Part shown: positions 1-64,000 of the stretch, piece after piece
How the letters are laid out: each line of letters begins with the position of its first letter
Position numbering within the stretch: the stretch's first letter is position 1
From: Thermoanaerobaculia bacterium
GTDB lineage: Bacteria; Acidobacteriota; Thermoanaerobaculia; Multivoradales; UBA5704
Reading direction: 5' to 3'
DNA: 64,000 nucleotides
NCBI GenBank assembly: GCA_035637095.1
Contig: DASPXX010000232.1
Location: 1,741-65,740 of the forward strand
The notes under the pieces: model-generated
Databases searched by the model: none
The model's input: the letters and a program-made list of their open reading frames with translations, nothing else
Told to the model about the DNA's origin: nothing
Position numbers and translations under genes: made by a program

Positions 1-3000
1 TCCTCCACCGCCGCAGCCTCGCCTTGGGGGAGGTCCAGGGAAGCCAGCGCGCGGCGGTCCAGCTTGCGGTTGGCGGTCAGCGGCAACGCGTCGATCCACA
101 CGAAGCGGGCCGGAACCATGGCCTCGGGGAGGCGCTCCGCGGCAAAGCGGCGCAGCTCGGCGGCCGATGCCGCCGCTCTTGCCATTCCGGGGCGCGGCAC
201 GATCCAGGCCACGAGCCGCTTCCCCTCCGCGCTCGTGCCGCGGACGAGGACCGCCGCCGCGGCCACCGCCGGATGCGCGGCCAGCGCCGCCTCGACCTCC
301 CCGGGCTCGATCCGAAAGCCGCGGATCTTGACCTGGTCGTCGCTCCTCCCCAGGACCTGGAGGTCGCCGCCGGAATCTTTCCCATTCCCAGGCAGGCGCC
401 GCGCCAGGTCCCCCGAGCGGTAGAGGCGGGCGCCGGGCACACCCGAGAACGGATCGGGGATGAAGCGCTCGGCAGTCAGCTCCGGCCGGCCGAGATAGCC
501 GCGGGCGAGCCCGGCCCCCCCGACGTGGATCTCCCCCGGAACCAGGTCCGGCACCGGCCTCCCCTGGCCATCCAGCAGCCAGAGGGAGAGGTCGGGGAGA
601 GGCCCGCCGATGACGCTCCCGCCCGCCTCTTCCAGATCGCTCCGGCGGATCTCCCGGAAGGTCACGTGCACGGTGGTCTCGGTGATCCCGTACATGTTGA
701 TCAGCCGCGGGCGCTCGTCCCCATGGCGCTCGAACCAGGGCGCGAGGAGAGGCAGCTCCAAAGCCTCGCCGCCGAAGATCACCGCACGCAAGGCCAGCGA
801 GGCTGCTGCCGGCTGCTCCCGCTCCCACTGCACGAGCTGGCGAAACGCCGAAGGCGTCTGGTTGAGGATCGTCACCCGCTCGCGAGCGAGGAGAGCATGA
901 AACGCCTCCGGGAACCGGCTCACCGCAAAGGGCACGATCACCAGCCGGCCGCCATGCGCGAGAGCCCCCCAGATCTCCCACACCGAAAAATCGAACGCAT
1001 AGGAGTGAAAGAGGGTCCACACGTCCTCCGGCCCAAAGTGGAACCAGTCCTCCGTGGCAGAGAAGAGGCGCGTCACCTCCGCATGGCGCACCACCACGCC
1101 CTTGGGCCGGCCGGTCGAGCCGGAGGTGTAGATCACGTAGGCGGCGTTGTCGGGGGAAGAGTCCAAGGACCTCAAGGACTCCAAGGACTCCGCTTCTTCT
1201 CTCTCCTTGCCGTCCTTGATGACCTTGATGTCCTTTTCCTCCACCACCACCCGCACTCCCGAATCCTCCACCAGAAACGCCAGCCGCTCGGCCGGCAGGT
1301 CGGGATCGAGCGGCACGTAGGCCCCCCCGGCCTTGAGGATTCCCAGAAGCCCGGCGATCAGCTCGACCGAGCGCCCGGCGCGGAGGCCGACCCGGACCTC
1401 GGGGCCGACGCCCAGCCGGCGGAGATGCCGGGCGAGGCGGTTCGCCCGGGCGTCGAGCTCGCCATAGGTCGTCTGCCGGCCTTCCAGAGTCACCGCCACC
1501 GCCCCGGGATTCCGCGCGGCAGCCCTCTCGAACAGCCGGTGCAACGGGAGGTCGCTCGCGAAGGCTGGCCGCGGCGCGCTCGCCACCGCGATCTGCTCCT
1601 CCCCCGTGAGGAGGGGGAGGTCCGCGAGACGGCGGTCGGGGTCGGCGACGATCCCCGCGAGGAGGACCATGAAGTGATCCGCGATGCGGCGGGCAGCGGG
1701 GGCGTCGAAAAGATCCGCGCTGTATTCGAGGTACCCCGGAAGTTCGCCGTCCTGGTCCGAGATCGACAGGAGGAGGTCGTAGCGCGCCGTGCGGCGGTGG
1801 GATTCGAGCGCGGTCAGCTCGACCCCCGCCAGGGAGAGGGCGGCGGACGGCGTGTTCTGGAACGAGAAGACCACCTGGACGAGCGGCGGGCGGAGGGGAT
1901 CGCGCTCGGGGCGCAGCTCCTCGACGAGCTTCTCGAAGGGGACGTCCTGATGGGCCTGCGCGTCGAGCATCACCTCGCGGGTGCGCGCCAGGAGCTCCCG
2001 GAACGGGAGATCGCCCGCCGGACGGGCGCGCAGCACCAGGGTGTTCACGAAGAAGCCGATCATCCCTTCGAGCTCGGCCCGGTTGCGGCCGGCCACCGGC
2101 GCGCCCACCAGGAGGTCCTCGGCCTCCGAATAGCGGGAGAGCTGCGCATCGAAGGCGGCGAGGAGGGTTATGAACAGGGTCGTCCCCTCCCGCCGGGAGA
2201 GAGCGCGCAGGCCGGCCGCCAGCGCGGCGGAGAGCGCGAGCAGCTCGGCACCGCCGCAGCCCGTGCGGACCGCAGGCCAGGGGCGGGTCACCGGCAGCTC
2301 GATGGCCGTGGGTGCGCCGTCGAGGGCCTGGCGCCAATGGCCCAGCGAGTCCTCCAGCCGTTCGCCGCTCAGCCATTCCCGCTGCCAGACGGCGAAATCC
2401 GCGTACTGCACCGGCAGCTCGGGAAGCGGGACGGGACGCCCCTCGCGGCACGCCGCGTAGAGCGCCGCGAAATCCTCGATGAAAACAGCGATCGACCAGC
2501 CGTCGGAGACGATGTGGTGCATGGTCACCAGCGACACGTGCTCCTCCGGGGCGCAGCGCAGGAGGGCGGCGCGCACCAGGCGGTCGCGGACGAGGTCGAA
2601 GGGGCGCGCCGACTCCTCCGCCGCCAGCCGCCGGACCTCGGCGTCGCAGAGCGCCTCGGGCAGCCCCGAAAGATCGACCAGCGGCGCCGGCAGGGGTTCG
2701 GGAGGGCAGATGATCTGGACGGGCCGGCCCTCGACCGTCGCGAAGCGCGTCCGCAGGCTCTCGTGACGGCGGACGATCTCGTCGTACGCCCAGCGCAGGG
2801 CAGGCAGATCCAGCCGGCCGCTCAGGCGCGAGGCGGAGGCGATGTTCCAGGCCGGATTCCCCGGCTGCCACTGATCGAGGAACCAGAGGCGCTGCTGGGC
2901 GAACGACAGGGGGACTTCGCCGTCGCGCGCCACCGGGACGAGCGCGGGCTCTCCCTCGGCGAGCTGAGCCGAGCGCTGGCGCATGCGGAGCATGAGGAGC

Positions 3001-3074
3001 GCCCTCTGCTCGGGAGTCAGGCCGGCGAGACGGTCGGCCAGGCGCGCGGGATCGGTAGCGTCGGGGCTCGTCAT
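1..3074 (-). CDS. Non-ribosomal peptide synthetase, N-terminal part (condensation + adenylation domains, start of carrier domain); ORF runs off the left edge
   Basis: Not in the ORF track (no stop inside the window). My own minus-strand translation from ATG at 3074 gives MTSPDATDP...LSFAQQRLWFLDQW, HHIVSDGWS (C-domain His motif), YVIYTSGSTGRPKG (A3), NMYGITETT (A5), GEIHVGGAGLARGY, YRSGDLAR, KIRGFRIEPGE (A8), LPLTANRKLDRRAL (A10). Listed + ORF 24..3206 is its antisense shadow. Confidence 0.9.
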   Translation of the reverse strand, partial: MTSPDATDPARLADRLAGLTPEQRALLMLRMRQRSAQLAEGEPALVPVARDGEVPLSFAQQRLWFLDQWQPGNPAWNIASASRLSGRLDLPALRWAYDEIVRRHESLRTRFATVEGRPVQIICPPEPLPAPLVDLSGLPEALCDAEVRRLAAEESARPFDLVRDRLVRAALLRCAPEEHVSLVTMHHIVSDGWSIAVFIEDFAALYAACREGRPVPLPELPVQYADFAVWQREWLSGERLEDSLGHWRQALDGAPTAIELPVTRPWPAVRTGCGGAELLALSAALAAGLRALSRREGTTLFITLLAAFDAQLSRYSEAEDLLVGAPVAGRNRAELEGMIGFFVNTLVLRARPAGDLPFRELLARTREVMLDAQAHQDVPFEKLVEELRPERDPLRPPLVQVVFSFQNTPSAALSLAGVELTALESHRRTARYDLLLSISDQDGELPGYLEYSADLFDAPAARRIADHFMVLLAGIVADPDRRLADLPLLTGEEQIAVASAPRPAFASDLPLHRLFERAAARNPGAVAVTLEGRQTTYGELDARANRLARHLRRLGVGPEVRVGLRAGRSVELIAGLLGILKAGGAYVPLDPDLPAERLAFLVEDSGVRVVVEEKDIKVIKDGKEREEAESLESLRSLDSSPDNAAYVIYTSGSTGRPKGVVVRHAEVTRLFSATEDWFHFGPEDVWTLFHSYAFDFSVWEIWGALAHGGRLVIVPFAVSRFPEAFHALLARERVTILNQTPSAFRQLVQWEREQPAAASLALRAVIFGGEALELPLLAPWFERHGDERPRLINMYGITETTVHVTFREIRRSDLEEAGGSVIGGPLPDLSLWLLDGQGRPVPDLVPGEIHVGGAGLARGYLGRPELTAERFIPDPFSGVPGARLYRSGDLARRLPGNGKDSGGDLQVLGRSDDQVKIRGFRIEPGEVEAALAAHPAVAAAAVLVRGTSAEGKRLVAWIVPRPGMARAAASAAELRRFAAERLPEAMVPARFVWIDALPLTANRKLDRRALASLDLPQGEAAAVE

Positions 3075-3218
3075 GGAGACAGGGACATCGATGGCAGGGG
3101 GCTCACCGCAGTCCACGGATTGAGCAATTATGGACTGCTCCGGCGAGCGCCGGAAGGGGCGCTCCGGTTGCCGGCAGGCCGCCTCGTGCGCTTTCTGTTA
3201 GACTAGCTCTTTCTGGCC

Positions 3219-6407
<3,189 letters not shown>

Positions 6408-6423
6408 GCCTGAAGCGGGAATC

Positions 6424-6606
6424 CTACCCGGACCCTCCGTAGACCTCGACGCCGTGCAGCCATTGGGAGGTGTAGGTGCAGCGGTCATCCTCGGTGTGGG
6501 TGACTTCAAGCCCCCCCCGGGCCAGCCCGATGATCGCGGGATCATTGAGGACCAGGATCGTTTCGCGGTTCAGCGTGAGGCGGCGCGGCTTTTCCTTTTT
6601 CTTCAC
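6424..6606 (-). CDS. 60-aa peptide with double-glycine-type leader (candidate RiPP/bacteriocin precursor)
   Basis: GTG at 6606 preceded by GGAAAGGAG (SD, 7-nt spacer). Product VKKKEKPRRLTLNRETILVLNDPAIIGLARGG|LEVTHTEDDRCTYTSQWLHGVEVYGGSG. The K-rich start and L.LN.ETI..LND...GG pattern resemble GG-leader natural-product precursors. The longer track ORF 6424..6798 upstream part is low-complexity. Confidence 0.5.
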   Translation of the reverse strand: MKKKEKPRRLTLNRETILVLNDPAIIGLARGGLEVTHTEDDRCTYTSQWLHGVEVYGGSG

Positions 6607-6780
6607 GTGAACGCTCCTTTCCGGGGAAGGGCTGGACCGGCCTGGACCGGCAGGGGACGGCCACAGGCCTGACGAGCCAAACGAAGCGTACGCCTTCTCC
6701 CAGGGCGTGTCAATTGTGTCAGGTGTGTCTGCTCTGTCTGACACACTCGAAGTCACTGTCACGGCCGGCCGGCGTGTCCC

Positions 6781-6875
6781 GGGGGAATCCCTCATCAATC
6801 ACAAAATCGAGGTGGGGGAAAACCCCCATCAATCACCAAACAGAGTGGGGAGATCCCTCATCAATCACATATTGG
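6781..6875. repeat. Three tandem ~33-bp direct repeats (core CATCAATCAC) in the divergent intergenic region upstream of the permease gene
   Basis: GGGGGAATCCCTCATCAATCACAAAATCGAGGT / GGGGGAAAACCCCCATCAATCACCAAACAGAGT / GGGGAGATCCCTCATCAATCACATATTGG. Core copies at 6793, 6827, 6859. Confidence 0.9.
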
Positions 6876-6954
6876 CTCATGGCTGGCGCGGCGCTTGCTA
6901 TCCACTGAAAAACGTCGGTTGTTTTGGTTTTCTATCGATCGGAGGCCAACCGGT

Positions 6955-9405
6955 ATGCTGATCGAATTTTGGCGCGATCTCTGTTACAGCATCCGAGCTC
7001 TCAGCCGGAACCCCATCTTCACCCTTTCGATCCTCCTCTCCCTGGCCCTCGGCATCGGGCTCAATACCGCGGTCTTCTCGTTGATCAATGCGCTGTTCCT
7101 GCGGCCGCTTCCAGGCGTGGCGGAACCGGACCGGGTCGCAGTCGTCTTCAGCCAGACGAAGGATGGCCCGGCCTATCTGCCGATCTCGCATCTCAACTAC
7201 AAGGATTTCCGCGCGCAGAGCCGGAGCTTCACGGACCTTGCGGCGGCCCAGAACATCGCCGTCGGGCTGGCGGACGAGGACGGGGCCGAGATGTTGCCGG
7301 GAGAGATGGTGAGCGCGAGCTATTTCGATGTGCTCGCCGTCGGCATGGCCCTCGGCCGCACATTCAGTCCGGAGGAGGATAGAGCTCCGGGAACCCATCC
7401 GGTTGCGGTTCTGAGCCATCGCCTCTGGCGGGAGAGATTCGCGGCAGATCCGCACATTCTCGGCCGCAAAATCATTCTCAACGGGCAGCCGTTCACGGTC
7501 ATCGGCGTCGCGGCCGCCGGTTTCCGCGGCACCAACGCATTCAGCACGCCCGCCCTCTGGGTGCCCAACATGATGTACCGGACCGTTTTCCCCCTGCCGG
7601 AGCTCTTCGAGCAGCGGAGCACGCAAGCGCTCAACGTGTACGGCCGCCTGCGCCCGGGGGTGACCATGACGGCTGCGCAAGCGGAGATGCGTGCCTTGGC
7701 CGCACGGCTGGAGAAGGCATACCCCGACGACAATCGAGGCCAGTCCGTCGCCCTGGTCCCCCTGTCCCAGGCGACCATCGGTCCGGGCATCCGTCCGGTG
7801 TTTGTCAACGCGGCTTTCCTGCTCCTGGTGATCGTGGCGCTGCTGCTCTTCATCACCTGTGTCAACACCGCCAATCTCCTGCTCGTCCGGGCCATGGACC
7901 GCGCTCGGGAGATGGCGCTGCGCCTCTCGCTCGGCGCCCGGAAGCGCCACCTGGCAGGCCAGGTCCTGCTGGAGAGCCTCCTTCTCGCCCTGGCCGGCGG
8001 GGCGCTCGGCCTGCTCGCCGCCGGCTGGGTCTGGCGCCTGCTCTGGCGGTACCGTCCGCCCTTCTTCGCCGCCGACGCGCTCTCGTTCGCGCTCGATGCC
8101 CGGGTCCTCGGCTTCGCGCTGGCTGCCTGCCTGGGCACGGGTCTCCTCTTCGGTCTCGCTCCCGTGCTCTGGGTTGCCCGGACCGACCTCAACGGCCAGC
8201 TCCGGCAGGCGCGCCCGCTCGCCACGCTGCGCGGGCATGGCATCAGCGTCGGGGATCTCTCGATCGTCCTTCAGGTCATCCTCTGCACGGTCGCCCTGGC
8301 CGGCGCCGGACTCTTCCTCAAGAGCTTGTGGAATGCCCGGCGGATCGATCCCGCCTTCTCCACCGGCAACCTCCTCATGGTCTCCTTCGACCTGCAATCG
8401 CTCGGTTATGACGAGGTCCGCGGACGGGACTTCCAGGAGCTCCTCGCGGCGCGGACCGCGGCCCTGCCGGGAGTCGAGCGCGCGGCGCTCGGCGAAAACC
8501 GCCTGCTCGGCGGCTTCCGGGTGTGGCGCACCGTCCTGCCGGTCGGGAGCGAGCTCGCGCCGCAGGACGCCCTGATGGCCGGCTCGAGCCGGATCGGCCC
8601 CGGGTACTTCGAGACGGTCGGCATCCCGCTCATCGCCGGCCGCGGCTTCGACGGGCACGACCTGCAGGGGGCGCCGGCGGTGGCGATCATCAACGAGAGC
8701 CTGCGGCGGAAGCTCTGGCCCGACCGCGATCCCGTGGGTTTGCAGCTGCGGCTCGACGACGATGCCGAGCCCGTCCAGATCGTCGGCGTGGCCAAGGACA
8801 GCAAGTACATCCAACTGGGCGAGAACGCGCAGCCGTTCATCTATCTGCCGCTCGCCCAGCGCCCCAGCTTGCGCGTCACGCTCCACCTGCGCACCCAGGG
8901 CGATCCGGCCGCCCTCGCCCCCGCCGTCCGGCGCGAGGCGGCGCGGCTCAACCGCGCGCTGCCGCTGACCGAGGTCCGCGCCCTCTCCGAAATTCTCGAT
9001 CAGTCGCTGTGGCTGCCGCGCACGAGCGCCGTGCTGCTGTCGCTGCTCGGGCTGCTGGCGCTCGCCCTGGCCGGCGTCGGGATCTATGGCGTGACCGCGT
9101 ACGCGGTGGCGCGGCGGCGCTACGAGATCGGTGTGCGCATCGCGCTGGGAGCCCGGCGCACCGACGTGGCAGGGATGGTGTTCCGCAAAGCGATCGTGGT
9201 GTTCGGCGTCGGCCTCGTGCTGGGGCTCGCCGGAGCCATCGCCCTCAACCGTGCGATCGCCGGCCTTCTCTATGGATCGGAGGTCGGCGATCCGGTGACC
9301 TTTGCCGGGGTGCTGGCCGTCCTGCTCGGCATGGGAGCGTTGGCGACGCTCCCGCCTGCCCTGAGGGCCGCCCGGATCGAGCCGGTCACCGCATTGCGCA
9401 GCTGA
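6955..9405 (+). CDS. Duplicated FtsX/MacB-type ABC transporter permease (ADOP-like orphan permease)
   Basis: ATG 6955 with GGAGG 9 nt upstream. N-terminus MLIEFWRDLCYSIRALSRNPIFT typical of the family. Two 4-TM FtsX modules separated by large periplasmic domains. No ATPase gene adjacent. Confidence 0.9.
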   Translation: MLIEFWRDLCYSIRALSRNPIFTLSILLSLALGIGLNTAVFSLINALFLRPLPGVAEPDRVAVVFSQTKDGPAYLPISHLNYKDFRAQSRSFTDLAAAQNIAVGLADEDGAEMLPGEMVSASYFDVLAVGMALGRTFSPEEDRAPGTHPVAVLSHRLWRERFAADPHILGRKIILNGQPFTVIGVAAAGFRGTNAFSTPALWVPNMMYRTVFPLPELFEQRSTQALNVYGRLRPGVTMTAAQAEMRALAARLEKAYPDDNRGQSVALVPLSQATIGPGIRPVFVNAAFLLLVIVALLLFITCVNTANLLLVRAMDRAREMALRLSLGARKRHLAGQVLLESLLLALAGGALGLLAAGWVWRLLWRYRPPFFAADALSFALDARVLGFALAACLGTGLLFGLAPVLWVARTDLNGQLRQARPLATLRGHGISVGDLSIVLQVILCTVALAGAGLFLKSLWNARRIDPAFSTGNLLMVSFDLQSLGYDEVRGRDFQELLAARTAALPGVERAALGENRLLGGFRVWRTVLPVGSELAPQDALMAGSSRIGPGYFETVGIPLIAGRGFDGHDLQGAPAVAIINESLRRKLWPDRDPVGLQLRLDDDAEPVQIVGVAKDSKYIQLGENAQPFIYLPLAQRPSLRVTLHLRTQGDPAALAPAVRREAARLNRALPLTEVRALSEILDQSLWLPRTSAVLLSLLGLLALALAGVGIYGVTAYAVARRRYEIGVRIALGARRTDVAGMVFRKAIVVFGVGLVLGLAGAIALNRAIAGLLYGSEVGDPVTFAGVLAVLLGMGALATLPPALRAARIEPVTALRS

Positions 9406-9435
9406 AAGAACGCCAAAACGAAAGGAGGTGAAACC

Positions 9436-9531
9436 ATGAAAAAGTTCGCGATTCGTGAGGTCGAGACCCTGAAGACGACAGTCGCTCTCTACACTTGCGG
9501 CTGCCCAATCGTCATCGTCATCAACTCGTAA
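9436..9531 (+). CDS. 31-aa peptide MKKFAIREVETLKTTVALYTCGCPIVIVINS (candidate precursor peptide)
   Basis: Too short for the ORF track. Strong SD AAAGGAGGTG 5 nt before ATG 9436. Charged leader-like N-half, hydrophobic CGC-containing C-half. Sits immediately upstream of a PqqD/RRE-protease gene. Confidence 0.5.
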   Translation: MKKFAIREVETLKTTVALYTCGCPIVIVINS

Positions 9532-9534
9532 CAA

Positions 9535-9550
9535 GGCCCCGGCCGGGGCC
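9535..9550 (+). promoter_or_regulatory. Perfect 16-nt GC palindrome (GGCCCCGGCCGGGGCC) between peptide gene and downstream genes; possible attenuating stem-loop
   Basis: Read directly, 4 nt after the TAA of the 31-aa ORF. No U-tract, so not a canonical intrinsic terminator. Confidence 0.35.
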
Positions 9551-9599
9551 CTGGTCGGGCCCCGGCCCTCCCCCCGTCCGCGGAGACACGAGCGAGGAG

Positions 9600-10823
9600 A
9601 TGTACACCAACGATAGCAGAATTTCGGTGCATCCGTTCACGCGGCAGCTCGAGAACGGAGAGATGATCATCGGTCGCCCCGAGACAGGCGTCTTTCTGGC
9701 GCTGCCGGTCGAGGCCGTCGAGGTGCTCGATCAGTTGGCCGCAGGCCGCACCGTCGGCGAGGTCCGCGACCTGTTCCAGCAGCGGCATGGCGAGCTGCTC
9801 GACATGGCCGACTTTCTGAGCGCCCTGGAGTCCAAGGGTCTCGTCCAGGGACCGAACGGCAACGGCCATCCCGGCGCGGCCTCCATTCCTATCCGTTATC
9901 ATTTCACCAACGTCCCCCAGAAATTGGCGCAGGCCCTCTTTGGCGGTACCGCGTTCGTCCTCTATGGCGGGCTCGTGCTGGCGGCCCTGGCCCTCGTCGC
10001 TCTCGATCCCTCGCTCCTGCCGTCGCAGCGCGCGTTGTACTTCGCGGAGGACCGCACGCTCAAGACCCTCGTCCTCTTTCTGATCAGCTATGTGACCATC
10101 TTCAACCACGAGATGGGACACCTGATCGCAGCGCGAGCCCGGGGGGTGAACACCCGCCTGGGCATCAGCCACCGGCTCTGGTTCCTCGTCGCCGAGAGCG
10201 ACCTGACCGCGCTCTGGAGCATTCCCAAACGCGAGCGCTACCTCCCGCTTCTCGCAGGCCCGCTGGTCGACGCGGTGACCTCGGCGCTGCTCCTGCTCGC
10301 GCTCGCCGCCGGCCACCGGAGCTGGCTCACCCTGCCGGCGACGGCGCGGCAGCTCGCCGCGGCCCTCTGTTTCGTCCTCCTGATGCGGATCGTCTGGCAG
10401 TGCTTCTTTTTCGTCCGCACCGATTTCTACTACGTCATCGCCAATCTTTTCAACTGCCGGAACCTGCTCAACGACACCGCAGGACATCTGCGCAATTGGC
10501 TCGCCCGCAGTCTCGGCCGCGCCGAGCCGGTCGACCAGTCGAGCATCCCGCCGGCCGAGATGCGCGTCGTCCGGGCCTATTCGATCGTGTGGCTCCTCGG
10601 CCGCCTGCTCGCCTACGGTCTGCTCTTTTCCGTCTCCATCCCGTTCCTGATCCATTATTTCACGGAGCTTTCCAGGGTTTTGCGCACCGGCTGGTCCGGC
10701 CACGAGTACGACTTCGTGGACACCTTGATCATGGCCCTGATCTCGGTCGTTCCCTTCCTGCTCGGAATGGGGTTATGGATCGGCAGTCTCGTCCTCGCCT
10801 GGAAGCGAAGGAGGTTCGCATGA
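9600..10823 (+). CDS. PqqD-like (RiPP recognition element) domain fused to a polytopic HExxH membrane metalloprotease (M50/site-2-protease-like)
   Basis: ATG 9600 after GAGGAG. N-terminus IIGRPETGVFLALPVEAVEVLDQLAAGRTVGEVRDLF...MADFLSALESKGLV is PqqD-like. Then about 6 TM segments with FNHEMGHLIAA (HExxH) and a downstream RTDFYY acidic motif. Confidence 0.75.
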   Translation: MYTNDSRISVHPFTRQLENGEMIIGRPETGVFLALPVEAVEVLDQLAAGRTVGEVRDLFQQRHGELLDMADFLSALESKGLVQGPNGNGHPGAASIPIRYHFTNVPQKLAQALFGGTAFVLYGGLVLAALALVALDPSLLPSQRALYFAEDRTLKTLVLFLISYVTIFNHEMGHLIAARARGVNTRLGISHRLWFLVAESDLTALWSIPKRERYLPLLAGPLVDAVTSALLLLALAAGHRSWLTLPATARQLAAALCFVLLMRIVWQCFFFVRTDFYYVIANLFNCRNLLNDTAGHLRNWLARSLGRAEPVDQSSIPPAEMRVVRAYSIVWLLGRLLAYGLLFSVSIPFLIHYFTELSRVLRTGWSGHEYDFVDTLIMALISVVPFLLGMGLWIGSLVLAWKRRRFA

Positions 10824-12763
10824 GTGAGAATGGCCGCGTAGTGATTGTGCAGGCGCCCGCGACACGGCTCCGCCGGGAGATCCTCTGCGATTACCTGGCG
10901 GAAGCCGAGAGGCGCGGCAGCCGGACCTGGCTGCTCGACACCGGTTTCGACGCGGGTGGCCCCTGGGCGGGGATCCACGACCTGTTCGCAGGGATTCTCG
11001 AAGAAATGCGGGAACAGCGGCCGGATCTGGTGGAAAAGCACGACTACGAGCTGATCCACGTCCTCCCTGAGCTGAGGCGCTCGCTGCGGGTCCGCTACTC
11101 CACGCTGACGGATCTGGCTGCGCCGGAGGAAAGGGTGCGCAACTTTCCCGCCGACCGGGCGTTCCGGATCGTCCATGGCCTCATCGAACTGCTCGATGCC
11201 TGGAAGGGAGATGCGGGCCCTGCCTGGGTGATCGCCTGCGACAGCTTCGACCAGATCAGCCACATCGGCCGGCGCTTCTTCCGCGAGCTGATGCGGCGGC
11301 GCGGCGAGCGGCTCGGCCTGACCCTGCTCGTCGCCTGCGCGCCGGCGAGCTCCGACGAGGTCCGCGACCGCTTCCCGAGCGAAATCCTCGCTCCGGTGAT
11401 CCCCCTCGAGCTCCCTGGAGAGGAGGACGAGACCCGGCCCAGCCCGTCGGAGGCCCTCCGCCTCGCGCAGGAGCTCGAATCCCGGGCCGGCGAGGACCTG
11501 CTGGAGATCCAGATCCACCTGCCGGACCTGCTCCGCGCCTGGCGCGCGGCCGGCGATCCGAAGCGGCTGTTCCTCTACAACTACCGGGGCCTGGAGATCT
11601 TCAACACGCTGGGCCTCTATGAGGACGCGATCGTCTACGGCGAAGCCGCGCGGGCTCTCTACAAGGAGCACATCGCGGAGCGCCCCGAGCTGCGCTGGTC
11701 GATCTTCCTCAAGCTCTTCATGTCCTATCTCGGCCTCCTCAACCCCGAGCAGGCAGAGCGGCTGGCCACGGAGGATGCGATCGGCCGGATCGAAAACCTG
11801 GAATGGCGCGGCCAGCTCCACTATCTCCTGGCGATGCTCTACGCCCGCTTCTCCCCGCAGCGCGATTTCGCCCGGGGGGAGGAGCTCCTCGAGCTGGGGA
11901 TGCGCGACCTGGAGCAGGCCGGCATGGACGAGAGCGCGCGCCAGTTCCAAATGGTTTTCAATCGCAACGGCCTGGCGATGATCCGCCACTTCCAGGGGCG
12001 CTTTCAGGAAGCGATCGACCTCTGCCGCGAGGGCTTCGACCGGCTGAACGCCCATCTCAGCCCGGACCGCCACCGCCTCCACCGTTCCGTCCTGCTCTAC
12101 AATGTCGCCCAGGTCTGCTCCGCCTTGGGCGAGCACGAGGAGGCGATCCGCCACTACTCGGCCGCCATGGAGATGGATCCCCACTATTCCGAGTATTTCA
12201 ACGAACGGGGCAACATCTTTTTGCGCCTGGGCCGCGAGGAAGAGGCGCGGGACGACTATCTCACCGCGATCGAGCTGAGCCCGCCGTATTTCGAGGTGTG
12301 GACGAACCTCGGGCAGTGCTACCGGAGGTTGGGGCGCATGCAGGAGGCCGTCGATGCCTACTCGCGGGCGCTGGACCTGGAGCCGGACCAGCTGCTCGCG
12401 CGGCTCGGCCGGGCGCAGGCCCATGAGGCGCTCGGCCGCCCGCACGAGGCCATCGCCGACTATGACGCCGCGCTCGCCCTGAATCCCAACCAGTGGGACG
12501 CGGTCGCCAGCCGGGCCGTCCTTCAGTACGAGACAGGCGATCTCGCGGCCTCGCTGGGCGACCTCAACCGGGCGATCGAGCTGGCGCCGCAGGTCGCGGA
12601 TCTCCGCCAGAACCGGGCCCTGGTGTTCCTCGATCTCGGCTGCCTGGACGAGGCGGCCCATGACCTGGCCGCTTATCTGGACCTCGAGCCGGACGCGGAG
12701 GATCGGGCCGAGGTCGAGGAGCGCCTCCGGCTTCTCGGAGAGTCGCTCAGGGCGACGGCCTAG
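10820..12763 (+). CDS. TPR-repeat protein with degenerate N-terminal NTPase-like domain
   Basis: ATG 10820 overlaps the upstream stop (ATGA), GAAGGAGG SD. N-terminal ~200 aa has hhhhD (VIACDSFDQ) but no GxxxxGK. The C-terminal half is canonical TPRs (AIRHYSAAMEMDP, ARDDYLTAIELSP, AVDAYSRALDLEP, AIADYDAALALNP). Confidence 0.8.
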   Translation: MSENGRVVIVQAPATRLRREILCDYLAEAERRGSRTWLLDTGFDAGGPWAGIHDLFAGILEEMREQRPDLVEKHDYELIHVLPELRRSLRVRYSTLTDLAAPEERVRNFPADRAFRIVHGLIELLDAWKGDAGPAWVIACDSFDQISHIGRRFFRELMRRRGERLGLTLLVACAPASSDEVRDRFPSEILAPVIPLELPGEEDETRPSPSEALRLAQELESRAGEDLLEIQIHLPDLLRAWRAAGDPKRLFLYNYRGLEIFNTLGLYEDAIVYGEAARALYKEHIAERPELRWSIFLKLFMSYLGLLNPEQAERLATEDAIGRIENLEWRGQLHYLLAMLYARFSPQRDFARGEELLELGMRDLEQAGMDESARQFQMVFNRNGLAMIRHFQGRFQEAIDLCREGFDRLNAHLSPDRHRLHRSVLLYNVAQVCSALGEHEEAIRHYSAAMEMDPHYSEYFNERGNIFLRLGREEEARDDYLTAIELSPPYFEVWTNLGQCYRRLGRMQEAVDAYSRALDLEPDQLLARLGRAQAHEALGRPHEAIADYDAALALNPNQWDAVASRAVLQYETGDLAASLGDLNRAIELAPQVADLRQNRALVFLDLGCLDEAAHDLAAYLDLEPDAEDRAEVEERLRLLGESLRATA

Positions 12764-12818
12764 CTCGGCGGACCCAGGCCGGCGTGGTAGGCTCGCTCCG
12801 CCTTCCGGGGAGCCCCTG

Positions 12819-13709
12819 ATGCCTGCGCCGGCCCATTTTCAAGTCATCCATCTCGTCGATGCCAGCCCGTACATCTTCCGGGCGCACTTCTCGCTGCCCG
12901 GCTCGATCAAGACGCCGGCAGGCGCGCCCGCCGCCGCCACCTACGGCTTCGCCAGCTTCCTCTTGAAGCTGGTCGCCGCCGAGCGGCCCACCCATCTCGC
13001 GATGTGCTTCGACCGCAACCTGAACGGCAGCTTCCGCAACGACGAGTACCCGGACTACAAGGCGCAGCGCGACGCCCCGCCGCCCGAGCTGGTGGCCCAG
13101 ATCGATCCCTGCCTGGAGGTCGCCGCCGCCCTCGGCGCCGCCACCTTCATCGACGAGCGCTACGAGGCGGATGACCTGATCGCCACCCTCCTCGCGCGGC
13201 TCACGCCCCACGGGCACGGGGGCGTCGTGGTCACCTCCGACAAGGATCTGGCGCAGCTCGTGACCGACCGGGTCAGCCTGCTCGACTTCGCCCAGGAGAC
13301 CCGTTACACGCCGGCCATGATCCAGGAGAAGTTCGGTGTCCGTCCCGACCAGATCACCGACCTCCTGGCGCTCGCGGGAGATCCGGTCGACAACATCCCG
13401 GGCGTGCCGGGGATCGGGAGGAAGACCGCCGCCGAGATCCTCGCCGCCTACGGCCACCTGGAAGACCTCTACGCCCGCCTCGACGAGATCCCCCTCTCGA
13501 AGCTGCGAGCGGCCAAGAGCACCGCCGGCAAGCTCCGCGAGCACCGCGACCTCGCCTTCCTCTCGAAGCGCCTCGCCACGGTGGCGACCGACGCCCCCAT
13601 CCCCCCCGGCGTCGGCCTGGACGAGCTGACCTACCGGGGAGCCGACAAGGCCGCGGTCGAGCCCCTGTTCGAGCGGCTGGGGTTCAAGAGGATGAAGGAG
13701 AGGATCTGA
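12819..13709 (+). CDS. 5'-3' exonuclease (FEN/Pol I N-terminal-like)
   Basis: LVDASPYIFRAHF, YKAQRDAPPPEL, YEADDLIATL, VVTSDKDLAQLV, GDPVDNIPGVPGIGRKTAAEIL (H3TH). Start set at MPAPAHF by codon count. Confidence 0.85.
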   Translation: MPAPAHFQVIHLVDASPYIFRAHFSLPGSIKTPAGAPAAATYGFASFLLKLVAAERPTHLAMCFDRNLNGSFRNDEYPDYKAQRDAPPPELVAQIDPCLEVAAALGAATFIDERYEADDLIATLLARLTPHGHGGVVVTSDKDLAQLVTDRVSLLDFAQETRYTPAMIQEKFGVRPDQITDLLALAGDPVDNIPGVPGIGRKTAAEILAAYGHLEDLYARLDEIPLSKLRAAKSTAGKLREHRDLAFLSKRLATVATDAPIPPGVGLDELTYRGADKAAVEPLFERLGFKRMKERI

Positions 13710-13968
13710 CTCCGCGTAGCCGCTTCGGTGAAACCTGGTCGCGAGATCTCTTCCTCAGCTTCAAGCGCCGGCGCTCGATCAACCGAAGGGCCGCAAAGAG
13801 ATGCCGCAGCGCACTCTCGACAACCCCGGTCGCCTGCGCCTCCCTGGTGGGATATTTTCTTGCCAGCGTGGTCACGAAATCCCGGAAGGCGCCGAGCTCC
13901 AGCTCGACGATCGCCAAGTGGAGCTCGTGCTCGCCCTTGTCGAGCCCTCGCGGCTTACACGCCTTCAC
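13684..13968 (-). CDS. Hypothetical small protein (weak call)
   Basis: GTG 13968 overlapping the upstream stop. Coding-like GC3 in the first two thirds. No recognisable motif. 3' end overlaps the convergent exonuclease gene by 26 nt. Confidence 0.25.
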   Translation of the reverse strand: MKACKPRGLDKGEHELHLAIVELELGAFRDFVTTLARKYPTREAQATGVVESALRHLFAALRLIERRRLKLRKRSRDQVSPKRLRGVRSSPSSS

Positions 13969-14380
13969 AGGCCCCCTTCTTGCGCGCCGGGACGATTTTC
14001 TTCTCCACCAGATTCGCCAGGCTTTCGACGTGCACGGCCAGCCGGTCCGCGAACCAACCCAATCGCTGATCCGTCTCTGAAGCTTCATGGATTCCCGAGT
14101 CAGCCACCATGGCCAGGTATCTGGCGGTGAACCTCAGGTCCTGCACCACCGCCCGGAGCTCGCCCTTGGTATAGGATCCGCAGTACTTGGGAGCAGCGCC
14201 CGTGTATTCCTCCCCGTAGATCGTGGCGAGGGCCGGAAAGATCTCCCGCAGCATCCTGGCATGGCTCTCGGGATAGTCGCGCAGCACACATTCGCGAAGC
14301 GCCTGATCTTCCCTCCATTCTCCCGGAGCGGAATGGGGAATTCTGCTCGATCGCAGCTCCTTTTCATCACGCTCAGACAT
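13955..14380 (-). CDS. Hypothetical protein (141 aa)
   Basis: ATG 14380 overlaps the stop of the upstream zf-HC2 gene by 8 nt (translational coupling). No recognisable domain. Confidence 0.55.
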   Translation of the reverse strand: MSERDEKELRSSRIPHSAPGEWREDQALRECVLRDYPESHARMLREIFPALATIYGEEYTGAAPKYCGSYTKGELRAVVQDLRFTARYLAMVADSGIHEASETDQRLGWFADRLAVHVESLANLVEKKIVPARKKGACEGV

Positions 14381-14612
14381 CGATCCATTTCTCCTTGCGG
14401 GCCAGCTCGTGGTCACGCGTCCAGGTTGCCATCCGGGCCAATGCACCGTCGTAGGCTCCCGCTTCAATGGCCGGCCGGAAAGCCGATCGGAACGCGGCCG
14501 CGCACGGGCCGCACCCAGCCACGAGATGCCGCACCACCTGCCGGCGTTCGCGCCCGCTGGCGGTGCCCGCCACGAAGCGGTTCAGGATCTGGCGTTCCAC
14601 GCAGCCCGTCAT
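14373..14612 (-). CDS. Small zinc-finger protein with anti-sigma-type H-x3-C-x2-C motif (zf-HC2-like)
   Basis: RHLVAGCGPC matches the HxxxCxxC ZAS motif. Lies 12 nt downstream of the TPR-like gene. Confidence 0.55.
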   Translation of the reverse strand: MTGCVERQILNRFVAGTASGRERRQVVRHLVAGCGPCAAAFRSAFRPAIEAGAYDGALARMATWTRDHELARKEKWIDV

Positions 14613-14624
14613 GATCGTTCCTCC

Positions 14625-15692
14625 TCAGGCGAATGGAACCGGCCGGGTCGGGATGTGAGAGAACCGCAGCATGCGGAGCAGCCAGGCCCCGGAGGCGAAA
14701 GCACGTTCCCAGGGGTCCTCCGCCGTCGTAGCAAACATCCGGTCGAGGGCCATCAGGGCGAGAAGACCTCCTTCCTCGGGCTCGAAACCTTCGAGGTCGC
14801 GCCGGAAAGCCATGACACCGGGAATCTCTCCCGCCGCCGCCTGGAGCGCCAGCAGATCCATGGTCGCCAAAGCCAGCTCGGGGAGGTCCCGCGACTCCAG
14901 ATAGTGTTGGCGCAGACCGCCCAACGTCGCCCGTGCCTCTTCGCGCCGGCCGAGCTTCGCCTGGACCCGCGCCTCCAACCGGTACAGGCTGGTCAGCTCC
15001 TCCGTGTCGTTGGCGAGGAGTGGATACACCGATACGCCCTTGTCCAGAAAGTAGCGGATGGAATCATCTCGATTTGGGCATTCCGGTTCGATGGCGCAGG
15101 CCAGATGCAGGGCGGCTCGGCCACAGAGCGCCGGATGACGGTGGGGCGAGAGAAAGCTCCCGAGAAATCTGGCGGCGCCGCGGACAAAGCCGAGCTCCAT
15201 GAGGAGAACCCCCTCCAGCAGGCTGGTCGCGGCCCGCTCGGAAGCGGTCCGGTTCTCGTCATACGTCCACACGGCGCCATGCACGAGCGCCAGGGCTTCA
15301 TCCGGCCGCCCCTGCTCCCAGCGGACCAGGCCGAGACCGCGCAAGAACGCCGCACGCTCCGCCGGCTCGACAAGCGCCGGGACGGTACAGACGAACGCCT
15401 CGGCGGCCAGCTCGTGGTCGCCGCTCAAGCGGCGGGCATTGCCTTCGAGGCAGCCGGCCCGGGCATGGAGCCGGTCTGCCACCTCGGCCGGCGTGAGGCG
15501 AGACGCCACGTGGCCGGCGAGCCGGGCGAAGCGCAAGGCCTCGGCGGGTTCCGCGAGCTGCGCCTCTGCGCTCCTTTGGAGCAGGAGCTCCGCCAGATCG
15601 AGGGAGTGGAAACGCACCTGATCGAGAAGGCGGTGCCGCTCCTCGGGCGTCGCGGCGGCGAGCAGCTCTGCGCGCAACGCTTCAGCGGTCAT
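14625..15692 (-). CDS. Helical-repeat (TPR-like) protein, partner of the upstream XRE HTH gene
   Basis: 355 aa, all-helical Ala/Leu-rich repeats. Start overlaps the HTH gene stop by 4 nt. Confidence 0.7.
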   Translation of the reverse strand: MTAEALRAELLAAATPEERHRLLDQVRFHSLDLAELLLQRSAEAQLAEPAEALRFARLAGHVASRLTPAEVADRLHARAGCLEGNARRLSGDHELAAEAFVCTVPALVEPAERAAFLRGLGLVRWEQGRPDEALALVHGAVWTYDENRTASERAATSLLEGVLLMELGFVRGAARFLGSFLSPHRHPALCGRAALHLACAIEPECPNRDDSIRYFLDKGVSVYPLLANDTEELTSLYRLEARVQAKLGRREEARATLGGLRQHYLESRDLPELALATMDLLALQAAAGEIPGVMAFRRDLEGFEPEEGGLLALMALDRMFATTAEDPWERAFASGAWLLRMLRFSHIPTRPVPFA

Positions 15693-16087
15693 CGCGAGCG
15701 GTCCGGCTTCGGCAAGGCCGCGAGCACACGTGCCTCCGCCGCCGCCTCAAACAGAGCCAGAAAGCGATCGAACAGCTCGCGATAGCGGCGAGACTCCAGA
15801 TCGCTGTAGAGAAACGTCTCGGCACCTTGTTCAACCAGGTCGGCGCGCAGCCCTCCGGAAAGCTCGGTGGCCCGGTCGAGCACGGAGCTGAGATAGAAGA
15901 CCAGCAAGGGCGTCGTTTCGAGCGCTGTGATGATCTTCCCCAGCGACTCCAGCTTGGGAAGCTCCTTCCCATTCTCATATTTCGAGAGCCGGCTTTTTCC
16001 GATCAGCGCCTTCCTCGCGATCTCCGCCTGGGAACAGCCGGCGAGCTCGCGGAAGACGCGGAGCGTGAGGCCCAGGGTTTCAAACAT
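15689..16087 (-). CDS. XRE-family helix-turn-helix transcriptional regulator
   Basis: MFETLGLTLRVFRELAGCSQAEIARKALIGKSRLSKYENGKELPKLESL is a classic Cro/C1 HTH. ATG 16087 by codon count. Confidence 0.8.
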   Translation of the reverse strand: MFETLGLTLRVFRELAGCSQAEIARKALIGKSRLSKYENGKELPKLESLGKIITALETTPLLVFYLSSVLDRATELSGGLRADLVEQGAETFLYSDLESRRYRELFDRFLALFEAAAEARVLAALPKPDRSR

Positions 16088-16505
16088 GCGAACCCCCGCT
16101 CGCGGCACCTTGCCCTTGCACATTTCTCTGCAACCGGTCCATCAAGGCCGATTCGATGGAATTGATTTCTGCTGCACTGGGACGCATCTGATCCAAAACG
16201 GCCAGAGTCTCCGCGTCGACTCCCGTCCGCAGGTCTGATGCCGCGTTCTCGACACTCACAATAACTCGTTGCAGGAGACCGCCCAGAAAGGCAGCAACGC
16301 TGAGAGATCCTCCCTCCCGCAGGAGCGCGACTTCTTCTGGATCGGGGGGAGGCAGTGCATCCTGGGATTCCTGGAGGATCGCTGTGACCCGTTCGAGAGC
16401 CTCCGCCTGCTCGAGGATTTGGCGGGTGACGCCCGCCGCCGGGAGCGCGATTTCCATGACGGCGAATCGTAGAAGGGAAAGGTGGTCCGGCTCCACCGGT
16501 CCCAT
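16080..16505 (-). CDS. Hypothetical protein (first gene of the minus-strand regulatory operon; start 16505 or 16457)
   Basis: Coding-like codon usage on manual translation. Stop overlaps the HTH gene start by 8 nt. No SD at either ATG. Confidence 0.4.
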   Translation of the reverse strand: MGPVEPDHLSLLRFAVMEIALPAAGVTRQILEQAEALERVTAILQESQDALPPPDPEEVALLREGGSLSVAAFLGGLLQRVIVSVENAASDLRTGVDAETLAVLDQMRPSAAEINSIESALMDRLQRNVQGQGAASGGSHV

Positions 16506-16600
16506 CGCACGAAATCCCGGAACAGAGATTTCTTGTCCCTTCTAGGGTCCTCTGCGGCAACTCTTATAGAAGAGAAGTTTTTTTCCTGGGGGAGGTCTGC

Positions 16601-19600
16601 ATGGCCCGAGGCTTTCGCGCGTTGAAGATCTGGTTTCTGTCCATCTGGCATGGCGTGAATCAGAAGCAGCTCGGTGTGCGCGCCGGGTACAAGGATGAGA
16701 AGAAGGTGTCCTACCTCCTTGGCCGGCCCGACATCAAGGACGAGGATTTCGAGAAACTGCTGGCCGGCACGCGGTGCACGCCCGCGGAGGTCGAGCTCGT
16801 CACCGCCTGCCTCGATGGCCTGCAAAGCGCGGAGGCGAACCAGGCCTTGACCGAGAAGGAGCTCGAGGAGGTCGAGCGGGGCATCCGCGAGGGCGCACGG
16901 TTTCTGCGGCCTCTCCTGTCCGAGCTGGCCGTGGAGACCCGCTGGGTGCCTCCCCTGGACGTCTATCCCCGCCCCGCCGATCTCGCGCCAGCTCGTTTTC
17001 ATGCCTGGCGGCAATGGGAGATCCTGGAGACCATGACCGAGGCCGAGCAGCTCGCGGTGGTCCGGCTCAACGAGGACCACCACAGTTGGGCCCTGATGGA
17101 ACGCGCCTGCGAGGCCTCGACCGAGCAGGCTTCCCGCGACGTCGAGCGCGCGGCTTCCCTGGCGCGGGTCGCCCAGGAGATCGCCGACCGGGTCAAGGGC
17201 CCGGAAGGCTGGCAGACCGCTCTCCGCGGGTACGCGGCGGCGTTCGGGCCGAACGTGGCGAGAGTGGCCGGTGAGCTCAAAGCCGCCCGGGCCGGCCTCG
17301 AAGCGGCGAAGCAGGGCTGGAACGCCGGCTCCGACCCGGACCGCGTGCTCGACCCGGGAAGGCTCCTCGATCTGGACGCCTCGCTCTGCCGGGCCGAGCG
17401 CCAGTTCGAGAAGGCCCTGGCCCTTCTCGACGAGGCGTACCCCGTGAGCCGCTGCCCGGCGCGCATCCTGATCAACAAGGCGTTCGTCAGGGAGGTGATG
17501 GGCGAGTACGGCCGCGCGATCGAGATCCTCCTCCAAGCCGAGCCCCTCATCGACCGGAGCGCCGAGCCGCGCCTCTGGTACAAGCACCGGGCTTCCCTGG
17601 CGGTCAACTGCTGTCATGTCGGGGATTACAGGAAGGCCGCTGTGTTGGCCGACCAGGCGGAGCCTCTCGCCAGAGAGCTCGGCGATGAGCTGGAGGTCAT
17701 CCGGTTAGGTTGGCTCCACGGAAGGGTCGCCGCCGGGCTGGGGCATCGTGAAGAAGCACGCCAGCTTCTCGAACAAGCAGCGCGAGAATTCGGGGCACGA
17801 GGGATGTGGTACGACGTGGCCTTGGTCCAAATGGATGTCGCGAGTCTGCTGATCGAGGAAGGCCGGGCCGGCGAGGTCAAGGCGCTGGCCCGGGAGCTGG
17901 TCAAGATCTTTGCTGCGAAGGGCGTTCACCGGGAGGCCCTGGCCGCCTTGCGGCTCTTTCACGAAGCCGTGCAGCGGGATGAGGCCACGGCCGCTCTCGC
18001 GCGCCGCGTCCTGGATTACCTCTTCCGAGCCCGCTACGACCAGGGCCTCCGGTTTACGCTCACAGAAGGCCGTGGACTAACCGTTCGGGTCGAACCCGAG
18101 GCCTTCATCGGAGGTGAGGCCGTCGGGATCGAACCCGATGCCTTCATCGGTTCTGGGGCAGCCACTGGGATCGAACCGGCAGCCTTCATCGGAGGTGAGG
18201 CCGTCGGGATCGAACCCGAGGCCGACATCGGCTTCGGCGCTCCAGAGCGACGAGACGAGGCTCCAGAGCCGATCCCAGAGAGCCGGCTGGCCGGCCGACG
18301 AGGCGAGGAGCGACCCGGCGAGGACGACTGCGGCGAACGTTGGGCGCATCGGAAAGTCTCCTGCGCGGCGCCGGCATCGAGCCATCACGGTCCGCGCGGG
18401 CCGCGCCTGCCGGATATCCTGCGGCAGGAGCCTGCGAAAAATCCCACTCTGCTGCCGGTAGAGGGCGGGATGACCTGGAAGAACAAGGTCGTGCGTCTCG
18501 TCCGGGCGCTTTCCGGCCAAAGCCAGGAGCGCTTCAGCGAGATCACAAAGGTCGATCTCCGCAACTTCGACCGCTATGAACAGGGCAGAAGCCAGCCCGG
18601 CGCCGAGACCCTGGAACGCGTGGCCCGCCGGGGCTATGGCCTCGAGGTCCAGGAGGCGGAAGAGGTTCTGCGCTTTGCCGAGTCCCTGCGCCGGCCCCGG
18701 CAACGCTCCGGGCAGACGGTGGAGGTCCTCGTGGACGATCTCGCCTTCCTGGTCTCGCGGGTCTACCAGCGCCTGCTCCGCCTGCCCCTGGAAAGAGCCT
18801 TTCCCGGACCCGAGGATCCGCGGCACATCGAGACGCTCTGGTCGCTTCTGAAAGACCTCCCCGAAAACCAGCAGCGCGCCGTGGTCCAGGCGGGAACGAA
18901 GTTCCAGAATTGGGCGCTCGCGATCCGGGCCGGCGAGGAGTCGGTGAGCCAGGCCTCTCGGGACCTCGAGCACGCGGCTTCTCTCGCGCGTCTCGCTCAG
19001 TGGATTGCGGATCTGGTCCCCGGGCCGGAAAGCTGGCGGAATTGCGTCCGAGGTCTCGCGGCCGGCTATGGCCCCAATGTCCTGCGCGTTGCAGGCGACC
19101 TCGAAGCGGCCCGGGTCGGCATGGAGCTGGCGAGACAGCTCTGGGCCACGGGTTCCGATCCCGCCGGACTGCTCGATCCGGGGAGGCTGCTCGACCTCGA
19201 CGCTTCGCTATGCCGCGCCGAGCGCCGCTTCGAAGACGCCCTGGCCCGGCTCAAAGAGGCCTTGGCCGTGGGGCGCAATAAGGGGCGCATCCTGGTCAAC
19301 AAAGGTTTCACCCTGGAGGTGATGGGCGACTACAAGGGCGCCGTTGAGGCACTGCTCGAAGCGGAACACCATATCGACCGAAACGCCGATCCCCGACTCT
19401 GGTACAAGCAGCAGGGCAACCTCATCGCAAACTACAGTCTCACTGGCCGCTTTCAGGAGGCTACCGAGCTGATCCGTCAGGTCAGACCGGTCGTCGAGGA
19501 GCTGGGGGACCAGCACGAGCTCCTTCGGCTCACCGGGCTCGAGGGCCGTTGTGCCGCCGGGCAAGGCCGGAGCGCGGCGGCCGTGCTGCTGCTGACCGAA

Positions 19601-19906
19601 GCGCGGCAGGCGTTTGCCGACCGGGACATGTGGTACGACGTGGCGCTGATGGACCTGGAGATGGCGCCCCTGCTGCTGGCCGAGGGCGCGGTGGCCCAGG
19701 TGAAGCAGATGTCGGCGGAGCTTGTGGCTGTCTTCGAGGAGAAGGGCATCCACCGCGAAGCCCTGGCCGCCCTGAAGCTGTTCCACGAGGCGGCCGAGCG
19801 CGAACAGGCCACTGCCGAGCTGGCCCGGCGGGTGCTGGAGTTTCTGTTTCGGGCGCGGTGGGATGAGGGGTTGAGGTTCGGCGCCATCGCCCCGGCCGCC
19901 CGGTGA
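16601..19906 (+). CDS. Tandem in-frame fusion of two paralogous HTH + TPR-like receptor modules (module A 16601..~18055, repeat linker, module B from internal ATG 18470)
   Basis: GGGGGAGG SD before ATG 16601. Both halves share ...LDPGRLLDLDASLCRAER.FE.AL..., PRLWYK, MWYDVAL, GVHREALAAL.LFHEA, RRVL.(Y/F)LFRAR(Y/W)D.GLRF. There is no stop codon between the end of module A homology (~18055) and module B. Confidence 0.7.
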   Translation: MARGFRALKIWFLSIWHGVNQKQLGVRAGYKDEKKVSYLLGRPDIKDEDFEKLLAGTRCTPAEVELVTACLDGLQSAEANQALTEKELEEVERGIREGARFLRPLLSELAVETRWVPPLDVYPRPADLAPARFHAWRQWEILETMTEAEQLAVVRLNEDHHSWALMERACEASTEQASRDVERAASLARVAQEIADRVKGPEGWQTALRGYAAAFGPNVARVAGELKAARAGLEAAKQGWNAGSDPDRVLDPGRLLDLDASLCRAERQFEKALALLDEAYPVSRCPARILINKAFVREVMGEYGRAIEILLQAEPLIDRSAEPRLWYKHRASLAVNCCHVGDYRKAAVLADQAEPLARELGDELEVIRLGWLHGRVAAGLGHREEARQLLEQAAREFGARGMWYDVALVQMDVASLLIEEGRAGEVKALARELVKIFAAKGVHREALAALRLFHEAVQRDEATAALARRVLDYLFRARYDQGLRFTLTEGRGLTVRVEPEAFIGGEAVGIEPDAFIGSGAATGIEPAAFIGGEAVGIEPEADIGFGAPERRDEAPEPIPESRLAGRRGEERPGEDDCGERWAHRKVSCAAPASSHHGPRGPRLPDILRQEPAKNPTLLPVEGGMTWKNKVVRLVRALSGQSQERFSEITKVDLRNFDRYEQGRSQPGAETLERVARRGYGLEVQEAEEVLRFAESLRRPRQRSGQTVEVLVDDLAFLVSRVYQRLLRLPLERAFPGPEDPRHIETLWSLLKDLPENQQRAVVQAGTKFQNWALAIRAGEESVSQASRDLEHAASLARLAQWIADLVPGPESWRNCVRGLAAGYGPNVLRVAGDLEAARVGMELARQLWATGSDPAGLLDPGRLLDLDASLCRAERRFEDALARLKEALAVGRNKGRILVNKGFTLEVMGDYKGAVEALLEAEHHIDRNADPRLWYKQQGNLIANYSLTGRFQEATELIRQVRPVVEELGDQHELLRLTGLEGRCAAGQGRSAAAVLLLTEARQAFADRDMWYDVALMDLEMAPLLLAEGAVAQVKQMSAELVAVFEEKGIHREALAALKLFHEAAEREQATAELARRVLEFLFRARWDEGLRFGAIAPAAR
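18077..18349 (-). CDS. Candidate secreted repeat peptide (90 aa) encoded antisense to the A-B linker
   Basis: ATG 18349 preceded by AGGAGA (about 6-nt spacer). MRPTFAAVVLAGSLLASSAG is signal-peptide-like. It is followed by 4 repeats G(L/I/C)(G/R)FDP(D/S/N)G with DNA periods 39/42/39 nt (multiples of 3). Stop TAG at 18077. Confidence 0.4.
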   Translation of the reverse strand: MRPTFAAVVLAGSLLASSAGQPALWDRLWSLVSSLWSAEADVGLGFDPDGLTSDEGCRFDPSGCPRTDEGIGFDPDGLTSDEGLGFDPNG

Positions 19907-19930
19907 GGGCTGGCGCCTCCCGCCCCCCAT

Positions 19931-20441
19931 GAAGCCAGTCTGGTCGAAGCCGACTTCAGTCGGATCCAACCCGACTCCTCTCTTCTTGGACAGGAAAGCC
20001 GTCGGGTCCGACCCGACTCCTCGCTTGTTGAACGAGAAGCCAGTCTGGTCGAAGCTGACTCCAGTCGGGTCCAACCCGACTCCTCTCTTCTTGAACAGGA
20101 AAGCCGTCGGGTCCGACCCGACTCCTCTCTTGTTGAACGGGAAAGGAGTCGGGTCCAACCCGACCGCGCTCCCGTTGAACGGGAAAGGGGTCGGGTCCAA
20201 CCCGACTGCGCTCCCGTTGAACAGGAAAGGAGTCGGGTCGAACCCTACTGCGCTCCCGTTGAACGAGAAAGAAGTCGGGTTGAACCCGACCGTGCTCCCG
20301 TTGAACGAGAAAGGAGTCGGGTCGAACCCGACCGCGCTCCCGTTGAACGAGAAAGAAGTCGGGTTGAACCCGACCGTGCTCCTGTTGAGCGGGAAAGGAG
20401 TCGGGTTGAACCCGACTGCGCTCCCGTTGAACGGGAAAGGC
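19931..20441. repeat. Tandem hairpin repeat array: 2 x 105-bp units then 7 x 42-bp units, 11 copies of GTCGGGT-NNN-ACCCGAC
   Basis: Hairpin cores at 19959, 20001, 20064, 20106, 20148, 20190, 20232, 20274, 20316, 20358, 20400. The 42-bp unit is GTCGGGTyyrACCCGACyGyGCTCCCGTTGAACGrGAAAGrr and contains a second 7-1-7 palindrome TCCCGTT-G-AACGGGA. Confidence 0.9.
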
Positions 20442-20597
20442 ACCATCGCGGTCGCAAGAGACTCCTGGGAGGCCGAGAGCGGCCGCCTCCGGCAGAGCGA
20501 GAGCCCCAGCGTGCCGGTCGTGATCCCCCACGTACGGCTCGATTTCCCCATCGTGCCGGTCCCGTTCCCCGGCGTACCGCTCGCCGGTACAGCGTAC

Positions 20598-21002
20598 CTA
20601 CGATTCCACTCCGCCTGTCCGGGTGTACTCGCGCATCCGGGGGTAGAGCGGTGTCAGCGCGGTGATCCTGCATTCGTCGTCTTCGAACGAGTAGGTCGTG
20701 GCGAAGTCCTCGTAGCTACGAGCTCGCCAGAGGCGGCCTTCCGGATCGACGACGAGAGAATGCCCGATACCGCCGCGGAAGATTCGCGATCCGTCCGTGC
20801 CCGTGAACACCGTGCATGTCCACGGCCGCTCTTGCGGGTGCGCTGCTATGAAGGACTCGATTTCGTGGACCAGCCGTTCGAAGAGCGCGGCCCGATCTGA
20901 CACCGGGGCAGCCAGCGTGGTCGCAATCGCGCGGCTGAGCAGCTCGTCTGCCGGCGACGTCAGTACGCCGGACTGGAGCGGTAGTTGGTCGTCGGCCCGC
21001 AT
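20598..21002 (-). CDS. Hypothetical protein (134 aa from ATG 21002; TTG 21053 alternative)
   Basis: Open frame with coding-like composition. No recognisable motif and no SD. Confidence 0.45.
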   Translation of the reverse strand: MRADDQLPLQSGVLTSPADELLSRAIATTLAAPVSDRAALFERLVHEIESFIAAHPQERPWTCTVFTGTDGSRIFRGGIGHSLVVDPEGRLWRARSYEDFATTYSFEDDECRITALTPLYPRMREYTRTGGVES

Positions 21003-21018
21003 TCGTGCACGGGAAGCA

Positions 21019-21059
21019 GTCGGGTCCACCTCTACTGCGCTCCTGTCAAGCAAGGAAGG
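21019..21059. repeat. Degenerate solo copy of the 42-bp hairpin unit
   Basis: gtcgggtccacctctactgcgctcctgtcaagcaaggaagg versus array unit gtcgggtccaacccgactgcgctcccgttgaacaggaaagg. Confidence 0.55.
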
Positions 21060-21509
21060 TCACCAGGCTTCGTCTTCAGCTCGACTCGGCGCTCGAAGAC
21101 CCCAGAGGATGAGCACCAGCGCGACCAAAACCGTGGGTGCTGCCGAATACAGCACCACTTTGATGACGATCTCCTGAGCGGGACTGCCGTGAGCCCCTCC
21201 GGCCGCCAACGGGATCGTTGAGTTACCCACTCCCCAGATCGCCGCCAGAACGTAGGGGACCAGCGTGGCAAATGCCGAGTAGACGAACGACCACCACGCG
21301 ACTCGCGACATCGCTGTCCCGAGATTCAACTTCGGCCACAGGAGGCCGAACGCCAGTAACATCACGCTCTGCAACGCGCTGAGCGTATGGACGGACAACC
21401 CGAGCCTCGGGAACGGGAAGAATGGGATGACGAAGCCTTCAACCGAGCAAAAGATGAGGAGCGCGACGCCGATTTGAAGAAGCCTGCGACCCTGGCGCGT
21501 CGTTGTCAT
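21060..21509 (-). CDS. Small integral membrane protein (about 4 TM)
   Basis: Four hydrophobic spans (LLQIGVALLIFCSVEGFVIPFF, ALQSVMLLAFGLLW, VAWWSFVYSAFATLVPYVLAAIW, VVLYSAAPTVLVALVLILW). Family not assigned. Confidence 0.65.
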   Translation of the reverse strand: MTTTRQGRRLLQIGVALLIFCSVEGFVIPFFPFPRLGLSVHTLSALQSVMLLAFGLLWPKLNLGTAMSRVAWWSFVYSAFATLVPYVLAAIWGVGNSTIPLAAGGAHGSPAQEIVIKVVLYSAAPTVLVALVLILWGLRAPSRAEDEAW

Positions 21510-21523
21510 CGTCTCCTCTCCCA

Positions 21524-21561
21524 GTCAGACAGCCCTACTGTACTCCCGTCGAGCGGGATGG
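21524..21561. repeat. Second, weaker degenerate solo copy of the 42-bp unit in the divergent promoter region
   Basis: gtcagacagccctactgtactcccgtcgagcgggatgg shares ccctactg / ctcccgt / ga.cggga with array unit 7. Confidence 0.4.
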
Positions 21562-21587
21562 TCACCGTTTGCTACAAAATAGGCCGC

Positions 21588-22856
21588 ATGGAAGCGCTCG
21601 ACGTCGCCGTGATCGGAGCCGGCGCTGCCGGCCTGGCCGTCGCGGACGAGCTCCACCGCAAGGGCTTCTCCCTGGCGGTCTTCGAAGCCCGCGACCGCAT
21701 CGGCGGACGCATCCTGACGCACCGGGACGCCCGGGTGCCCCTGCCGATCGAGCTCGGACCCGAGCTCATCCACGGCGAGGCCCCCGAGACCCGGCGCATC
21801 CTCCGCGAGGCCGGACGCCTCGCCATCGCGGTAGAAGGAGACTCCTGGGAGGCCGAGAGCGGCCGCCTCCGGCGGAGCGAAAGCCCGTGGAAGGACATCG
21901 ACCGGCTGCTCCAGAAGATCGACACGTCCGGCCCGGACCTCTCGTTCGCCGACTTCCTCGCCCGCCGACCCGGCGGCAAGTCCCTGGCCCAGGCCCGCGA
22001 AAGCGTCCGCCGGTTCGTCCAGGGGTTCCACGCCGCGGACGTCGAGCAGATCAGCGCGTGCTCCCTGGCGGGAAGCGACAGCGGCGAGGCGCGCGACGCC
22101 GGCCGTGTGCTGGGGGGCTACGATCAGGTCCCCGCCTGGCTGGCGCGAGACCTGGGGGACGCCATCCGGCTCGGCTGTCCCGTCACCGGGATCGACTGGG
22201 AACCGGGACAGGTCGAGCTGACCCTGGGGACCGGCGAGCGCGTCCGCGCCCGGGCGGCGGTGGTGACCGTCCCGCTCGGGATTCTCCAGGCACCGCCGGA
22301 CGCACCCGGCGCGATCCGCTTCCGGCCCGAGGTGCCGCGCCTGTCGAAGACTCTCGGCCGGCTCGCCATGGGCAGCGTCCTTCGCCTCGTCTTCTGGTTC
22401 CGCGAAGCTCCATGGAAGGTCGACCGTCTGGGGTTCCTCTTCACTGGAGACGAGACCTTCCGCACCTGGTGGACGGCCTACCCGCTTCTCGCGCCGCTCG
22501 CCGTCTGCTGGTCCGGTGGCCCGCCGGCCGCGGGGCTCACCGGCGTACCGGTTGACGAGATCGCCGGCCGCGCCCTCCGCACCCTCGCCACCCACCTCGG
22601 CCTCCCCCGCCGTCGCGTCGAGTCGCGCGTCCTCGACTTCTGGATGCACGACTGGCAGACCGATCCCTGGTCGCGAGGAGGCTACAGCTATCCCCGGGTG
22701 GGAGGCGCGCACGCTGCGCAAGCCCTCGCCCGGCCCATCAAGAAGACCCTGTTCTTCGCCGGCGAGGCCACGGCCGGGGAGGGAGAGAACGGGACGGTGG
22801 AGGGGGCTCTCGCCTCCGGACAGAGGGTGGCGCGGCAGGTGAGCCGGGCGTTATAA
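21588..22856 (+). CDS. FAD-dependent amine oxidase (flavin monoamine/polyamine oxidase family)
   Basis: DVAVIGAGAAGLAVADEL...FEARDRIGGR dinucleotide fold. C-terminal LFFAGEATAGEGENGTVEGALASGQRVA. Start MEALD by codon count. Confidence 0.9.
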   Translation: MEALDVAVIGAGAAGLAVADELHRKGFSLAVFEARDRIGGRILTHRDARVPLPIELGPELIHGEAPETRRILREAGRLAIAVEGDSWEAESGRLRRSESPWKDIDRLLQKIDTSGPDLSFADFLARRPGGKSLAQARESVRRFVQGFHAADVEQISACSLAGSDSGEARDAGRVLGGYDQVPAWLARDLGDAIRLGCPVTGIDWEPGQVELTLGTGERVRARAAVVTVPLGILQAPPDAPGAIRFRPEVPRLSKTLGRLAMGSVLRLVFWFREAPWKVDRLGFLFTGDETFRTWWTAYPLLAPLAVCWSGGPPAAGLTGVPVDEIAGRALRTLATHLGLPRRRVESRVLDFWMHDWQTDPWSRGGYSYPRVGGAHAAQALARPIKKTLFFAGEATAGEGENGTVEGALASGQRVARQVSRAL

Positions 22857-23252
22857 AAACCGCCCCCGCAGCTCCGGCGTTGGCAACCAGCAGCTCTCCA
22901 TCTTCCCAAACCACCGGTACCGGTTCCGGGCGATCCACCGGTAGACCGCGTCGCGCAGCGGCCGGGGAATCACAACAAAGACCCGCAGCAGCTTCCACGC
23001 TCCCGGCAGGTGCCGCGCGATGCGGAGTGCTGCGGAGCTCTCTTCGTAGGCCCGCCCGTCTTCGATCAAAATCACGCTGCTCAGGGCGTCCGGGTCGAGC
23101 CCGTGGTCGGTCATCAGGCTCCTTCCAGCCTCGGATTGCAGCGAGGCGAAGCGGAACAGCCCCTGCGAATCTCGCTTGAGGATGAACTGGACCGACCCGC
23201 TGCAGAGATTGCAGACGCCGTCGAAGAGGACGATGGGATGGATCTCGGGCAT
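22851..23252 (-). CDS. Thiol-disulfide oxidoreductase DCC family protein (DUF393)
   Basis: VLFDGVCNLCSGSVQFILKRD CxxC N-terminus typical of the DCC family. Confidence 0.85.
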   Translation of the reverse strand: MPEIHPIVLFDGVCNLCSGSVQFILKRDSQGLFRFASLQSEAGRSLMTDHGLDPDALSSVILIEDGRAYEESSAALRIARHLPGAWKLLRVFVVIPRPLRDAVYRWIARNRYRWFGKMESCWLPTPELRGRFL

Positions 23253-23253
23253 T

Positions 23254-25482
<2,229 letters not shown>

Positions 25483-25503
25483 CGCCGATCTCCGGCGCAG
25501 GAG

Positions 25504-25746
25504 CTAATTCTCCTCGGCTCCAGCCGCCCGTGGGGAGACGACCGATCCGCGTCCCCCATGGACCTCCGCCGAAGCCTCGGCGGCGATGTCCTCCAGGTCT
25601 TCCTTAACCTCGGAGGCGAGCTGCTGGATCTGGGTGCCGACCACCATCCCCGCCTTGACGACCTCCTTGACGGCAGGTCGCAGGACCTTCCGGACCTGCG
25701 GCGAGAACAGCACCCCGGCGACGAACCCAAGCGCGACGTTCCACAT
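25504..25746 (-). CDS. Small membrane-anchored protein, DUF5132-like
   Basis: One N-terminal TM (VALGFVAGVLF) then PQVRKVLRPAVKEVVKAG...acidic tail. Family assignment is from memory only. Confidence 0.55.
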   Translation of the reverse strand: MWNVALGFVAGVLFSPQVRKVLRPAVKEVVKAGMVVGTQIQQLASEVKEDLEDIAAEASAEVHGGRGSVVSPRAAGAEEN

Positions 25747-25782
25747 GGTTCAGGCCCTTTCTCAATCTCCGATCGATTCACT

Positions 25783-26538
25783 CTAGCGTCCGCCGGGAGG
25801 GTCTGTCAACGCGATCCCCTCCAGCACCCCCGCGGCCCCGCGGCCCGCGGCGATATAGACGTGCGGCAACCGCTCCCGGACCTCCGCCTTGAAGGCTTCC
25901 GGGGCATTGCCGACGAGAATCGCATGCGGGCACTCCGCCAGGAGCCCACGGTCGACCTCGTTGTCCCCGGCCACCAGGATGTCGCCCGCCGAGACTCCCA
26001 GGCGCTCCGCCAGGATCCGGAGCGCCACCTCCTTGCCGGAGCCCGCGGGGACCACGTGGAGATATTTCGGCGGCACGAAGTCGACCCGCGCACGAACGCC
26101 TGCGGCCTCGAGCTGCCGCGCCAGGAGCTCCCGCACCTCGACCTGCTCGTCTTCGTCGACGTAGAACGACTTCTTGTACCTCCCGGAGCGCTCCGGAGGT
26201 CGCGGCCGGAGCTGCGGCAGCCCGGCAGCGAGGCGCTCGACGAGCGGTCGATCCCAATCGCGCCACACGAATCCGTCCGGCACCTCTCGCAGCCCGTCTC
26301 CCTTCCAGGCATGAAGAACGGTGCCGAGCTCCGCGAGGAGGAAGTCCGGCCGGGGGATCACCCCATCAGCGACGAATTGCTGAACCTCCGAGGGTCCACG
26401 GCCAGTGGCATAGACCAACCGGGTGCCGGCGGCCTGGGCGTCCGCGAGAAGCGCACGAAGCTCCGCCAGCGGCCCGGGATCGCTTTCCGGAACGATCAGC
26501 GTGCCGTCGAGATCGAGACAGACGAGGGCGACCTCCAC
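25783..26538 (-). CDS. HAD-IIB family hydrolase (sugar-phosphate phosphatase-like)
   Basis: CLDLDGTL motif I, YATGRG, GSGKEVAL, VAGDNEVD motif IV. GTG 26538 by codon count. Confidence 0.8.
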   Translation of the reverse strand: MEVALVCLDLDGTLIVPESDPGPLAELRALLADAQAAGTRLVYATGRGPSEVQQFVADGVIPRPDFLLAELGTVLHAWKGDGLREVPDGFVWRDWDRPLVERLAAGLPQLRPRPPERSGRYKKSFYVDEDEQVEVRELLARQLEAAGVRARVDFVPPKYLHVVPAGSGKEVALRILAERLGVSAGDILVAGDNEVDRGLLAECPHAILVGNAPEAFKAEVRERLPHVYIAAGRGAAGVLEGIALTDPPGGR

Positions 26539-26575
26539 GTTCCTATTCGTCCTCTCCGGCGATCTCGTCCGGGAC

Positions 26576-27025
26576 TCAGCCGTCGATGTCTTGCCAGAGA
26601 TCCGCGGGCGCAAACCGGCGGAGATGTCCGATATTCGTCGTGGCGATGACTACATCGACCTTTCCGAGGACGGCTGCCTGACCGGCCAGAATCATGTCGC
26701 CATCGATGGTTTTGTCCCCAGCCGTCGGCTGGCCCTGCTGGCGGGCCTGCTCCCAGAGCTTCGCGGCTTGCCGCATGGCGGCTGTCGTGAGCGGTAGGTA
26801 TTCGAGAAGCTCTCCCAGAACATCGAGTCGCTCGATGCCCTTCAGCTTGTTGGCGCGCAGCAGCTCGCGGCGCACCTCGTAGTCGGCAATTTCGGGCAAC
26901 AGGACTCGAATCCGGCGGCTCACCAGGCTCTGGAGCCACTCTGCACAAGCCACACTCTGAGGAGAAAGATTTGGATTCGTCACGAGCCCAAGCGGACCCG
27001 CGTCGAGCAAGACGATCCGGCTCAC
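26576..27025 (-). CDS. PIN-domain toxin (VapC-like)
   Basis: IVLLDAGPL... and IATTNIGHLRRF. 4-nt GTGA overlap with the upstream small gene. Confidence 0.8.
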   Translation of the reverse strand: MSRIVLLDAGPLGLVTNPNLSPQSVACAEWLQSLVSRRIRVLLPEIADYEVRRELLRANKLKGIERLDVLGELLEYLPLTTAAMRQAAKLWEQARQQGQPTAGDKTIDGDMILAGQAAVLGKVDVVIATTNIGHLRRFAPADLWQDIDG

Positions 27026-27303
27026 CAGGTCGTGCCTTCAAGGTCGGCGGGAAAGAGCTTCCGATCGGAGAGGCGATCTTCGTCCAGGGCATGGACCAGG
27101 TACTTGCCCGTCTCCCTTTGCTCTTCGGTGTCTCCGTCGATCCAGGACTGGAGAAGCGAGACCAGCTCGGCCTTCCGGTCCTCGACGGGAAGGTGTTGGT
27201 CCAGAAGCTCGATCGTCAAGGTTTCAACCGGTACACCTCGCCGGTCGGCCTCTCGACCCAATCGCTGTTCCAACTCCGGATTCAGCTCGATCTTCAGCGT
27301 CAT
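27022..27303 (-). CDS. Cognate antitoxin (93 aa) of the PIN toxin
   Basis: Small acidic protein directly upstream and overlapping the PIN gene. Position-based call. Confidence 0.6.
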   Translation of the reverse strand: MTLKIELNPELEQRLGREADRRGVPVETLTIELLDQHLPVEDRKAELVSLLQSWIDGDTEEQRETGKYLVHALDEDRLSDRKLFPADLEGTTW

Positions 27304-27375
27304 GCAAAGCCGCTCCTGATTCGTCTCTTCACGACTATTCTACTCCTGTTCCTTGTCCAACACCCCTCCGCTCCC

Positions 27376-28539
27376 TCATGCGCGGATCCGGCAGCCCCAG
27401 CGCGCCTCCTCCGGGGCCGCCCGCCAGTCGCGCTCGAAGTCCTGGAAGGTGCGGCTGATCTCGTCCTCGCTCAGGTCCCGGTTCTCGACCACCAGCGCGA
27501 AGTCGTAGCGCTCGACGTAGGAGCCGAAGAAGTCGCGGTGGCACTGGAGGACGTACTCGGGCGTTTTGGGGAAGTTGCGGCCCGTCCCCCGCTCCCGCAC
27601 CCGGCGCTGGCAGGTGTCGAGGTCGGCGTGGACCCGCACCAGGAGGGAACGGTACGCCTCGCTGAGGGAGCGGATCAGCTCGATATCGTGCGGATGGCGG
27701 CCGCCCGACTCGAACACGACCGGCACATCGCTCGCGGCCAGCTCGGCGCGCACGTGGTCCTCGAACGCCTGGTACGCCTCCGGCAGCTTGGCGTAGATCT
27801 CCTCGATCGTGGCGTAGCGCGCCTTCCAGAACTCCTCGACCGGGAGGAAGCGGTAGCCGAGACGGCTCGCGAGACACCGGCCGACCGTCGACTTGCCCAC
27901 GCCATTGGGGCCGATCAGGATGAGGAGGTCGAGGTCCCGCGAGGGTTCGGACGGGCGGGAGATCCTGGCGACGATCTCCTCCGCCACCTCTTCCGGACGC
28001 CGCTCTTCCACATAGATCGGTTTGCGGAGGAGCTGCCGGTACGAGGGGTGGGCGAGATAGGCGCGGTTCAGCCGCAGCAGAGCCGCCGTGCGCTCCTCGG
28101 CATCCTCCGGGTCCGCGCGTTTGCGGATGCGCTCGTCGAGGATCGCCAGCGTGCGCTCGGGATCGCGCGACGGCAGGATGAGAAAGGAATTGCGGAGCGG
28201 TGCGAACAGCGCCTGCGCCCGCTCCAGCAGGCCGGGATCGAGATAGCACGCATGGCCGGCGCCGAGATCGATCACGCAGTCGTGGAGCTCCGCCAGCATG
28301 CGCTCCACCGCATAGAGGTCGTAGGGCTTGTTGGCAGAGGCACGCCCTTCCGTGCCCCCTTGCCGCTGCGCCCTCCTGGCGGCGACGGCGTCGTAACCTC
28401 TTTCATAGTAGAACCACGTCTTGATGCTGTCCGCCACATAGCAGGGCAGGCCGAGCCGCTCCGCCACCGCCAGACTCAAGGTCGACTTGCCGGCGGCGAT
28501 CGGACCGGCGAGGACGATCTGGTCGAAGCTCAGGCCCAC
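27376..28539 (-). CDS. Tandem P-loop kinase-like protein (two AAA/shikimate-gluconate-kinase-like modules)
   Basis: Two Walker A loops (LAGPIAAGKST and LIGPNGVGKST). GTG 28539 overlaps the NRPS stop. The rest of track ORF 27376..30639 is an out-of-frame overlap of the NRPS. Confidence 0.75.
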   Translation of the reverse strand: MGLSFDQIVLAGPIAAGKSTLSLAVAERLGLPCYVADSIKTWFYYERGYDAVAARRAQRQGGTEGRASANKPYDLYAVERMLAELHDCVIDLGAGHACYLDPGLLERAQALFAPLRNSFLILPSRDPERTLAILDERIRKRADPEDAEERTAALLRLNRAYLAHPSYRQLLRKPIYVEERRPEEVAEEIVARISRPSEPSRDLDLLILIGPNGVGKSTVGRCLASRLGYRFLPVEEFWKARYATIEEIYAKLPEAYQAFEDHVRAELAASDVPVVFESGGRHPHDIELIRSLSEAYRSLLVRVHADLDTCQRRVRERGTGRNFPKTPEYVLQCHRDFFGSYVERYDFALVVENRDLSEDEISRTFQDFERDWRAAPEEARWGCRIRA

Positions 28540-31500
28540 AGCTCCCCCATCCGGCTCTGGAGATACGCGCCATAGGTCGCAAGGAGCCGCTCGTCCGGCG
28601 CCGGGCAGCCGATCCCCCGGGCGAGGAGGCGCTCCACGGAAGCGCGCACGCTGACCGCACGTCGCGCTTCGGTCCTGATCTTCCCCAGGTAATCCGGATC
28701 GCGCAGCACGGGAGCAATGAGATGGAAGGGAGACCCTTCGTCGCACCCGTGCTCCTCGATCTGGCGCAGCCAAACCCGGAACGGCAGGAAGACGACAGTG
28801 CGCTCGAAAGTCTCCAGGATTTTCCGGTAGGAGATGCGGCGAGGATTGACCAGGTGCCACTCCGTCGCGCCATCCGCCGGTCGGGAGACCATCTCGACCA
28901 CCGCTCGCGCGACCCAGTCGACCGGCGTCAGGTCGATCTCGATCTCCTCGAGCTCCTCCGGGAAGGTCCCCATCCGGAGCGCACCCGCGAGCAGCCGATG
29001 GAAGAAGTCCCGCAAATTCGCGGCGCCGGTCACACTGTGTCCGGTGACCCGGCCGAGCCGGTAGATGCTGGTGGGAACGCCACGCCCGCGCGCCTCCTGG
29101 AGCAGCTTCTCGGCGACCCACTTGCTCGCGGCATAGCCATTGACGATCGAGTGCCGCTGGTCGTCGATCGATGCGGTCTCGGAGTGCTCGCAGTCCGGGA
29201 CCGAGAAGATGCCCACGGTCGAGATCGCATGGACCGGCACGCCGCCCGCCGCGGCCGAGAGCCGCAGAACCTCGATCGTCCCCTCCACATTCGCGGCCCT
29301 CGACACCGCAAAGGGAGACGTAAAGTGGACCGAGGCGCCGCAGTGGACGATGGCGCCGATCTGCCCCGCCAGCCGCGAGAAGCCCTCCTCGCTCAGCCCC
29401 AACCGGGGACGGGTGAGATCGCCAGGCACGGCCACGATCCGATCGCGTGCCTCCGAACGCCAGAGACCGTAGGACTCCAGGACAGAGCGGAGCCGGGAGG
29501 CACCTTCCCGTGCGCTCTTGGCTCGCACCAGGCAGTGGATCGGCCCGGAGGTGCGGTCGAGGATCTCGCGCAGGAGGAAAGCTCCGACGAAACCAGTGGC
29601 CCCCGTAAGCAGTACGGGTGGGGGTTCCCCCTCTCCCGGCCGGCGGGGGGGCGATGGGAGAGGGGGCCAGGGGGTGAGGTCCTCCGGCAGCCGAGCCTCC
29701 ACCTGAAGCTCCACAAACCGCGTCCGCTCGCCCTCCACCCGCGCCCCCCCCTCCTCCAACCGGGCCGCCAAAGCCTCGATCGTCGGATACCGCCAGAGCA
29801 TCGCCATCGACACCTGGACGCCCGCCCGTTCCCGGATCTCCGCGAGCAGCCGCACCAGGAGCAGCGAGTGGCCGCCCAGCTCGAAGAAGTTGTCCAGGAT
29901 GCCGACCGGTCGCCGCCCGAGAACTGTCTCCCAGCAGGCCACCAGCCGCTCCTGAAGCGGAGTCTCTGCGGGCCGGCAGCCGCGGCCCGAGCCGTCCTCG
30001 ACGGGAGCCGGCAGCCGGCGGCGGTCGACCTTGCCGCTCGCGGTCAGCGGGAACGCAGGAAGCGCGACGAAGAGGGACGGGATCATGTACGCGGGCAGCT
30101 GCGCGGCGAGGAAGCTCCGCAGAGCGTCCTGATCTATATCCACCTGCGGGATCACGTAGGCGATCAGCCGTTCGCCGCGACGGCCGGGGTCTTCGATGAC
30201 CGCGCATTCGCGGACTGCCGGGTGCCGCTCCAGGGCGGCCTCGATCTCGCCCGGCTCGACGCGGAAGCCGCGGATCTTGAGCTGATCGTCGAGCCGCCCG
30301 AGGAACTCCAGCTCGCCGCTCCAGAGGAGGCGCGCGGAGTCGCCCGTGCGGTAGAGACGCTCGCCGGGCTCCGTGGCGAAAGGATCGGGCACGAAACGCT
30401 CTGCCGTGAGCCGCGGCCGGCCGAGATACCCCCGGGCCAGATTTTCTCCCGCGATATAGATCTCCCCGGGGACGCCCGGAGACACCGGCTGCATTGGGCC
30501 GTCCAGCAGATGGATGCGCGTGTGAGCGACCGGCCGGCCGATCGGCGGGTGATCGGGCCAGGACGCCGCATCCGTCCCCAGATCGCACGAGGTCACCACA
30601 TGGCTCTCGGAAGGCCCGTACTGATTGATCAGCCGGCAACCGGACGCGAGCATCCTCCGGATCGCGGGAGTGACCAGGAGCCGCTCGCCGGCCGCCACAA
30701 CTTCCGTCAGACGGACACCCTCACCCGCCGCCTCCGCCACATGCTGCAGCAGGACCGGAGGCAGGAACAACCGCTCGATCCGCTGCTCCTCCAACACGGC
30801 CACGAAAGCCTCGGGATCGCCGCGCAGCCCGCGCTCCGCCACCACCAGCGTGCTCCCGGTCAGCCACGTCGCGAGGACCTCCTGGAAGAAGACGTCGAAT
30901 CCGAAATGGGAGACCTGAAGCGTCCGGCGAGGCCTGTCGAATCCGGGCTGGCGCATCTGCCACGACAGCAGATTCGCCAGGCACCGATGAGGCATCGCCA
31001 CCCCCTTCGGCACCCCCGTGGACCCCGACGTGTAGATGATGTAGGCCAGGTCATCGCCTTGAGTCCTCACCCCCTGCCCCCCTCTCCCATCTCCCACCCA
31101 CCCCCCGCCGGGAGAGGGGGAACCCACCACCAGGCACGCTCCCGAATCCGCGATCAGCAGCTCCAACCGCTCCCGCGGCAGTCCCGGATCGAGAGGCATG
31201 CACGCCGCTCCGCTCTTGAGCACGCCGAGGACGCTGACCAGCATGTCGAGCGAAGGCTCCGCGCAAACCCCCACCACCCGATCCGGCCCGGCTCCCCGAT
31301 CCCGCAGCTGGACAGCGAGGCGCGACGACCTCTCCTCCAGCTCGGCGTAGGTCAACCTCTCGCCGCCGGCCTCCACGGCGGTCCGGCCCGGCCACCGCCC
31401 GGCCCGCTCGGCGAGCCAGTCGACGACCGTTCCCGGTGGCCGTTCGTCGCATGGGCCGGCGAGGACGGCCAGCGGGTCTTCCGGCGGGGCGACCGGGATC

Positions 31501-33050
31501 TCCCCCACTCGTCCGTCCGGGTCCTCGATCACCCGCTCCATGGTGGCCACGAGCTGCCGCGCCAAGCGCTCCATTCGCTCCGGCCGGAACAGGCCCCGGT
31601 TGGACTTGAGGGTCAGGATCAGTGCGTCTTCCAGATTGTCGAAGCCGATCGAGAGGTCGAACTTGCTCAGCTCGTAGCCGCTCCGGGTCGGCCGGATCGC
31701 GAGGCCCGGCAGGCGCGCGGGTCCCGCCACGACGCCGGGCTCGTTGAGCGTCACCAGGACGTCGAACAGCGGATGGCGGCTCGTGTTCCGCTCGATCTTC
31801 AGGTCGTCCACGAGGGTGTCGAACGGATAGTCCTGGTTCTCGTGCGCCGCCAGCACCGTCCGCCGCACGTCGTGCAGGAGCTGCGCGAAGGTGCGGCGGG
31901 GATCGACGTCCTGGATCAGCACCAGGGTGTTCACGTAGAACCCGACCTGGTCCTCCAGCTCGGCCCGCGGCCGGCCGGAGACCGGAGCGCCCAGAGCAAT
32001 CCGGGTCTGGCCGCTGTTCCTGTAGAGCACCAGGTTCACGACCGCCAGCAGCGCCATGTAGAGCGTGACCCGCTGCTGCTCCGCCACCTGCTTCAGGCCG
32101 GCGCGGATCTCTTCCGGGATGTGGAGGCGCACGCGGGCGCCGTCGTAGGTCTGCACCGCCGGCCGCGGGACGTCTGACGGTAGATCGAGGACCGGGATCT
32201 CTCCGGAGAGCCGCCGGTGCCAGTACTGCCGCTGCCGGTCGAGGTCCCCGCCGGCGAGACGGGCGTTCTGCCAGGCGGCGAAGTCCCGGTAATGGATGGC
32301 GAGCGGCGGCAGAGAAAGCCCGGTGTAGAGCGCCCAGAGATCGCGGAAGAGCACGTGGAGCGACCAGCCGTCCGCGACGATGTGGTGGATGGTGAACAGA
32401 AGCTCGTGCTCGTGCTCGTCCTCGCCGAGCCGCAGGAGGCGGACCCGGAAGAGCGGCAGGACGTCCAGCTGGAACGGCCGCATCGCTTCCTCTCTCTTGA
32501 GCTCCTCGACGACCACGTCGAGCCCGCGGACGTGCCGCAGATCGAGCTCCTGAAAGTCCAGCACCGGGTCGGATTCGACGTGCTGCCTCGGAATTTGCCC
32601 CTCCAGCCCGAAACGGGTCCGCAGCGACTCGTGCCGCTCGGCCAAGGCGGCGAAGGCGCGCCGGAGGACGGAGGAGTCGAGGTTCCCGCGGAGCGCGAAG
32701 CTGCGGGCGATGTTGTAGAGGTCCTTCTGCTCGAGAAGCTCCTGGACGATCCACAGCCGGCGCTGGCTGCTCGACAGCTCGTACGAAGCCGCTTCGGGGA
32801 TGCGCGCGAGCCGCGACGGATCGGAGACCAGCCGCTCCGCGACCAAGCGGCCGAGGTCGTCGAAGGTTGGATTCTCGAAGACGTCGAGGAGCGTCAGCTC
32901 CAGCCCGAACGTCTGGAGGAGCCTCGCGAGGAGGCGCGTGGCGAGGAGGCTCGTGCCGCCGAGCGCGAAGAAGCTCGCCTCGGGCGCAGGCTCCGCGCCG
33001 GGTAGGACCTCCCGCCAGATCTCCCGCAGCTGCTCGGCCGGCGAAATCAA
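28530..33050 (-). CDS. Non-ribosomal peptide synthetase T-C-A-T-R (terminal thioester reductase)
   Basis: FFALGGTSL (T1), HHIVADGWS (C), AYIIYTSGSTGVPKG, NQYGPSE, YRTGD, KIRGFRVEPGE, SGKVDRRRL (A), FFELGGHSL (T2), LLTGATGFVGAFLL...YAASKWVAE (SDR-type R domain). TTG start. Confidence 0.95.
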   Translation of the reverse strand: MISPAEQLREIWREVLPGAEPAPEASFFALGGTSLLATRLLARLLQTFGLELTLLDVFENPTFDDLGRLVAERLVSDPSRLARIPEAASYELSSSQRRLWIVQELLEQKDLYNIARSFALRGNLDSSVLRRAFAALAERHESLRTRFGLEGQIPRQHVESDPVLDFQELDLRHVRGLDVVVEELKREEAMRPFQLDVLPLFRVRLLRLGEDEHEHELLFTIHHIVADGWSLHVLFRDLWALYTGLSLPPLAIHYRDFAAWQNARLAGGDLDRQRQYWHRRLSGEIPVLDLPSDVPRPAVQTYDGARVRLHIPEEIRAGLKQVAEQQRVTLYMALLAVVNLVLYRNSGQTRIALGAPVSGRPRAELEDQVGFYVNTLVLIQDVDPRRTFAQLLHDVRRTVLAAHENQDYPFDTLVDDLKIERNTSRHPLFDVLVTLNEPGVVAGPARLPGLAIRPTRSGYELSKFDLSIGFDNLEDALILTLKSNRGLFRPERMERLARQLVATMERVIEDPDGRVGEIPVAPPEDPLAVLAGPCDERPPGTVVDWLAERAGRWPGRTAVEAGGERLTYAELEERSSRLAVQLRDRGAGPDRVVGVCAEPSLDMLVSVLGVLKSGAACMPLDPGLPRERLELLIADSGACLVVGSPSPGGGWVGDGRGGQGVRTQGDDLAYIIYTSGSTGVPKGVAMPHRCLANLLSWQMRQPGFDRPRRTLQVSHFGFDVFFQEVLATWLTGSTLVVAERGLRGDPEAFVAVLEEQRIERLFLPPVLLQHVAEAAGEGVRLTEVVAAGERLLVTPAIRRMLASGCRLINQYGPSESHVVTSCDLGTDAASWPDHPPIGRPVAHTRIHLLDGPMQPVSPGVPGEIYIAGENLARGYLGRPRLTAERFVPDPFATEPGERLYRTGDSARLLWSGELEFLGRLDDQLKIRGFRVEPGEIEAALERHPAVRECAVIEDPGRRGERLIAYVIPQVDIDQDALRSFLAAQLPAYMIPSLFVALPAFPLTASGKVDRRRLPAPVEDGSGRGCRPAETPLQERLVACWETVLGRRPVGILDNFFELGGHSLLLVRLLAEIRERAGVQVSMAMLWRYPTIEALAARLEEGGARVEGERTRFVELQVEARLPEDLTPWPPLPSPPRRPGEGEPPPVLLTGATGFVGAFLLREILDRTSGPIHCLVRAKSAREGASRLRSVLESYGLWRSEARDRIVAVPGDLTRPRLGLSEEGFSRLAGQIGAIVHCGASVHFTSPFAVSRAANVEGTIEVLRLSAAAGGVPVHAISTVGIFSVPDCEHSETASIDDQRHSIVNGYAASKWVAEKLLQEARGRGVPTSIYRLGRVTGHSVTGAANLRDFFHRLLAGALRMGTFPEELEEIEIDLTPVDWVARAVVEMVSRPADGATEWHLVNPRRISYRKILETFERTVVFLPFRVWLRQIEEHGCDEGSPFHLIAPVLRDPDYLGKIRTEARRAVSVRASVERLLARGIGCPAPDERLLATYGAYLQSRMGELWA
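29627..29679. repeat. GC-rich palindromic element copy inside the NRPS T-to-R linker (in frame)
   Basis: ccccctctcccggccggcgggggggcgatgggagagggggccagggggtgagg. Translated as PWPPLPSPPRRPGEGEPPP. Related to the arms of the 37.3-kb element. Confidence 0.6.
31065..31120. repeat. GC-rich palindromic element copy (opposite orientation) inside the NRPS A domain, just before the A3 core
   Basis: cctcaccccctgcccccctctcccatctcccacccaccccccgccgggagaggggg. Translated as SPSPGGGWVGDGRGGQGVR preceding DDLAYIIYTSGSTG. Confidence 0.6.
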
Positions 33051-34525
33051 ACGCGCTCCAGGAGCGCCCCGCGGTCCACCTTGCCCGTCGCGGTGACCGG
33101 CAGCTCGCGCAGGATCACGAACTTCCCCGGCAGCATGTGCGGTGGGAGCTTGGTCTTCAAAAAGCTCCGCAGCTCGCCGTCCGTGAGGTCGTCGTGCTCC
33201 GACCCGACGAACGCGATCATCGTCTTCGTCCCCTCGTCCGAGGACCGGGCGAGGATCACCGAGCCCCTCACCTTCGGATGCCGGTCGAGGTAGCTGGAGA
33301 TCTCACCCGGCTCGATGCGGAACCCCTTGATCTTGATCTGGTCGTCGATCCGGCCATGGCAGGCGAAGAGACCGTCGGGGCGCACGCTGCCGAGATCGCC
33401 CGTGCGGTAGAGCCGCTCGCCGTCGCCGAAGGGGTCGGGCACGAACCGCTCGGCCGTCAGGTCCGGGCGGCCGAGGTAGCCGCGGGCCAGCCCGGCGCCG
33501 CCCAAGAGGATCTCGCCCCGGCCGCCGGGCGGCACCTGCTGCATCGCACCGTCCAGGATGACGGCCCGCATGTTCGTGATCGGCAGGCCGATCGGCACCT
33601 CGTCTTCCGGCTCGCCGAGCTTCTGGTTGACCGCGTGGATCGTGGTCTCGGTGGTGCCATAGATGTTGCGGATCTCGAGCTCTCCGGCCTGCCGCAGCTC
33701 GCGGTGCAGCGAAGGCGGCAGCTCCTCCCCCACCAGGTTGAGCACCGACGCCCCCTTGAGCACCTCGGGCCGCTGTGCGAAGGTGCGCACGAGCGAGGGC
33801 ACGGTGTTGATCAGCACGCCCTCGTGCCGTTTGAGATAGAGCGGGATCGTGACGTTGCTCAGGATGCGCACGGCCTTGCCGGCGACCAGCGGGAAGAGCA
33901 GCTCGAAAACCGACAGGTCGAAGCACTCGGAGCTGCCGGCGAAGACGACCGACCACGGCGATCCGGCAAGCTCCTCGACCGACCAGAGGATGACGTTGGT
34001 CAGGCCCCCGTGGTGGATCATCACCCCTTTGGGCGGACCGGTCGTGCCCGAGGTGTACATCACATAAGCGAGGTGGCGCGGGTCGTGGGCGAGCGGCGGC
34101 GGCCCGGGGTCGACGGAATCGAGCTCCTGCCGCAGATCGTCGAGGAGCATGGCCCGCTTTCCGGAGCCTTCAAAGCGGTCCGCGAGCGCCGCCTCGGTGA
34201 GCACGGCGCCGACGCCGCTGTCCGAAAGGATGTACCGCAGGCGCTCCTCGGGATAGGCCGGATCGAGCGGCACGTAGCCCGCGCCGGTCTTCCAGATCGC
34301 CAGGATGCTGACGAGCAGCCACTCCGACCGCTGGAGACAGAAGCCGACGAGCCTCTCGGGGCCGCGGCCCCCGTCGGGAAGGTCACGGAGGAGAAGACGG
34401 GCGAGCTGGTTGCTCCACCGTTCCAGCTCGCGATAGGTCAGGCGCCGGTCGCCGCAGAGCACCGCGAGCCGCTCGGGATGGCGGGCGGCGCTCTCGGCGA
34501 TCAGCGAAATGACGCTCCTATCCAC
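33047..34525 (-). CDS. Stand-alone NRPS adenylation domain protein (loading A domain)
   Basis: LTYRELERWSNQLA, AYVMYTSGTTGPPKG, NIYGTTETT, YRTGDLG, KIKGFRIEPGE, TGKVDRGAL. Stop overlaps the TTG of the T-C-A-T-R gene. Start GTG 34525 (GGGGAG SD), ATG 34639 alternative. Confidence 0.9.
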   Translation of the reverse strand: MDRSVISLIAESAARHPERLAVLCGDRRLTYRELERWSNQLARLLLRDLPDGGRGPERLVGFCLQRSEWLLVSILAIWKTGAGYVPLDPAYPEERLRYILSDSGVGAVLTEAALADRFEGSGKRAMLLDDLRQELDSVDPGPPPLAHDPRHLAYVMYTSGTTGPPKGVMIHHGGLTNVILWSVEELAGSPWSVVFAGSSECFDLSVFELLFPLVAGKAVRILSNVTIPLYLKRHEGVLINTVPSLVRTFAQRPEVLKGASVLNLVGEELPPSLHRELRQAGELEIRNIYGTTETTIHAVNQKLGEPEDEVPIGLPITNMRAVILDGAMQQVPPGGRGEILLGGAGLARGYLGRPDLTAERFVPDPFGDGERLYRTGDLGSVRPDGLFACHGRIDDQIKIKGFRIEPGEISSYLDRHPKVRGSVILARSSDEGTKTMIAFVGSEHDDLTDGELRSFLKTKLPPHMLPGKFVILRELPVTATGKVDRGALLERV

Positions 34526-35966
34526 GCAGCTCCCCGCGCAACCGCGCGATCTCCAGCTCCGGCGCCAGCCGGCGCGCCAGCTCCTCGGCCAGGGCGAGGT
34601 CTGCGGGCCCGAAGGTCGTCCGGTCGGTCCTGGACCCACGCGCGAGCGTCAGGGCGCCGGCCACCTCGCCCCGCACCAGGATGGGCGCGACGATCACGGC
34701 ACCGACGTCCAGGACCTGCAGTGCGGTCTCGAGACGCCCCTGCCGCTTGGCCCGCGCATCCAGGCAGGCGTGGGTGGTCCCGCTCGCCAGCGCGCGGTCG
34801 AGCAGGGAGCCCTCCGGATCCTGCCGGACCAGCTGCGGCTGCGTGCCGCGCAGGGCCTCGACGGCCGCGGACCAGGAACGGCCGCCGCCGCTGGCGCCGG
34901 GCACGTCCACGGTGGCGAGATCGGCGACGTAGCCGGCCGTCAGGCGCAGGACCTCCTCCAGACGCGTGCCGAGGTCCGCCGTGCCGCCCAGGACGCGGCT
35001 GCATTCGGCGAGGAAGCCCAGCGTCTCCTCCGGACGCTTGCGGCCGGCGATGTAGCGCAGCGCCAGGCTCATCGCCTCCTCGCGGGAGAGATCGGCGGAA
35101 GGCTCGGCGTTGAGGCCGTACTCCTCGTTGCGCGGCCAGGTGAACTTCCGGTAGACGCTGCTCTCGGTCGCCATGTCCTCGGGCAGCGGGAAGGTGAAGC
35201 AGCGGGTATTGACGAAGCTGTCGCCGCTCATCCGCGAGCTCGAATAGATGAACACCGGCTGGATGCGCCCGTCCCGCGTGCGCAGCTTCGCCCGGTGATC
35301 GACCAGCGGCGCGCCGCTCACCAGGTTTTCGAGCATCTCGTCGATCACCGCCTGTTCGGCGTGAAATTCGGCGATGTGGTGGCCGATATATTCCTCCGGA
35401 TGCTCCGCATATCCCATCGATTCGAGCTCGCGCGCGCTGGTGTACTGCACCCTCCCGTCGGCTCCGACGATGTGCAGGGCGACCGGCGCGTACTGGAAGA
35501 AATCCTTGAGATCGCGGTAGGCGACCTGCTTCTCCTCCGGGCTCATCGCGGCCAGCCCGAAGGTGTCACCCTGGTAGACCTCCAGGTCCCGGGGCGTCCG
35601 CGACTCGTTCTGGGGGATCACCACCGCGCGGTCGCCCAGCAGCCGGCCGCCGTCGCGCCGGCCGCTCGCGAAGACGCGGACGGGCACGAGGCCGCCGTCC
35701 CGCCGCACCAGGGTGAGATCGAACCCCTGGACCTCGCCCTCCGCGGCCAGCCGGTCGAGCAACTCGTCCACCCGCCGGGGCTCGACCACGAACTCCCGCA
35801 GGTCGTGCCCCAGGTAGTCCTCCGGGGAATCCTGATAGCCCAGCGTTTCCAGCTCGGCCCGGTTGGCGCGCATGACGATCGCGCTCGAGGTCAGCATGTG
35901 CAGCGCGACGGGCGCATTGGCAAAATAATCGCTCAGCGTCTCCAGCTCCCGTTCATCGAAAGTCAT
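34518..35966 (-). CDS. PAS-PAS-GAF sensor protein without recognisable output domain
   Basis: Two PAS-like repeats (FANAPVALHMLTSSAIVMRANRAELETLGY / FQYAPVALHIVGADGRVQYTSARELESMGY) and a C-terminal GAF-like region. GAGGAGG SD before ATG 35966. Confidence 0.8.
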   Translation of the reverse strand: MTFDERELETLSDYFANAPVALHMLTSSAIVMRANRAELETLGYQDSPEDYLGHDLREFVVEPRRVDELLDRLAAEGEVQGFDLTLVRRDGGLVPVRVFASGRRDGGRLLGDRAVVIPQNESRTPRDLEVYQGDTFGLAAMSPEEKQVAYRDLKDFFQYAPVALHIVGADGRVQYTSARELESMGYAEHPEEYIGHHIAEFHAEQAVIDEMLENLVSGAPLVDHRAKLRTRDGRIQPVFIYSSSRMSGDSFVNTRCFTFPLPEDMATESSVYRKFTWPRNEEYGLNAEPSADLSREEAMSLALRYIAGRKRPEETLGFLAECSRVLGGTADLGTRLEEVLRLTAGYVADLATVDVPGASGGGRSWSAAVEALRGTQPQLVRQDPEGSLLDRALASGTTHACLDARAKRQGRLETALQVLDVGAVIVAPILVRGEVAGALTLARGSRTDRTTFGPADLALAEELARRLAPELEIARLRGELRG

Positions 35967-35980
35967 TGTCGCCTCCTCGG

Positions 35981-36202
35981 TTACGTCCGAAAAAAATTGT
36001 CGTAGATCGCCCGCAGGCTCTGGAAGCATTCGGGACGGATCATCTGCTCGCCGATCTCGCGGCCGCGCACCTCCTCGATGTACAAGAGGAAGTTGACCAT
36101 CTGCAGGGAGTCGAGGACCCGCTCCGCAATCAGGTCGGTGTCCCAGCCGACGTCCCCGGCCTCGCGGTTGACGCTCAGCAGCCAGGCTTTGACCCTGGCC
36201 AT
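35981..36202 (-). CDS. Acyl/peptidyl carrier protein-like (73 aa)
   Basis: LIAERVLDSLQMVNFLLYIEE carries the DSL phosphopantetheine-attachment motif. Confidence 0.65.
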   Translation of the reverse strand: MARVKAWLLSVNREAGDVGWDTDLIAERVLDSLQMVNFLLYIEEVRGREIGEQMIRPECFQSLRAIYDNFFRT

Positions 36203-36215
36203 CTCCTGTGATGAT

Positions 36216-37097
36216 TCAAGCGACGCGCTCTTCGGCTGCATACACCGGCTCCTCGAAAACTCCTGTGTCCAGGAGAAAACGCTGAATGCGATCGACGGCC
36301 GTGGCGTGGAACCGCGCACGGGCAGGATGCGCGAGGAGGTCGCGGCGCAGCTGGTGCGGCTCCTCCAGCCCGGCGTCCGCATAGACCGACGGGTTGTAAA
36401 ACGCTTCGACCACCACCTGCATGTAGCCGCTCAGGCTCGCTCCCATCTCCCGCAGCCTCTCCTCCGGACAGGTGCGCCGCAGGTCCTCGTACATGTGCTT
36501 CAAGATCAGCCGGCCCATCGCCATGTGCCGCGACTCGTCCTCGTGGTGCACCCGGTTGATCTGCTGGATGATCTCCGGCAGCCGCCCGTCCTTCTCCATC
36601 GAGCGGTTGTAGAAGTCGCCGATCTCCTCGAAGATCAGGATCTGGCCGAAGGCGAGGAAGTTGCGCAGACCGGCCTCCTCGAAACGGTCGAATTTCAGCC
36701 GCTTGCTGGGGTAGATCTTGCCACCGTAGCGCTGGCAGAACTGGGCGAAGAACCACATGTGCTCGTTCTCTTCGCCGATGAAGTGGTGGAAGTATTCCGA
36801 GGTGTCCTCGAAGCCCGGCGTGTGGATGCATTGCAGCACGTGCAGGAGAAGCTCGCGGATGCCGTGCGCGCTCAGGCTCAGGAAATTGACGATCTCCCAC
36901 TTCGCAAGCTCGTGCAGCCGCTCCGTGGAAAGCCGGTCCATCCAGGGAGTGCCATGGATCGAGAGCAGCTCCGGGCTCATCCAATATTGTCCATCTGCCA
37001 GCTCGTCCGGCCAGACGAACGTCTTATAAGGGTTGTAATAGGCGTCGACCGAGAGATCGATCAGCCGCTGGAACAGGTCCTTGAGAGAAAGGCTCAT
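36216..37097 (-). CDS. Diiron oxygenase (AurF/CmlI-like ferritin-fold family)
   Basis: Two E-x2-H motifs (GEENEHMWFF, HHEDESRHMAMG). ATGA overlap with the upstream gene, GAGGAGG SD. Confidence 0.7.
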   Translation of the reverse strand: MSLSLKDLFQRLIDLSVDAYYNPYKTFVWPDELADGQYWMSPELLSIHGTPWMDRLSTERLHELAKWEIVNFLSLSAHGIRELLLHVLQCIHTPGFEDTSEYFHHFIGEENEHMWFFAQFCQRYGGKIYPSKRLKFDRFEEAGLRNFLAFGQILIFEEIGDFYNRSMEKDGRLPEIIQQINRVHHEDESRHMAMGRLILKHMYEDLRRTCPEERLREMGASLSGYMQVVVEAFYNPSVYADAGLEEPHQLRRDLLAHPARARFHATAVDRIQRFLLDTGVFEEPVYAAEERVA

Positions 37098-38251
37098 GCG
37101 ATGACCTCCTCGGTCGACGGCACGGCGAACAGCCGCCGCCGGTCCTTGCTCTGCAAACGGCACCGGAAGTCCCCCGCCTGCACGACGGCCCGACCTCCGG
37201 CAAAGAAGACCTGGTGCAGCTCATCCTCGGAGCCTTCCCAGCGGAGCCCGAGGCTCGGGAGGATGCACGTGCCGAACAGGAGGTCCGTGTGCTCCAGGGT
37301 CCAGGTGAGGGCCCTCACCCCCGGCCCCTCTCCCGCAAGCGGGAGAGGGGTGTAGGTAACCCGTTCCTCTGCCACCGAACCCCCTAACCCTCTCCCCTCT
37401 CCCGCTTGCGGGAGAGGGGCCGGGGGTGAGGGCTTCCACAGCCGCACCAGATCCCCAAACGCCGCCAGACACACATCGCACCCCGCGTCCAGATACGTGG
37501 CGAAGCTCGCGTATTTGTACAGCATGAGCGCTCCGTAGAGCAGCTCGGCGTCCGGCTGCAGGGCGGGCAACCAGCCTCCGGCCACGCGCACCGGACGCGT
37601 TGCGGCGAGGAGCGGCTCCAGGGGGACCTCGAAGCCCGCCCGCGTCCAGGCGAGGCTGGTGGCGAAGCCGGCGTCGACGTGGTCGACCAGCGGATCGTCC
37701 AGGAGCTTGATGCGATGCGGCAGGTGATAGGGATTGAGACGAAACTCGATCAGCTCCCTTCGGGTGAAGGGGACGACGCTGCGCGATGCCGGATCGTAGT
37801 GTCCGGCGACGAACCCGGCGTCCTCCAGGATGCGCTCGACCTTCGGTCCCTCCGCGGGCGGAATCAGGAAGTCCACGTCCGCCATCATCCGCTCGCCCGA
37901 GTCGCGGTAGAGGGACGAGGCGAGGACCACCCCCTTGACCGCGGCGAAGAGGACGCCCTCCGCCTCCAGCCTCTTGGCGAGCCCGCAGGCCTCTTCCTGG
38001 AGGACCCGGACACGGTGGCGGTTCGCATTGAGTACCGTGGCGAGATGCTCTCCGATCCGCGGCGGCAGGGCGACTGGCAGCAGCTCGGCCTGGACCGCCA
38101 GGGAGGCGATCAGCTTGTGGCGGATGGCCTGCTCCAGAAGCTCGCCCCAGGACAGCTCCGGAGCCGTGAGGAGGGCCGCGAGCCGCTCGTCGTCGCCCGC
38201 GCCGCACAGGCCGCGCGTGAGCAGCTCCAGGACTGTCCATTCGATGCTCAT
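37094..38251 (-). CDS. Uncharacterised nucleotidyltransferase-family protein (NTP_transf_5-like) carrying a 41-codon palindromic-element insertion
   Basis: AAVKGVVLASSLYRDSGERMMADVDFLIPPAEGPKVERILEDAGF matches the KG..L....Y.....R...D.D.L signature. ATGA coupling to the KASIII gene, GGAGG SD. Confidence 0.65.
   Translation of the reverse strand: MSIEWTVLELLTRGLCGAGDDERLAALLTAPELSWGELLEQAIRHKLIASLAVQAELLPVALPPRIGEHLATVLNANRHRVRVLQEEACGLAKRLEAEGVLFAAVKGVVLASSLYRDSGERMMADVDFLIPPAEGPKVERILEDAGFVAGHYDPASRSVVPFTRRELIEFRLNPYHLPHRIKLLDDPLVDHVDAGFATSLAWTRAGFEVPLEPLLAATRPVRVAGGWLPALQPDAELLYGALMLYKYASFATYLDAGCDVCLAAFGDLVRLWKPSPPAPLPQAGEGRGLGGSVAEERVTYTPLPLAGEGPGVRALTWTLEHTDLLFGTCILPSLGLRWEGSEDELHQVFFAGGRAVVQAGDFRCRLQSKDRRRLFAVPSTEEVIA
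37311..37433. mobile_element. MITE-like element: perfect 40-bp terminal inverted repeats around a 43-bp core, 123 bp total, inserted in frame in a CDS
   Basis: Left arm 37311-37350 gccctcacccccggcccctctcccgcaagcgggagagggg. Right arm 37394-37433 is its exact reverse complement. Each arm is itself a hairpin (cccctctcccgc-aa-gcgggagagggg). Confidence 0.75.
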
Positions 38252-39189
38252 GCCGTTGCCTCCACACAGAAGGCCGAGGTCGAGGAGATCGAATCGGTGA
38301 GCAGGAAGACGAGGTCGCCGGCCGTCAGGCCGCCCGAATCCGCGAGATCGTTCAGGTTGATCAAGAGGTCGCCGGCCACGGCGTGGGCCAGCCGCGGGAT
38401 GTTGGCGTAGAAGCCCAGGGCGTGCGGAAAGCCGCTCAGGCTCACGAACGTCCTGGCGATCTCCCGGTTGTAGTTGTTGGTGATCACCCGGCGGATCCGC
38501 GCGGGCTCCAGATCCAGCTCCGCCAGGAGCCGCTTCGCCACGGTGCGGATGTTGCGGAACTTCCCCATCTCCATCTGCAGGTTCCCGGGCCGCGCCACCT
38601 CGGCGAGCTCCCGCTGCTCCGGAGCGTTCTCCTGGACGATCCCCAGGATGTCGAACGCCCCGGTCCCGGGCCGCGCCACCAGGCAGCTCACCGCGGAGTC
38701 GCTCCGCACCGACATCTCCGGCCGCATCCGCCTCCCGCCGGGCCGCCGCGGCGCCTTGTCGACGCTCACCACCATCACGTGGCGGGCGGCGCCGGAGCCG
38801 ACCAGCGCCGATGCGACCCGCAGGCCGGTCACCAGGTTCGCGCACTGCGAGAGGGCGAGGCCGATCGGATAGGCTGCGGTCAAGCCCGTCGCACGCAGCA
38901 GCTCGTTCACCTCGTCCGCGTTGACCACCTCGTCGCGCTCGTGGCTCTCGCCCAGATAGAGAAGGTAGTCGACCGCGCTCCCCTCGACGCCCGCGAGCTC
39001 CAACGTCCGCCGCGCGCTGGCGATGGCCAGGTCCACCGAGCGGAGGTCCGACTCGGCGTAGCGCTCCAGCCCCGCCAGCCGGTAGAGCTCCAGCGCCTCC
39101 GGATCGGCGCTCAGGAAGTCGATCGCGTCGATCGGCTTGAGCTCCCCGAGCTCGCTCGCGATGCCCAGGATCGCGCCCAGCCGCTCCAT
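38248..39189 (-). CDS. KASIII (FabH)-like thiolase-fold enzyme
   Basis: Active-site-like GLALSQCANLV, overall FabH/DpsC-like length and layout. His/Asn positions are atypical (TNNYN). Confidence 0.65.
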   Translation of the reverse strand: MERLGAILGIASELGELKPIDAIDFLSADPEALELYRLAGLERYAESDLRSVDLAIASARRTLELAGVEGSAVDYLLYLGESHERDEVVNADEVNELLRATGLTAAYPIGLALSQCANLVTGLRVASALVGSGAARHVMVVSVDKAPRRPGGRRMRPEMSVRSDSAVSCLVARPGTGAFDILGIVQENAPEQRELAEVARPGNLQMEMGKFRNIRTVAKRLLAELDLEPARIRRVITNNYNREIARTFVSLSGFPHALGFYANIPRLAHAVAGDLLINLNDLADSGGLTAGDLVFLLTDSISSTSAFCVEATA

Positions 39190-40233
39190 CTACGGGTCCC
39201 CCTCGCGCCGGCGGTGGTTCTCGATCGCCTCATAGGTCCCGCCGAAGATGTAGCGGCGCACCGCCTCCTGCCGTAGGTAGTCGTGGGGGAAGCCCAGCTC
39301 GATCCGGGTCGCGCGGTCGAGGCTCCGGACGTCGCCGTCGGAGAGCCCGACCTCCAGGCACCTGAGGTTCTCCCGCAGCTGCTCCGCCGTCCGCGCGCCG
39401 AACACCGGGATCAACCGCCGGCGGCGCAACCAGTTGAGCGCCACGTGCGCCGGGCTGCACCCGAGCCGCCCGGCGATCCGCACCACCCGCCGGGCGATCC
39501 CCTGGCTCCGCCGGTTGAGCCGCGGCGTTCCGGGCTTGAGCGCCAGCCGCCCGATCTCCGGCTGCGGAAGCAGGTACTTCCCCGTGAGCGCGCCGCCGGC
39601 CAGCGGACCCCAGACCGTCACGCCGACGTCGAACGCCTCGGCCATCGGCAGGAGGTCGCGGTCCGCCGTCCGCTGCAGCAGGTTGTACTCGACCTGGAGG
39701 CCGACGAACGGCGTCCACCCGCGCACCTCCGCCAGCGTGTTGGCTCCGGCGACGACCCAGGCGGGCGTGTTGGAGATCCCCAGGTAGAGCACCTTGCCGG
39801 CGCGGACGAGGTCGTCGAGCGCGCGCATCACCTCCTCGACCGGGGTCATGAAGTCCCAGTCGTGGACGTACAGGAGGTCGACGTACTCGGTCCGCAGCCG
39901 CCGCAGGCTCCCCTCGACCGACTGCACCAGGTTCTTCCGGTGGTTGCCGCCGCTGTTGGGATCGCCCGGCCGGTCGTGCAGGGTGTACTTGGTGGCGAGG
40001 ACGACCTCCAGGCGGACCGGCTTCGCCAGCTCGCCGAGGTACTCCTCGCTCCGCCCTCCGCCGTAAAGGTTGGCCGTATCGAAGAAGTTCCCCCCGGCCT
40101 CGCGAAAGGCGTGGAAGATGCGCTCGCTCTCGGCGCGGTCGGCTCCATAGCCCGAGTCCTCACCGAAGGTCATGGTCCCGAGGCAGAGCTCCGAGACGCG
40201 AAGGCCGCTCCTGCCCAGCAGCTTGTACTTCAT
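39190..40233 (-). CDS. Aldo/keto reductase
   Basis: MKYKLLGRSGLRVSELCLGTMTFG, FFDTANLYGGGRSEEYLG, YVDLLYVHDWD, GISNTPAW. Confidence 0.9.
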   Translation of the reverse strand: MKYKLLGRSGLRVSELCLGTMTFGEDSGYGADRAESERIFHAFREAGGNFFDTANLYGGGRSEEYLGELAKPVRLEVVLATKYTLHDRPGDPNSGGNHRKNLVQSVEGSLRRLRTEYVDLLYVHDWDFMTPVEEVMRALDDLVRAGKVLYLGISNTPAWVVAGANTLAEVRGWTPFVGLQVEYNLLQRTADRDLLPMAEAFDVGVTVWGPLAGGALTGKYLLPQPEIGRLALKPGTPRLNRRSQGIARRVVRIAGRLGCSPAHVALNWLRRRRLIPVFGARTAEQLRENLRCLEVGLSDGDVRSLDRATRIELGFPHDYLRQEAVRRYIFGGTYEAIENHRRREGDP

Positions 40234-40283
40234 CCGGCGCGCAGCCCCTCTCCTTCCAAGCTTTCGCCGTATAGTATTCAGGC

Positions 40284-42449
40284 TTGATCGGCGACGCAAG
40301 CAACGCCCGCGGTCTTGTGGATTCCGGCTGGTCGGTGCGCAGCGCCACGCCCGGCCGGGTCCGCCTGCGCCATCCGCTCCTCGCCCGCTCGAAGACCGCC
40401 GCCGACCACGTCGAGCGCGCGCTCTTCGATTCCGGCGAGGTCGTCCATTACTCGATCAACCCCCTCACCGCGAGCGTCCTGATCCGCCACGACGGGCGGC
40501 TCGGACCGCAGGACTTTCTGAGCCGTCTGAGCCTCGCCCTGGAGACCGCGCTCGCCGAGCGCCGCGGCAAGGGGCTCGACCCGGCACCGCCCAAGCTCGC
40601 CCGCGCCGGCTTCCAGCTCACATTCTCCAGCACCGCCCTCACGCTCTCGGTGCTCGCCCTCTCGAACCCGGTCCTCGCCCCGGCCTCCTGGGTGGTCACG
40701 GCGCTCGCCTCCAGCCACATCTTCGTCCAGGCGTTCGCGGCCCTCTTCAAAGAGAGGAAGATCCGGGTTGACGTCCTCGATGCCACGGTGATCAGCCTGG
40801 CGCTCGGCTACGGCAAGGTCTTCGCCAGCGCCTTCATGGTCTGGGCCGTCGACCTGGGCGACGTGCTGCTGGAGAAGTCGATGCGCTCCTCGCGGCTCCG
40901 GCTGTCGGAGATCTTCGGCAAGGACGTGCGCAAGGCCAGGAAGCTCGTCGACGGCGAGGAGGTCGAGTGGGACGTCGCGCGCCTCGCCCCCGGCGACCGG
41001 ATCGTCGTGCGCTCCGGCGAGCCGATCCCGGTCGACGGCGCCGTCCTCTCCGGCGAGGCGATGGTCGACCAGCACGTGCTCACCGGCGAGTTCGCGCCGG
41101 TCGAAAGGGCGCCGGGCGAGGAGGTGCTGGCGAAGACCCTGGTGCTCGCCGGCAAGATCACCGTCGAGGTGCGGCAGGCCGGAGCCGAGACCAAGGCCGT
41201 CCAGATCGTGCGGATCATCGAGGGCTCCCTGGAGCAGAAGGTGCGGCTGCAATCGATGGCCGAGGACTTCGCCGACCGCATGGTCCTCCCCACCCTCGGC
41301 CTCGGCGGCCTCGGCCACGCGCTCTCCGGACCGGGCGCGATGATGGCCGTGATCAACGCCGACTTCGGCACCGGCGTCCGCATCGCCGCGCCCGCGGCCC
41401 TCCTCGCGGCCCTCTCGCGGGCGGCGAAGAACGGCATCCTGGTCAAGAACGGCTCCATCCTCGAATCGCTCCACCAGGTGGACGCCCTGATCTTCGACAA
41501 GACCGGCACCCTCACCGACGAGGTCCCCGTGGTCGCCGCGGTCGTCCCCTGCGATCCGGCCTTCGACGAGGACCGGGTCCTCGCCTACGCCGCCTGCGCC
41601 GAGCAGCGCTTCAGCCATCCGATCGCGAGGGCCATCCTCGGCCGGGCGCACGAGGTGGGCCTGCCGCTGCCGCCCGCGGACGAGTCGAGCTATCAGATAG
41701 GAATGGGGATCGAGGTGGTGATCGAAGGCGAGCCGGTCCTGGTGGGGAGCCGGCGCTTCATGGAGCGCTCCGGCATCGCCACGGAGGAGATTGCGGAGCA
41801 CCTGGACCTCCTCGGAGAGGCCGGCAGCTCGGCGGTCTTCGTCGCGGTCGCCGGGAGGCTCGCCGGCCTGATCGAGCTCGCCGCCTCACCCCGGCCGGAA
41901 ACCCACGACATCGTCCGCCGCCTCATGGAGGTCCACGGCGTCAAGGAGGTCCATCTCCTCTCCGGGGACCAGGAAGCCGCCACCCGCAGCCTGGCGGACC
42001 GGCTGGGCATCCGCCACTACTCCGCGGAGGTCCTCCCCGCCCAGAAGGCCGAATGGGTCCGCCGCCTCCAGAGCCAGGGCCTCAAGGTCGCGATGGTCGG
42101 AGACGGCATCAACGACGCCGCGGCCTTGAGCCAGGCCGACTACTCGATCTCGCTCCGAGGAGCCGCGGACATCGCAACCGACGTAGCCGACGTGGTCTTC
42201 ATGGACGGCAGCCTCGCCCGTCTGGAGCTGCTCTTCGAGATCTCGCGAGACCTCCGCACCCGCGTCGAGAGGAGCATCTGGCTCACCTTCCTCCCCAACA
42301 CCGTCTGCATCACCGGAGCCCTCGCCGGCTACTTCGGCCTCGGCACCTCGCTCGTCTTGAACAACGTCTTCAACATGCTGGCGATCGGGAGCACGATGAT
42401 GCCGCAGAGGGATGGGGAATTGGAACGGCCTGCTACAATGGCCACATGA
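40284..42449 (+). CDS. P-type ATPase (P1B-like layout) lacking the CPC transmembrane metal motif, with cysteine-free HMA-like N-terminal domain
   Basis: DKTGTLT, LTGEFAP (TGE), MVGDGINDAAAL. Where P1B pumps have CPC it reads INADFGTGVRIAAP. N-terminus GRVRLRHPLL...NPLTASVLIRHD. Start TTG 40284 or GTG 40317. Confidence 0.9.
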   Translation: MIGDASNARGLVDSGWSVRSATPGRVRLRHPLLARSKTAADHVERALFDSGEVVHYSINPLTASVLIRHDGRLGPQDFLSRLSLALETALAERRGKGLDPAPPKLARAGFQLTFSSTALTLSVLALSNPVLAPASWVVTALASSHIFVQAFAALFKERKIRVDVLDATVISLALGYGKVFASAFMVWAVDLGDVLLEKSMRSSRLRLSEIFGKDVRKARKLVDGEEVEWDVARLAPGDRIVVRSGEPIPVDGAVLSGEAMVDQHVLTGEFAPVERAPGEEVLAKTLVLAGKITVEVRQAGAETKAVQIVRIIEGSLEQKVRLQSMAEDFADRMVLPTLGLGGLGHALSGPGAMMAVINADFGTGVRIAAPAALLAALSRAAKNGILVKNGSILESLHQVDALIFDKTGTLTDEVPVVAAVVPCDPAFDEDRVLAYAACAEQRFSHPIARAILGRAHEVGLPLPPADESSYQIGMGIEVVIEGEPVLVGSRRFMERSGIATEEIAEHLDLLGEAGSSAVFVAVAGRLAGLIELAASPRPETHDIVRRLMEVHGVKEVHLLSGDQEAATRSLADRLGIRHYSAEVLPAQKAEWVRRLQSQGLKVAMVGDGINDAAALSQADYSISLRGAADIATDVADVVFMDGSLARLELLFEISRDLRTRVERSIWLTFLPNTVCITGALAGYFGLGTSLVLNNVFNMLAIGSTMMPQRDGELERPATMAT

Positions 42450-42685
42450 GTACCGTCAGCCTCCAAGAGCTCCAACGGGATACAGGCGCCCTGCTGGACA
42501 GGGTTGAGGCCGGGGAACACGTCGTCGTCGTCCGCGGCGGCCGTCCGGTCGCCGAGCTGAGGCCCGTCCCCACGAGCCAGCCCGGCCCACGACCGTTCGG
42601 CCTCAGCGCCGGGGTGTTCACGGTCCCGGACGACTTCGACGACCCGCTGCCGGAGGAGATCCTGCGAGGGTTCGAAGGGCGATGA
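42446..42685 (+). CDS. Phd/YefM-type antitoxin
   Basis: MSTVSLQELQRDTGALLDRVEAGEHVVVVRGGRPVAEL. ATGA overlap with the ATPase stop and with the downstream PIN gene. Confidence 0.8.
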   Translation: MSTVSLQELQRDTGALLDRVEAGEHVVVVRGGRPVAELRPVPTSQPGPRPFGLSAGVFTVPDDFDDPLPEEILRGFEGR

Positions 42686-43074
42686 AGCTGCTCCTCGATA
42701 CCCACGTCTTCCTCTGGTACATCACCGCCGACCCCAAGCTCCCAGCTGCTTTCCGGGCCGCCGCCCAAGATCCCGCCAACGAGGTATATCTCAGCGTCGC
42801 TTCGATCTGGGAAGCAGTCATCAAGTACGGCCTCGGCAAGCTCCCGCTCCCGGCGCCTCCGGCCGACTATTTGCCGCATCAGCGGGACGCACACGGAATC
42901 GCAAGCTTGCCGGTCGACGAGGGAGCGATGGCCCACCTGGCTGGCCTGCCACCGCTCCACCGCGACCCGTTCGACCGCCTGCTGATCGCACAGGCGCTAC
43001 AATACGACTTGAAGGTTGCCACGGTCGATCCTGAATTTGCGTCCTACTCCGTTCCTCTACTTCCGACGGCATAG
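42682..43074 (+). CDS. PIN-domain toxin (VapC family)
   Basis: MKLLLDTHVFLWY...SVASIWEAVIK...HRDPFDRLLIAQA, the classic PIN acidic residues. Confidence 0.9.
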   Translation: MKLLLDTHVFLWYITADPKLPAAFRAAAQDPANEVYLSVASIWEAVIKYGLGKLPLPAPPADYLPHQRDAHGIASLPVDEGAMAHLAGLPPLHRDPFDRLLIAQALQYDLKVATVDPEFASYSVPLLPTA

Positions 43075-43132
43075 TGACGAACAGCCGAGTCCCTGCGCGC
43101 TCGGGATATGGCCGACAAGGAGCGAGGAAGGT

Positions 43133-43393
43133 ATGAACGCAAATAAAAAGGATGACCTGCCGCAGACGGCCTCGCTCGACGAGCTCGTGGAGTTTTTCGA
43201 CACGCACGACATGGGAGATTTGTGGGATCAGATGCCCGAGGCAGACTTCGACATCGAGCTGCGCCGCCGCAAACACCTGGTCGCTCTGGATGAAGATCTC
43301 GCACGCAAGGTCGCGAAGGTTGCGCACTCTCGCCACGTTTCCTCAGAGTCTCTGATCAACTCTCTCCTACGAGAAAAACTGGCCGGCACGTAG
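43133..43393 (+). CDS. BrnA/CopG-like ribbon-helix-helix antitoxin-family protein (no adjacent BrnT)
   Basis: SLDELVEFFDTHDMGDLWD...VALDEDLARKVAKVA. GAGGAAGG SD before ATG 43133. Confidence 0.6.
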   Translation: MNANKKDDLPQTASLDELVEFFDTHDMGDLWDQMPEADFDIELRRRKHLVALDEDLARKVAKVAHSRHVSSESLINSLLREKLAGT

Positions 43394-43490
43394 CCCTCGC
43401 TGGCGCCTTCGGCCTCGTGGCCGCCCGCCTCGAAGCGCTTCGCAGATCCGCTCATACAGCGCCTCGAAGCTCATCGCGGCATTACCAGCC

Positions 43491-43811
43491 TCACAGCTCG
43501 ATAGCCTCGAACTCAGCAAACAGCTGGCGCGTCTCGGCGAGCTGGGTGAGGGGTACGTAGTCGCAGGCAGCGGCGAACTCTCCCCACAGTGCCTGGACGG
43601 CCGGGTTCCCGTGGGCCAGCTGGACGGCCTCTGCCGAGCGCCACTCGAAGACCTCGACGATGGCGCCGTCTGCAGCGCGCATCACGTATGCATGCCTGTC
43701 CGTGACGAGCCGCTCGGTTTGCAGGACCTGCAGATGCTTCTTGACCGCGTCCAGAAGCTGCTGCTCCTTGCCAGCCTTCGGCTTGTACGCGACGATTACG
43801 AAACGGCCCAT
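43491..43811 (-). CDS. Small ABM/ferredoxin-like-fold protein (antibiotic biosynthesis monooxygenase-like)
   Basis: 106 aa, FVIVAYKPKAGKEQQLL...VEVFEWRSAEAVQLAH pattern. Family assignment is tentative. Confidence 0.5.
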   Translation of the reverse strand: MGRFVIVAYKPKAGKEQQLLDAVKKHLQVLQTERLVTDRHAYVMRAADGAIVEVFEWRSAEAVQLAHGNPAVQALWGEFAAACDYVPLTQLAETRQLFAEFEAIEL

Positions 43812-43839
43812 CGTTGCCTCCCTTCTGATTGTTTGCTGC

Positions 43840-44286
43840 TCACGGAGCCCCCTCCCCCTCCTCCATGTCCGGCCGCCAGGGGGCGACCTGGACGTTCTTG
43901 AAGCGGTCGAGCTGCACCTTGCCCGGAGGCAGGCCGCGGGGCTTGCTCACGTCCCCCGCCTGGCACATGTGGACCGAGACCCGTCCGCCCTTGCGCGCCT
44001 TCGAATAGCCGGCGGCGAGGGAGGCGGCGAACCGCTCGGTCTCCCGGGGAAGACGGTCGAGCCCCTCCGGGTTCCGTACGACGACGTGGGAGCCCGACTC
44101 TCCCGCCACGTGGAACCAGAAGTCGCGAGGTGAGGCAAGCTTCAGGGAGAGGACGTCGTTATCCGCGGCCGTCCGTCCGACCAGCACGGTCAGCCCGTCG
44201 GGCGAGACGAACCGGCGGGCGATGGAGCGCCCCTGCCACATCCCGTTTTCGGGATCGGGCGGCGGCGGAGGGGCCTTCCTCGTCAT
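43840..44286 (-). CDS. NFACT RNA-binding (DUF814) domain protein
   Basis: VLVGRTAADNDVLSL..ASPRDFWFHVAGESGSHVVV signature. Confidence 0.8.
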   Translation of the reverse strand: MTRKAPPPPPDPENGMWQGRSIARRFVSPDGLTVLVGRTAADNDVLSLKLASPRDFWFHVAGESGSHVVVRNPEGLDRLPRETERFAASLAAGYSKARKGGRVSVHMCQAGDVSKPRGLPPGKVQLDRFKNVQVAPWRPDMEEGEGAP

Positions 44287-44523
44287 GGGGGGAATCTATC
44301 AGGAGTCCCTCACCCCGGCCCCTCAGCAAACGCAACACCTCTTGGAATGGCCGCCTTCCCGTCGGAACGGGTGGCCGCAATCACGAATGGGTGGGCGCCT
44401 GCATTTCGGAATCCCTGGCCGGCTTCGCTCGGAATATGCATTGTGACCGGAACCGTTTTCTCGAAATGAAAACGCAGACATCCGTCAATCGAGTGAAGCA
44501 GTCACCCAAGAAGGGAGATCTCC

Positions 44524-45009
44524 ATGATCCGCAGGAGCTTGTTTATTGTCTTCGCCATCCTGGTCGCCATGCCTGCCCTGGCGCTGACTCCGCCGTGGAC
44601 AGCCGCCGGCACGACCGCGGTGATCGACGAGAGCTCGGTTCCCTTGTATGCCCTGACCCCGCCCTACCTCGGCTACAACGCCACCAGCGTCGGCTTGATC
44701 ACCGCGTACTTCAATGTGACCGACACGACGGCCACCGCCTTCCCCGCCTGGAACACGCTGGAGCTCAGCTATTTCGACAACGCCCTTCCGAGCCAGGTCG
44801 CGGCCACCCTGTTCCGCCTCGACAAGTGCAACGGCACCGCGGTCGCCCTGTGCACCGTCACCAGCGTCGACGCCTCCACCACCACCTGCAATCGGTGCAG
44901 ATTCACCCAGCTGATCGACTTCACACTGTACGACTATTACATCGCCGCGACCCTCTACCGCAACAACAACACCGTATCGCCGAAGCTCTATGGTTTGAGG
45001 CTCTTCTGA
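44524..45009 (+). CDS. Secreted hypothetical protein (161 aa)
   Basis: AAGGGAG SD. Signal peptide MIRRSLFIVFAILVAMPALA. Thr/Asn-rich mature part with 4 Cys. Locally lower GC. Confidence 0.7.
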   Translation: MIRRSLFIVFAILVAMPALALTPPWTAAGTTAVIDESSVPLYALTPPYLGYNATSVGLITAYFNVTDTTATAFPAWNTLELSYFDNALPSQVAATLFRLDKCNGTAVALCTVTSVDASTTTCNRCRFTQLIDFTLYDYYIAATLYRNNNTVSPKLYGLRLF

Positions 45010-45186
45010 GGCGGTTGAGTCCCATCACTCCCCTGGCGGCGTGCATCACTCAGGTGCCGAGGGAGTGATGCACGGGCCGGCGGCAGTGTCGCAGCTCGCG
45101 AGGGGAGCGTTGCGGGAGGGGAGAAAAACAGAGGGAGGCAAGCAATCTGCGATAAGATCTTCTCGTCCACCTCCAAAGGAGCCCCT

Positions 45187-47385
45187 GTGACCCCATCCTC
45201 CGCCCTTCTCCGCCGCCGGCTCGGCCGCGTTGCGATCCTCGTTGTGTCCGCCTTCGCCGGGAGCTTCGCTCTCTGGGCGTGCGGTCCGTTCTTCCCTCGC
45301 TGGCTGCTCGGCCCCGAGCAGCTGCTGGTTCCGGCTCCCGAGGGGCTGCTCCGCCATGAGATCGGCCGCTTGAAGCTGGCGTCGGGGCCGTCCGCCGTGC
45401 CGGCCGAGAATCCGTGGCAGCAGACGTCCGAGGTCGACGTGGCCGACTTGCGGAAGGCTCTCGATGCGGCCAAGGTCCCGGCCGGGCGCCGCGAGGGCTT
45501 GGTCGAGAGCTATTCGAAGGTGCGTGCGGCCCTGGCGCAGTACGCCGCGGGAACCGTCGTGTTCGAGAACGTCTCCGAGCCGCTCTATCCCGAGGCGGAG
45601 ATGGGCGGCGAGGAGGCCGCCGCGCCGCCGGTCCTGCCGCGGGGCCTCACGGTTCCGGAGGGGCTTCCGGGCGAGCTCGCCGGCTATCTGCAGGGGGCCA
45701 TCGCCTATCACCGGGGGAATCTCGACGCCGCGATCTCCTCCTGGGAAAAGCTGTTGCAGCGCCCCGAGGCGGAGCGCCGGTTCCGCTCCACCTGGGCGGC
45801 GTTCATGCTCGGGAAGACGCATCTGCGCGCCAAGCGGCCGGCGGAGGCGGTGCGCTGGCTCGAACGCACCCGCGAGATCGCCGGGCAGAAAGGCTTCGAG
45901 GACAGCCTCGGCCTCGCCGCCGCCAGTCTCGGGTGGGAGGCCCGCGCCGAGCGCGATCTCGGGCATTACGACAAGGCGCTCGTGCTCTATGCCCGCCAGG
46001 CGCGGGACGGCGACCACACGGCCTTGAGCTCGGTCCAGCTCGTGGCCCGTCAGGCCTTCAAAGCCGGTCCCGACGCTCTCGCGTCCATCGCCCGCTCGGC
46101 CGAGGCGCGGGGCGTGCTCACCGCGTTCCTGGTGTCCGATGCCAGCGCGCCCTGGGATCTGGAGGGGCTCGTGGAGCCCGACGAGGCCGCCGATCCGGAC
46201 GCGCCGAAGATCCCGCATCCCGGCGGGGACGCCTGGCTCGCCGCGCTCAACAAGGCCGGGATCAAGGTCGTCGAAGGGGCCGAGCGGATCGGTTGGGCGG
46301 CCTATCAGGCGGGCAACTTCGCGGCGGCCCGGCAGTGGCTCGACCGCGCGCCGGCGGATGGGCCCATGACGCGCTGGATCCGCGCCAAGCTGCTGCTGCG
46401 CGACGGCAAGCTGGCCGAAGCGCAAAAGCTTCTGGATCAGGCGGCGGCCACCCTCCCCGATCCGCAATTGACCGAGAACGAGCTCTACTTCCACAGCGAC
46501 GGCGAGACGGGCGGCAAGATCGCCACGCCTTCCCTGGCCGGCGGCGAGTCGGCGGCGCTCCTCACCACCGAGGGGAAGTACACCGAGGCTCTCGACCGGT
46601 TCCTCAAGAGCGGTTTCTGGGTGGACGCCGCGCACCTGGCCGAGCAGGTCCTCACCGTGGAGGAGCTCAAAGCGTACGTCGACGCCCACTGGCCGGCCAG
46701 TCTCGTCAAGGACGTCCCCGAAGACCCGGAGTACCACGAGGGGCTCCAGGCCGCGCCGTCGAACGTGGCGGCCCGGGACATCCGCTACCTCCTCGGCCGG
46801 CGTCTCGTGCGCGCCGGGCGGTACGACGAGGCGAAGCCGTATCTTGCTGAATCGATGGAGGCGCCGCTCAACGCCTTCACGACGGCTCTGCGCCAGGGGC
46901 AGGACGCCGGCCAGCCGGCCGATCCGCGGGCCGCGGCGCTCTTCCGCGCCGCCTGCGTCGCGCGCAAGCAGGGCCTGGAGCTGATGGGGACGGAGCTCGA
47001 TCCCGACTGGTTCCTCCTCGAAGGGGAGTATGAGATGACGGACTTCCCGGACCAGATGAAGGGGCGCGGCGAAAACCAGCACCTGAAGCCCGGACCCGGC
47101 GAGCTCCAGCAGATGGAGCAGAACCGTCCGGACCCCGACAAGCGGTTCCACTACCGCTACCGCGCCGCCGCGCTCGCCTGGGACGCCGCCGGCCTCCTCC
47201 CCGACGGCTCGGACCAGAAGGCGCGCATCCTCGCCACCGCCGGCACCTGGTTGAAGACCCGCGACGCCGACGCGGCGCGGCCGTTCTACAAGGCGCTCCT
47301 CGACTGCTGCTCGGACACGAAGCTCGGACAGGCGGCCCAGCGCGCGCGGTGGTTCCCGGAGGTGCCGGAGTGCGAGCAGGAGTGA
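45187..47385 (+). CDS. Large hypothetical protein with N-terminal signal/possible lipobox and TPR-like helical repeats
   Basis: GTG 45187 after AAGGAG. VAILVVSAFAGSFALWAC. Repeated helical hairpins (GNLDAAISSWEKLL, GHYDKALVLYARQA, GNFAAARQWLDRA, GKLAEAQKLLDQA). Confidence 0.75.
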   Translation: MTPSSALLRRRLGRVAILVVSAFAGSFALWACGPFFPRWLLGPEQLLVPAPEGLLRHEIGRLKLASGPSAVPAENPWQQTSEVDVADLRKALDAAKVPAGRREGLVESYSKVRAALAQYAAGTVVFENVSEPLYPEAEMGGEEAAAPPVLPRGLTVPEGLPGELAGYLQGAIAYHRGNLDAAISSWEKLLQRPEAERRFRSTWAAFMLGKTHLRAKRPAEAVRWLERTREIAGQKGFEDSLGLAAASLGWEARAERDLGHYDKALVLYARQARDGDHTALSSVQLVARQAFKAGPDALASIARSAEARGVLTAFLVSDASAPWDLEGLVEPDEAADPDAPKIPHPGGDAWLAALNKAGIKVVEGAERIGWAAYQAGNFAAARQWLDRAPADGPMTRWIRAKLLLRDGKLAEAQKLLDQAAATLPDPQLTENELYFHSDGETGGKIATPSLAGGESAALLTTEGKYTEALDRFLKSGFWVDAAHLAEQVLTVEELKAYVDAHWPASLVKDVPEDPEYHEGLQAAPSNVAARDIRYLLGRRLVRAGRYDEAKPYLAESMEAPLNAFTTALRQGQDAGQPADPRAAALFRAACVARKQGLELMGTELDPDWFLLEGEYEMTDFPDQMKGRGENQHLKPGPGELQQMEQNRPDPDKRFHYRYRAAALAWDAAGLLPDGSDQKARILATAGTWLKTRDADAARPFYKALLDCCSDTKLGQAAQRARWFPEVPECEQE

Positions 47386-47412
47386 GATCGAGAATCCACC
47401 GGAAGGGCGCCC

Positions 47413-48381
47413 ATGCACGTCATCATCCCTGACGACTATCAGGATGCCGTGCGCGGTCTCGACTGCTTCGCGAAGCTCGCGGACCACGGCCACCGGGTCA
47501 CCGTGTTCAACGACACGGTCAAGGACCTCGACGCGCTCGCCGGGCGGCTCCGCCCGGCCGAAGCCCTGGTCCTCATCCGCGAGCGGACGCGGATCACCGC
47601 TGCGCTGCTCGACCGGCTCCCCCACCTGAAGCTGATCAGCCAGACCGGCAAAGGCGTCGCCCACATCGATCTCGCCGCCTGCACCCGCCACGGCGTCGCC
47701 GTCGCGGCCGGCACCGGATCGCCCTACGCGACGGCGGAGCTCACCTGGGGCCTGGTGCTCGCCGCGATGCGTCACATCCCGCAGGAAGCCGCGCGGCTGC
47801 GCGCCGGACAGTGGCAGACGACGCTCGGCACCGGCCTGCGCGGGCGCACGCTGGGCATCTGGGGATACGGCAAGATCGGCACCCTGGTGGCGGGCTATGG
47901 GCGGGCCTTCGGGATGAACGTGCTGGTCTGGGGACGCGAGGGCTCGCTCTCCCGCGCGAGCGCCGACGATTACTCCGTTGCCGCCGGCAAGGAAGTGCTG
48001 CTGGAGAGATCCGACGTGCTCTCCCTGCACCTCAAGCTGACCGCGGAGACGCGCGGCATCGTCACCGCCGCCGACCTCGGCCGCATGAAGCCCGAGGCGC
48101 TCCTCGTCAACACCAGCCGCGCCGAGCTGATCGCACCCGGAGCCCTGGAAGCCGCCCTGCGCGCCGGACGTCCCGGCTGCGCCGCGGTCGACGTCTACGA
48201 AGAAGAGCCGATCCTCGGCGCAAAGCACCCGCTCCTCGCCCTGGACAACGCGGTCTGCACGCCCCACCTGGGCTATGTGGAGAGGGACAGCTACGAGCTG
48301 TATTTCGACCAGGCCTTCGACCACGTCCTCGCGTTCGCCCACGGGACGCCGATCAATGTGGTGAATTTGGAGGTGGTGTAG
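47413..48381 (+). CDS. D-isomer-specific 2-hydroxyacid dehydrogenase
   Basis: GIWGYGKIGTLVAG (NAD fold), NTSRAELI, DVYEEEP, CTPHLGYV catalytic His region. Confidence 0.9.
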   Translation: MHVIIPDDYQDAVRGLDCFAKLADHGHRVTVFNDTVKDLDALAGRLRPAEALVLIRERTRITAALLDRLPHLKLISQTGKGVAHIDLAACTRHGVAVAAGTGSPYATAELTWGLVLAAMRHIPQEAARLRAGQWQTTLGTGLRGRTLGIWGYGKIGTLVAGYGRAFGMNVLVWGREGSLSRASADDYSVAAGKEVLLERSDVLSLHLKLTAETRGIVTAADLGRMKPEALLVNTSRAELIAPGALEAALRAGRPGCAAVDVYEEEPILGAKHPLLALDNAVCTPHLGYVERDSYELYFDQAFDHVLAFAHGTPINVVNLEVV

Positions 48382-51300
48382 GAGCCGTCTCCGCCTGATC
48401 CTTCGCAGGGACGCGGTCCTGGAGGCTGATCGAATATTTGAGCAGCGAAGCCAGCTCAGAGCCAGCCATCTGGATGGCGTGGTTGAAGTGGATCTGGCGG
48501 TCGTTGAAGTCGTCGTACAGGTAGTAGAGACCGCAGATATTCTCGTAATAGGCCGGCCGAAGGGTGAACATCTCCTCGCTGATGTTCAGGTCTCTTTGAG
48601 CCGCCCGGCGAATCTTCGGGATTTGGTCCTGAATCTCCGGCTTAAAAGGACCTACTTCATGGAAGCAGTACCAGTACGCCAGGCCGTACGACATTCCCGA
48701 CGAGAAGGGAGAGAAATACATCGGTGCATCCATGTGTGCCTGCAGCTCCATCAGCTCCGAGGCCCAGGTGACCACATTTCTAGAGTTGCCGGGTCGCATC
48801 ACGGCGTCCTGGATGAGCACGGTCAATCCGTTCAACCGGTTGATCATCGGAAAGCTGTAGCGGGAAATCGCTTCCGTGAGGTCGTGCCGCAGAGATTCGT
48901 CAATGGATTCTCCTCCCGATGGCCTGCCGGTCCACTCGAACCGGATCGCCTCCAGGTCGTCGATCTCCAAATCGAGATGATAGGCCGCGAGCCCCAGAGA
49001 GCAGACGATGTTCAGAGCAAACGAAGTGATGAGGTTGGGAATGGGAGCTCCTTTCCCTTCCAAGCTCCCATCGCTCCGGCTCCGGTGATAGAGCTGGCCC
49101 GCCTTGCGAAGGCAGTAGACAGAGATAGCTTTCAGATAGCGCCAGTAACCACGCCGAGCAGCGACCTTCTCAGGGCTCCCCAGAGGTTTCAGAATTTTCT
49201 TTAAGTCGTTGAGCTTTTCATCCTCCGTCGTACCTGGTTCATCAATGGCCCAGGTGAAGAGTTGACGAACCGAGAGCTCCCACCAGAAATAGAGCGCGAC
49301 GGTCTCGCCGACCTTGAGGAGCTCGCGTGCTGCGTTCTCGTAAAAACCGCCCCGCTCGATGTACTTGGCTCCCACCATGATGAAGCTCAGAGCCATGGTG
49401 AGGCGGGTATCGTCCGCATGCGTTGTGGATTCATCAAAATTCAGCAGCCGCCGATCCGGGAATTGATGCTGCGGTTTTTTGTCCGCCCGCCAGATCCCCA
49501 GCCAGCCATCCACGGTGCCGCCCGAAACCGGATGAATGCCATCGATAGGAATTTCCAATCCCTCGCCACCGTGCTCCACCGGAGTGGAAAATGCCTCGAG
49601 CCAACAGGTACAACGATCGACAAGCTCCCGCTTGAATTCAACCGGATCTTTGGTTTCCCTGACCGGGCCGACCAGCTCCTTCAAATTCGATAGCCGGTAA
49701 AGGAGGCCATGGAACGAGACCCTCGCGATCATCGCCTCTGCCAGATCATTGAATGCCTCGCCGGCCGCGCTGTAGACAAAGGAGGGCCATGCCCCAGGCG
49801 AAAATGTTGGCCATCGCTCATCGAAGGCTGTCCAGACGTTCAGCTGGTTCTTCGAGCTCTCCCTCCGCAACGCAATGTAACGCCGAAGCTCATGCAATGC
49901 CATGCAGTAGTGATAGTGAGCTTGGTGGAGATATCCCTCCTGCCCCTTCCACGGTGGCCTGAGCTCCCTTTTCTGGCTGCCGGACCGCTTCTCTGCTCCG
50001 CCCTCCTTCGGCTGCCGAACAATATCCTCGAGGCGTACCAGCTGCCGCCCCTTCATGAAGAAGAGGTCGCCCGCCTTGTTGTGCAGCTCGGAAATGATCA
50101 GGGAAAAATGGGCGTGCTTGGTATCGGTCGGCCCTTCGGACGGTTGGAGGATCATGTCGCGGACACAGGGCAGGATGCGGCGCAGGTCCCAGAGCTCCTT
50201 CTCCACGAATGCGGCGCTTGTGTCAACCGCACCCGCCAGCTTTTCTCCGACCCAGGCCTCGGCAAACGCCGGTTGGAAGAGGAGAGTCAGGTGCTTGATC
50301 TCCTGCAGCCGCTCGTCGGGCGAGGTGAAGATGTCCTTGCTGATGCCGAGGGTAACCGCGAGCTTTCTGCCCCTGTTGTCGAGCATCGAAAGCAGGAGTG
50401 AACGGGCCAACGTATGGGCATTCCTGTATTCGGCCTCGGCACGCTCGTAGTTCCGCGACAGCTCGAACGTCATTCCGATCTGCAGCATCAGACGGAGGCG
50501 GGTAATTCCCCAGGTCATGTACAGCCGCGCGTTCCGCTGGCCTGCAGGCAGGGCCCCCACGATCTCGAGGACGGGAGATTGCTCCTCGAACATCTCACCG
50601 CCGCCGATCACTTCCCGCAGATCAGCGTCGAGGAGGGAGATCGCCTTGCGGTAGTAGAGCCTCGCGGTCTCGTACTCCTGATCGAATTCGTAGAGCTCGC
50701 CGAGACCCGCCATCAAGTCGTGGATCTCCTTTTCCCTCCCTTCCTTGAGCCGCTCGATCGCCGACTCATAGACCGATTTGAGCGCAAGCGACTCATCGAG
50801 GGTGAAATTGAACGCCGCCATCTCCTCCTGCGACTCGCGCGAGATATACTCGATCTCGCTCGACACCTCGCTCCGGAAGCGGAAGTCGTACATACCGTTC
50901 CGGATCGGATGCAGAAGGCGCGATGTCCAGTCCGTGACCAGCTTCTCCAGGATATCCCGCATGTTCGGCGGCCGGTGAATGTCGACGAACTCGTCGACAC
51001 GCTCCAGGTTGCTCCAGGAGAACGCCCGCCGGTGGAACTTGAACAGGAAGTCCGCCAGGAACAAGACAGACATGGCCAGCTTGTCATCCTGTTCCAGGAC
51101 GTGTGGCTTGAACAACACAAAGGTCAAATGCCTGTAGGCTCGGGCGAGGAGCTGGATGCGGAAGCGAGCCACATCGTCAAAGACCAGGATGTGGTCACAA
51201 GGGAAGTCGCGCTCCCGAATTCCTGGATCCAGGATGACGCGACCGACCGGCCTCACAAAGCTCGCGAGAAGCTCCTTGAGCCTCTTCGGATTCCCCTTGC

Positions 51301-54300
51301 TGCGATAGGCCAGAAAATGAATGAAGTCCTCAAGGATTTCTTGTTGCTGAGGTGAGGCAAGGCCGCTCCCTACATCGAAGATCTGAAGATTGTAGGCTCC
51401 ACTCGGAGCCGTGTCGGGTTTGACGAAAGCCTCATCCGCATAGCTCTCGACGCTCAAGGAGAACGAAGGGAGCCTCCGCTTCTTCAAAGAAGCTTGATAG
51501 AGGTCTCTCGCCCGTTGGGTCTGCACCTGGATGTACGACTTGATCGCCTTGTCCATGCTGCCACCACCCTGCCGGCTCACGTCGTCGGTGAGTAGGGAGG
51601 GCAGGTACACCTCAGCGTTGAAGATGTTGGTGAGCAGGGGCTGGCGAGCTGTTTGATCAGCCAACCACTCGTCGTGCAGGTTTCTGCCACCCACGAAGAT
51701 AAAGCGGGCCGGAGCCGACGAAAGGAGGTTCTTCATGTCGGCCAGCAGCCCGTGAAGCTCCGCCGACCTCCTGCGCTCTGCGTGGAGGATCTCCTTCTCC
51801 TGTGTGTTGCCGCTCGAGCCGATGTCGGCTCCTGGCTCGACGCGGCCCTCCAGCTTGTCGAGCTCGTCGAACACGAAGGTGATCTCCGGCGTCGGAAGGC
51901 TGATCAGCTGGTTCTTCCCGGCGGGCAGAACGATCGTTGAGCTTCTGATCTCGCCGAGAATCTGAAGGAACGCGAACTCCACGGTCCTTGGATCCACGGG
52001 CTCCTGTTGCACGTGGCGCACCCGCTCGTCGATGAGAAAGCCACGCAACCAGTTCGACGGCTGCGGCACTCCCGTCGTCGAGGTGAGACTGGTCGTGGCC
52101 GAGAGCTGGTCGATGACCTCGTCGATCTTGTTCAGGTTCTCCCGGTAAGGGAAGATCGGGAGTCGCCGTAGAGTGAGCTTCCCGATGAAGACGAAGAGGA
52201 AGAACAAGAGCACGTGATAGACGCGGACATGGACTCCACGCTCGAAAAGATAGGGCTGCGCGTCGGGCCAGTCTGCTTCCTGGTATGGGAACAGATAGAA
52301 AAGGAGACGCACCTCCTTCCTCTCGTAGTAGGAACTGACCATGGACGTGGCCAAATTGTAGGTGAGGATGTGAAAGATCTCGTCTCCCCACGGCAGCTTG
52401 CAGATCAAATTGACGGCACCTGGACCCAGCTGGCGACCTTCAAAGGGTAAACAGATCTTCTTGTATCCACTCATCCTCGTGTCGTCGAGCTTTGCCCTAT
52501 CCAGCGAGCTCGCATTGGGCATGGCAAACCAGCGCTCTCCGACGATGTTGACCAGGAAGAGAATGATCAACAAACCCAGAAGGCGGCCCAGATTGGCCAC
52601 TGCACTGTTCCAGGCCAGAAAGACCTTCTCGTATCTCGCACGCAGGCTCACCAGCATCGCCTGAATGACGCGACGGTGATCGAGGCGCTCGAACCCCAGG
52701 TTGACCGAGCTGACGATGACAGGAAGCCAGGCGCGATACACGATCCAGGGAAATGTGACCTCTGCCAGGTCCCTCAGGATGCTCTGGTGTTCCGCGAGCC
52801 CCCGGTCCGACCTGAACTTCCCCAGGTCGATGGCTCCATCCGCCCGCGGCCGCAGAAAGGGCCGCACGACCCACTCATACTCGACGAAAGAAAGGACCAG
52901 GATGGAGAGGAAGACACACAGAGTCCAGAAGATTTCCTCGCGCACGCCATGGAAGACGCTAAAGCCCTTCAGATGATTCTCGCTATTTTTTTCGTCGACC
53001 ACGAGCCCGGTCATCTGATTCAGATTGACCGCCGGGCGAAGGAACTGGACCGGCTGCCTTGGACCGGGCCAGAGCTCGTCGATCGGCTGCAAGACGTTGA
53101 CCATTGACTTGATCAGGCGTGTATAGGTCTTGTCGACTTCCAGCTTCTCTCGGAGCTCCTTCTCTGGCCCGGACGGCGAAACTGCAATCTGCTCTACAAT
53201 TTGATGGATGTTCACCTCGCTCAGCTTTGCAACGACCGGGTGAATCAGTTGCAGAGAGATCGTGATGGCAAGAATTGCCTTGAACCAAAGGACAAGAAGG
53301 GGTTGTGGAGAGAAGTGCACGCTCCCCCCCGTTTTCCTGTCCTTGGAAAACGTCAGAAACAGTCCGGCAGAAATGACCATGGCGACCAAAGCTAAGATCA
53401 TCGCCCAGACGATTCCCAGATAAACGATCAACCCCAGGCCGGCTAAAATGAACAGGAGCCCAGGCAAGGAATAAGATTGCGCAGCGATGTCATGGATCTG
53501 CCCAGAGATCTTGTTGGGCCTCAAGAGAAGCACATAACTTCCTCGCAGAATGCAGCCCATCCCGAGCAAGACACAGGCGAGGCCAATATTTCCGAAGCTC
53601 TCCTTGAGCGGAGGGAACGAATAGATCTTGAAGACGGTGAACGGCATAAAAACGACATAGACCACCAAGAGAGACAAGAAGGCTGAGTTGATCCCACTCA
53701 ACCGGCCGAACTTCCACTGCTCGTCCCCTGGGCGGAAGGAAGTGCACTGTCCCCACAGGTACATCGCACAGATGGCGCAGAGAAACCGGCTCATGCCTAG
53801 AGCGGGTGCACCAAAAGGCCCGGTGAACCAGATAATCAAGGCATAGATCGAAAGACCCAGAAACGAGATGAGTGAACCAGGCCGTTGGCCCCTTTTGTTT
53901 TTGGCGCGAGAGATGAGATCCAGCACCTCACGAGCGAAGAGCGCCGGGTACAGGCAGAGGAAGAAGAGAGGAGCAATGACGAACCCGACAAGGAGGTTGT
54001 GCCGGGTGCCCTTTCCCTCCTGAAGGCCGAGGCTGATGAACTCCCCGAACTCCGAGACCAGCAGAGCCAGCAAAAGAAACAAGACGACCAGAGCGAGGAC
54101 TGCAATGCGGTCCCAGAACGTGGCCCGGCCTACATTGCTCCGCAGGAACCGCTCGAAGACCTCTCGCTTGTACTCGTCCAGGCAGTACCGGACGAAATTG
54201 GTTTTTCCGACGCCGCGGTGCCCGGTGACCAGATAGGCGCCCCGGCCTCCCGTCCGCAGGAGCTGGTCGGTGAAATAGGCCCTCTCCCCCTCCCGGCCAA

Positions 54301-54403
54301 TGAGGACCTCGTCCGCCGGCGCCTCGACCTCGCCGCGGGCTTGATACCGCCCAAACGGAGCCGCAAGGACCTTCCTGGAGAAGAATCGATCTTTCACGGG
54401 CAC
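48353..54403 (-). CDS. Giant (2016 aa) membrane-embedded P-loop NTPase with split Walker motifs (KAP-like topology) and a long TPR-like helical C-terminal region
   Basis: Walker A GHRGVGKT (aa 61-68, nt 54200-54223). About 11-12 hydrophobic TM-like segments between aa ~100 and ~745. Walker B-like ITFVFDELDKL (aa ~841-851, nt ~51857-51877) then RFIFVGGRNL. C-terminal ~1100 aa helical repeats (YETARLYYRKAISLL, YERAEAEYRNAHTLA). Visibly lower GC than neighbours. Confidence 0.9.
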   Translation of the reverse strand: MPVKDRFFSRKVLAAPFGRYQARGEVEAPADEVLIGREGERAYFTDQLLRTGGRGAYLVTGHRGVGKTNFVRYCLDEYKREVFERFLRSNVGRATFWDRIAVLALVVLFLLLALLVSEFGEFISLGLQEGKGTRHNLLVGFVIAPLFFLCLYPALFAREVLDLISRAKNKRGQRPGSLISFLGLSIYALIIWFTGPFGAPALGMSRFLCAICAMYLWGQCTSFRPGDEQWKFGRLSGINSAFLSLLVVYVVFMPFTVFKIYSFPPLKESFGNIGLACVLLGMGCILRGSYVLLLRPNKISGQIHDIAAQSYSLPGLLFILAGLGLIVYLGIVWAMILALVAMVISAGLFLTFSKDRKTGGSVHFSPQPLLVLWFKAILAITISLQLIHPVVAKLSEVNIHQIVEQIAVSPSGPEKELREKLEVDKTYTRLIKSMVNVLQPIDELWPGPRQPVQFLRPAVNLNQMTGLVVDEKNSENHLKGFSVFHGVREEIFWTLCVFLSILVLSFVEYEWVVRPFLRPRADGAIDLGKFRSDRGLAEHQSILRDLAEVTFPWIVYRAWLPVIVSSVNLGFERLDHRRVIQAMLVSLRARYEKVFLAWNSAVANLGRLLGLLIILFLVNIVGERWFAMPNASSLDRAKLDDTRMSGYKKICLPFEGRQLGPGAVNLICKLPWGDEIFHILTYNLATSMVSSYYERKEVRLLFYLFPYQEADWPDAQPYLFERGVHVRVYHVLLFFLFVFIGKLTLRRLPIFPYRENLNKIDEVIDQLSATTSLTSTTGVPQPSNWLRGFLIDERVRHVQQEPVDPRTVEFAFLQILGEIRSSTIVLPAGKNQLISLPTPEITFVFDELDKLEGRVEPGADIGSSGNTQEKEILHAERRRSAELHGLLADMKNLLSSAPARFIFVGGRNLHDEWLADQTARQPLLTNIFNAEVYLPSLLTDDVSRQGGGSMDKAIKSYIQVQTQRARDLYQASLKKRRLPSFSLSVESYADEAFVKPDTAPSGAYNLQIFDVGSGLASPQQQEILEDFIHFLAYRSKGNPKRLKELLASFVRPVGRVILDPGIRERDFPCDHILVFDDVARFRIQLLARAYRHLTFVLFKPHVLEQDDKLAMSVLFLADFLFKFHRRAFSWSNLERVDEFVDIHRPPNMRDILEKLVTDWTSRLLHPIRNGMYDFRFRSEVSSEIEYISRESQEEMAAFNFTLDESLALKSVYESAIERLKEGREKEIHDLMAGLGELYEFDQEYETARLYYRKAISLLDADLREVIGGGEMFEEQSPVLEIVGALPAGQRNARLYMTWGITRLRLMLQIGMTFELSRNYERAEAEYRNAHTLARSLLLSMLDNRGRKLAVTLGISKDIFTSPDERLQEIKHLTLLFQPAFAEAWVGEKLAGAVDTSAAFVEKELWDLRRILPCVRDMILQPSEGPTDTKHAHFSLIISELHNKAGDLFFMKGRQLVRLEDIVRQPKEGGAEKRSGSQKRELRPPWKGQEGYLHQAHYHYCMALHELRRYIALRRESSKNQLNVWTAFDERWPTFSPGAWPSFVYSAAGEAFNDLAEAMIARVSFHGLLYRLSNLKELVGPVRETKDPVEFKRELVDRCTCWLEAFSTPVEHGGEGLEIPIDGIHPVSGGTVDGWLGIWRADKKPQHQFPDRRLLNFDESTTHADDTRLTMALSFIMVGAKYIERGGFYENAARELLKVGETVALYFWWELSVRQLFTWAIDEPGTTEDEKLNDLKKILKPLGSPEKVAARRGYWRYLKAISVYCLRKAGQLYHRSRSDGSLEGKGAPIPNLITSFALNIVCSLGLAAYHLDLEIDDLEAIRFEWTGRPSGGESIDESLRHDLTEAISRYSFPMINRLNGLTVLIQDAVMRPGNSRNVVTWASELMELQAHMDAPMYFSPFSSGMSYGLAYWYCFHEVGPFKPEIQDQIPKIRRAAQRDLNISEEMFTLRPAYYENICGLYYLYDDFNDRQIHFNHAIQMAGSELASLLKYSISLQDRVPAKDQAETAPTPPPNSPH

Positions 54404-54442
54404 ACTCAGGGATCTGTTCTTGTTACGAGACCGCGAGTGGAT

Positions 54443-54470
54443 ACTATAAGAGCCTGGGGGCTTTCGTCAA
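54443..54470 (-). promoter_or_regulatory. Sigma-70-like promoter for the giant gene: TTGACG - 16 nt - TATAGT
   Basis: Minus-strand reading of 54465-54470 (TTGACG) and 54443-54448 (TATAGT), about 40 nt upstream of GTG 54403. Confidence 0.4.
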
Positions 54471-54486
54471 CACGTAGCGGAGGAGG

Positions 54487-54708
54487 TCAGACTGCTCCAT
54501 GCGAGATCCTCCTGGAGGTCTCCCGCTGAATCTGCTCCTCGTCCCAATCCGGATGCTCGGACGCGAGATGGCTCGCGATCATCCGCCGGGCGGAGGCGAA
54601 CATGTCGCTCGCGATCTTGAGGCGCTCGGCGCCGGTCTTCGCCCGGAGAATGCGGGCCATGTCGGCATCCACCAACTCGATCCTGAGATCGTCCAACGAG
54701 CGCGGCAT
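54487..54708 (-). CDS. Small hypothetical protein (73 aa) upstream of and co-oriented with the giant gene
   Basis: MPRSLDDLRIELVDADMARILRAKTGAERLKIASDMFASARRMIASHL... all-helical. Only the last 73 codons of track ORF 54487..55215 look coding. Confidence 0.45.
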   Translation of the reverse strand: MPRSLDDLRIELVDADMARILRAKTGAERLKIASDMFASARRMIASHLASEHPDWDEEQIQRETSRRISHGAV

Positions 54709-54722
54709 ACGGATATCGTAGG

Positions 54723-55512
54723 CTACCGCCCCGCCTTCCGCCACACATACCGCGCCGCCGCCACGTCCTCGACGGCCAGGCCCAGCGATTCGAAGAGGGT
54801 GATCTCTTCCGGCGATTGCCGGCCGGGGAGGCGGCCGATCAGCACGTCGCCGAGCTCTCCGGCGATGTGGTCCTCCCCAAGCTCCCCGGCGCGCATCGGG
54901 ATGAGCAGCTCTCCCGCCTCGGCCAGGGCGGATTCGCGGCGGTCGATGAAGACGCGGGCGCGGCGCACGGCCTCGGTGTCGAGCTCGCGGGTGGCCGGCG
55001 TGCAGGCTCCCGCGGCGCTGATGTGCGCTCCCGGTCTGGCCACCCGCCTGCTGGCGCGGGAGGATGCGGGCGACCTGGCCCTGCTCGGCTCGGGCGTCCA
55101 GGCGCGCTCCCATCTCGCCGCGATGAAGGAGGTCCGGCCCTTGCGCCGCGTCCGCGTCTGGAGCCGCCACCCCGAGAACGCCCGCCGCTTCGCCGCCGAG
55201 GAATCGGAACGCCATGGCCTATCTATCGAGGCCACTGCCACGGCCCGGGAGGCGGTCGAGGGGGCGGACCTCGTCTGCACGGCCACCTCGGCGCGCGAGC
55301 CGGTCCTCGAAGGCGCCTGGCTCGCCAGCGCCTCCGTCGCCGTCCCACAGGGCTCCCGGCATGACGCCCAGGAGGCCGCGGATTAAGGTGATCACCGTCT
55401 TTCCGGGCAACCGGGCTCCGTTCTCCTCTTCGAGGGAGGCATGGGGAAGCCGCTGGCGAGCCTCGACGCCGCCGCGGTCACCGAGACCCGGACCGCGGCG
55501 GTGAGCGTCGCG
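54723..55512. pseudogene. Scrambled ornithine cyclodeaminase/mu-crystallin gene fragments (C-terminal third inverted, middle third, frameshifted N-terminal piece)
   Basis: Minus 55034..54723 reads PGAHISAAGACTPATRELD...ITLFESLGLAVEDVAAARYV. Plus 55036..55323 reads LATRLLAREDAGDLALLGSGVQARSHL...ADLVCTATSAREPVLEGAWL. Plus ~55382..55512 reads KVITVFPGN (frameshift) GKPLASLDAAAVTETRTAAVSVA. Order and orientation are incompatible with one intact gene. Confidence 0.8.
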
Positions 55513-55568
55513 AGAGGGGAAGTCGAAGTCCAGGCTCTCCACCGCGAGGGATTTGACGGCGGCCGGTG

Positions 55569-55869
55569 CTGCACGTCATCATTCCTGACGACTATTAAGA
55601 TGCCGTGCGCGGTCTCGACTGCTTTGCGAAGCTCGCGGGCCACCAGGTCACCATCTTCAACGACACGGTCAAGGACCTCGATGCGCTCGCGCAGCGGCTC
55701 TACCCTGCCGAGGCACCCGCTCCTCGCCCTGGACAACGCGGTCTGCACGCCGCACCTGGGCTATGTCGAGAAAGACAGCTACGAGCTCTATTTCGACCAG
55801 GCCTTCGACCAGGTCCTCGCGTTCGCCCACGGGACGCCGATCAATGTGGTGAATTTGGAGGTGGTGTAG
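55569..55869 (+). pseudogene. Decayed paralog of the 2-hydroxyacid dehydrogenase gene (start lost, in-frame TAA, ~660-bp internal deletion)
   Basis: CTG replaces ATG. gactattaagat versus gactatcaggat in the intact copy. The 5' ~140 bp is joined directly to the last ~158 bp (HPLLALDNAVCTPHLGYVEKDSYELYFDQAFDQVLAFAHGTPINVVNLEVV*). Confidence 0.85.
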
Positions 55870-55933
55870 GGGTGAGTGAGGGATGGGCGGGCGGAGGCCC
55901 CCGCTACGAGGACCTTGACAGGACTGTGCCCCC

Positions 55934-58900
55934 TCACGGCAGCTCCCGCACGAACACCCCCACCCCGTTCCTCAGCTCGCCGGCCAGCTCCTTCAGCCGC
56001 GCGTGGTGGGTGAAGAGGATGACCTGGGTCTTCTTGGCGAGGTCGGCGAGGACTTTGAGGGTGGCGGCGGTCCGGTCGTCGTCGAAGTTGATCAGGATGT
56101 CGTCGACGATGAAGGGGAGCGGCTCGGCGTGGGCGAGGTAGCGCTCGAGAGTGGCGAGACGCAGGGAAAGATAGAGCTGGTCGCGCGTGCCGGAGCTCAT
56201 CCCCTCGACCCGGACCTTCTTCCCTCCCTCGCGCACCCCCACCAGGACAGGCTCGTCCTCGCGGTCGTAATCGGTCTGCAGGCCGCGGTAGCGCCCGAGG
56301 GTCAGAGCCGTGAAGAGGTCTCCGGCGCGGCGCAGGAGCGGCGCCTGGTTCTCGGCGCGGTAACGATCGACCTCCCGGCGCAAGACCGCGGCGGCGAGAC
56401 GGAGGCGGGTGTAGCGCTCCACGTTCTCCCGCAGCGTGGCCAGGATCTCCTGCTCGCGCTCGGCGGCGCGGGCTGCGGCATCGCCGCCGGTCAGGTGAGC
56501 GAGCTCCAATTGCTCCTTCCCCAGCTCTTCCCGCAGGTCGAGCGAGCGCCTCTCCAGCTCTTCGACCTCGCGGCCGAGCCGGTCGATCTCGGCCGGCAGG
56601 AGATCGCCGTCCACGCCCGCGGCCTCGCGCTCCAGATCGTCCAGGGTCAAGCCCTCTCCGTCCAGGAGGAGCTCCCTTTCGGTCTCTTCCAGGGCTGCGG
56701 CGATTTTCTGGGATTCGGCGGACCTCGCCTCTGCCTCCTCCAGGCCGGCCTCGCCGTCGCAACCGGCTTCCCGGACGAGGAGAGCGAGCCTCTCTTCCAT
56801 CGCCCGGCCGGTGGTCCCGGCGTCCCGGATCTCCTCGTCCAGCTTCTGGATGCGTTGGTCGAGGTCGCGCCGGCGGGTGGCGCGCTGGCGGGCTTCGGCC
56901 AAACGGGCATGGAGCTGCACGGCGATCTGGTCGGCGGGCTGGCCGGCGAGGTCGGGAGCGAGCGCCTCGGCGAGCACGCCGACCGCGGTCTTGAAGGCTT
57001 CGATCTCCCGGTCGAGCGCGGCGATACGGACATCCAGACCCGCCGCCTGCTGGAGGCTGCCGAAGGCGTCGCGAAGGGTCCCGACGAAGTGGGCGACCTC
57101 GCCCGGCAGAGCCTGGCGGTCGAAGCCGAAGCCGCGGACGGCCTCCGCCCAGGCCTCCTGCCATTCCTCCAGGTCCGCCGCCGCCGCGGATTCGGCGTCG
57201 CTCGCCGCGGCCAGCTCGGCCTCGGCATCCCGCAGGCCTTCCCCGAGGCGGGCACGCTCGCGCGCTGCCTCTTCCAGGGCGCGGACGGTCTCTTCGGCGT
57301 GGGTGAGGAGGGGCTCCAGGAGATCCGAAGCCGCGGCTTGCTCCGTCACGGCCTTGAGCGCCCGGACCAGCGCGGCGTGGTGGCTTCGGCGGTTCTTTTC
57401 CAGGGTTTCAACTTGATGCCTCTGGAGGCGCAAGGCCTCGGCTCGGGCGCGGAGCCTCTCGTGGCGGGCGGCCCAGGCCTGCATTTCTTTGGGCGTCCGC
57501 GGGGCGAAGCCGCAGGGGCTCCAGAGCGCGATCCACTCGTCGCGGAGGCAGTCGTCCTGTTGCGCGACGGCGGCCTCCTCAGTCTTCAGCGTCTCCAGCG
57601 CCTGGACGAGCTGGTCCTGGCGGGCCAGGAGGTGCGCCTGCTTCTGGACGCGGTCGGCCTCGCGGCGGAGGCGGTCGGCCAGATCGTCGGCTTCCCCCAC
57701 GGCCTTTTCATAGATGTCGGCCTGACCGTCCGGGATCTCCTCGCCGGCGAGCCAGGCGCGGAGCAGGAGGTTCCACTCGCGATTCCGCCGGTCGCGCGCG
57801 GCGTGCAGCTCGTCCTCGGTGGGCACGGTGCCGGCGCGGCGGATCTCGTCCAGGTCCTGCTCGACGCCGGCCTGCTCGGTGCTCAGGGCCTTCCCCTGGT
57901 CGTCCAGGCCGCGCCGGCGCTCGGCGAGGGCGGCGAAGCTCTCGCGGAAGCGCTCCAGGGTCTCGGCGGGCGGCACCGGCAGGGCCTCCAGCTCCTCGGC
58001 GGAGCCGCTCCACAGACCGAGGCGGGAGAGCTCGATGCGCAGCTGCACCTCGTCGCGGCCGAGGGCCTCGCCCGCCTCGGCCAGAGCACGGTCCAGGTCT
58101 CCCGCCTTGCGGACGGTTTCGGCGCGGCGGCGCAGGGCCGACGGATCACGCGGCTCCGGACGGGAGGCCAGGGCGTCGCGGGTGGCGGCGAGCCGGCGCT
58201 CCGCCTGCTGCAGATCGCGGCGCGCCTGCTTGCGGCCGGCGTCCAGCTCCTGGCGACGTTGAGCAAGCTCCTGGATCCGCTGCCAGCGCTCCAGGGCGGG
58301 GCGCAGCGCCTCGGCCTCGTCCAAGGTCAGGCCGGGGCGGATGTCCTCCAGCAGCTCCTCGGCGCGGACGCGCAGCTCGCCGCGCTCGGCGAGCAGGCGG
58401 TTGCGGCTCTTCTGGTCCTCCTCGAATTTGCGCACCCCCTGGTGGAGCGCCTCGATGGTCTCCGCCCGATCGAGAACGTCGCGGGGGACCTCCAGGCCCG
58501 TGGCCTCGTCGCGCAGCCCGGCGAGATCCATCTCGGCGCGGGATCGCCTCTCGCGGGCGGAACGGAGGGCGTCCTGGACCTCGCGCCGCCGCTCCGGGAA
58601 ACCGGCGGGCAGCACAACCACCTCGCCCAGGGCCTCGCGCCGGGTGAGCCAGCCGCGCCGGTTGGCCAGGCGCGGCAGGGCGCGGCGCAGGCGGGCAAGC
58701 CGGTTGCGCTCGGTCTTCCACCCGGCCAGCCGGCTTTCCAATTCGGACGATTCCCCGCGTCTCTTCTCCAGCTCCCTCCGCCGGCCGTCCCACTCGCGGC
58801 CGGAGAGGGAGTGCTCGGCTAGCTCGCGCTTCGTCTTCTGGTGCTCGGCGAGGCCCAAGTTGATCGCCTTGACCTGGCCGCGCGGCCGGAACAGGGCGTC

Positions 58901-59410
58901 GGCCTCTTCGTCGAGCGAGCCCAAGACCTTGCGCAGGTTGCGCGTGCCGAGGCCCGCGGCGAACAGGGCCTGCCCCACGTCCCCCTTCTGCTCCAGCAGC
59001 TCCTGGCCCCCCTGGAGGAGGGCGTCATGGTCGATGCCGAAGAGGGTGGCGAAGAGCTTCTCGTCGATCCCGCGCAGGCAGCGGTCGAGGAGCCCGTCGT
59101 CGAGCGGGCTCTCGTCGTCCGCGGCGAGGAGCGTGCTCTTCTGCCCCTTGCGGCGCAGGAACGCGAGCTCGCTGCCGTCGGCGAGGCGGAGCCGCCCGCC
59201 GACGCGCAGCTGGTCATAGGAATGAAGGAAGTCGTCGCCGGTCTGCTTGGGGAAGCCGTAGAGCAGGGCGCGGAGGGCGCGCAGGGCCGAGCTCTTCCCC
59301 GCCTCGTTGGGGCCGAAGACGAGATGCAGCCCCGGTTCTCCGCCCGACAGGTCGAGCCGGCGCTCGGTGAACGGGCCGAAGGCCTTCAAATAGAGCTCGA
59401 GGAGCCTCAC
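55934..59410 (-). CDS. SbcC/YhaN-like SMC-type AAA ATPase (1158 aa)
   Basis: N-terminal Walker A FGPNEAGKSS, about 900 aa coiled-coil (Ala/Glu/Arg/Leu-rich), C-terminal SSGTRDQLYLSLRLA signature, Walker B FIVDDILINFDD, ILFTHH. GTGA overlap with the upstream nuclease gene. Confidence 0.9.
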   Translation of the reverse strand: MRLLELYLKAFGPFTERRLDLSGGEPGLHLVFGPNEAGKSSALRALRALLYGFPKQTGDDFLHSYDQLRVGGRLRLADGSELAFLRRKGQKSTLLAADDESPLDDGLLDRCLRGIDEKLFATLFGIDHDALLQGGQELLEQKGDVGQALFAAGLGTRNLRKVLGSLDEEADALFRPRGQVKAINLGLAEHQKTKRELAEHSLSGREWDGRRRELEKRRGESSELESRLAGWKTERNRLARLRRALPRLANRRGWLTRREALGEVVVLPAGFPERRREVQDALRSARERRSRAEMDLAGLRDEATGLEVPRDVLDRAETIEALHQGVRKFEEDQKSRNRLLAERGELRVRAEELLEDIRPGLTLDEAEALRPALERWQRIQELAQRRQELDAGRKQARRDLQQAERRLAATRDALASRPEPRDPSALRRRAETVRKAGDLDRALAEAGEALGRDEVQLRIELSRLGLWSGSAEELEALPVPPAETLERFRESFAALAERRRGLDDQGKALSTEQAGVEQDLDEIRRAGTVPTEDELHAARDRRNREWNLLLRAWLAGEEIPDGQADIYEKAVGEADDLADRLRREADRVQKQAHLLARQDQLVQALETLKTEEAAVAQQDDCLRDEWIALWSPCGFAPRTPKEMQAWAARHERLRARAEALRLQRHQVETLEKNRRSHHAALVRALKAVTEQAAASDLLEPLLTHAEETVRALEEAARERARLGEGLRDAEAELAAASDAESAAAADLEEWQEAWAEAVRGFGFDRQALPGEVAHFVGTLRDAFGSLQQAAGLDVRIAALDREIEAFKTAVGVLAEALAPDLAGQPADQIAVQLHARLAEARQRATRRRDLDQRIQKLDEEIRDAGTTGRAMEERLALLVREAGCDGEAGLEEAEARSAESQKIAAALEETERELLLDGEGLTLDDLEREAAGVDGDLLPAEIDRLGREVEELERRSLDLREELGKEQLELAHLTGGDAAARAAEREQEILATLRENVERYTRLRLAAAVLRREVDRYRAENQAPLLRRAGDLFTALTLGRYRGLQTDYDREDEPVLVGVREGGKKVRVEGMSSGTRDQLYLSLRLATLERYLAHAEPLPFIVDDILINFDDDRTAATLKVLADLAKKTQVILFTHHARLKELAGELRNGVGVFVRELP

Positions 59411-60672
59411 GCCTCCAGCGTCTCCGGAGCGGCCAGCAGGCGCGCGAGCAGCAGGTCCCGGGCTTCGTCGAGGAGGGAGCGCAACCGCTCCGGATCGCCG
59501 GGCCGGGCGGCCTCGCCCTCCGCGAACAGCTCGGGCGGGAGCTTGCGTTCGAGGTCGGCGAAGCTCTCGGCGAGCGCCGCCAGCGCGGCCTCGTCCGCGG
59601 CGAGCTCGCGGACGGTGTGCAGGAGGCCGCCCAGGGCGTCGTCCCGCTCCAGGACGGCGAGGTCGGCGGCGCGGCGGGTGCGCACCTGAACCTTCTCGAT
59701 CCACAGCGAGCCGTCGCCGAAGCCGGAAGCGATGCCGCGGATCTCGGCGATCCAGCGCTCCGGATCGGCGGCGAGGTCGTCGTGGACCGGGCAGGCGCCC
59801 TCCAGGCGGATGCGCGCCGCCAGAGGGCGGCCGTCCGCGGCGTCGAGCGCCTTTTCGAGCGCCTGCTGGATGCGGTCGAGCGCCTCGCCGGTCCCCGCCA
59901 CGCCGGCCAGGCTCACGGGACAAGTAGCCCAGCGGAAGACATCCAGATCGCGATGCTCGGCGCGGACCACCTCGCGCCCCTCGACGGTCACCAGCGTCGC
60001 TCCCTTGGCGCCGGTCTCGCGGGCATGCCGCCCCTGGAGGTTGCCGGGAAAGACGATCCAGGGATCGCGGGAGACCACCTCGCGGACGTGGACGTGGCCG
60101 AGCGCCCAAAATTGATAGCCGCGGGAGCGCAGGCCGTCGACCGAGCAGGGAGCGTAGGCGGCGTGCCCCTCGCGCCCGTCGAGGCTGGTATGGAGCAGGC
60201 CGATGTTGAACAGGTGCGGCACGGCCGCGGGATAGCCGGCCGACAGGTCCTCGGTCACCGCGACGCTCGCGAATCCCTGGCCATGAAGGGCGACGCCGAG
60301 ATCCTCCAGAACGGCCGTCTCCGGCCGCTTCGTGGAGAACACCTTCACATTGTCCGGGGGCCGCAGGACCCGGGTGATCTGGCTCGCGGCGTCGTGATTG
60401 CCGGCGATGACGAACGCGCGGATGTCCGCCTCGCGCAGGCGGTTCATCTGGGAGACGAAGAAGAGGCCGGTGTTGTAGTCCTTCCAGTCGCCGTCATAGA
60501 GGTCGCCCGCGAGGAGCACGAAGGCGACCTCCTCCTCGATCGCCAGGTCGACCAGCCGCTCGAACGCCCGCCGCGTCGCCCCGCGGATCTCCCCCACCGG
60601 CGCCCCCTCGTAGCGTTCGAGACCGCGGAGAGGGCTGTCGAGGTGGATGTCGGCGGCGTGGAGGAATTTCAC
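59407..60672 (-). CDS. SbcD/YhaO-like metallophosphoesterase nuclease
   Basis: FLHAADIHLD, LLAGDLYD, IAGNHD, LGHVH calcineurin-like phosphoesterase motifs. Confidence 0.9.
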   Translation of the reverse strand: MKFLHAADIHLDSPLRGLERYEGAPVGEIRGATRRAFERLVDLAIEEEVAFVLLAGDLYDGDWKDYNTGLFFVSQMNRLREADIRAFVIAGNHDAASQITRVLRPPDNVKVFSTKRPETAVLEDLGVALHGQGFASVAVTEDLSAGYPAAVPHLFNIGLLHTSLDGREGHAAYAPCSVDGLRSRGYQFWALGHVHVREVVSRDPWIVFPGNLQGRHARETGAKGATLVTVEGREVVRAEHRDLDVFRWATCPVSLAGVAGTGEALDRIQQALEKALDAADGRPLAARIRLEGACPVHDDLAADPERWIAEIRGIASGFGDGSLWIEKVQVRTRRAADLAVLERDDALGGLLHTVRELAADEAALAALAESFADLERKLPPELFAEGEAARPGDPERLRSLLDEARDLLLARLLAAPETLEA

Positions 60673-60723
60673 GGAGAAAGAGTACCGCAGGCTCCTGCCA
60701 CGCCGAGCACCTCTTCGAGGTCG

Positions 60724-63700
60724 TTACTGCCAGTCCCCCGTGAGCTGGAACGCCGCCCAGTGGAAAGGGTGGGAGGGCCCGGCCTTCTCCCGGATGTGGT
60801 CGATCTGCGCTGCTCGCAAGGCCTCGTCCTTCGACATGCCGCTGTGAAGATACCCGTAGAAGCTCTTCATGAAACCGGCGGTGGAGCGATCAGCGACTCC
60901 CCACAGCGAGGCGAGAACCGAGCGCGCACCGGCGTACTGGAAAGCGCGCGTCAGCCCGACGAGGCCTTCCCCCGCCGTCTCCCGGCCCAGGCCCGTGTCA
61001 CACGCCGAGAGGGTCACCAGATCGGCATCCAGCCGCACGCTCTGGAAGATCTCCCAGGCCTGGAGAAGGCCGTTGTCCTTGCCTTCGGCCAGTTTCTCAG
61101 GCTGTGTGAAGACCAGGGCCGAGTTGAGCGGGAATTGTTCGTCGAGCACGCCGTGGCAGGCGAAGTGGACGAGGCGCGCCTCCCGCCCGATGGACTTGGC
61201 TCTCTCTTCCGTCGCATCGCGGCCGAGGTAGATCTCGGCCTGGGGGTAGAGGGTGGCAATGGACTTCACCTCGTCGCCGCTCGAGGGAAGGGGCCGGAGG
61301 GTCAACCCGCGCCGGACGGCCTCCCGGACTTCCGGGTCGGCGGCGGCGTCCGGCGTCAGAGGCCGGTAGACGGGATCGCCGAAGGCGACGAGACGCTCCT
61401 CGCCGTGAGCCCGCCGGGGCGGGCGCGATTTTGCCAGCTCCGCGTAGACGGTGGCGGAAAGCACGGAATGGATCGGCTTCCACTCGACGAGATAGTGGCC
61501 CCCCCGCACCAGCGCGGCAAAGGGCAGGGTGTCGAGCGGCCCATGGGGTGAGAAGAGGATGCGTTGCGCCCCGGCGATCTGCGCCTCGGCCGGGCGGACC
61601 AGGAGATCGTAGAGCCGCCGCGCCAGGGCCTGGAGCTCCACGGGTTCGGAGCCCGGGTTTTTCAGGACGAGACGGAAGCTCTCCACCTGGTCGCGCAGAC
61701 TCGTCGCGCCGAGAGCGATGGGAAAGACCGACAGGCCGGAGCCCTTCACATTCGCGGATTGAACGACGAACAGCCAGGACCTCTCCGCGCCCACCGCGTA
61801 CTCGAGAAGCACGGTCCCCGGGTCGAGGGCCGCGCGGGCGCCCGCCAGGTCGAGCGGCGCGGGATCGTGGAGAGCGGCGGCGCGGGGCGACTCCTGGCGT
61901 ATCCGGGCCAGGATCTCCTCCTGGCGGGACCGCAGGTCGCGGAGCTCGCCGGTGAGCCGCCCGATCGCGGCGTCGTCCCGGCCGGCGCTCAGCGGCGCGA
62001 ACTCCGACTGGACGCGGTCGTACTCGGCATTGACGCGCCTGCGCTCGGCCGCGAGCTCCGGCGGCAGGTCCGAGAGGCGGAGGTCCCGTTCGGCGAGAAG
62101 CTCGAGGAAGGAGCGTGCACGCCCTTTCTCCAGGACGTGGAATGCCTCCACAGGCCGGCCGAGCTTGATCAGACCCTCCAGGCAAGCCTGGTAGGTATCG
62201 GCGAAAACGGCCACGAACGAGGTCTTCGCTTCCGGAGTGCCCCCGAGCCGGGCCCACTGGCGGTCGAGGATGTCGACGGCGTGGCAGAGGTCGCTGATCC
62301 CTTCCTGAGACCGGCCCATCCGGCGCTCGACGCGGCCGAGGGAGTAGAGCGTTCTGGCCTCTTCGCCGTTGTTGCCCTCCGGGAAGAGCTTGCGTTGGAG
62401 CTTCACGGCCCGGCGCTCGAGCGCGAGGGCTTCCTGCAGGCGCCCGCGCCGGGCGACGATCTCGCCCAGGTCGCGCAGAACGACGGAGCTCGTCAGGCTC
62501 TCGGGCGCTGCTTTCTCGACGGTCGCCAGCGCCTGCCGGAGGAGCCCCTCCGCCGTGGCGAGGCCGCCGCCATGGTCCGCCTCCACGTCGGCGAGATGTT
62601 CCAGGATGTTGGCGATGCGAATGCTTCCCGGCGCCAGCTTTTCCTGGAGCTCCAGCGCGCGCCGCAGGGAGGTCCGGGCCGTCGCGAAATCGCCTTGCAG
62701 GGACGCCATTCTTCCCAGGCTGCTCAGGCTGTCGGCAATCTCCGCTCCGCCCGGGGCGAGCTTCTCCAGGATGGCCAGGGCCCGCCGGAAGTAGGCTCCG
62801 GCCGACTCCAGGTCGCCCCGATTGACGGCGATGTTGCCCAGGCTCGTCAGGATCGACGAGCGATCGAGCTCGTCGCGCGCCGTCCGTTCCTGGAGCGCCA
62901 GGACGTGGAGGAGCAGGTTGTCGGCGGTGGCGAGATCGCCCCGTTGCACCGCGACGTTCGCCAGGTTGGTCAGGCAACCGACAACGTGGAGGCCTTCGGG
63001 AAGGGTCTTCTCATAGGTGGCGATAGCCTGCCGGAACAAGCTTTCCGCGCTCTCCAGGTCGCCGCGGTCCCAGGCGAGGTTGCCGAGAGACTGGAGAAAC
63101 CGGCCGTGGTCGAGACTGTCCGGAGCCAGCCGCCGCAGGATCTGCTCGCCCCGTACGAGATACTCTTCCGACGCCGCGAGATCGCCGCTCCGGCGCGCCA
63201 GCATCCCGAGATAGAGAAGACCTTCCGCGACGGCGGTGGTCCCGGGCGCCAGCTCCTCGCGGATCGCCAGGGCTTGCTTCAGGAGATCCTCGGCGGCGTC
63301 ATGGTCGCCCCGCTTCGCAGCGATGATCCCCTGGGAGCCGAGCGACCGCGCAGCGGCCAGGCTCTTCGGGGCCGTCATCCGGTCGAGCTCCAGGGCCTTC
63401 CGGTAGCGCTCGAGCGCCGCGTCCCAGGCGCCACGCACCTGGAACGAATCCCCCCAGACGCGGAGGAGCTCGGCTGCCGCCGGATGCTCGGACTCCCGCT
63501 CCAGATCCGCCAGCGCCTCCTGGTAGGCGGCGTCCGCTTCGGGCCACTTCCCGGCCTTGGCGAGCGTCCTCGCCAGCCGCTCCAGAAGCCAGCCGGCGAG
63601 CCGGCCGTCGCCGGCGGTCCGCGCGGATTGCGCCGCGGATCGCCAGCTGCGCTCGGCGGCTGCGAGATCGCCGGCTTCGACGCTCGCCTTCCCGTCCCGA

Positions 63701-64000
63701 TACAGGGCGGCGAGGTCGGACGGGAGGCCCGGCCGCGCCTCGACCCCCCAGGCCGACGCCGTCAGGGTCCAGACCCTCTCTTCCTCTCCGCGCTTCCCCC
63801 GCAGAGCGACGGCCCGCCGCGGAGACTCCTCGATCTCCAGAGGCAGCAGGTCGTACGGAGAGCGAACCGCGCCGCTCGCGGGCTGCGGGAAGGCGGGAGG
63901 AGAGGCGGCACAAGACCATGAACGGATGACGTCCCCCGGCTCCAGGCCGGCCGTCGCTCCCGTCGATGCCGGAGTCACCTTTTCGACCACCACACCGGCC
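60724..64000 (-). CDS. CHAT-domain protease with long TPR array and N-terminal PDZ-like segment; 5' end probably beyond the window
   Basis: C-terminal CHAT with LVHFACHG (His) and LSACDTG (Cys). More than 10 TPRs (GDLESAESLFRQAIATYEK etc). N-terminus AGLEPGDVIRSW is PDZ-like. The frame stays open to the window edge. Confidence 0.9.
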   Translation of the reverse strand, partial: AGVVVEKVTPASTGATAGLEPGDVIRSWSCAASPPAFPQPASGAVRSPYDLLPLEIEESPRRAVALRGKRGEEERVWTLTASAWGVEARPGLPSDLAALYRDGKASVEAGDLAAAERSWRSAAQSARTAGDGRLAGWLLERLARTLAKAGKWPEADAAYQEALADLERESEHPAAAELLRVWGDSFQVRGAWDAALERYRKALELDRMTAPKSLAAARSLGSQGIIAAKRGDHDAAEDLLKQALAIREELAPGTTAVAEGLLYLGMLARRSGDLAASEEYLVRGEQILRRLAPDSLDHGRFLQSLGNLAWDRGDLESAESLFRQAIATYEKTLPEGLHVVGCLTNLANVAVQRGDLATADNLLLHVLALQERTARDELDRSSILTSLGNIAVNRGDLESAGAYFRRALAILEKLAPGGAEIADSLSSLGRMASLQGDFATARTSLRRALELQEKLAPGSIRIANILEHLADVEADHGGGLATAEGLLRQALATVEKAAPESLTSSVVLRDLGEIVARRGRLQEALALERRAVKLQRKLFPEGNNGEEARTLYSLGRVERRMGRSQEGISDLCHAVDILDRQWARLGGTPEAKTSFVAVFADTYQACLEGLIKLGRPVEAFHVLEKGRARSFLELLAERDLRLSDLPPELAAERRRVNAEYDRVQSEFAPLSAGRDDAAIGRLTGELRDLRSRQEEILARIRQESPRAAALHDPAPLDLAGARAALDPGTVLLEYAVGAERSWLFVVQSANVKGSGLSVFPIALGATSLRDQVESFRLVLKNPGSEPVELQALARRLYDLLVRPAEAQIAGAQRILFSPHGPLDTLPFAALVRGGHYLVEWKPIHSVLSATVYAELAKSRPPRRAHGEERLVAFGDPVYRPLTPDAAADPEVREAVRRGLTLRPLPSSGDEVKSIATLYPQAEIYLGRDATEERAKSIGREARLVHFACHGVLDEQFPLNSALVFTQPEKLAEGKDNGLLQAWEIFQSVRLDADLVTLSACDTGLGRETAGEGLVGLTRAFQYAGARSVLASLWGVADRSTAGFMKSFYGYLHSGMSKDEALRAAQIDHIREKAGPSHPFHWAAFQLTGDWQ

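What the first reader, a model, noticed from the sequence alone, without database searches (positions are those of the whole stretch)
18077..18349. Possible secreted multi-repeat pro-peptide encoded antisense inside the receptor linker: an RRNPP-like receptor/peptide pair outside Firmicutes?
Directly visible on the minus strand:
- ATG 18349 follows AGGAGA.
- A signal-like MRPTFAAVVLAGSLLASSAG begins the product.
- After a Trp-rich spacer come four units: GLGFDPDGLTSDE / GCRFDPSGCPRTDE / GIGFDPDGLTSDE / GLGFDPNG.
- The DNA periods are 39/42/39 nt, all multiples of three, as expected for coding repeats.

Established knowledge: RRNPP quorum-sensing receptors (Rap, NprR, PlcR, PrgX, AimR) are HTH + TPR proteins whose ligand is a short peptide. 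That peptide is processed from a small secreted precursor encoded next to the receptor.

Inference: module A and/or B may sense a GFDPxG-type peptide released from this precursor. The caveat is that the same DNA is also the open linker of the plus-strand ORF and resembles the non-coding hairpin array at 19931-20441.
Basis: partly seen in the sequence, partly recalled or inferred. Interest (0 to 1): 0.65.

Follow-up and report, generated by a model that had tools for sequence, protein, structure and literature searches.

The report
Hidden secreted peptide gene beside receptors
A real 90-residue secreted multi-repeat peptide gene lies hidden on the opposite strand of a mis-annotated 1101-residue "fusion" ORF; it belongs to a large undescribed Acidobacteriota family that almost always sits beside HTH-TPR regulators, which looks like Gram-positive peptide quorum sensing in a new phylum.

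Summary
It has AGGAGA 7 nt before the ATG, a Sec-type signal, a Trp-rich segment and four GxGFDPxG cores.

- **Homologues:** 55 were examined at the DNA level. A profile search found 726 representative clusters. All keep the start, signal, LWxxLxSxWS motif, 1-5 (D/E)xGCxxDPxG(x)C cores and a stop just after the last core.
- **Selection:** it acts on the peptide frame (pN/pS 0.16-0.45 in the closest pairs, against about 1.1-1.6 on the other strand). Hairpin potential does not exceed synonymous-shuffle controls.
- **The "receptor linker":** it is not a protein linker. In 27 of 36 loci module A ends with its own stop. In the window's clade that stop is lost, and the ORF runs through the peptide gene in exact antiparallel codon register.
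- **Linkage:** 34 of 37 independently found loci carry a homologous TPR regulator next to the peptide gene.
- **RRNPP comparison:** the pair meets all five published RRNPP signature criteria, but homology to RRNPP receptors is unproven and peptide sensing is inferred.

The organism is an Acidobacteriota (probably Thermoanaerobaculia) soil bacterium. I found no description of this family in Pfam, NCBIfam or the searchable literature.

The parts
18077..18349 (-). Pre-pro-peptide gene (90 aa plus TAG stop), a member of a large uncharacterised family of small secreted DPxG-core peptides.
   Evidence: The start, signal, Trp motif, cores and stop position are conserved in 55 examined homologues. pN/pS is below 1 in this frame only.
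18290..18349 (-). Sec-type signal peptide (aa 1-20, MRPTFAAVVLAGSLLASSAG). It has an MR n-region, a 14-residue hydrophobic core, and small residues at -3 and -1 (S-A-G).
   Evidence: Sequence inspection. The same layout is present in all homologues. SignalP was not available.
18224..18289 (-). Trp-rich pro-region (aa 21-42) carrying the family motif LWxxLxSxWS.
   Evidence: Alignments. W29 is invariant in A3.
18080..18223 (-). Four core units (aa 43-90): GLGFDPDG, GCRFDPSGC, GIGFDPDG and GLGFDPNG, separated by (L)TSDE or PRTDE spacers.
   Evidence: Columns D, P and G are invariant. The family consensus is (D/E)xGCx(F/W/M/L/I/A)DP(D/N/S)G(x)C.
18357..18362 (-). Shine-Dalgarno AGGAGA, 7 nt upstream of the ATG.
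   Evidence: GGAG is invariant in 16 of 16 aligned loci.
18350..18411 (-). Conserved GC-rich leader or operator upstream of the peptide gene (GGCAGGCGCGGCCCGCGCGGACC...GCCGGCGCCGCGCAGGAGAC). It contains near-palindromes. It is the probable 5'-UTR and/or regulator binding site.
   Evidence: 82% mean column identity over 16 loci whose peptides are about 50% identical. No compensatory pair changes were found. It occurs once in the window. RNA contigs from two metatranscriptomes end at 18397/18398.
18434..18445 (.). Conserved motif GCGAAAAATCCC (GGGATTTTTCGC on the minus strand) in the divergent promoter region between the peptide gene and module B.
   Evidence: It is present in the window, L007, L009-L012 and L014-L017.
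16601..18055 (+). Module A, an HTH-like plus TPR regulator, convergent with the peptide gene. Homology ends at ...GLRF (18055). Its own stop codon is missing.
   Evidence: It is 55% identical to module B. Homologues end GLRF plus 1-2 aa plus stop.
18056..18469 (+). The so-called linker of the 1101-aa ORF. It comprises a 7-codon tail, the antisense of the peptide CDS in exact codon register, and the 120-nt non-coding regulatory region. It is not a conserved protein segment.
18470..19906 (+). Module B, an XRE-HTH plus TPR regulator (478 aa), transcribed divergently from the peptide gene.
   Evidence: Pfam HTH_31 and TPR_12. More than 555 homologues, mostly Thermoanaerobaculia. AlphaFold2 model with pLDDT 89.4. 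Foldseek hits to TPR superhelices and Rap proteins.
19931..20441 (.). Array B: about 12 units of 42 nt, each with two palindromes. It sits where a second, B-cognate peptide gene lies in relative L004. It is probably an amplified remnant of core-coding DNA and is not a functional peptide gene.

Best explanation
The minus-strand ORF 18349..18077 is a real gene for a Sec-exported pre-pro-peptide. Its layout is a signal peptide, a Trp-rich pro-region and four short DPxG cores.

It forms a conserved three-gene cassette: module A (HTH-like plus TPR) converges on it, and module B (XRE-HTH plus TPR) diverges from it across a strongly conserved 120-nt control region.

The most likely mechanism is a peptide signalling circuit that works like RRNPP quorum sensing:
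1. The precursor is exported.
2. It is cut at the acidic spacers into several 8-12-residue GxGFDPxG peptides. In most relatives these are closed by a Cys-Cys bridge.
3. The peptides accumulate outside the cell and are taken up again.
4. They bind the concave TPR groove of the adjacent regulator. The convergent A-type regulator is the constant partner.
5. Regulator binding at the conserved leader/operator changes, altering expression of the peptide gene, module B and target genes.

**Shown:** the gene is real, under purifying selection, signal-bearing and obligatorily linked to TPR regulators (confidence about 0.95 for gene reality).
**Inferred:** export, processing, re-import and binding. The stated confidence of 0.5 is for the whole signalling mechanism.

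The 1101-aa plus-strand ORF is a read-through by-product. Module A's stop was lost, and the antiparallel in-register frame of a GC-rich gene almost never contains stops.
For: **Gene reality**
- 11 homologues at 44-70% identity share the signal, Trp motif and cores.
- 18 distinct genes align with all indels in whole codons and a stop 0-15 residues (0-5 in 17 of 18) after the last core.
- 37 further metagenome loci show the same layout.
- The profile search gave 726 representative clusters, 107 of them at E<=1e-10.

**Selection**
- Closest pairs have pN/pS of 0.16, 0.28 and 0.45 in the peptide frame, against 1.56, 1.12 and 1.18 in the opposite in-register frame.
- Seven non-overlapping pairs differ at codon positions 1/2/3 by 83/72/143 (p=8e-5).
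- Amino-acid identity is 0.51 in the peptide frame and 0.39 in the antisense frame.
- In the linker, GC is highest at the phase matching the minus-strand third codon position.

**Not hairpin-driven**
- The mean z-score of folding energy against synonymous shuffles is +0.14 over 18 genes.

**Linkage**
- 17 of 18 peptide genes have a TPR C-terminus converging within 160 nt.
- 34 of 37 loci found through the peptide alone carry a TPR homologue. Of those with enough flank, 22 of 31 are convergent and 22 of 33 divergent. Five have a co-directional zf-TPR-Fis-HTH variant.

**Receptor**
- Pfam HTH_31 and TPR_12.
- The AlphaFold2 model has an HTH followed by a TPR superhelix, pLDDT 89.
- Peptide-bound Rap structures are among the Foldseek hits.

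**Control region and transcription**
- The 65-nt leader is 82% conserved.
- The region is transcribed in close relatives, and RNA contigs in two runs end at 18397/18398.

**Precedent**
- Multi-pheromone propeptides are known in Rap-Phr systems (PMC11343458).
Against: - There is no direct evidence of export, cleavage, uptake or binding.
- SignalP could not be run.
- The RNA contigs have no strand, and module A is transcribed at similar depth.
- The best fold matches are generic eukaryotic TPR proteins (LGN/Pins, E about 7e-6). Rap follows at 4e-4 to 1.5e-3, and NprR, PlcR and AimR are absent from the top 50.
- Profile hits to PlcR (E 0.006, HTH region only) and NprR (0.008-0.04) are marginal.
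- Acidobacteriota have two membranes, so a signal peptide would have to cross the outer membrane twice.
- No oligopeptide permease or processing protease was seen to be conserved in the cassettes.
- No sigma-70-type promoter matched the consensus.
- Three of the four window cores lack the Cys pair typical of the family.
Confidence: 0.5

Rival explanations
1. The peptide gene is real, but its product is an effector rather than a signal. It could be a secreted or periplasmic turn-rich peptide acting as an antimicrobial, metal-binding or surface factor. The flanking HTH-TPR proteins would regulate its expression and sense something else.
For: - Tight linkage is equally expected for a regulator and its target gene.
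- DPxG repeats also occur in 640-780-aa secreted proteins with a globular N-terminal domain (P0133, P0142, P0187). This suggests a structural or binding repeat.
- Cys-flanked loops resemble stable extracellular mini-domains.
Against: - The one-to-one iteration of receptor and peptide in tandem cassettes (L001 has four TPR genes and three peptides) is the pattern of cognate pairs.
- Linkage persists when the DNA-binding domain and gene order change but the TPR domain is kept.
- TPR grooves are peptide-binding modules.
- No immunity, transporter or modification genes are conserved nearby.
Confidence: 0.28
2. Both strands code. Alongside the peptide, the window's clade makes a genuine 1101-aa A-linker-B tandem receptor, and the read-through is selected.
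For: - All 9 read-through loci of the 36 loci with a convergent TPR gene continue in frame into module B.
- Two soil runs hold the sequence without any indel at A's tail.
- The ORF is annotated as a protein in public databases.
Against: - The linker frame shows pN/pS of 1 or more and low amino-acid conservation.
- Linker sequences are Ala/Gly/Val/Pro-rich and dissimilar between relatives.
- The in-frame, stop-free state is explained by the codon register, by only 7 TTA/CTA/TCA codons among 1380, and by the conserved 108-120-nt control region.
- Across all 40 loci with a divergent module B, it is in register in 22 (55%); after removing the nine read-through loci and L011 I estimate about 12 of 30 (~40%), near the one-third expected by chance.
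- In four read-through loci a synonymous Ser codon change in the peptide (TCA to TCC) is what destroyed the TPR stop.
- In several read-through relatives A or B is itself truncated.
Confidence: 0.15
3. The repeats are a non-coding DNA or RNA hairpin array like 19931-20441, and the minus-strand ORF is a chance shadow ORF of a GC-rich genome.
For: - Each GFDP-coding unit can form a 5-8-bp stem.
- Array B shares 15 of 17 nt with the last core.
- The window gene alone has z=-1.5 in the fold test.
Against: - The start, SD, signal peptide, Trp motif and stop are conserved in 55 homologues at about 50% identity, with variable spacers.
- Synonymous sites vary freely.
- There is no excess structure across the family.
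- There are no Rfam hits.
Confidence: 0.02

Closest known systems
RRNPP(A) peptide quorum-sensing systems of Bacillota (Rap-Phr, NprR-NprX, PlcR-PapR, AimR-AimP, Rgg-SHP, PrgX-PrgQ)
   Same: - A small (10-100 aa) signal-bearing propeptide gene lies directly beside a 250-500-aa cytoplasmic TPR receptor.
- The receptor usually has an N-terminal XRE-type HTH.
- The candidate active part lies C-terminal in the precursor.
- Cassettes are multiplied and diversified within genomes.
- All five signature criteria of PMC10075063 are met.
   Different: - The phylum is Acidobacteriota, which has two membranes. All described RRNPP systems are in Gram-positive Bacillota and their mobile elements (PMC10075063, PMC9765709).
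- Sequence and fold similarity to RRNPP receptors is only marginal.
- The cores are Gly/Asp/Pro turn motifs, often Cys-bridged, rather than short linear unmodified peptides.
- The gene order is a convergent/divergent sandwich, with a 6-nt stop-stop overlap.
Tandemly duplicated pheromone propeptides of phage Rap-Phr systems (phi3T, phi105; PMC11343458)
   Same: One precursor carries several copies of the putative mature peptide, separated by spacers. The copy number varies between relatives.
   Different: Those systems are shown experimentally to be processed by extracellular proteases and to bind Rap. Here processing and binding are only inferred, and the receptor carries an HTH.
Rgg/SHP and PrgX/PrgQ loci (gene arrangement; from my own knowledge of the literature, not tested here)
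   Same: The peptide gene is transcribed convergently to or divergently from its receptor gene. Overlapping transcripts and a shared control region offer antisense or promoter-interference control.
   Different: SHP and PrgQ peptides are exported by PptAB without a Sec signal and are hydrophobic. Here there is a classical Sec-type signal and hydrophilic turn-rich cores.
LGN/Pins TPR domain (best structural match)
   Same: A superhelix of about eight TPR units that holds extended peptides in its inner groove (Foldseek E about 7e-6, TM about 0.5).
   Different: It is a eukaryotic polarity protein with no HTH and only 14-16% identity. The match shows a generic TPR fold, not kinship.
Multi-core RiPP precursors
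   Same: A leader followed by repeated short cores, with conserved flanking residues and Cys pairs.
   Different: The precursor has a Sec signal, and no modifying enzyme genes are conserved in the neighbourhood.

Membership tests
RRNPP-type quorum-sensing system (signature of Bernard et al. 2023, PMC10075063) | The propeptide is small (10-100 aa). | tested here: met
   90 aa in the window. The 55 genes read at the DNA level are mostly 42-121 aa, and sampled profile hits reach about 150 aa.
RRNPP-type quorum-sensing system (signature of Bernard et al. 2023, PMC10075063) | The propeptide carries a Sec (SPI) secretion signal (or is PptAB-exported). | tested here: met
   Tested by inspection and a hydrophobicity rule only. 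The N-terminus has MR, a 12-15-residue hydrophobic core and small -3/-1 residues, conserved in all homologues. SignalP was not available.
RRNPP-type quorum-sensing system (signature of Bernard et al. 2023, PMC10075063) | The receptor is 250-500 aa. | tested here: met
   Module B is 478 aa (P0012). A-type homologues are 484-491 aa. The window's module A lacks its stop, so its ORF is 1101 aa.
RRNPP-type quorum-sensing system (signature of Bernard et al. 2023, PMC10075063) | The receptor contains TPR repeats. | tested here: met
   Pfam TPR_12 at E 5.5e-8. The AlphaFold2 model is an all-helical superhelix over residues 237-462. Foldseek matches are TPR proteins.
RRNPP-type quorum-sensing system (signature of Bernard et al. 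2023, PMC10075063) | The receptor and propeptide genes are direct neighbours. | tested here: met
   17 of 18 loci, and 34 of 37 independent loci.
RRNPP(A) receptor superfamily (homology) | The receptor is demonstrably homologous to Rap, NprR, PlcR, PrgX, Rgg or AimR. | tested here: inconclusive
   Foldseek gives Rap proteins at E 4e-4 to 1.5e-3, behind LGN/Pins. The profile against PDB sequences gives PlcR at E 0.006 (HTH region only) and NprR at 0.008-0.04. No RRNPP model matched in Pfam or NCBIfam.
RRNPP(A) receptor superfamily (function) | The mature peptide is re-imported (Opp) and binds the TPR domain, switching regulator activity. | not testable with these tools
   This needs binding assays, genetics or co-folding of the complex.
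Non-coding palindromic repeat array (REP/hairpin type) | Structure is conserved independently of any reading frame, exceeding what the encoded protein dictates. | tested here: not met
   The synonymous-shuffle test gave a mean z of +0.14. Substitutions concentrate at the peptide's third codon positions. There are no Rfam hits.
Shadow ORF of a GC-rich genome (artefact) | No conservation of start, stop or protein features, and pN/pS about 1. | tested here: not met
   This description fits the plus-strand linker, not the peptide.
RiPP biosynthetic locus | Modifying enzyme genes (radical SAM, YcaO, lanthionine synthetase and similar) are conserved next to the precursor. | tested here: not met
   None appears among the Pfam-annotated neighbours of 10 contexts. 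A PqqD/transglutaminase pair in L004 lies 6.5 kb away and is not conserved.

The most novel reading that the evidence does not exclude
Acidobacteriota (Thermoanaerobaculia, Holophagae and relatives) possess a phylum-wide, previously unrecognised peptide-pheromone communication system. Multi-core Sec-exported precursors would release DPxG turn peptides, often disulfide-closed. Adjacent cytoplasmic HTH-TPR regulators would sense them. This would be either an independent invention of the RRNPP logic or a very deep relative of it, in bacteria with two membranes. Many of these genes would be invisible in annotations because a read-through ORF on the other strand masks them.
Probability: 0.45. Interest if true: 0.9.

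Novelty: new variant of a known kind. Interest (0 to 1): 0.78.

Why it matters
Cytoplasmic-receptor peptide quorum sensing is regarded as a Gram-positive (Bacillota) speciality. A large, conserved receptor/propeptide family in abundant soil bacteria with two membranes would extend that mode of communication to a new phylum and a new cell-envelope type. It would also supply hundreds of candidate peptide "languages" for a poorly cultured group.

The question is directly testable with synthetic peptides, purified TPR domains and the conserved operator.

There is an annotation lesson too. In this genome the peptide gene is absent from public protein sets, because gene callers prefer the 1101-aa antisense read-through ORF.

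Tried and rejected
- **Rfam:** a gathering-threshold scan of the whole window gave no hits.
- **Promoters and terminators:** the consensus scan of 17900-18600 found nothing.
- **Leader RNA structure:** RNAalifold gave a GC-rich two-stem fold but no compensatory changes, so structure cannot be separated from sequence conservation.
- **Protein family libraries:** Pfam and NCBIfam scans of the peptide and of 12 family members gave only noise.
- **Viral contigs:** the peptide family was not found.
- **Array B:** its palindrome is absent from the 54 fetched loci. The leader motif is absent upstream of array B. It was therefore rejected as a functional second peptide gene.
- **Literature:** searches for RRNPP with Acidobacteria, for Thermoanaerobaculia signalling peptides and for RRNPPA in other phyla found nothing relevant.
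- **Not attempted:** a peptide-receptor co-diversification (Mantel) test was considered but dropped, because shared ancestry would confound it and repeat alignments are noisy.
Full report
**1. The observation**

On the minus strand, ATG 18349 is preceded by AGGAGA (18362-18357) with a 7-nt spacer. The ORF ends with TAG at 18079-18077.

The 90-aa product has four parts:
- MRPTFAAVVLAGSLLASSAG, which is signal-like: an MR start, a 14-residue hydrophobic core, and S-A-G at positions -3 to -1.
- QPALWDRLWSLVSSLWSAEADV, with three Trp residues.
- Four units, GLGFDPDGLTSDE / GCRFDPSGCPRTDE / GIGFDPDGLTSDE / GLGFDPNG, of 39/42/39 nt.
- The stop codon directly after the last unit.

Tandem Repeats Finder reports 18085-18231, period 39, 3.7 copies. 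The same DNA is open in the plus-strand ORF 16601..19906 (1101 aa). The window is 67.7% G+C.

**2. It is a real gene**

A search with the 90-aa product found 11 small proteins of 64-98 aa at 44-70% identity. All have the same N-terminal signal, a (L/I)WSxxxSxWS motif and 2-4 cores.

Fetching their contigs, and those of TPR relatives, gave 18 distinct genes. They align with whole-codon indels only. Each has a stop 0-15 residues (0-5 in 17 of 18) after the last core.

A metagenome scan seeded only with the core motif gave 37 more loci with the same layout. An exhaustive profile search found 726 representative clusters with E<=1e-3, of which 107 reach E<=1e-10. Most are 56-150 aa and match from residue 1.

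The family consensus core is (D/E/N)xGCx(F/W/M/L/I/A)DP(D/N/S)G(x)C. This is a turn motif usually flanked by a Cys pair. The window copy has that pair only in core 2.

**3. Which strand is selected**

In the window the peptide codons and the plus-strand codons are exactly antiparallel and in register. The minus-strand third position is the plus-strand first position.

- The closest gene pairs give pN/pS of 0.16, 0.28 and 0.45 in the peptide frame. In the opposite frame the values are 1.56, 1.12 and 1.18.
- Seven non-overlapping pairs differ at peptide codon positions 1/2/3 by 83/72/143 (binomial p=8e-5).
- Mean identity over aligned codons is 0.51 in the peptide frame and 0.39 in the antisense frame.
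- In 18030-18450 the plus-frame GC3 signal fades, and the phase of the minus-strand third position becomes the most GC-rich.

**4. Not a hairpin element**

Shuffling synonymous codons within each of the 18 genes gives a mean folding-energy z-score of +0.14. The window's own gene scores -1.5.

The stems therefore follow from encoding G-x-G-F-D-P with GC-rich codons. Rfam finds nothing in the window.

**5. The "receptor linker"**

Modules A (16601-18055) and B (18470-19906) are 55% identical paralogues.

In 27 of 36 loci the A-type gene ends ...GLRF plus 1-2 aa plus stop. In 14 loci the two genes overlap by 6 nt. The peptide ends ...G-S(TCA)-stop, and the reverse complement of that TCA is the TPR gene's TGA.

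In nine loci, including the window, this stop is gone. In four of them a change that is synonymous for the peptide, TCA to TCC, removed it.

The TPR ORF then runs on for three reasons:
- A stop in that frame would need TTA, CTA or TCA codons in the peptide gene. Only 7 of 1380 codons are of these types.
- The 108-120-nt control region is conserved and stop-free.
- Module B happens to be in frame in this clade.

Across all 40 loci with a divergent module B, it is in register in 22 (55%). Removing the nine read-through loci and L011 leaves, by my estimate, about 12 of 30 (~40%), near the one-third expected by chance. The linker translations of relatives are Ala/Gly/Val/Pro-rich and dissimilar.

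Two soil metagenome runs carry the window sequence without any indel at A's tail, so the read-through is not an assembly error.

Public databases annotate the 1101-aa ORF (P0279). The exact 90-aa peptide is not in the 15-billion-protein collection. The gene is masked in annotation.

Whether an A-B fusion protein is actually made cannot be decided here.

**6. Cassette architecture**

The arrangement is A-type TPR gene, then the peptide gene on the other strand, then the B-type TPR gene.
- 17 of 18 peptide genes have a TPR C-terminus converging within 160 nt. The exception, L011, has an internally deleted A.
- Most have a B-type N-terminus 66-172 nt upstream, transcribed divergently.
- Cassettes are iterated. 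L001 has four TPR genes and three peptides plus one remnant.
- Of the 37 loci found through the peptide alone, 34 contain a homologue of this TPR family within 2.5 kb. Of those with enough flank, 22 of 31 are convergent and 22 of 33 divergent.
- Five loci belong to a subfamily in which the peptide is followed co-directionally by a protein with an HxxxCxxC motif, a TPR domain and, in three of the five, a C-terminal Fis-type HTH.

Linkage to the TPR domain therefore survives changes of gene order and of DNA-binding domain.

**7. Control region and transcription**

The 62 nt upstream of the ATG (18350-18411) are 82% conserved over 16 loci (A4 covers these 62 nt plus the ATG) whose peptides are only about 50% identical. 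GGAG is invariant. The region holds near-palindromes (CGGCGCCG; GCGCGG-G-CCGCGC).

An RNA fold is possible, but no compensatory changes support it. A second conserved motif, GGGATTTTTCGC, lies at 18434-18445. No sigma-70 consensus promoter was found.

In root metatranscriptomes of a close relative (about 88-97% identical), contigs cover 18119-18397 and 18254-18398, and both stop at the conserved block. Other contigs cover module A at similar depth, and only one short contig (19662-19695, run X23) touches module B. Contigs carry no strand. This shows transcription and a boundary near 18398, compatible with a minus-strand 5' end, but it does not prove the strand.

**8. The receptor**

- Module B has Pfam HTH_31 and TPR_12. 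It has more than 555 homologues, mostly labelled Thermoanaerobaculia or Acidobacteria.
- Genome hits are Holophagales, Thermoanaerobaculum and other Acidobacteriota MAGs. Thermoanaerobaculia is a class of Acidobacteriota.
- AlphaFold2 with 56 sequences gives pLDDT 89.4. The model has an N-terminal HTH, a helical connector and a TPR superhelix.
- Foldseek against the PDB gives LGN/Pins first (E about 7e-6). Rap proteins follow, including peptide-bound RapF, RapJ and phi3T Rap (E 4e-4 to 1.5e-3, TM 0.46-0.62 on the target).
- Profile search of PDB sequences gives PlcR at E 0.006 (HTH region only) and NprR at 0.008-0.04.

The fold is right for peptide binding. Kinship to RRNPP receptors is unproven.

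**9. Mechanism and rivals**

*Best-supported reading (confidence about 0.5).* This is an RRNPP-like signalling cassette. The precursor would be exported by Sec and cleaved at the acidic spacers into several cores. The cores would be taken up and bound by the adjacent TPR regulator, which would then act on the conserved control region. Only gene reality, selection, signal-like features and linkage are shown. The rest is inference from architecture and from established knowledge of RRNPP systems (PMC10075063, PMC9765709, PMC11343458).

*Main rival (about 0.28).* The peptide is an effector that the regulators merely control.

*Non-exclusive possibility (about 0.15).* The A-B fusion is also made.

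*Essentially refuted.* The hairpin-array or shadow-ORF reading.

**10. Comparison with known systems, and novelty**

The pair meets all five signature criteria of RRNPP systems: a small propeptide, a Sec signal, a 250-500-aa receptor, TPR repeats, and adjacent genes (PMC10075063). Multi-pheromone precursors are known in phage Rap-Phr systems (PMC11343458).

It differs in four ways:
- Phylum and envelope type.
- Core chemistry (Gly/Asp/Pro turns, Cys bridges).
- The convergent/divergent sandwich with overlapping stops.
- No demonstrable receptor homology.

No Pfam or NCBIfam model covers the peptide. It is not on viral contigs. No paper in the searchable library links such systems to Acidobacteriota. 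I rate it a new variant of a known kind.

**11. Array B (19931-20441)**

Array B has about 12 units of 42 nt, each with two palindromes. It sits convergent to module B, exactly where a second peptide gene lies in L004. Its first palindrome matches the last core-coding sequence at 15 of 17 nt.

It lacks the leader, SD, start, signal and stop. It is absent from the other 54 loci. It differs in copy number in the close relative, where 263 nt are skipped.

It is most simply an amplified remnant of core-coding DNA. It is not evidence against the peptide gene.

Noticed in passing
window 19931-20441: A tandem array of about 12 units of 42 nt, each with two palindromes (AGTCGGGT-nnn-ACCCGACT and TCCCGTT-n-AACGGGA). 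It is copy-number variable in a close relative. It sits where a second peptide gene lies in L004 and shares 15 of 17 nt with the last peptide core. Its function is unknown.
   Followed up: partly
window 20450-20510 and 21387-22856: A roughly 60-nt stretch next to array B duplicates an internal fragment of the downstream amine-oxidase gene (DSWEAESGRLRQSESP against DSWEAESGRLRRSESP). This suggests local rearrangement.
   Followed up: no
L002 8208-8213 and 13 other loci: The peptide and TPR genes end on one shared hexamer (TCATGA, TCATAA or TCATAG). Ser(TCA) plus the stop on one strand overlaps the stop plus last codon on the other. A Ser change that is synonymous for the peptide (TCA to TCC) abolishes the TPR stop and creates the read-through ORFs.
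   Followed up: yes
window 16601-19906: The 1101-aa read-through ORF is annotated as a protein in NCBI, JGI and ENA. The exact 90-aa peptide is absent from a 15-billion-protein collection. This is a systematic annotation blind spot for antisense in-register genes in GC-rich genomes.
   Followed up: yes
window 18350-18445: A non-coding region between the peptide gene and module B is conserved more strongly than the flanking coding sequence (82% over 65 nt across Holophagales, Thermoanaerobaculum and soil MAG loci). It contains near-palindromes and a GGGATTTTTCGC motif. It is a candidate operator, promoter or structured leader.
   Followed up: partly
L024, L041, L043, L045, L052: In one subfamily a Cys-less GxxFDPNG peptide is followed co-directionally by a protein with an N-terminal HxxxCxxC (anti-sigma-like) motif, a homologous TPR domain and, in three of the five (L024, L041, L045), a C-terminal Fis-type HTH.
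   Followed up: partly
window 14373-16123: A further regulator set lies nearby: a zf-HC2-like 79-aa ORF, a 355-aa TPR protein and a 144-aa XRE HTH protein. Homologous genes accompany the cassettes in L002 and L004.
   Followed up: no
P0133, P0142, P0187 (640-780 aa): These are large secreted proteins with a globular N-terminal domain and 7-10 profile-matched stretches (more by eye) of xDPNG-type repeats related to the peptide cores. They may hint at what the core motif binds or how it folds.
   Followed up: no
L009 6140-6457: A tandem repeat of about 123 nt lies just downstream of the TPR/peptide cluster in a Holophagales MAG. It is open in several frames and its nature is unknown.
   Followed up: no

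Follow-up and report, generated by a model that had tools for sequence, protein, structure and literature searches.

To our knowledge, a P-loop fold with membrane helices inserted into it has been seen only in the KAP and YobI/Tmn proteins, whose inserts have two to four helices. The KAP family is said to have two or four inserted helices, and STAND ATPases, which are slow switches, are reportedly defined by an hhGRExE-type motif N-terminal to the P-loop. Four inserted helices have been described for KAP (PMC13001434), and the KAP proteins, originally proposed to be regulators of membrane-associated signaling complexes (summarized in PMC13001434 and 10.1101/2025.10.07.681051), include single-gene NTPases that provide Walker-B-dependent phage defense (bioRxiv 10.1101/2025.10.07.681051). 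Tmn, of the YobI family, has two helices in its P-loop domain (Walker A G66/K67, Walker B D276) followed by a helical solenoid tail, forms a decamer in the membrane and exports Mg2+ upon phage sensing (PMC13001434).

We compared these systems with a giant gene found in a 64,000-nt stretch of DNA from a Thermoanaerobaculia bacterium (GCA_035637095.1 DASPXX010000232.1:1741-65740), hereafter the window. The gene occupies 48353–54403 on the minus strand, where the 2016-aa ORF reported in an earlier note on this DNA is indeed present. The public gene call (P0001) starts at a GTG at 54397, two codons downstream of the ORF start, and gives 2014 aa; a single 2014-aa gene was also called, independently, on two other assemblies. 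The near-consensus promoter described for the gene exists as a pattern match only: a sigma-70-like TTGACG-16-TATAGT (54443–54470, minus strand) agrees with the consensus at 10/12 positions and sits 40 nt 5' of the giant-gene start. The GC content of the gene is lower than that of its surroundings, as the note had estimated (0.545–0.613 vs 0.66–0.74 in the flanks).

The gene lies within a low-GC island of ~7.3 kb that has diverged repeats on both sides, and these are the duplicated gene fragments with which the note had bounded it. On the left, a 158-nt direct-repeat copy (48225–48382, plus strand) covers the 3' end of an intact 2-hydroxyacid dehydrogenase gene (47413–48381); the final 30 nt of the giant ORF extend into this copy, which is 96% identical to 55713–55870. 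The dehydrogenase 5' end (47414–47574) is also repeated, at 55570–55725. The right boundary (55570–55870, plus strand), assigned by sequence identity to the dehydrogenase gene, is an internally deleted remnant in which the 5' 150 nt of that gene (85–93% identical) are fused to its 3' 158 nt (96%). Spurious long ORFs are common in high-GC DNA, and one of them in this window (45046–48342, minus strand, 1098 aa) overlaps the real dehydrogenase and TPR genes. A small antitoxin-like ORF upstream of the giant gene is missing at all other family loci and is thus not a conserved partner.

The Walker A motif GHRGVGKT (aa 61–68, nt 54200–54223; all protein features are on the minus strand) and the Walker B motif FVFDELDK (aa 843–850, within ITFVFDELDKLEG at aa 841–853, nt 51845–51883) are separated by 779 residues (K67 to D846), in agreement with the ~780 residues given previously, and are followed by RFIFVGGRNL at aa 899–908. 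These motifs are not chance matches, because the key Walker A and Walker B residues and R907 are invariant: across 38 homologs, G61, R63, G64, G66, K67, D846, E847, D849, K850, R907 and D911 do not vary. The predicted ATPase active site, with its Walker A Lys, Walker B D-E and R907, is therefore intact as judged from the alignment. The proposal of a split NTPase held insofar as there is one domain, but it comes in three pieces rather than two, the addition being aa 548–600.

Piece 1 (aa 10–97, nt 54113–54376), delimited by homolog alignment, AlphaFold2 and matches to Pfam AAA_16 and an ORC4 profile, contains a conserved PFGRY strand, the hhGRExE-like motif LIGREGE, strand b1, Walker A and helix a1. 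It matches the N-terminal half of AAA_16 with E 5e-6 (27.5 bits, under the 32.6 cut-off), and a spliced-family profile searched against PDB sequences had its sole match in the N-terminal P-loop region of ORC4 (E 1.3e-3). Piece 2 (aa 548–600, nt 52604–52762), from homolog alignment and AlphaFold2, consists of strand b2 (LPVIVSSVNLGF) and helix a2 and lies between the two membrane inserts; it is exactly 53 aa long in 38/39 homologs, with N568 and L569 invariant. Piece 3 (aa 800–942, nt 51578–52006), defined in the same way, holds Walker B, strand b4 (FIFVGGR, including the sensor-1-like R907) and strand b5, and has a mean identity to homologs of 0.72. In two relatives (L051 and L070), Walker A, b2-a2 and Walker B are found inside 161–181 aa, without a membrane helix, and other relatives have 2, 4, 6 or more helices at the same two insertion sites. 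Because the membrane-free relatives carry the three pieces contiguously, these make up one domain, and the helices of the window protein are insertions into it. The clade of the window protein and the small-insert clade were joined by hhalign with probability 100 (E 2.6e-52, 413 columns).

Structure prediction gave a similar picture. The AlphaFold2 model of aa 1–1200 (pLDDT 74.9, pTM 0.76) places the elements in the order b1-a1 / TM / b2-a2 / TM / b3-a3-b4-a4-b5. For the core, a second model was built from the spliced window sequence aligned to full-length homologs (pLDDT 78.5, pTM 0.77), and its Foldseek matches were AAA+ structures, each with probability 1.0 over 290–500 columns: ORC4, ORC1/Cdc6, PAB2304 and TnsC (E 1e-5 to 4e-4) and CED-4 (E 1e-3). 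This is what would be expected if both Walker motifs belonged to one P-loop core, as the note had supposed. The intact aa 1–1200 model returned nothing better than E 0.5 from the PDB, as its core is split up too much to be aligned locally by structure and the membrane bundle lacks a structural neighbor. Against PDB sequences, phmmer with aa 1–1200 gave no match and the full-family profile no meaningful one. In a viral structure library, the only matches were to generic AAA+ proteins. Taken with the alignments, the models support a single predicted NTPase domain in the intact protein, of Rossmann type as modeled and interrupted by membrane modules at two surface loops.

Twelve membrane helices were counted between Walker A and Walker B by a Kyte-Doolittle scan and AlphaFold2 secondary structure, at the upper end of the 11–12 segments noted earlier, and the hydrophobic stretches quoted then are all present in the translation. 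Insert 1 (aa 98–513, nt 52865–54112), between helix a1 and strand b2, has ~10 transmembrane helices and a hypervariable predicted periplasmic loop (aa 393–486, nt 52946–53227). Insert 2 (aa 601–749, nt 52157–52603), which separates helix a2 from the Walker B strand, is a pair of helices flanking a predicted periplasmic domain of ~100 aa. The outside loop of insert 2 has a Cys pair (C651/C668) kept in 30–31/36 sequences, and the hairpin probably carries a disulfide-type domain. The K+R count is 31 in loops assigned to the inside vs 11 in those assigned to the outside, which fits the positive-inside rule; in this topology, the three core pieces, the lid, the conserved helical module and the ~750-aa tail would all be cytoplasmic. 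Among the structured parts of the protein, conservation is lowest in the membrane helices; mean identity to homologs is 0.25 for TM1–9, and 0.07 for the periplasmic loop of insert 1. Across the family the number of inserted helices ranges from 0 to ~14.

Downstream of the core, homolog alignment and the spliced AlphaFold2 model delimit a lid/helical domain (aa 1019–1100, nt 51104–51349) containing YRSKGNPKRLKELL, which resembles a STAND GxP motif or an AAA+ sensor-2 and in which R1034, S1035 and G1037 are invariant. It is followed by a highly conserved helical module (aa 1101–1262, nt 50618–51103; alignment and Pfam) with the motifs DDKL...FKFHRRAFSWSNLE...AAFNFTLDES, which is found in every relative, including those with zero inserted helices. 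A TPR-like C-terminal half had been proposed, and of this a single TPR-like unit at aa 1231–1257, within the helical module, is detected by Pfam, weakly; no further unit was detected. As the lid and associated modules of the NTPase reach ~aa 1260, the undefined tail is ~750 aa long and not the ~1100-aa helical-repeat region given before. This C-terminal region (aa 1263–2003, nt 48395–50617), delimited by sequence comparison, is presumed to be helical and has a family-wide motif, YYLYDDFNDRQIHFNH, close to its end (aa 1960–1975, nt 48479–48526). When the C-terminal 304 aa were used in a word-index search, only fragments of the same family were found, and a spliced-profile search returned only fragments or split genes.

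The link to KAP that had been suggested is carried by the homologs, not by the window protein itself. PF07693 (KAP_NTPase; gathering score 20 bits) did not match the window protein, intact or spliced, at E ≤ 1. It is passed by the homologs L075 (40.8 bits), L053 (24.5) and L070 (20.7), whose relationship to the window protein rests on tblastn (E 3e-36 to 4e-35) as well as on the hhalign comparison above, and it matches 9/14 small-insert relatives at E ≤ 0.1. Because small-insert relatives pass the KAP_NTPase threshold and the window protein does not, we read the latter as a putative, hugely expanded KAP-related, STAND-like membrane switch. Both KAP and the window protein have Walker A and B with transmembrane helices inside the NTPase domain, a single-gene organization and, as in PifA of the F plasmid, Kidins220/ARMS and EF_KAP of Enterococcus faecalis, a long C-terminal region that is of unknown type or made of repeats. 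The window protein differs in having ~10 + 2 helices at two sites instead of two or four (its PF07693-passing homologs have 0–2), in its two predicted periplasmic domains, and in modules absent from the PF07693 model: DDKL...KFH...FSWxNLE, AAFNFTLDES and the C-terminal YLxDDFND...H.

With STAND and ORC/Cdc6-clade AAA+ proteins (Avs, bacterial NACHT, MalT, CED-4/Apaf-1), the window protein shares, as modeled, an AAA+/STAND core plus lid, and the architecture of an NTPase followed by a long helical C-terminal region is also that of STANDs. Its STAND-style features are assigned by inspection only: LIGREGE (aa 34–40; G36 and R37 at least 90% conserved), an Arg after b4, G-N-P in the helical domain, and a conserved His in the helical module that follows. 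R907 in FIFVGGR and G1037 of KGNPKRL, both invariant, would be the STAND-type Arg and GxP, and the Pro of the latter varies in some relatives (GNSKK, GNAKR). The curated STAND models (NACHT, NB-ARC, nSTAND, iSTAND) do not match the window protein, and their matches to relatives are weak and mostly sub-threshold; full-length L051 reaches 24.8 bits with iSTAND against a cut-off of 24, and 20.0 bits in an 800-aa scan. Similarly, AAA_16 (PF13191) covers only profile positions 2–76 of 167 in the window protein, and it is passed in its N-terminal part only by L057 (46.5 bits), L075 (37.0), L060 (34.1) and L047 (34.0). Known STANDs are soluble or have terminal membrane effectors, whereas here the membrane module is inside the core fold.

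Tmn resembles the window protein in its N-terminal P-loop NTPase with helices between Walker A and B, its long cytosolic alpha-helical tail with a proposed sensor role and its stand-alone gene, and the membrane, where Tmn acts, is the putative site of action of the window protein too. The window protein is ~2x the size of Tmn and has 12 helices rather than 2, although some distant relatives have 2, and the Walker spacing of Tmn is near that of these 2-helix relatives. No PADLOC model matched L060 or L053 (both 2-helix), L051, L047 or L059 at E ≤ 0.1, and the YobI family is absent from the Pfam output for the window protein and its relatives.

The family has 1131 cluster representatives at E ≤ 1e-3, 911 at E ≤ 1e-10 and 432 at E ≤ 1e-30, including hundreds of full-length homologs of 1900–2500 aa with the same colinear motifs across phyla. 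Its distribution is patchy: tblastn gave just 137 matches among 185,579 species genomes, from at least 8 phyla, and the conserved core had no relatives in plasmid and phage collections. Most hosts are bacteria with large genomes and complex lifestyles, such as Myxococcota, Acidobacteriota and Saprospiraceae. Cultured representatives include Plesiocystis pacifica SIR-1, Dyadobacter beijingensis DSM 21582, Octadecabacter dasysiphoniae and Sorangium cellulosum So ce56, whose locus lies at ~11.77 Mb of NC_010162. Gene GC is at least 3 points under that of the flanks in 64/73 loci and above it in none. No conserved neighbor or operon partner was found among ~80 loci, the maximum being 7, for generic ABC or REC proteins. 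The patchy distribution, the systematically low GC, the absence of a conserved neighbor and the local island agree with the earlier suggestion of a single-gene device and with a gene that is not housekeeping, and in its genomic behavior the gene is accessory and mobile or horizontally acquired. The defense setting that the note anticipated was not borne out by two comparisons: family neighborhoods are mixtures of metabolic and regulatory genes with no obvious defense islands, and no PADLOC model matches the window protein (E ≤ 1) or its relatives. NCBIfam has no match to the window protein either, no enzymatic effector domain is detectable in it with Pfam, PADLOC or NCBIfam, and literature searches found no description of this architecture.

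With moderate confidence, we consider the window protein to be a STAND-like AAA+ switch ATPase of the KAP-related superfamily that works as a stand-alone, mobile membrane sensor-effector, most likely an anti-phage or conflict device. It may act in defense by analogy only, with PifA, EF_KAP and Tmn, and its coupling to the membrane and its role as a membrane effector are what we infer from the architecture. A cue would be sensed by the cytoplasmic tail or by the variable periplasmic loops, and nucleotide exchange or hydrolysis would then re-pack b1-a1, b2-a2 and b3. Since these elements run straight into four of the membrane helices, their re-packing would pull on the 12-helix bundle and lead to oligomerization. 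A membrane pathway would thereby be opened or remodeled, and the cell would leak ions or metabolites and cease to grow. Such mechanical coupling between ATPase and membrane is conjecture. The 25% identity of TM1–9 is easier to reconcile with an anchor or an unspecific pore than with a selective channel, and such low conservation does not account for the retention of as many as 12 helices. A bolder version, which we regard as somewhat doubtful, is a new class of membrane machine, in which a STAND/KAP ATPase is stitched at two loops into an expandable bundle of 0 to ~14 helices and its nucleotide state crosses the membrane mechanically. It would be one of two things: a pore gated by ATP, through which the infected cell is killed or arrested, or a receptor that signals from outside to inside, with the hypervariable periplasmic loop recognizing phage or foreign surface molecules. 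The universal C-terminal YLxDDFND...H motif would then serve as a latch or catalytic site of a new kind.

Other readings of the same evidence were weighed. In a transmembrane signaling scaffold, likened to the eukaryotic KAP protein Kidins220/ARMS or to a MalT-type STAND regulator, the periplasmic loops or bundle would sense an envelope or extracellular cue and the ATPase would control the assembly of a cytoplasmic partner on the tail. The role first proposed for KAP would suit this, as would the two ~100-aa predicted periplasmic regions (one with the conserved Cys pair), the missing effector domain and the host lifestyles; however, the first of these regions is essentially unconserved (7% identity), and a partner gene is conserved nowhere. 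Response-regulator or histidine-kinase genes do occur near ~20/80 loci, but these come from abundant families of a generic kind and are not the same from one locus to the next. Considering also that systematically low GC and patchy cross-phylum spread point to an accessory gene of a selfish or conflict type more than to an integrated part of a signaling pathway, we judge the scaffold unlikely.

An ATP-powered or ATP-gated transporter, with the 12-helix bundle as a solute pathway in ordinary physiology (ion homeostasis or export), appears less probable again. Twelve transmembrane helices are typical of transporters, the predicted catalytic residues are invariant, and Tmn, the nearest functional analog, exports Mg2+ (PMC13001434). 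Yet the protein has no likeness in fold or sequence to any transporter (Foldseek E ≥ 0.5, PDB-sequence profile search empty), the helices vary most among its structured parts, and a helix number that runs from 0 to ~14 while the rest is kept is hard to square with a defined substrate pathway; the rare, patchy, HGT-like distribution also speaks against this reading. Finally, the long spurious ORFs of high-GC DNA, such as that at 45046–48342 (minus strand), and the overlap of the giant ORF's 3'-terminal 30 nt with the flanking repeat could point to an artefact, an explanation we find scarcely credible: it is refuted by the full-length colinear homologs across phyla and by the membrane-free relatives, in which the motifs form one domain, and the GC below that of the flanks and the 2014-aa calls on two other assemblies also speak against it.

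The STAND-like membrane switch that we favor would extend the principle of the membrane insert to two sites, a dozen or more helices and predicted periplasmic domains, at a time when the evidence that KAP and YobI/Tmn are phage-defense devices acting on the membrane is itself recent. The natural series from 0 to ~14 helices on a constant chassis is a ready-made test of ATPase–membrane coupling, and the cultured representatives allow a direct test of the hypothesis. Hundreds of diverse proteins belong to the family, which is without annotation or a Pfam, NCBIfam or PADLOC model. If it is a defense system, it would represent a large class of single-gene membrane effectors overlooked by current defense finders.

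The open reading frame at 48353-54403 (-) encodes 2016 aa. The same product, 2014 aa long because its start is called two codons further on, is on record from a Thermoanaerobaculia (Acidobacteriota) metagenome-assembled genome and is one gene in the gene calls of two other assemblies; an artefactual reading of the gene was excluded. Walker A (GHRGVGKT) lies at aa 61-68, Walker B (FVFDELDK) at aa 843-850 and FIFVGGRNL at aa 900-908, and all of the hydrophobic stretches quoted in the earlier note were found in the protein. A promoter-like TTGACG-16-TATAGT was identified by pattern match 40 nt 5' of the start. Downstream, the next gene encodes a 2-hydroxyacid dehydrogenase and is convergently oriented (47413-48381, +). 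A 1098-aa ORF on the same strand, directly 3' of the giant gene (45046-48342, -), is a high-GC artefact and not an operon partner; it overlaps both the dehydrogenase gene and a real TPR gene (45187-47385, +).

In an alignment of 38 homologues, invariant positions fell into blocks at aa 10-97 (PFGRY, LIGREGE, Walker A), aa 548-600 (LPVIVSSVNLGF..., with N568 and L569 invariant and a length of exactly 53 aa in 38/39 sequences), aa 800-942 (Walker B and FIFVGGR-N-LHDEW, with R907 and D911 invariant), aa 1019-1100 (YRSKGNPKRL) and aa 1101-1262. The NTPase is split, as had been proposed, but into three pieces rather than two. AlphaFold2 modeling of aa 1-1200 with the homologue alignment (pLDDT 74.9, pTM 0.76) placed strand b1 at 55-61 and helix a1 at 67-80, followed by helices at 96-406 and 487-513; b2 at 562-568 and a2 at 576-596; a helix at 601-625, a soluble region and a helix at 728-747; and b3 at 840-846, b4 at 900-904 and b5 at 930-934, followed by lid helices. 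The predicted order is the canonical AAA+ strand-helix order, interrupted twice.

The idea of a single domain was tested in two independent ways, using the structure of a spliced core and natural unsplit relatives. The spliced construct (aa 10-97 + 548-600 + 800-1110, aligned to full-length homologues) was modeled with a pLDDT of 78.5 and a pTM of 0.77, and Foldseek returned 37 PDB matches at E<=1e-3, with probability 1.0 and 290-500 aligned columns. The top matches were ORC4 (7jpq_D, 1e-5), archaeal Orc1/Cdc6 (2qby_A, 1fnn), PAB2304 (2qen) and TnsC, with CED-4 below them at 1e-3; the modeled core was therefore read as an AAA+ base and lid resembling those of ORC/Cdc6 or STAND proteins. Motifs of STAND type can be picked out by inspection: LIGREGE for hhGRExE and, as candidates, the Arg that follows b4, the G-N-P of the helical domain and the conserved His of KFH. 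Their presumed roles are taken from established descriptions of STAND NTPases.

For the relatives, we scanned 185,579 species-representative genomes, which yielded 137 encoded relatives, and retrieved 78 loci. [quoted passage not shown] The motifs are shared by all members and their order does not change (GRxx, GAYLxTGxRGxGKT, the b2 strand, FxFDELDK, AKFIFIGGR, YRSxGxPKK, DKL...KFH...FSWxNLE, AAFNFTLDES), and hhalign of the window clade (spliced) against the small-insert clade gave a probability of 100 (E 2.6e-52, 413 columns). The contiguous relatives, colinear motifs and profile alignment together show that the three pieces are one ancestral domain, into which the membrane segments were inserted at two sites. 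Two clades appear in a rough neighbour-joining tree, one large-insert (Acidobacteriota, Myxococcota, Alpha- and Gammaproteobacteria, intermixed) and one small-insert (Bacteroidota, Nitrospirae, Ignavibacteria, Thiosymbion).

Family models recognize little of the window protein: Pfam gave a below-threshold match to the N-terminal half of AAA_16 and a single weak TPR unit (aa 1231-1257), NCBIfam and PADLOC gave zero matches, Tmn and YobI models were not matched, and KAP_NTPase (PF07693) did not match, spliced constructs included. KAP_NTPase does match 9/14 small-insert relatives at E<=0.1 and exceeds its gathering score in three (loci L075, L053 and L070), with the L075 match (40.8 bits, E 2e-10) running from Walker A through Walker B. 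By this transitive, well-supported homology the window protein belongs to a KAP-related superfamily, so the "greatly expanded KAP-like" lead was right; its divergence and its interruptions put the protein out of reach of the curated KAP model.

A 12-helix model with the N-terminus inside puts 31 Lys+Arg in inside loops versus 11 in outside loops. Under this model, all NTPase pieces are predicted to be cytoplasmic, and two regions of ~100 aa to be periplasmic. Predicted loop 1 (aa 393-486) is hypervariable (mean identity 7%), and predicted loop 2 (aa 626-727) which separates the last two membrane helices, carries a Cys pair, C651/C668 (52400-52453 region, -). The pair is kept in 30-31/36 homologues and points to an external domain stabilised by a disulphide. 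Mean identity to homologues is 0.48-0.72 in the NTPase pieces, 0.63 in aa 1101-1262, 0.25 in TM1-9 and 0.29-0.46 in the tail. The C-terminal module was found in the giant-NTPase family only. Its motif Y-L-x-D-D-F-N-D-x3-H (aa 1960-1975; 48479-48526, -), ~40-60 residues from the C-terminus, is conserved with a following F in both clades, membrane-free members included (loci L003-L084), and may serve in catalysis, in metal binding or as a latch.

The giant gene has a lower GC than its surroundings (0.545-0.613 vs 0.66-0.74), as had been noticed earlier. A copy of the dehydrogenase gene's 3'-most 158 nt (48225-48382) is present at 55713-55870 (96% identity), directly preceded at 55570-55725 by a copy of the gene's 5'-most ~150 nt (85-93% identity), so that a dehydrogenase remnant with an internal deletion closes off a ~7.3-kb segment. 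With the last 10 codons of the giant ORF, which are non-conserved, extending into the left repeat, this confirms the earlier view of an island flanked by duplicated fragments of a gene; neither an integrase nor a transposase was identified for it. Besides the giant gene and its promoter region, the island holds a 73-aa ORF (MPRSLDDLRIELVD..., 54490-54708, -; Pfam PF18993, Rv0078B-related antitoxin, E 7e-11) and a truncated ornithine cyclodeaminase/mu-crystallin fragment (~55027-55386, +; profile positions 116-233 of 314 only), a further sign of a scrambled, gene-fragment region. The antitoxin-like ORF ends 20 nt short of the giant gene's -35 box; it is missing from every other homologue-carrying locus, and no cognate toxin was identified. 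Upstream of the island are two large conflict-system-like genes (55934-60109, -; 60724-63993, -), one an ATPase of AAA_27/SMC type (partial LmuB-like match in PADLOC, E 3e-13), the other a TPR + CHAT (caspase-like protease) protein; the ORF that separates them (59407-60672) gave nothing beyond a weak match to an endonuclease effector.

When 1.84 billion cluster representatives were searched exhaustively with phmmer, 1131 matched at E<=1e-3 (911 at E<=1e-10, 432 at E<=1e-30), and family representatives are mostly 1900-2500 aa. Hosts span at least 8 phyla or classes, yet make up ~0.07% of species representatives, a lower bound because the genome scan was pattern-limited. Gene GC is at least 3 points under the flanks in 64/73 loci (mean -7 points, extreme -18) and higher in none, genomic contexts are unrelated between genomes with no conserved neighbour gene, and no copies were found in plasmid or phage collections. 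By its behaviour the family is a stand-alone, horizontally exchanged accessory gene, and therefore not the housekeeping family with conserved core-genome context that the earlier note had named as counting against its reading. At one locus on a 2-Mb contig (L005), the homologue lies in two ORFs, 10001-15031 (1676 aa, P0020) and 15346-15984 (212 aa, P0187, bearing the C-terminal motif region), either a frameshift/pseudogene or a naturally split gene. One genome (Candidatus Magnetocorallium paracelense) has two diverged paralogues on different contigs (L054, L069).

That the catalytic residues are invariant is an argument for a functional ATPase switch. The core runs straight into a membrane helix at four points (following a1, preceding b2, following a2 and preceding b3), and nucleotide-dependent re-packing of the core should therefore be passed on to the membrane bundle. 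For the window protein neither a partner gene nor an enzymatic effector domain was detected, and thus the membrane module would be the most economical effector. KAP single-gene proteins act in phage defence in a Walker-B-dependent manner (10.1101/2025.10.07.681051); Tmn, with its solenoid tail and 2 helices inside the domain, assembles into a membrane decamer that exports Mg2+ once a phage protein is sensed (PMC13001434). Given these precedents and the economy of a membrane effector, we favour a membrane-acting sensor-effector, with a signalling scaffold or a physiological transporter as alternatives. A function in defence and membrane permeabilisation, argued by analogy, is a tentative proposal that we put somewhat below even chances, while we hold the structural and evolutionary claims together to be very probable. 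The window protein is a real, unusual variant within the KAP-type membrane-inserted NTPases, from which it is set apart by helices inserted at two sites, about 12 in all, by predicted periplasmic domains, by insert sizes that form a graded evolutionary series and by conserved modules specific to its family.
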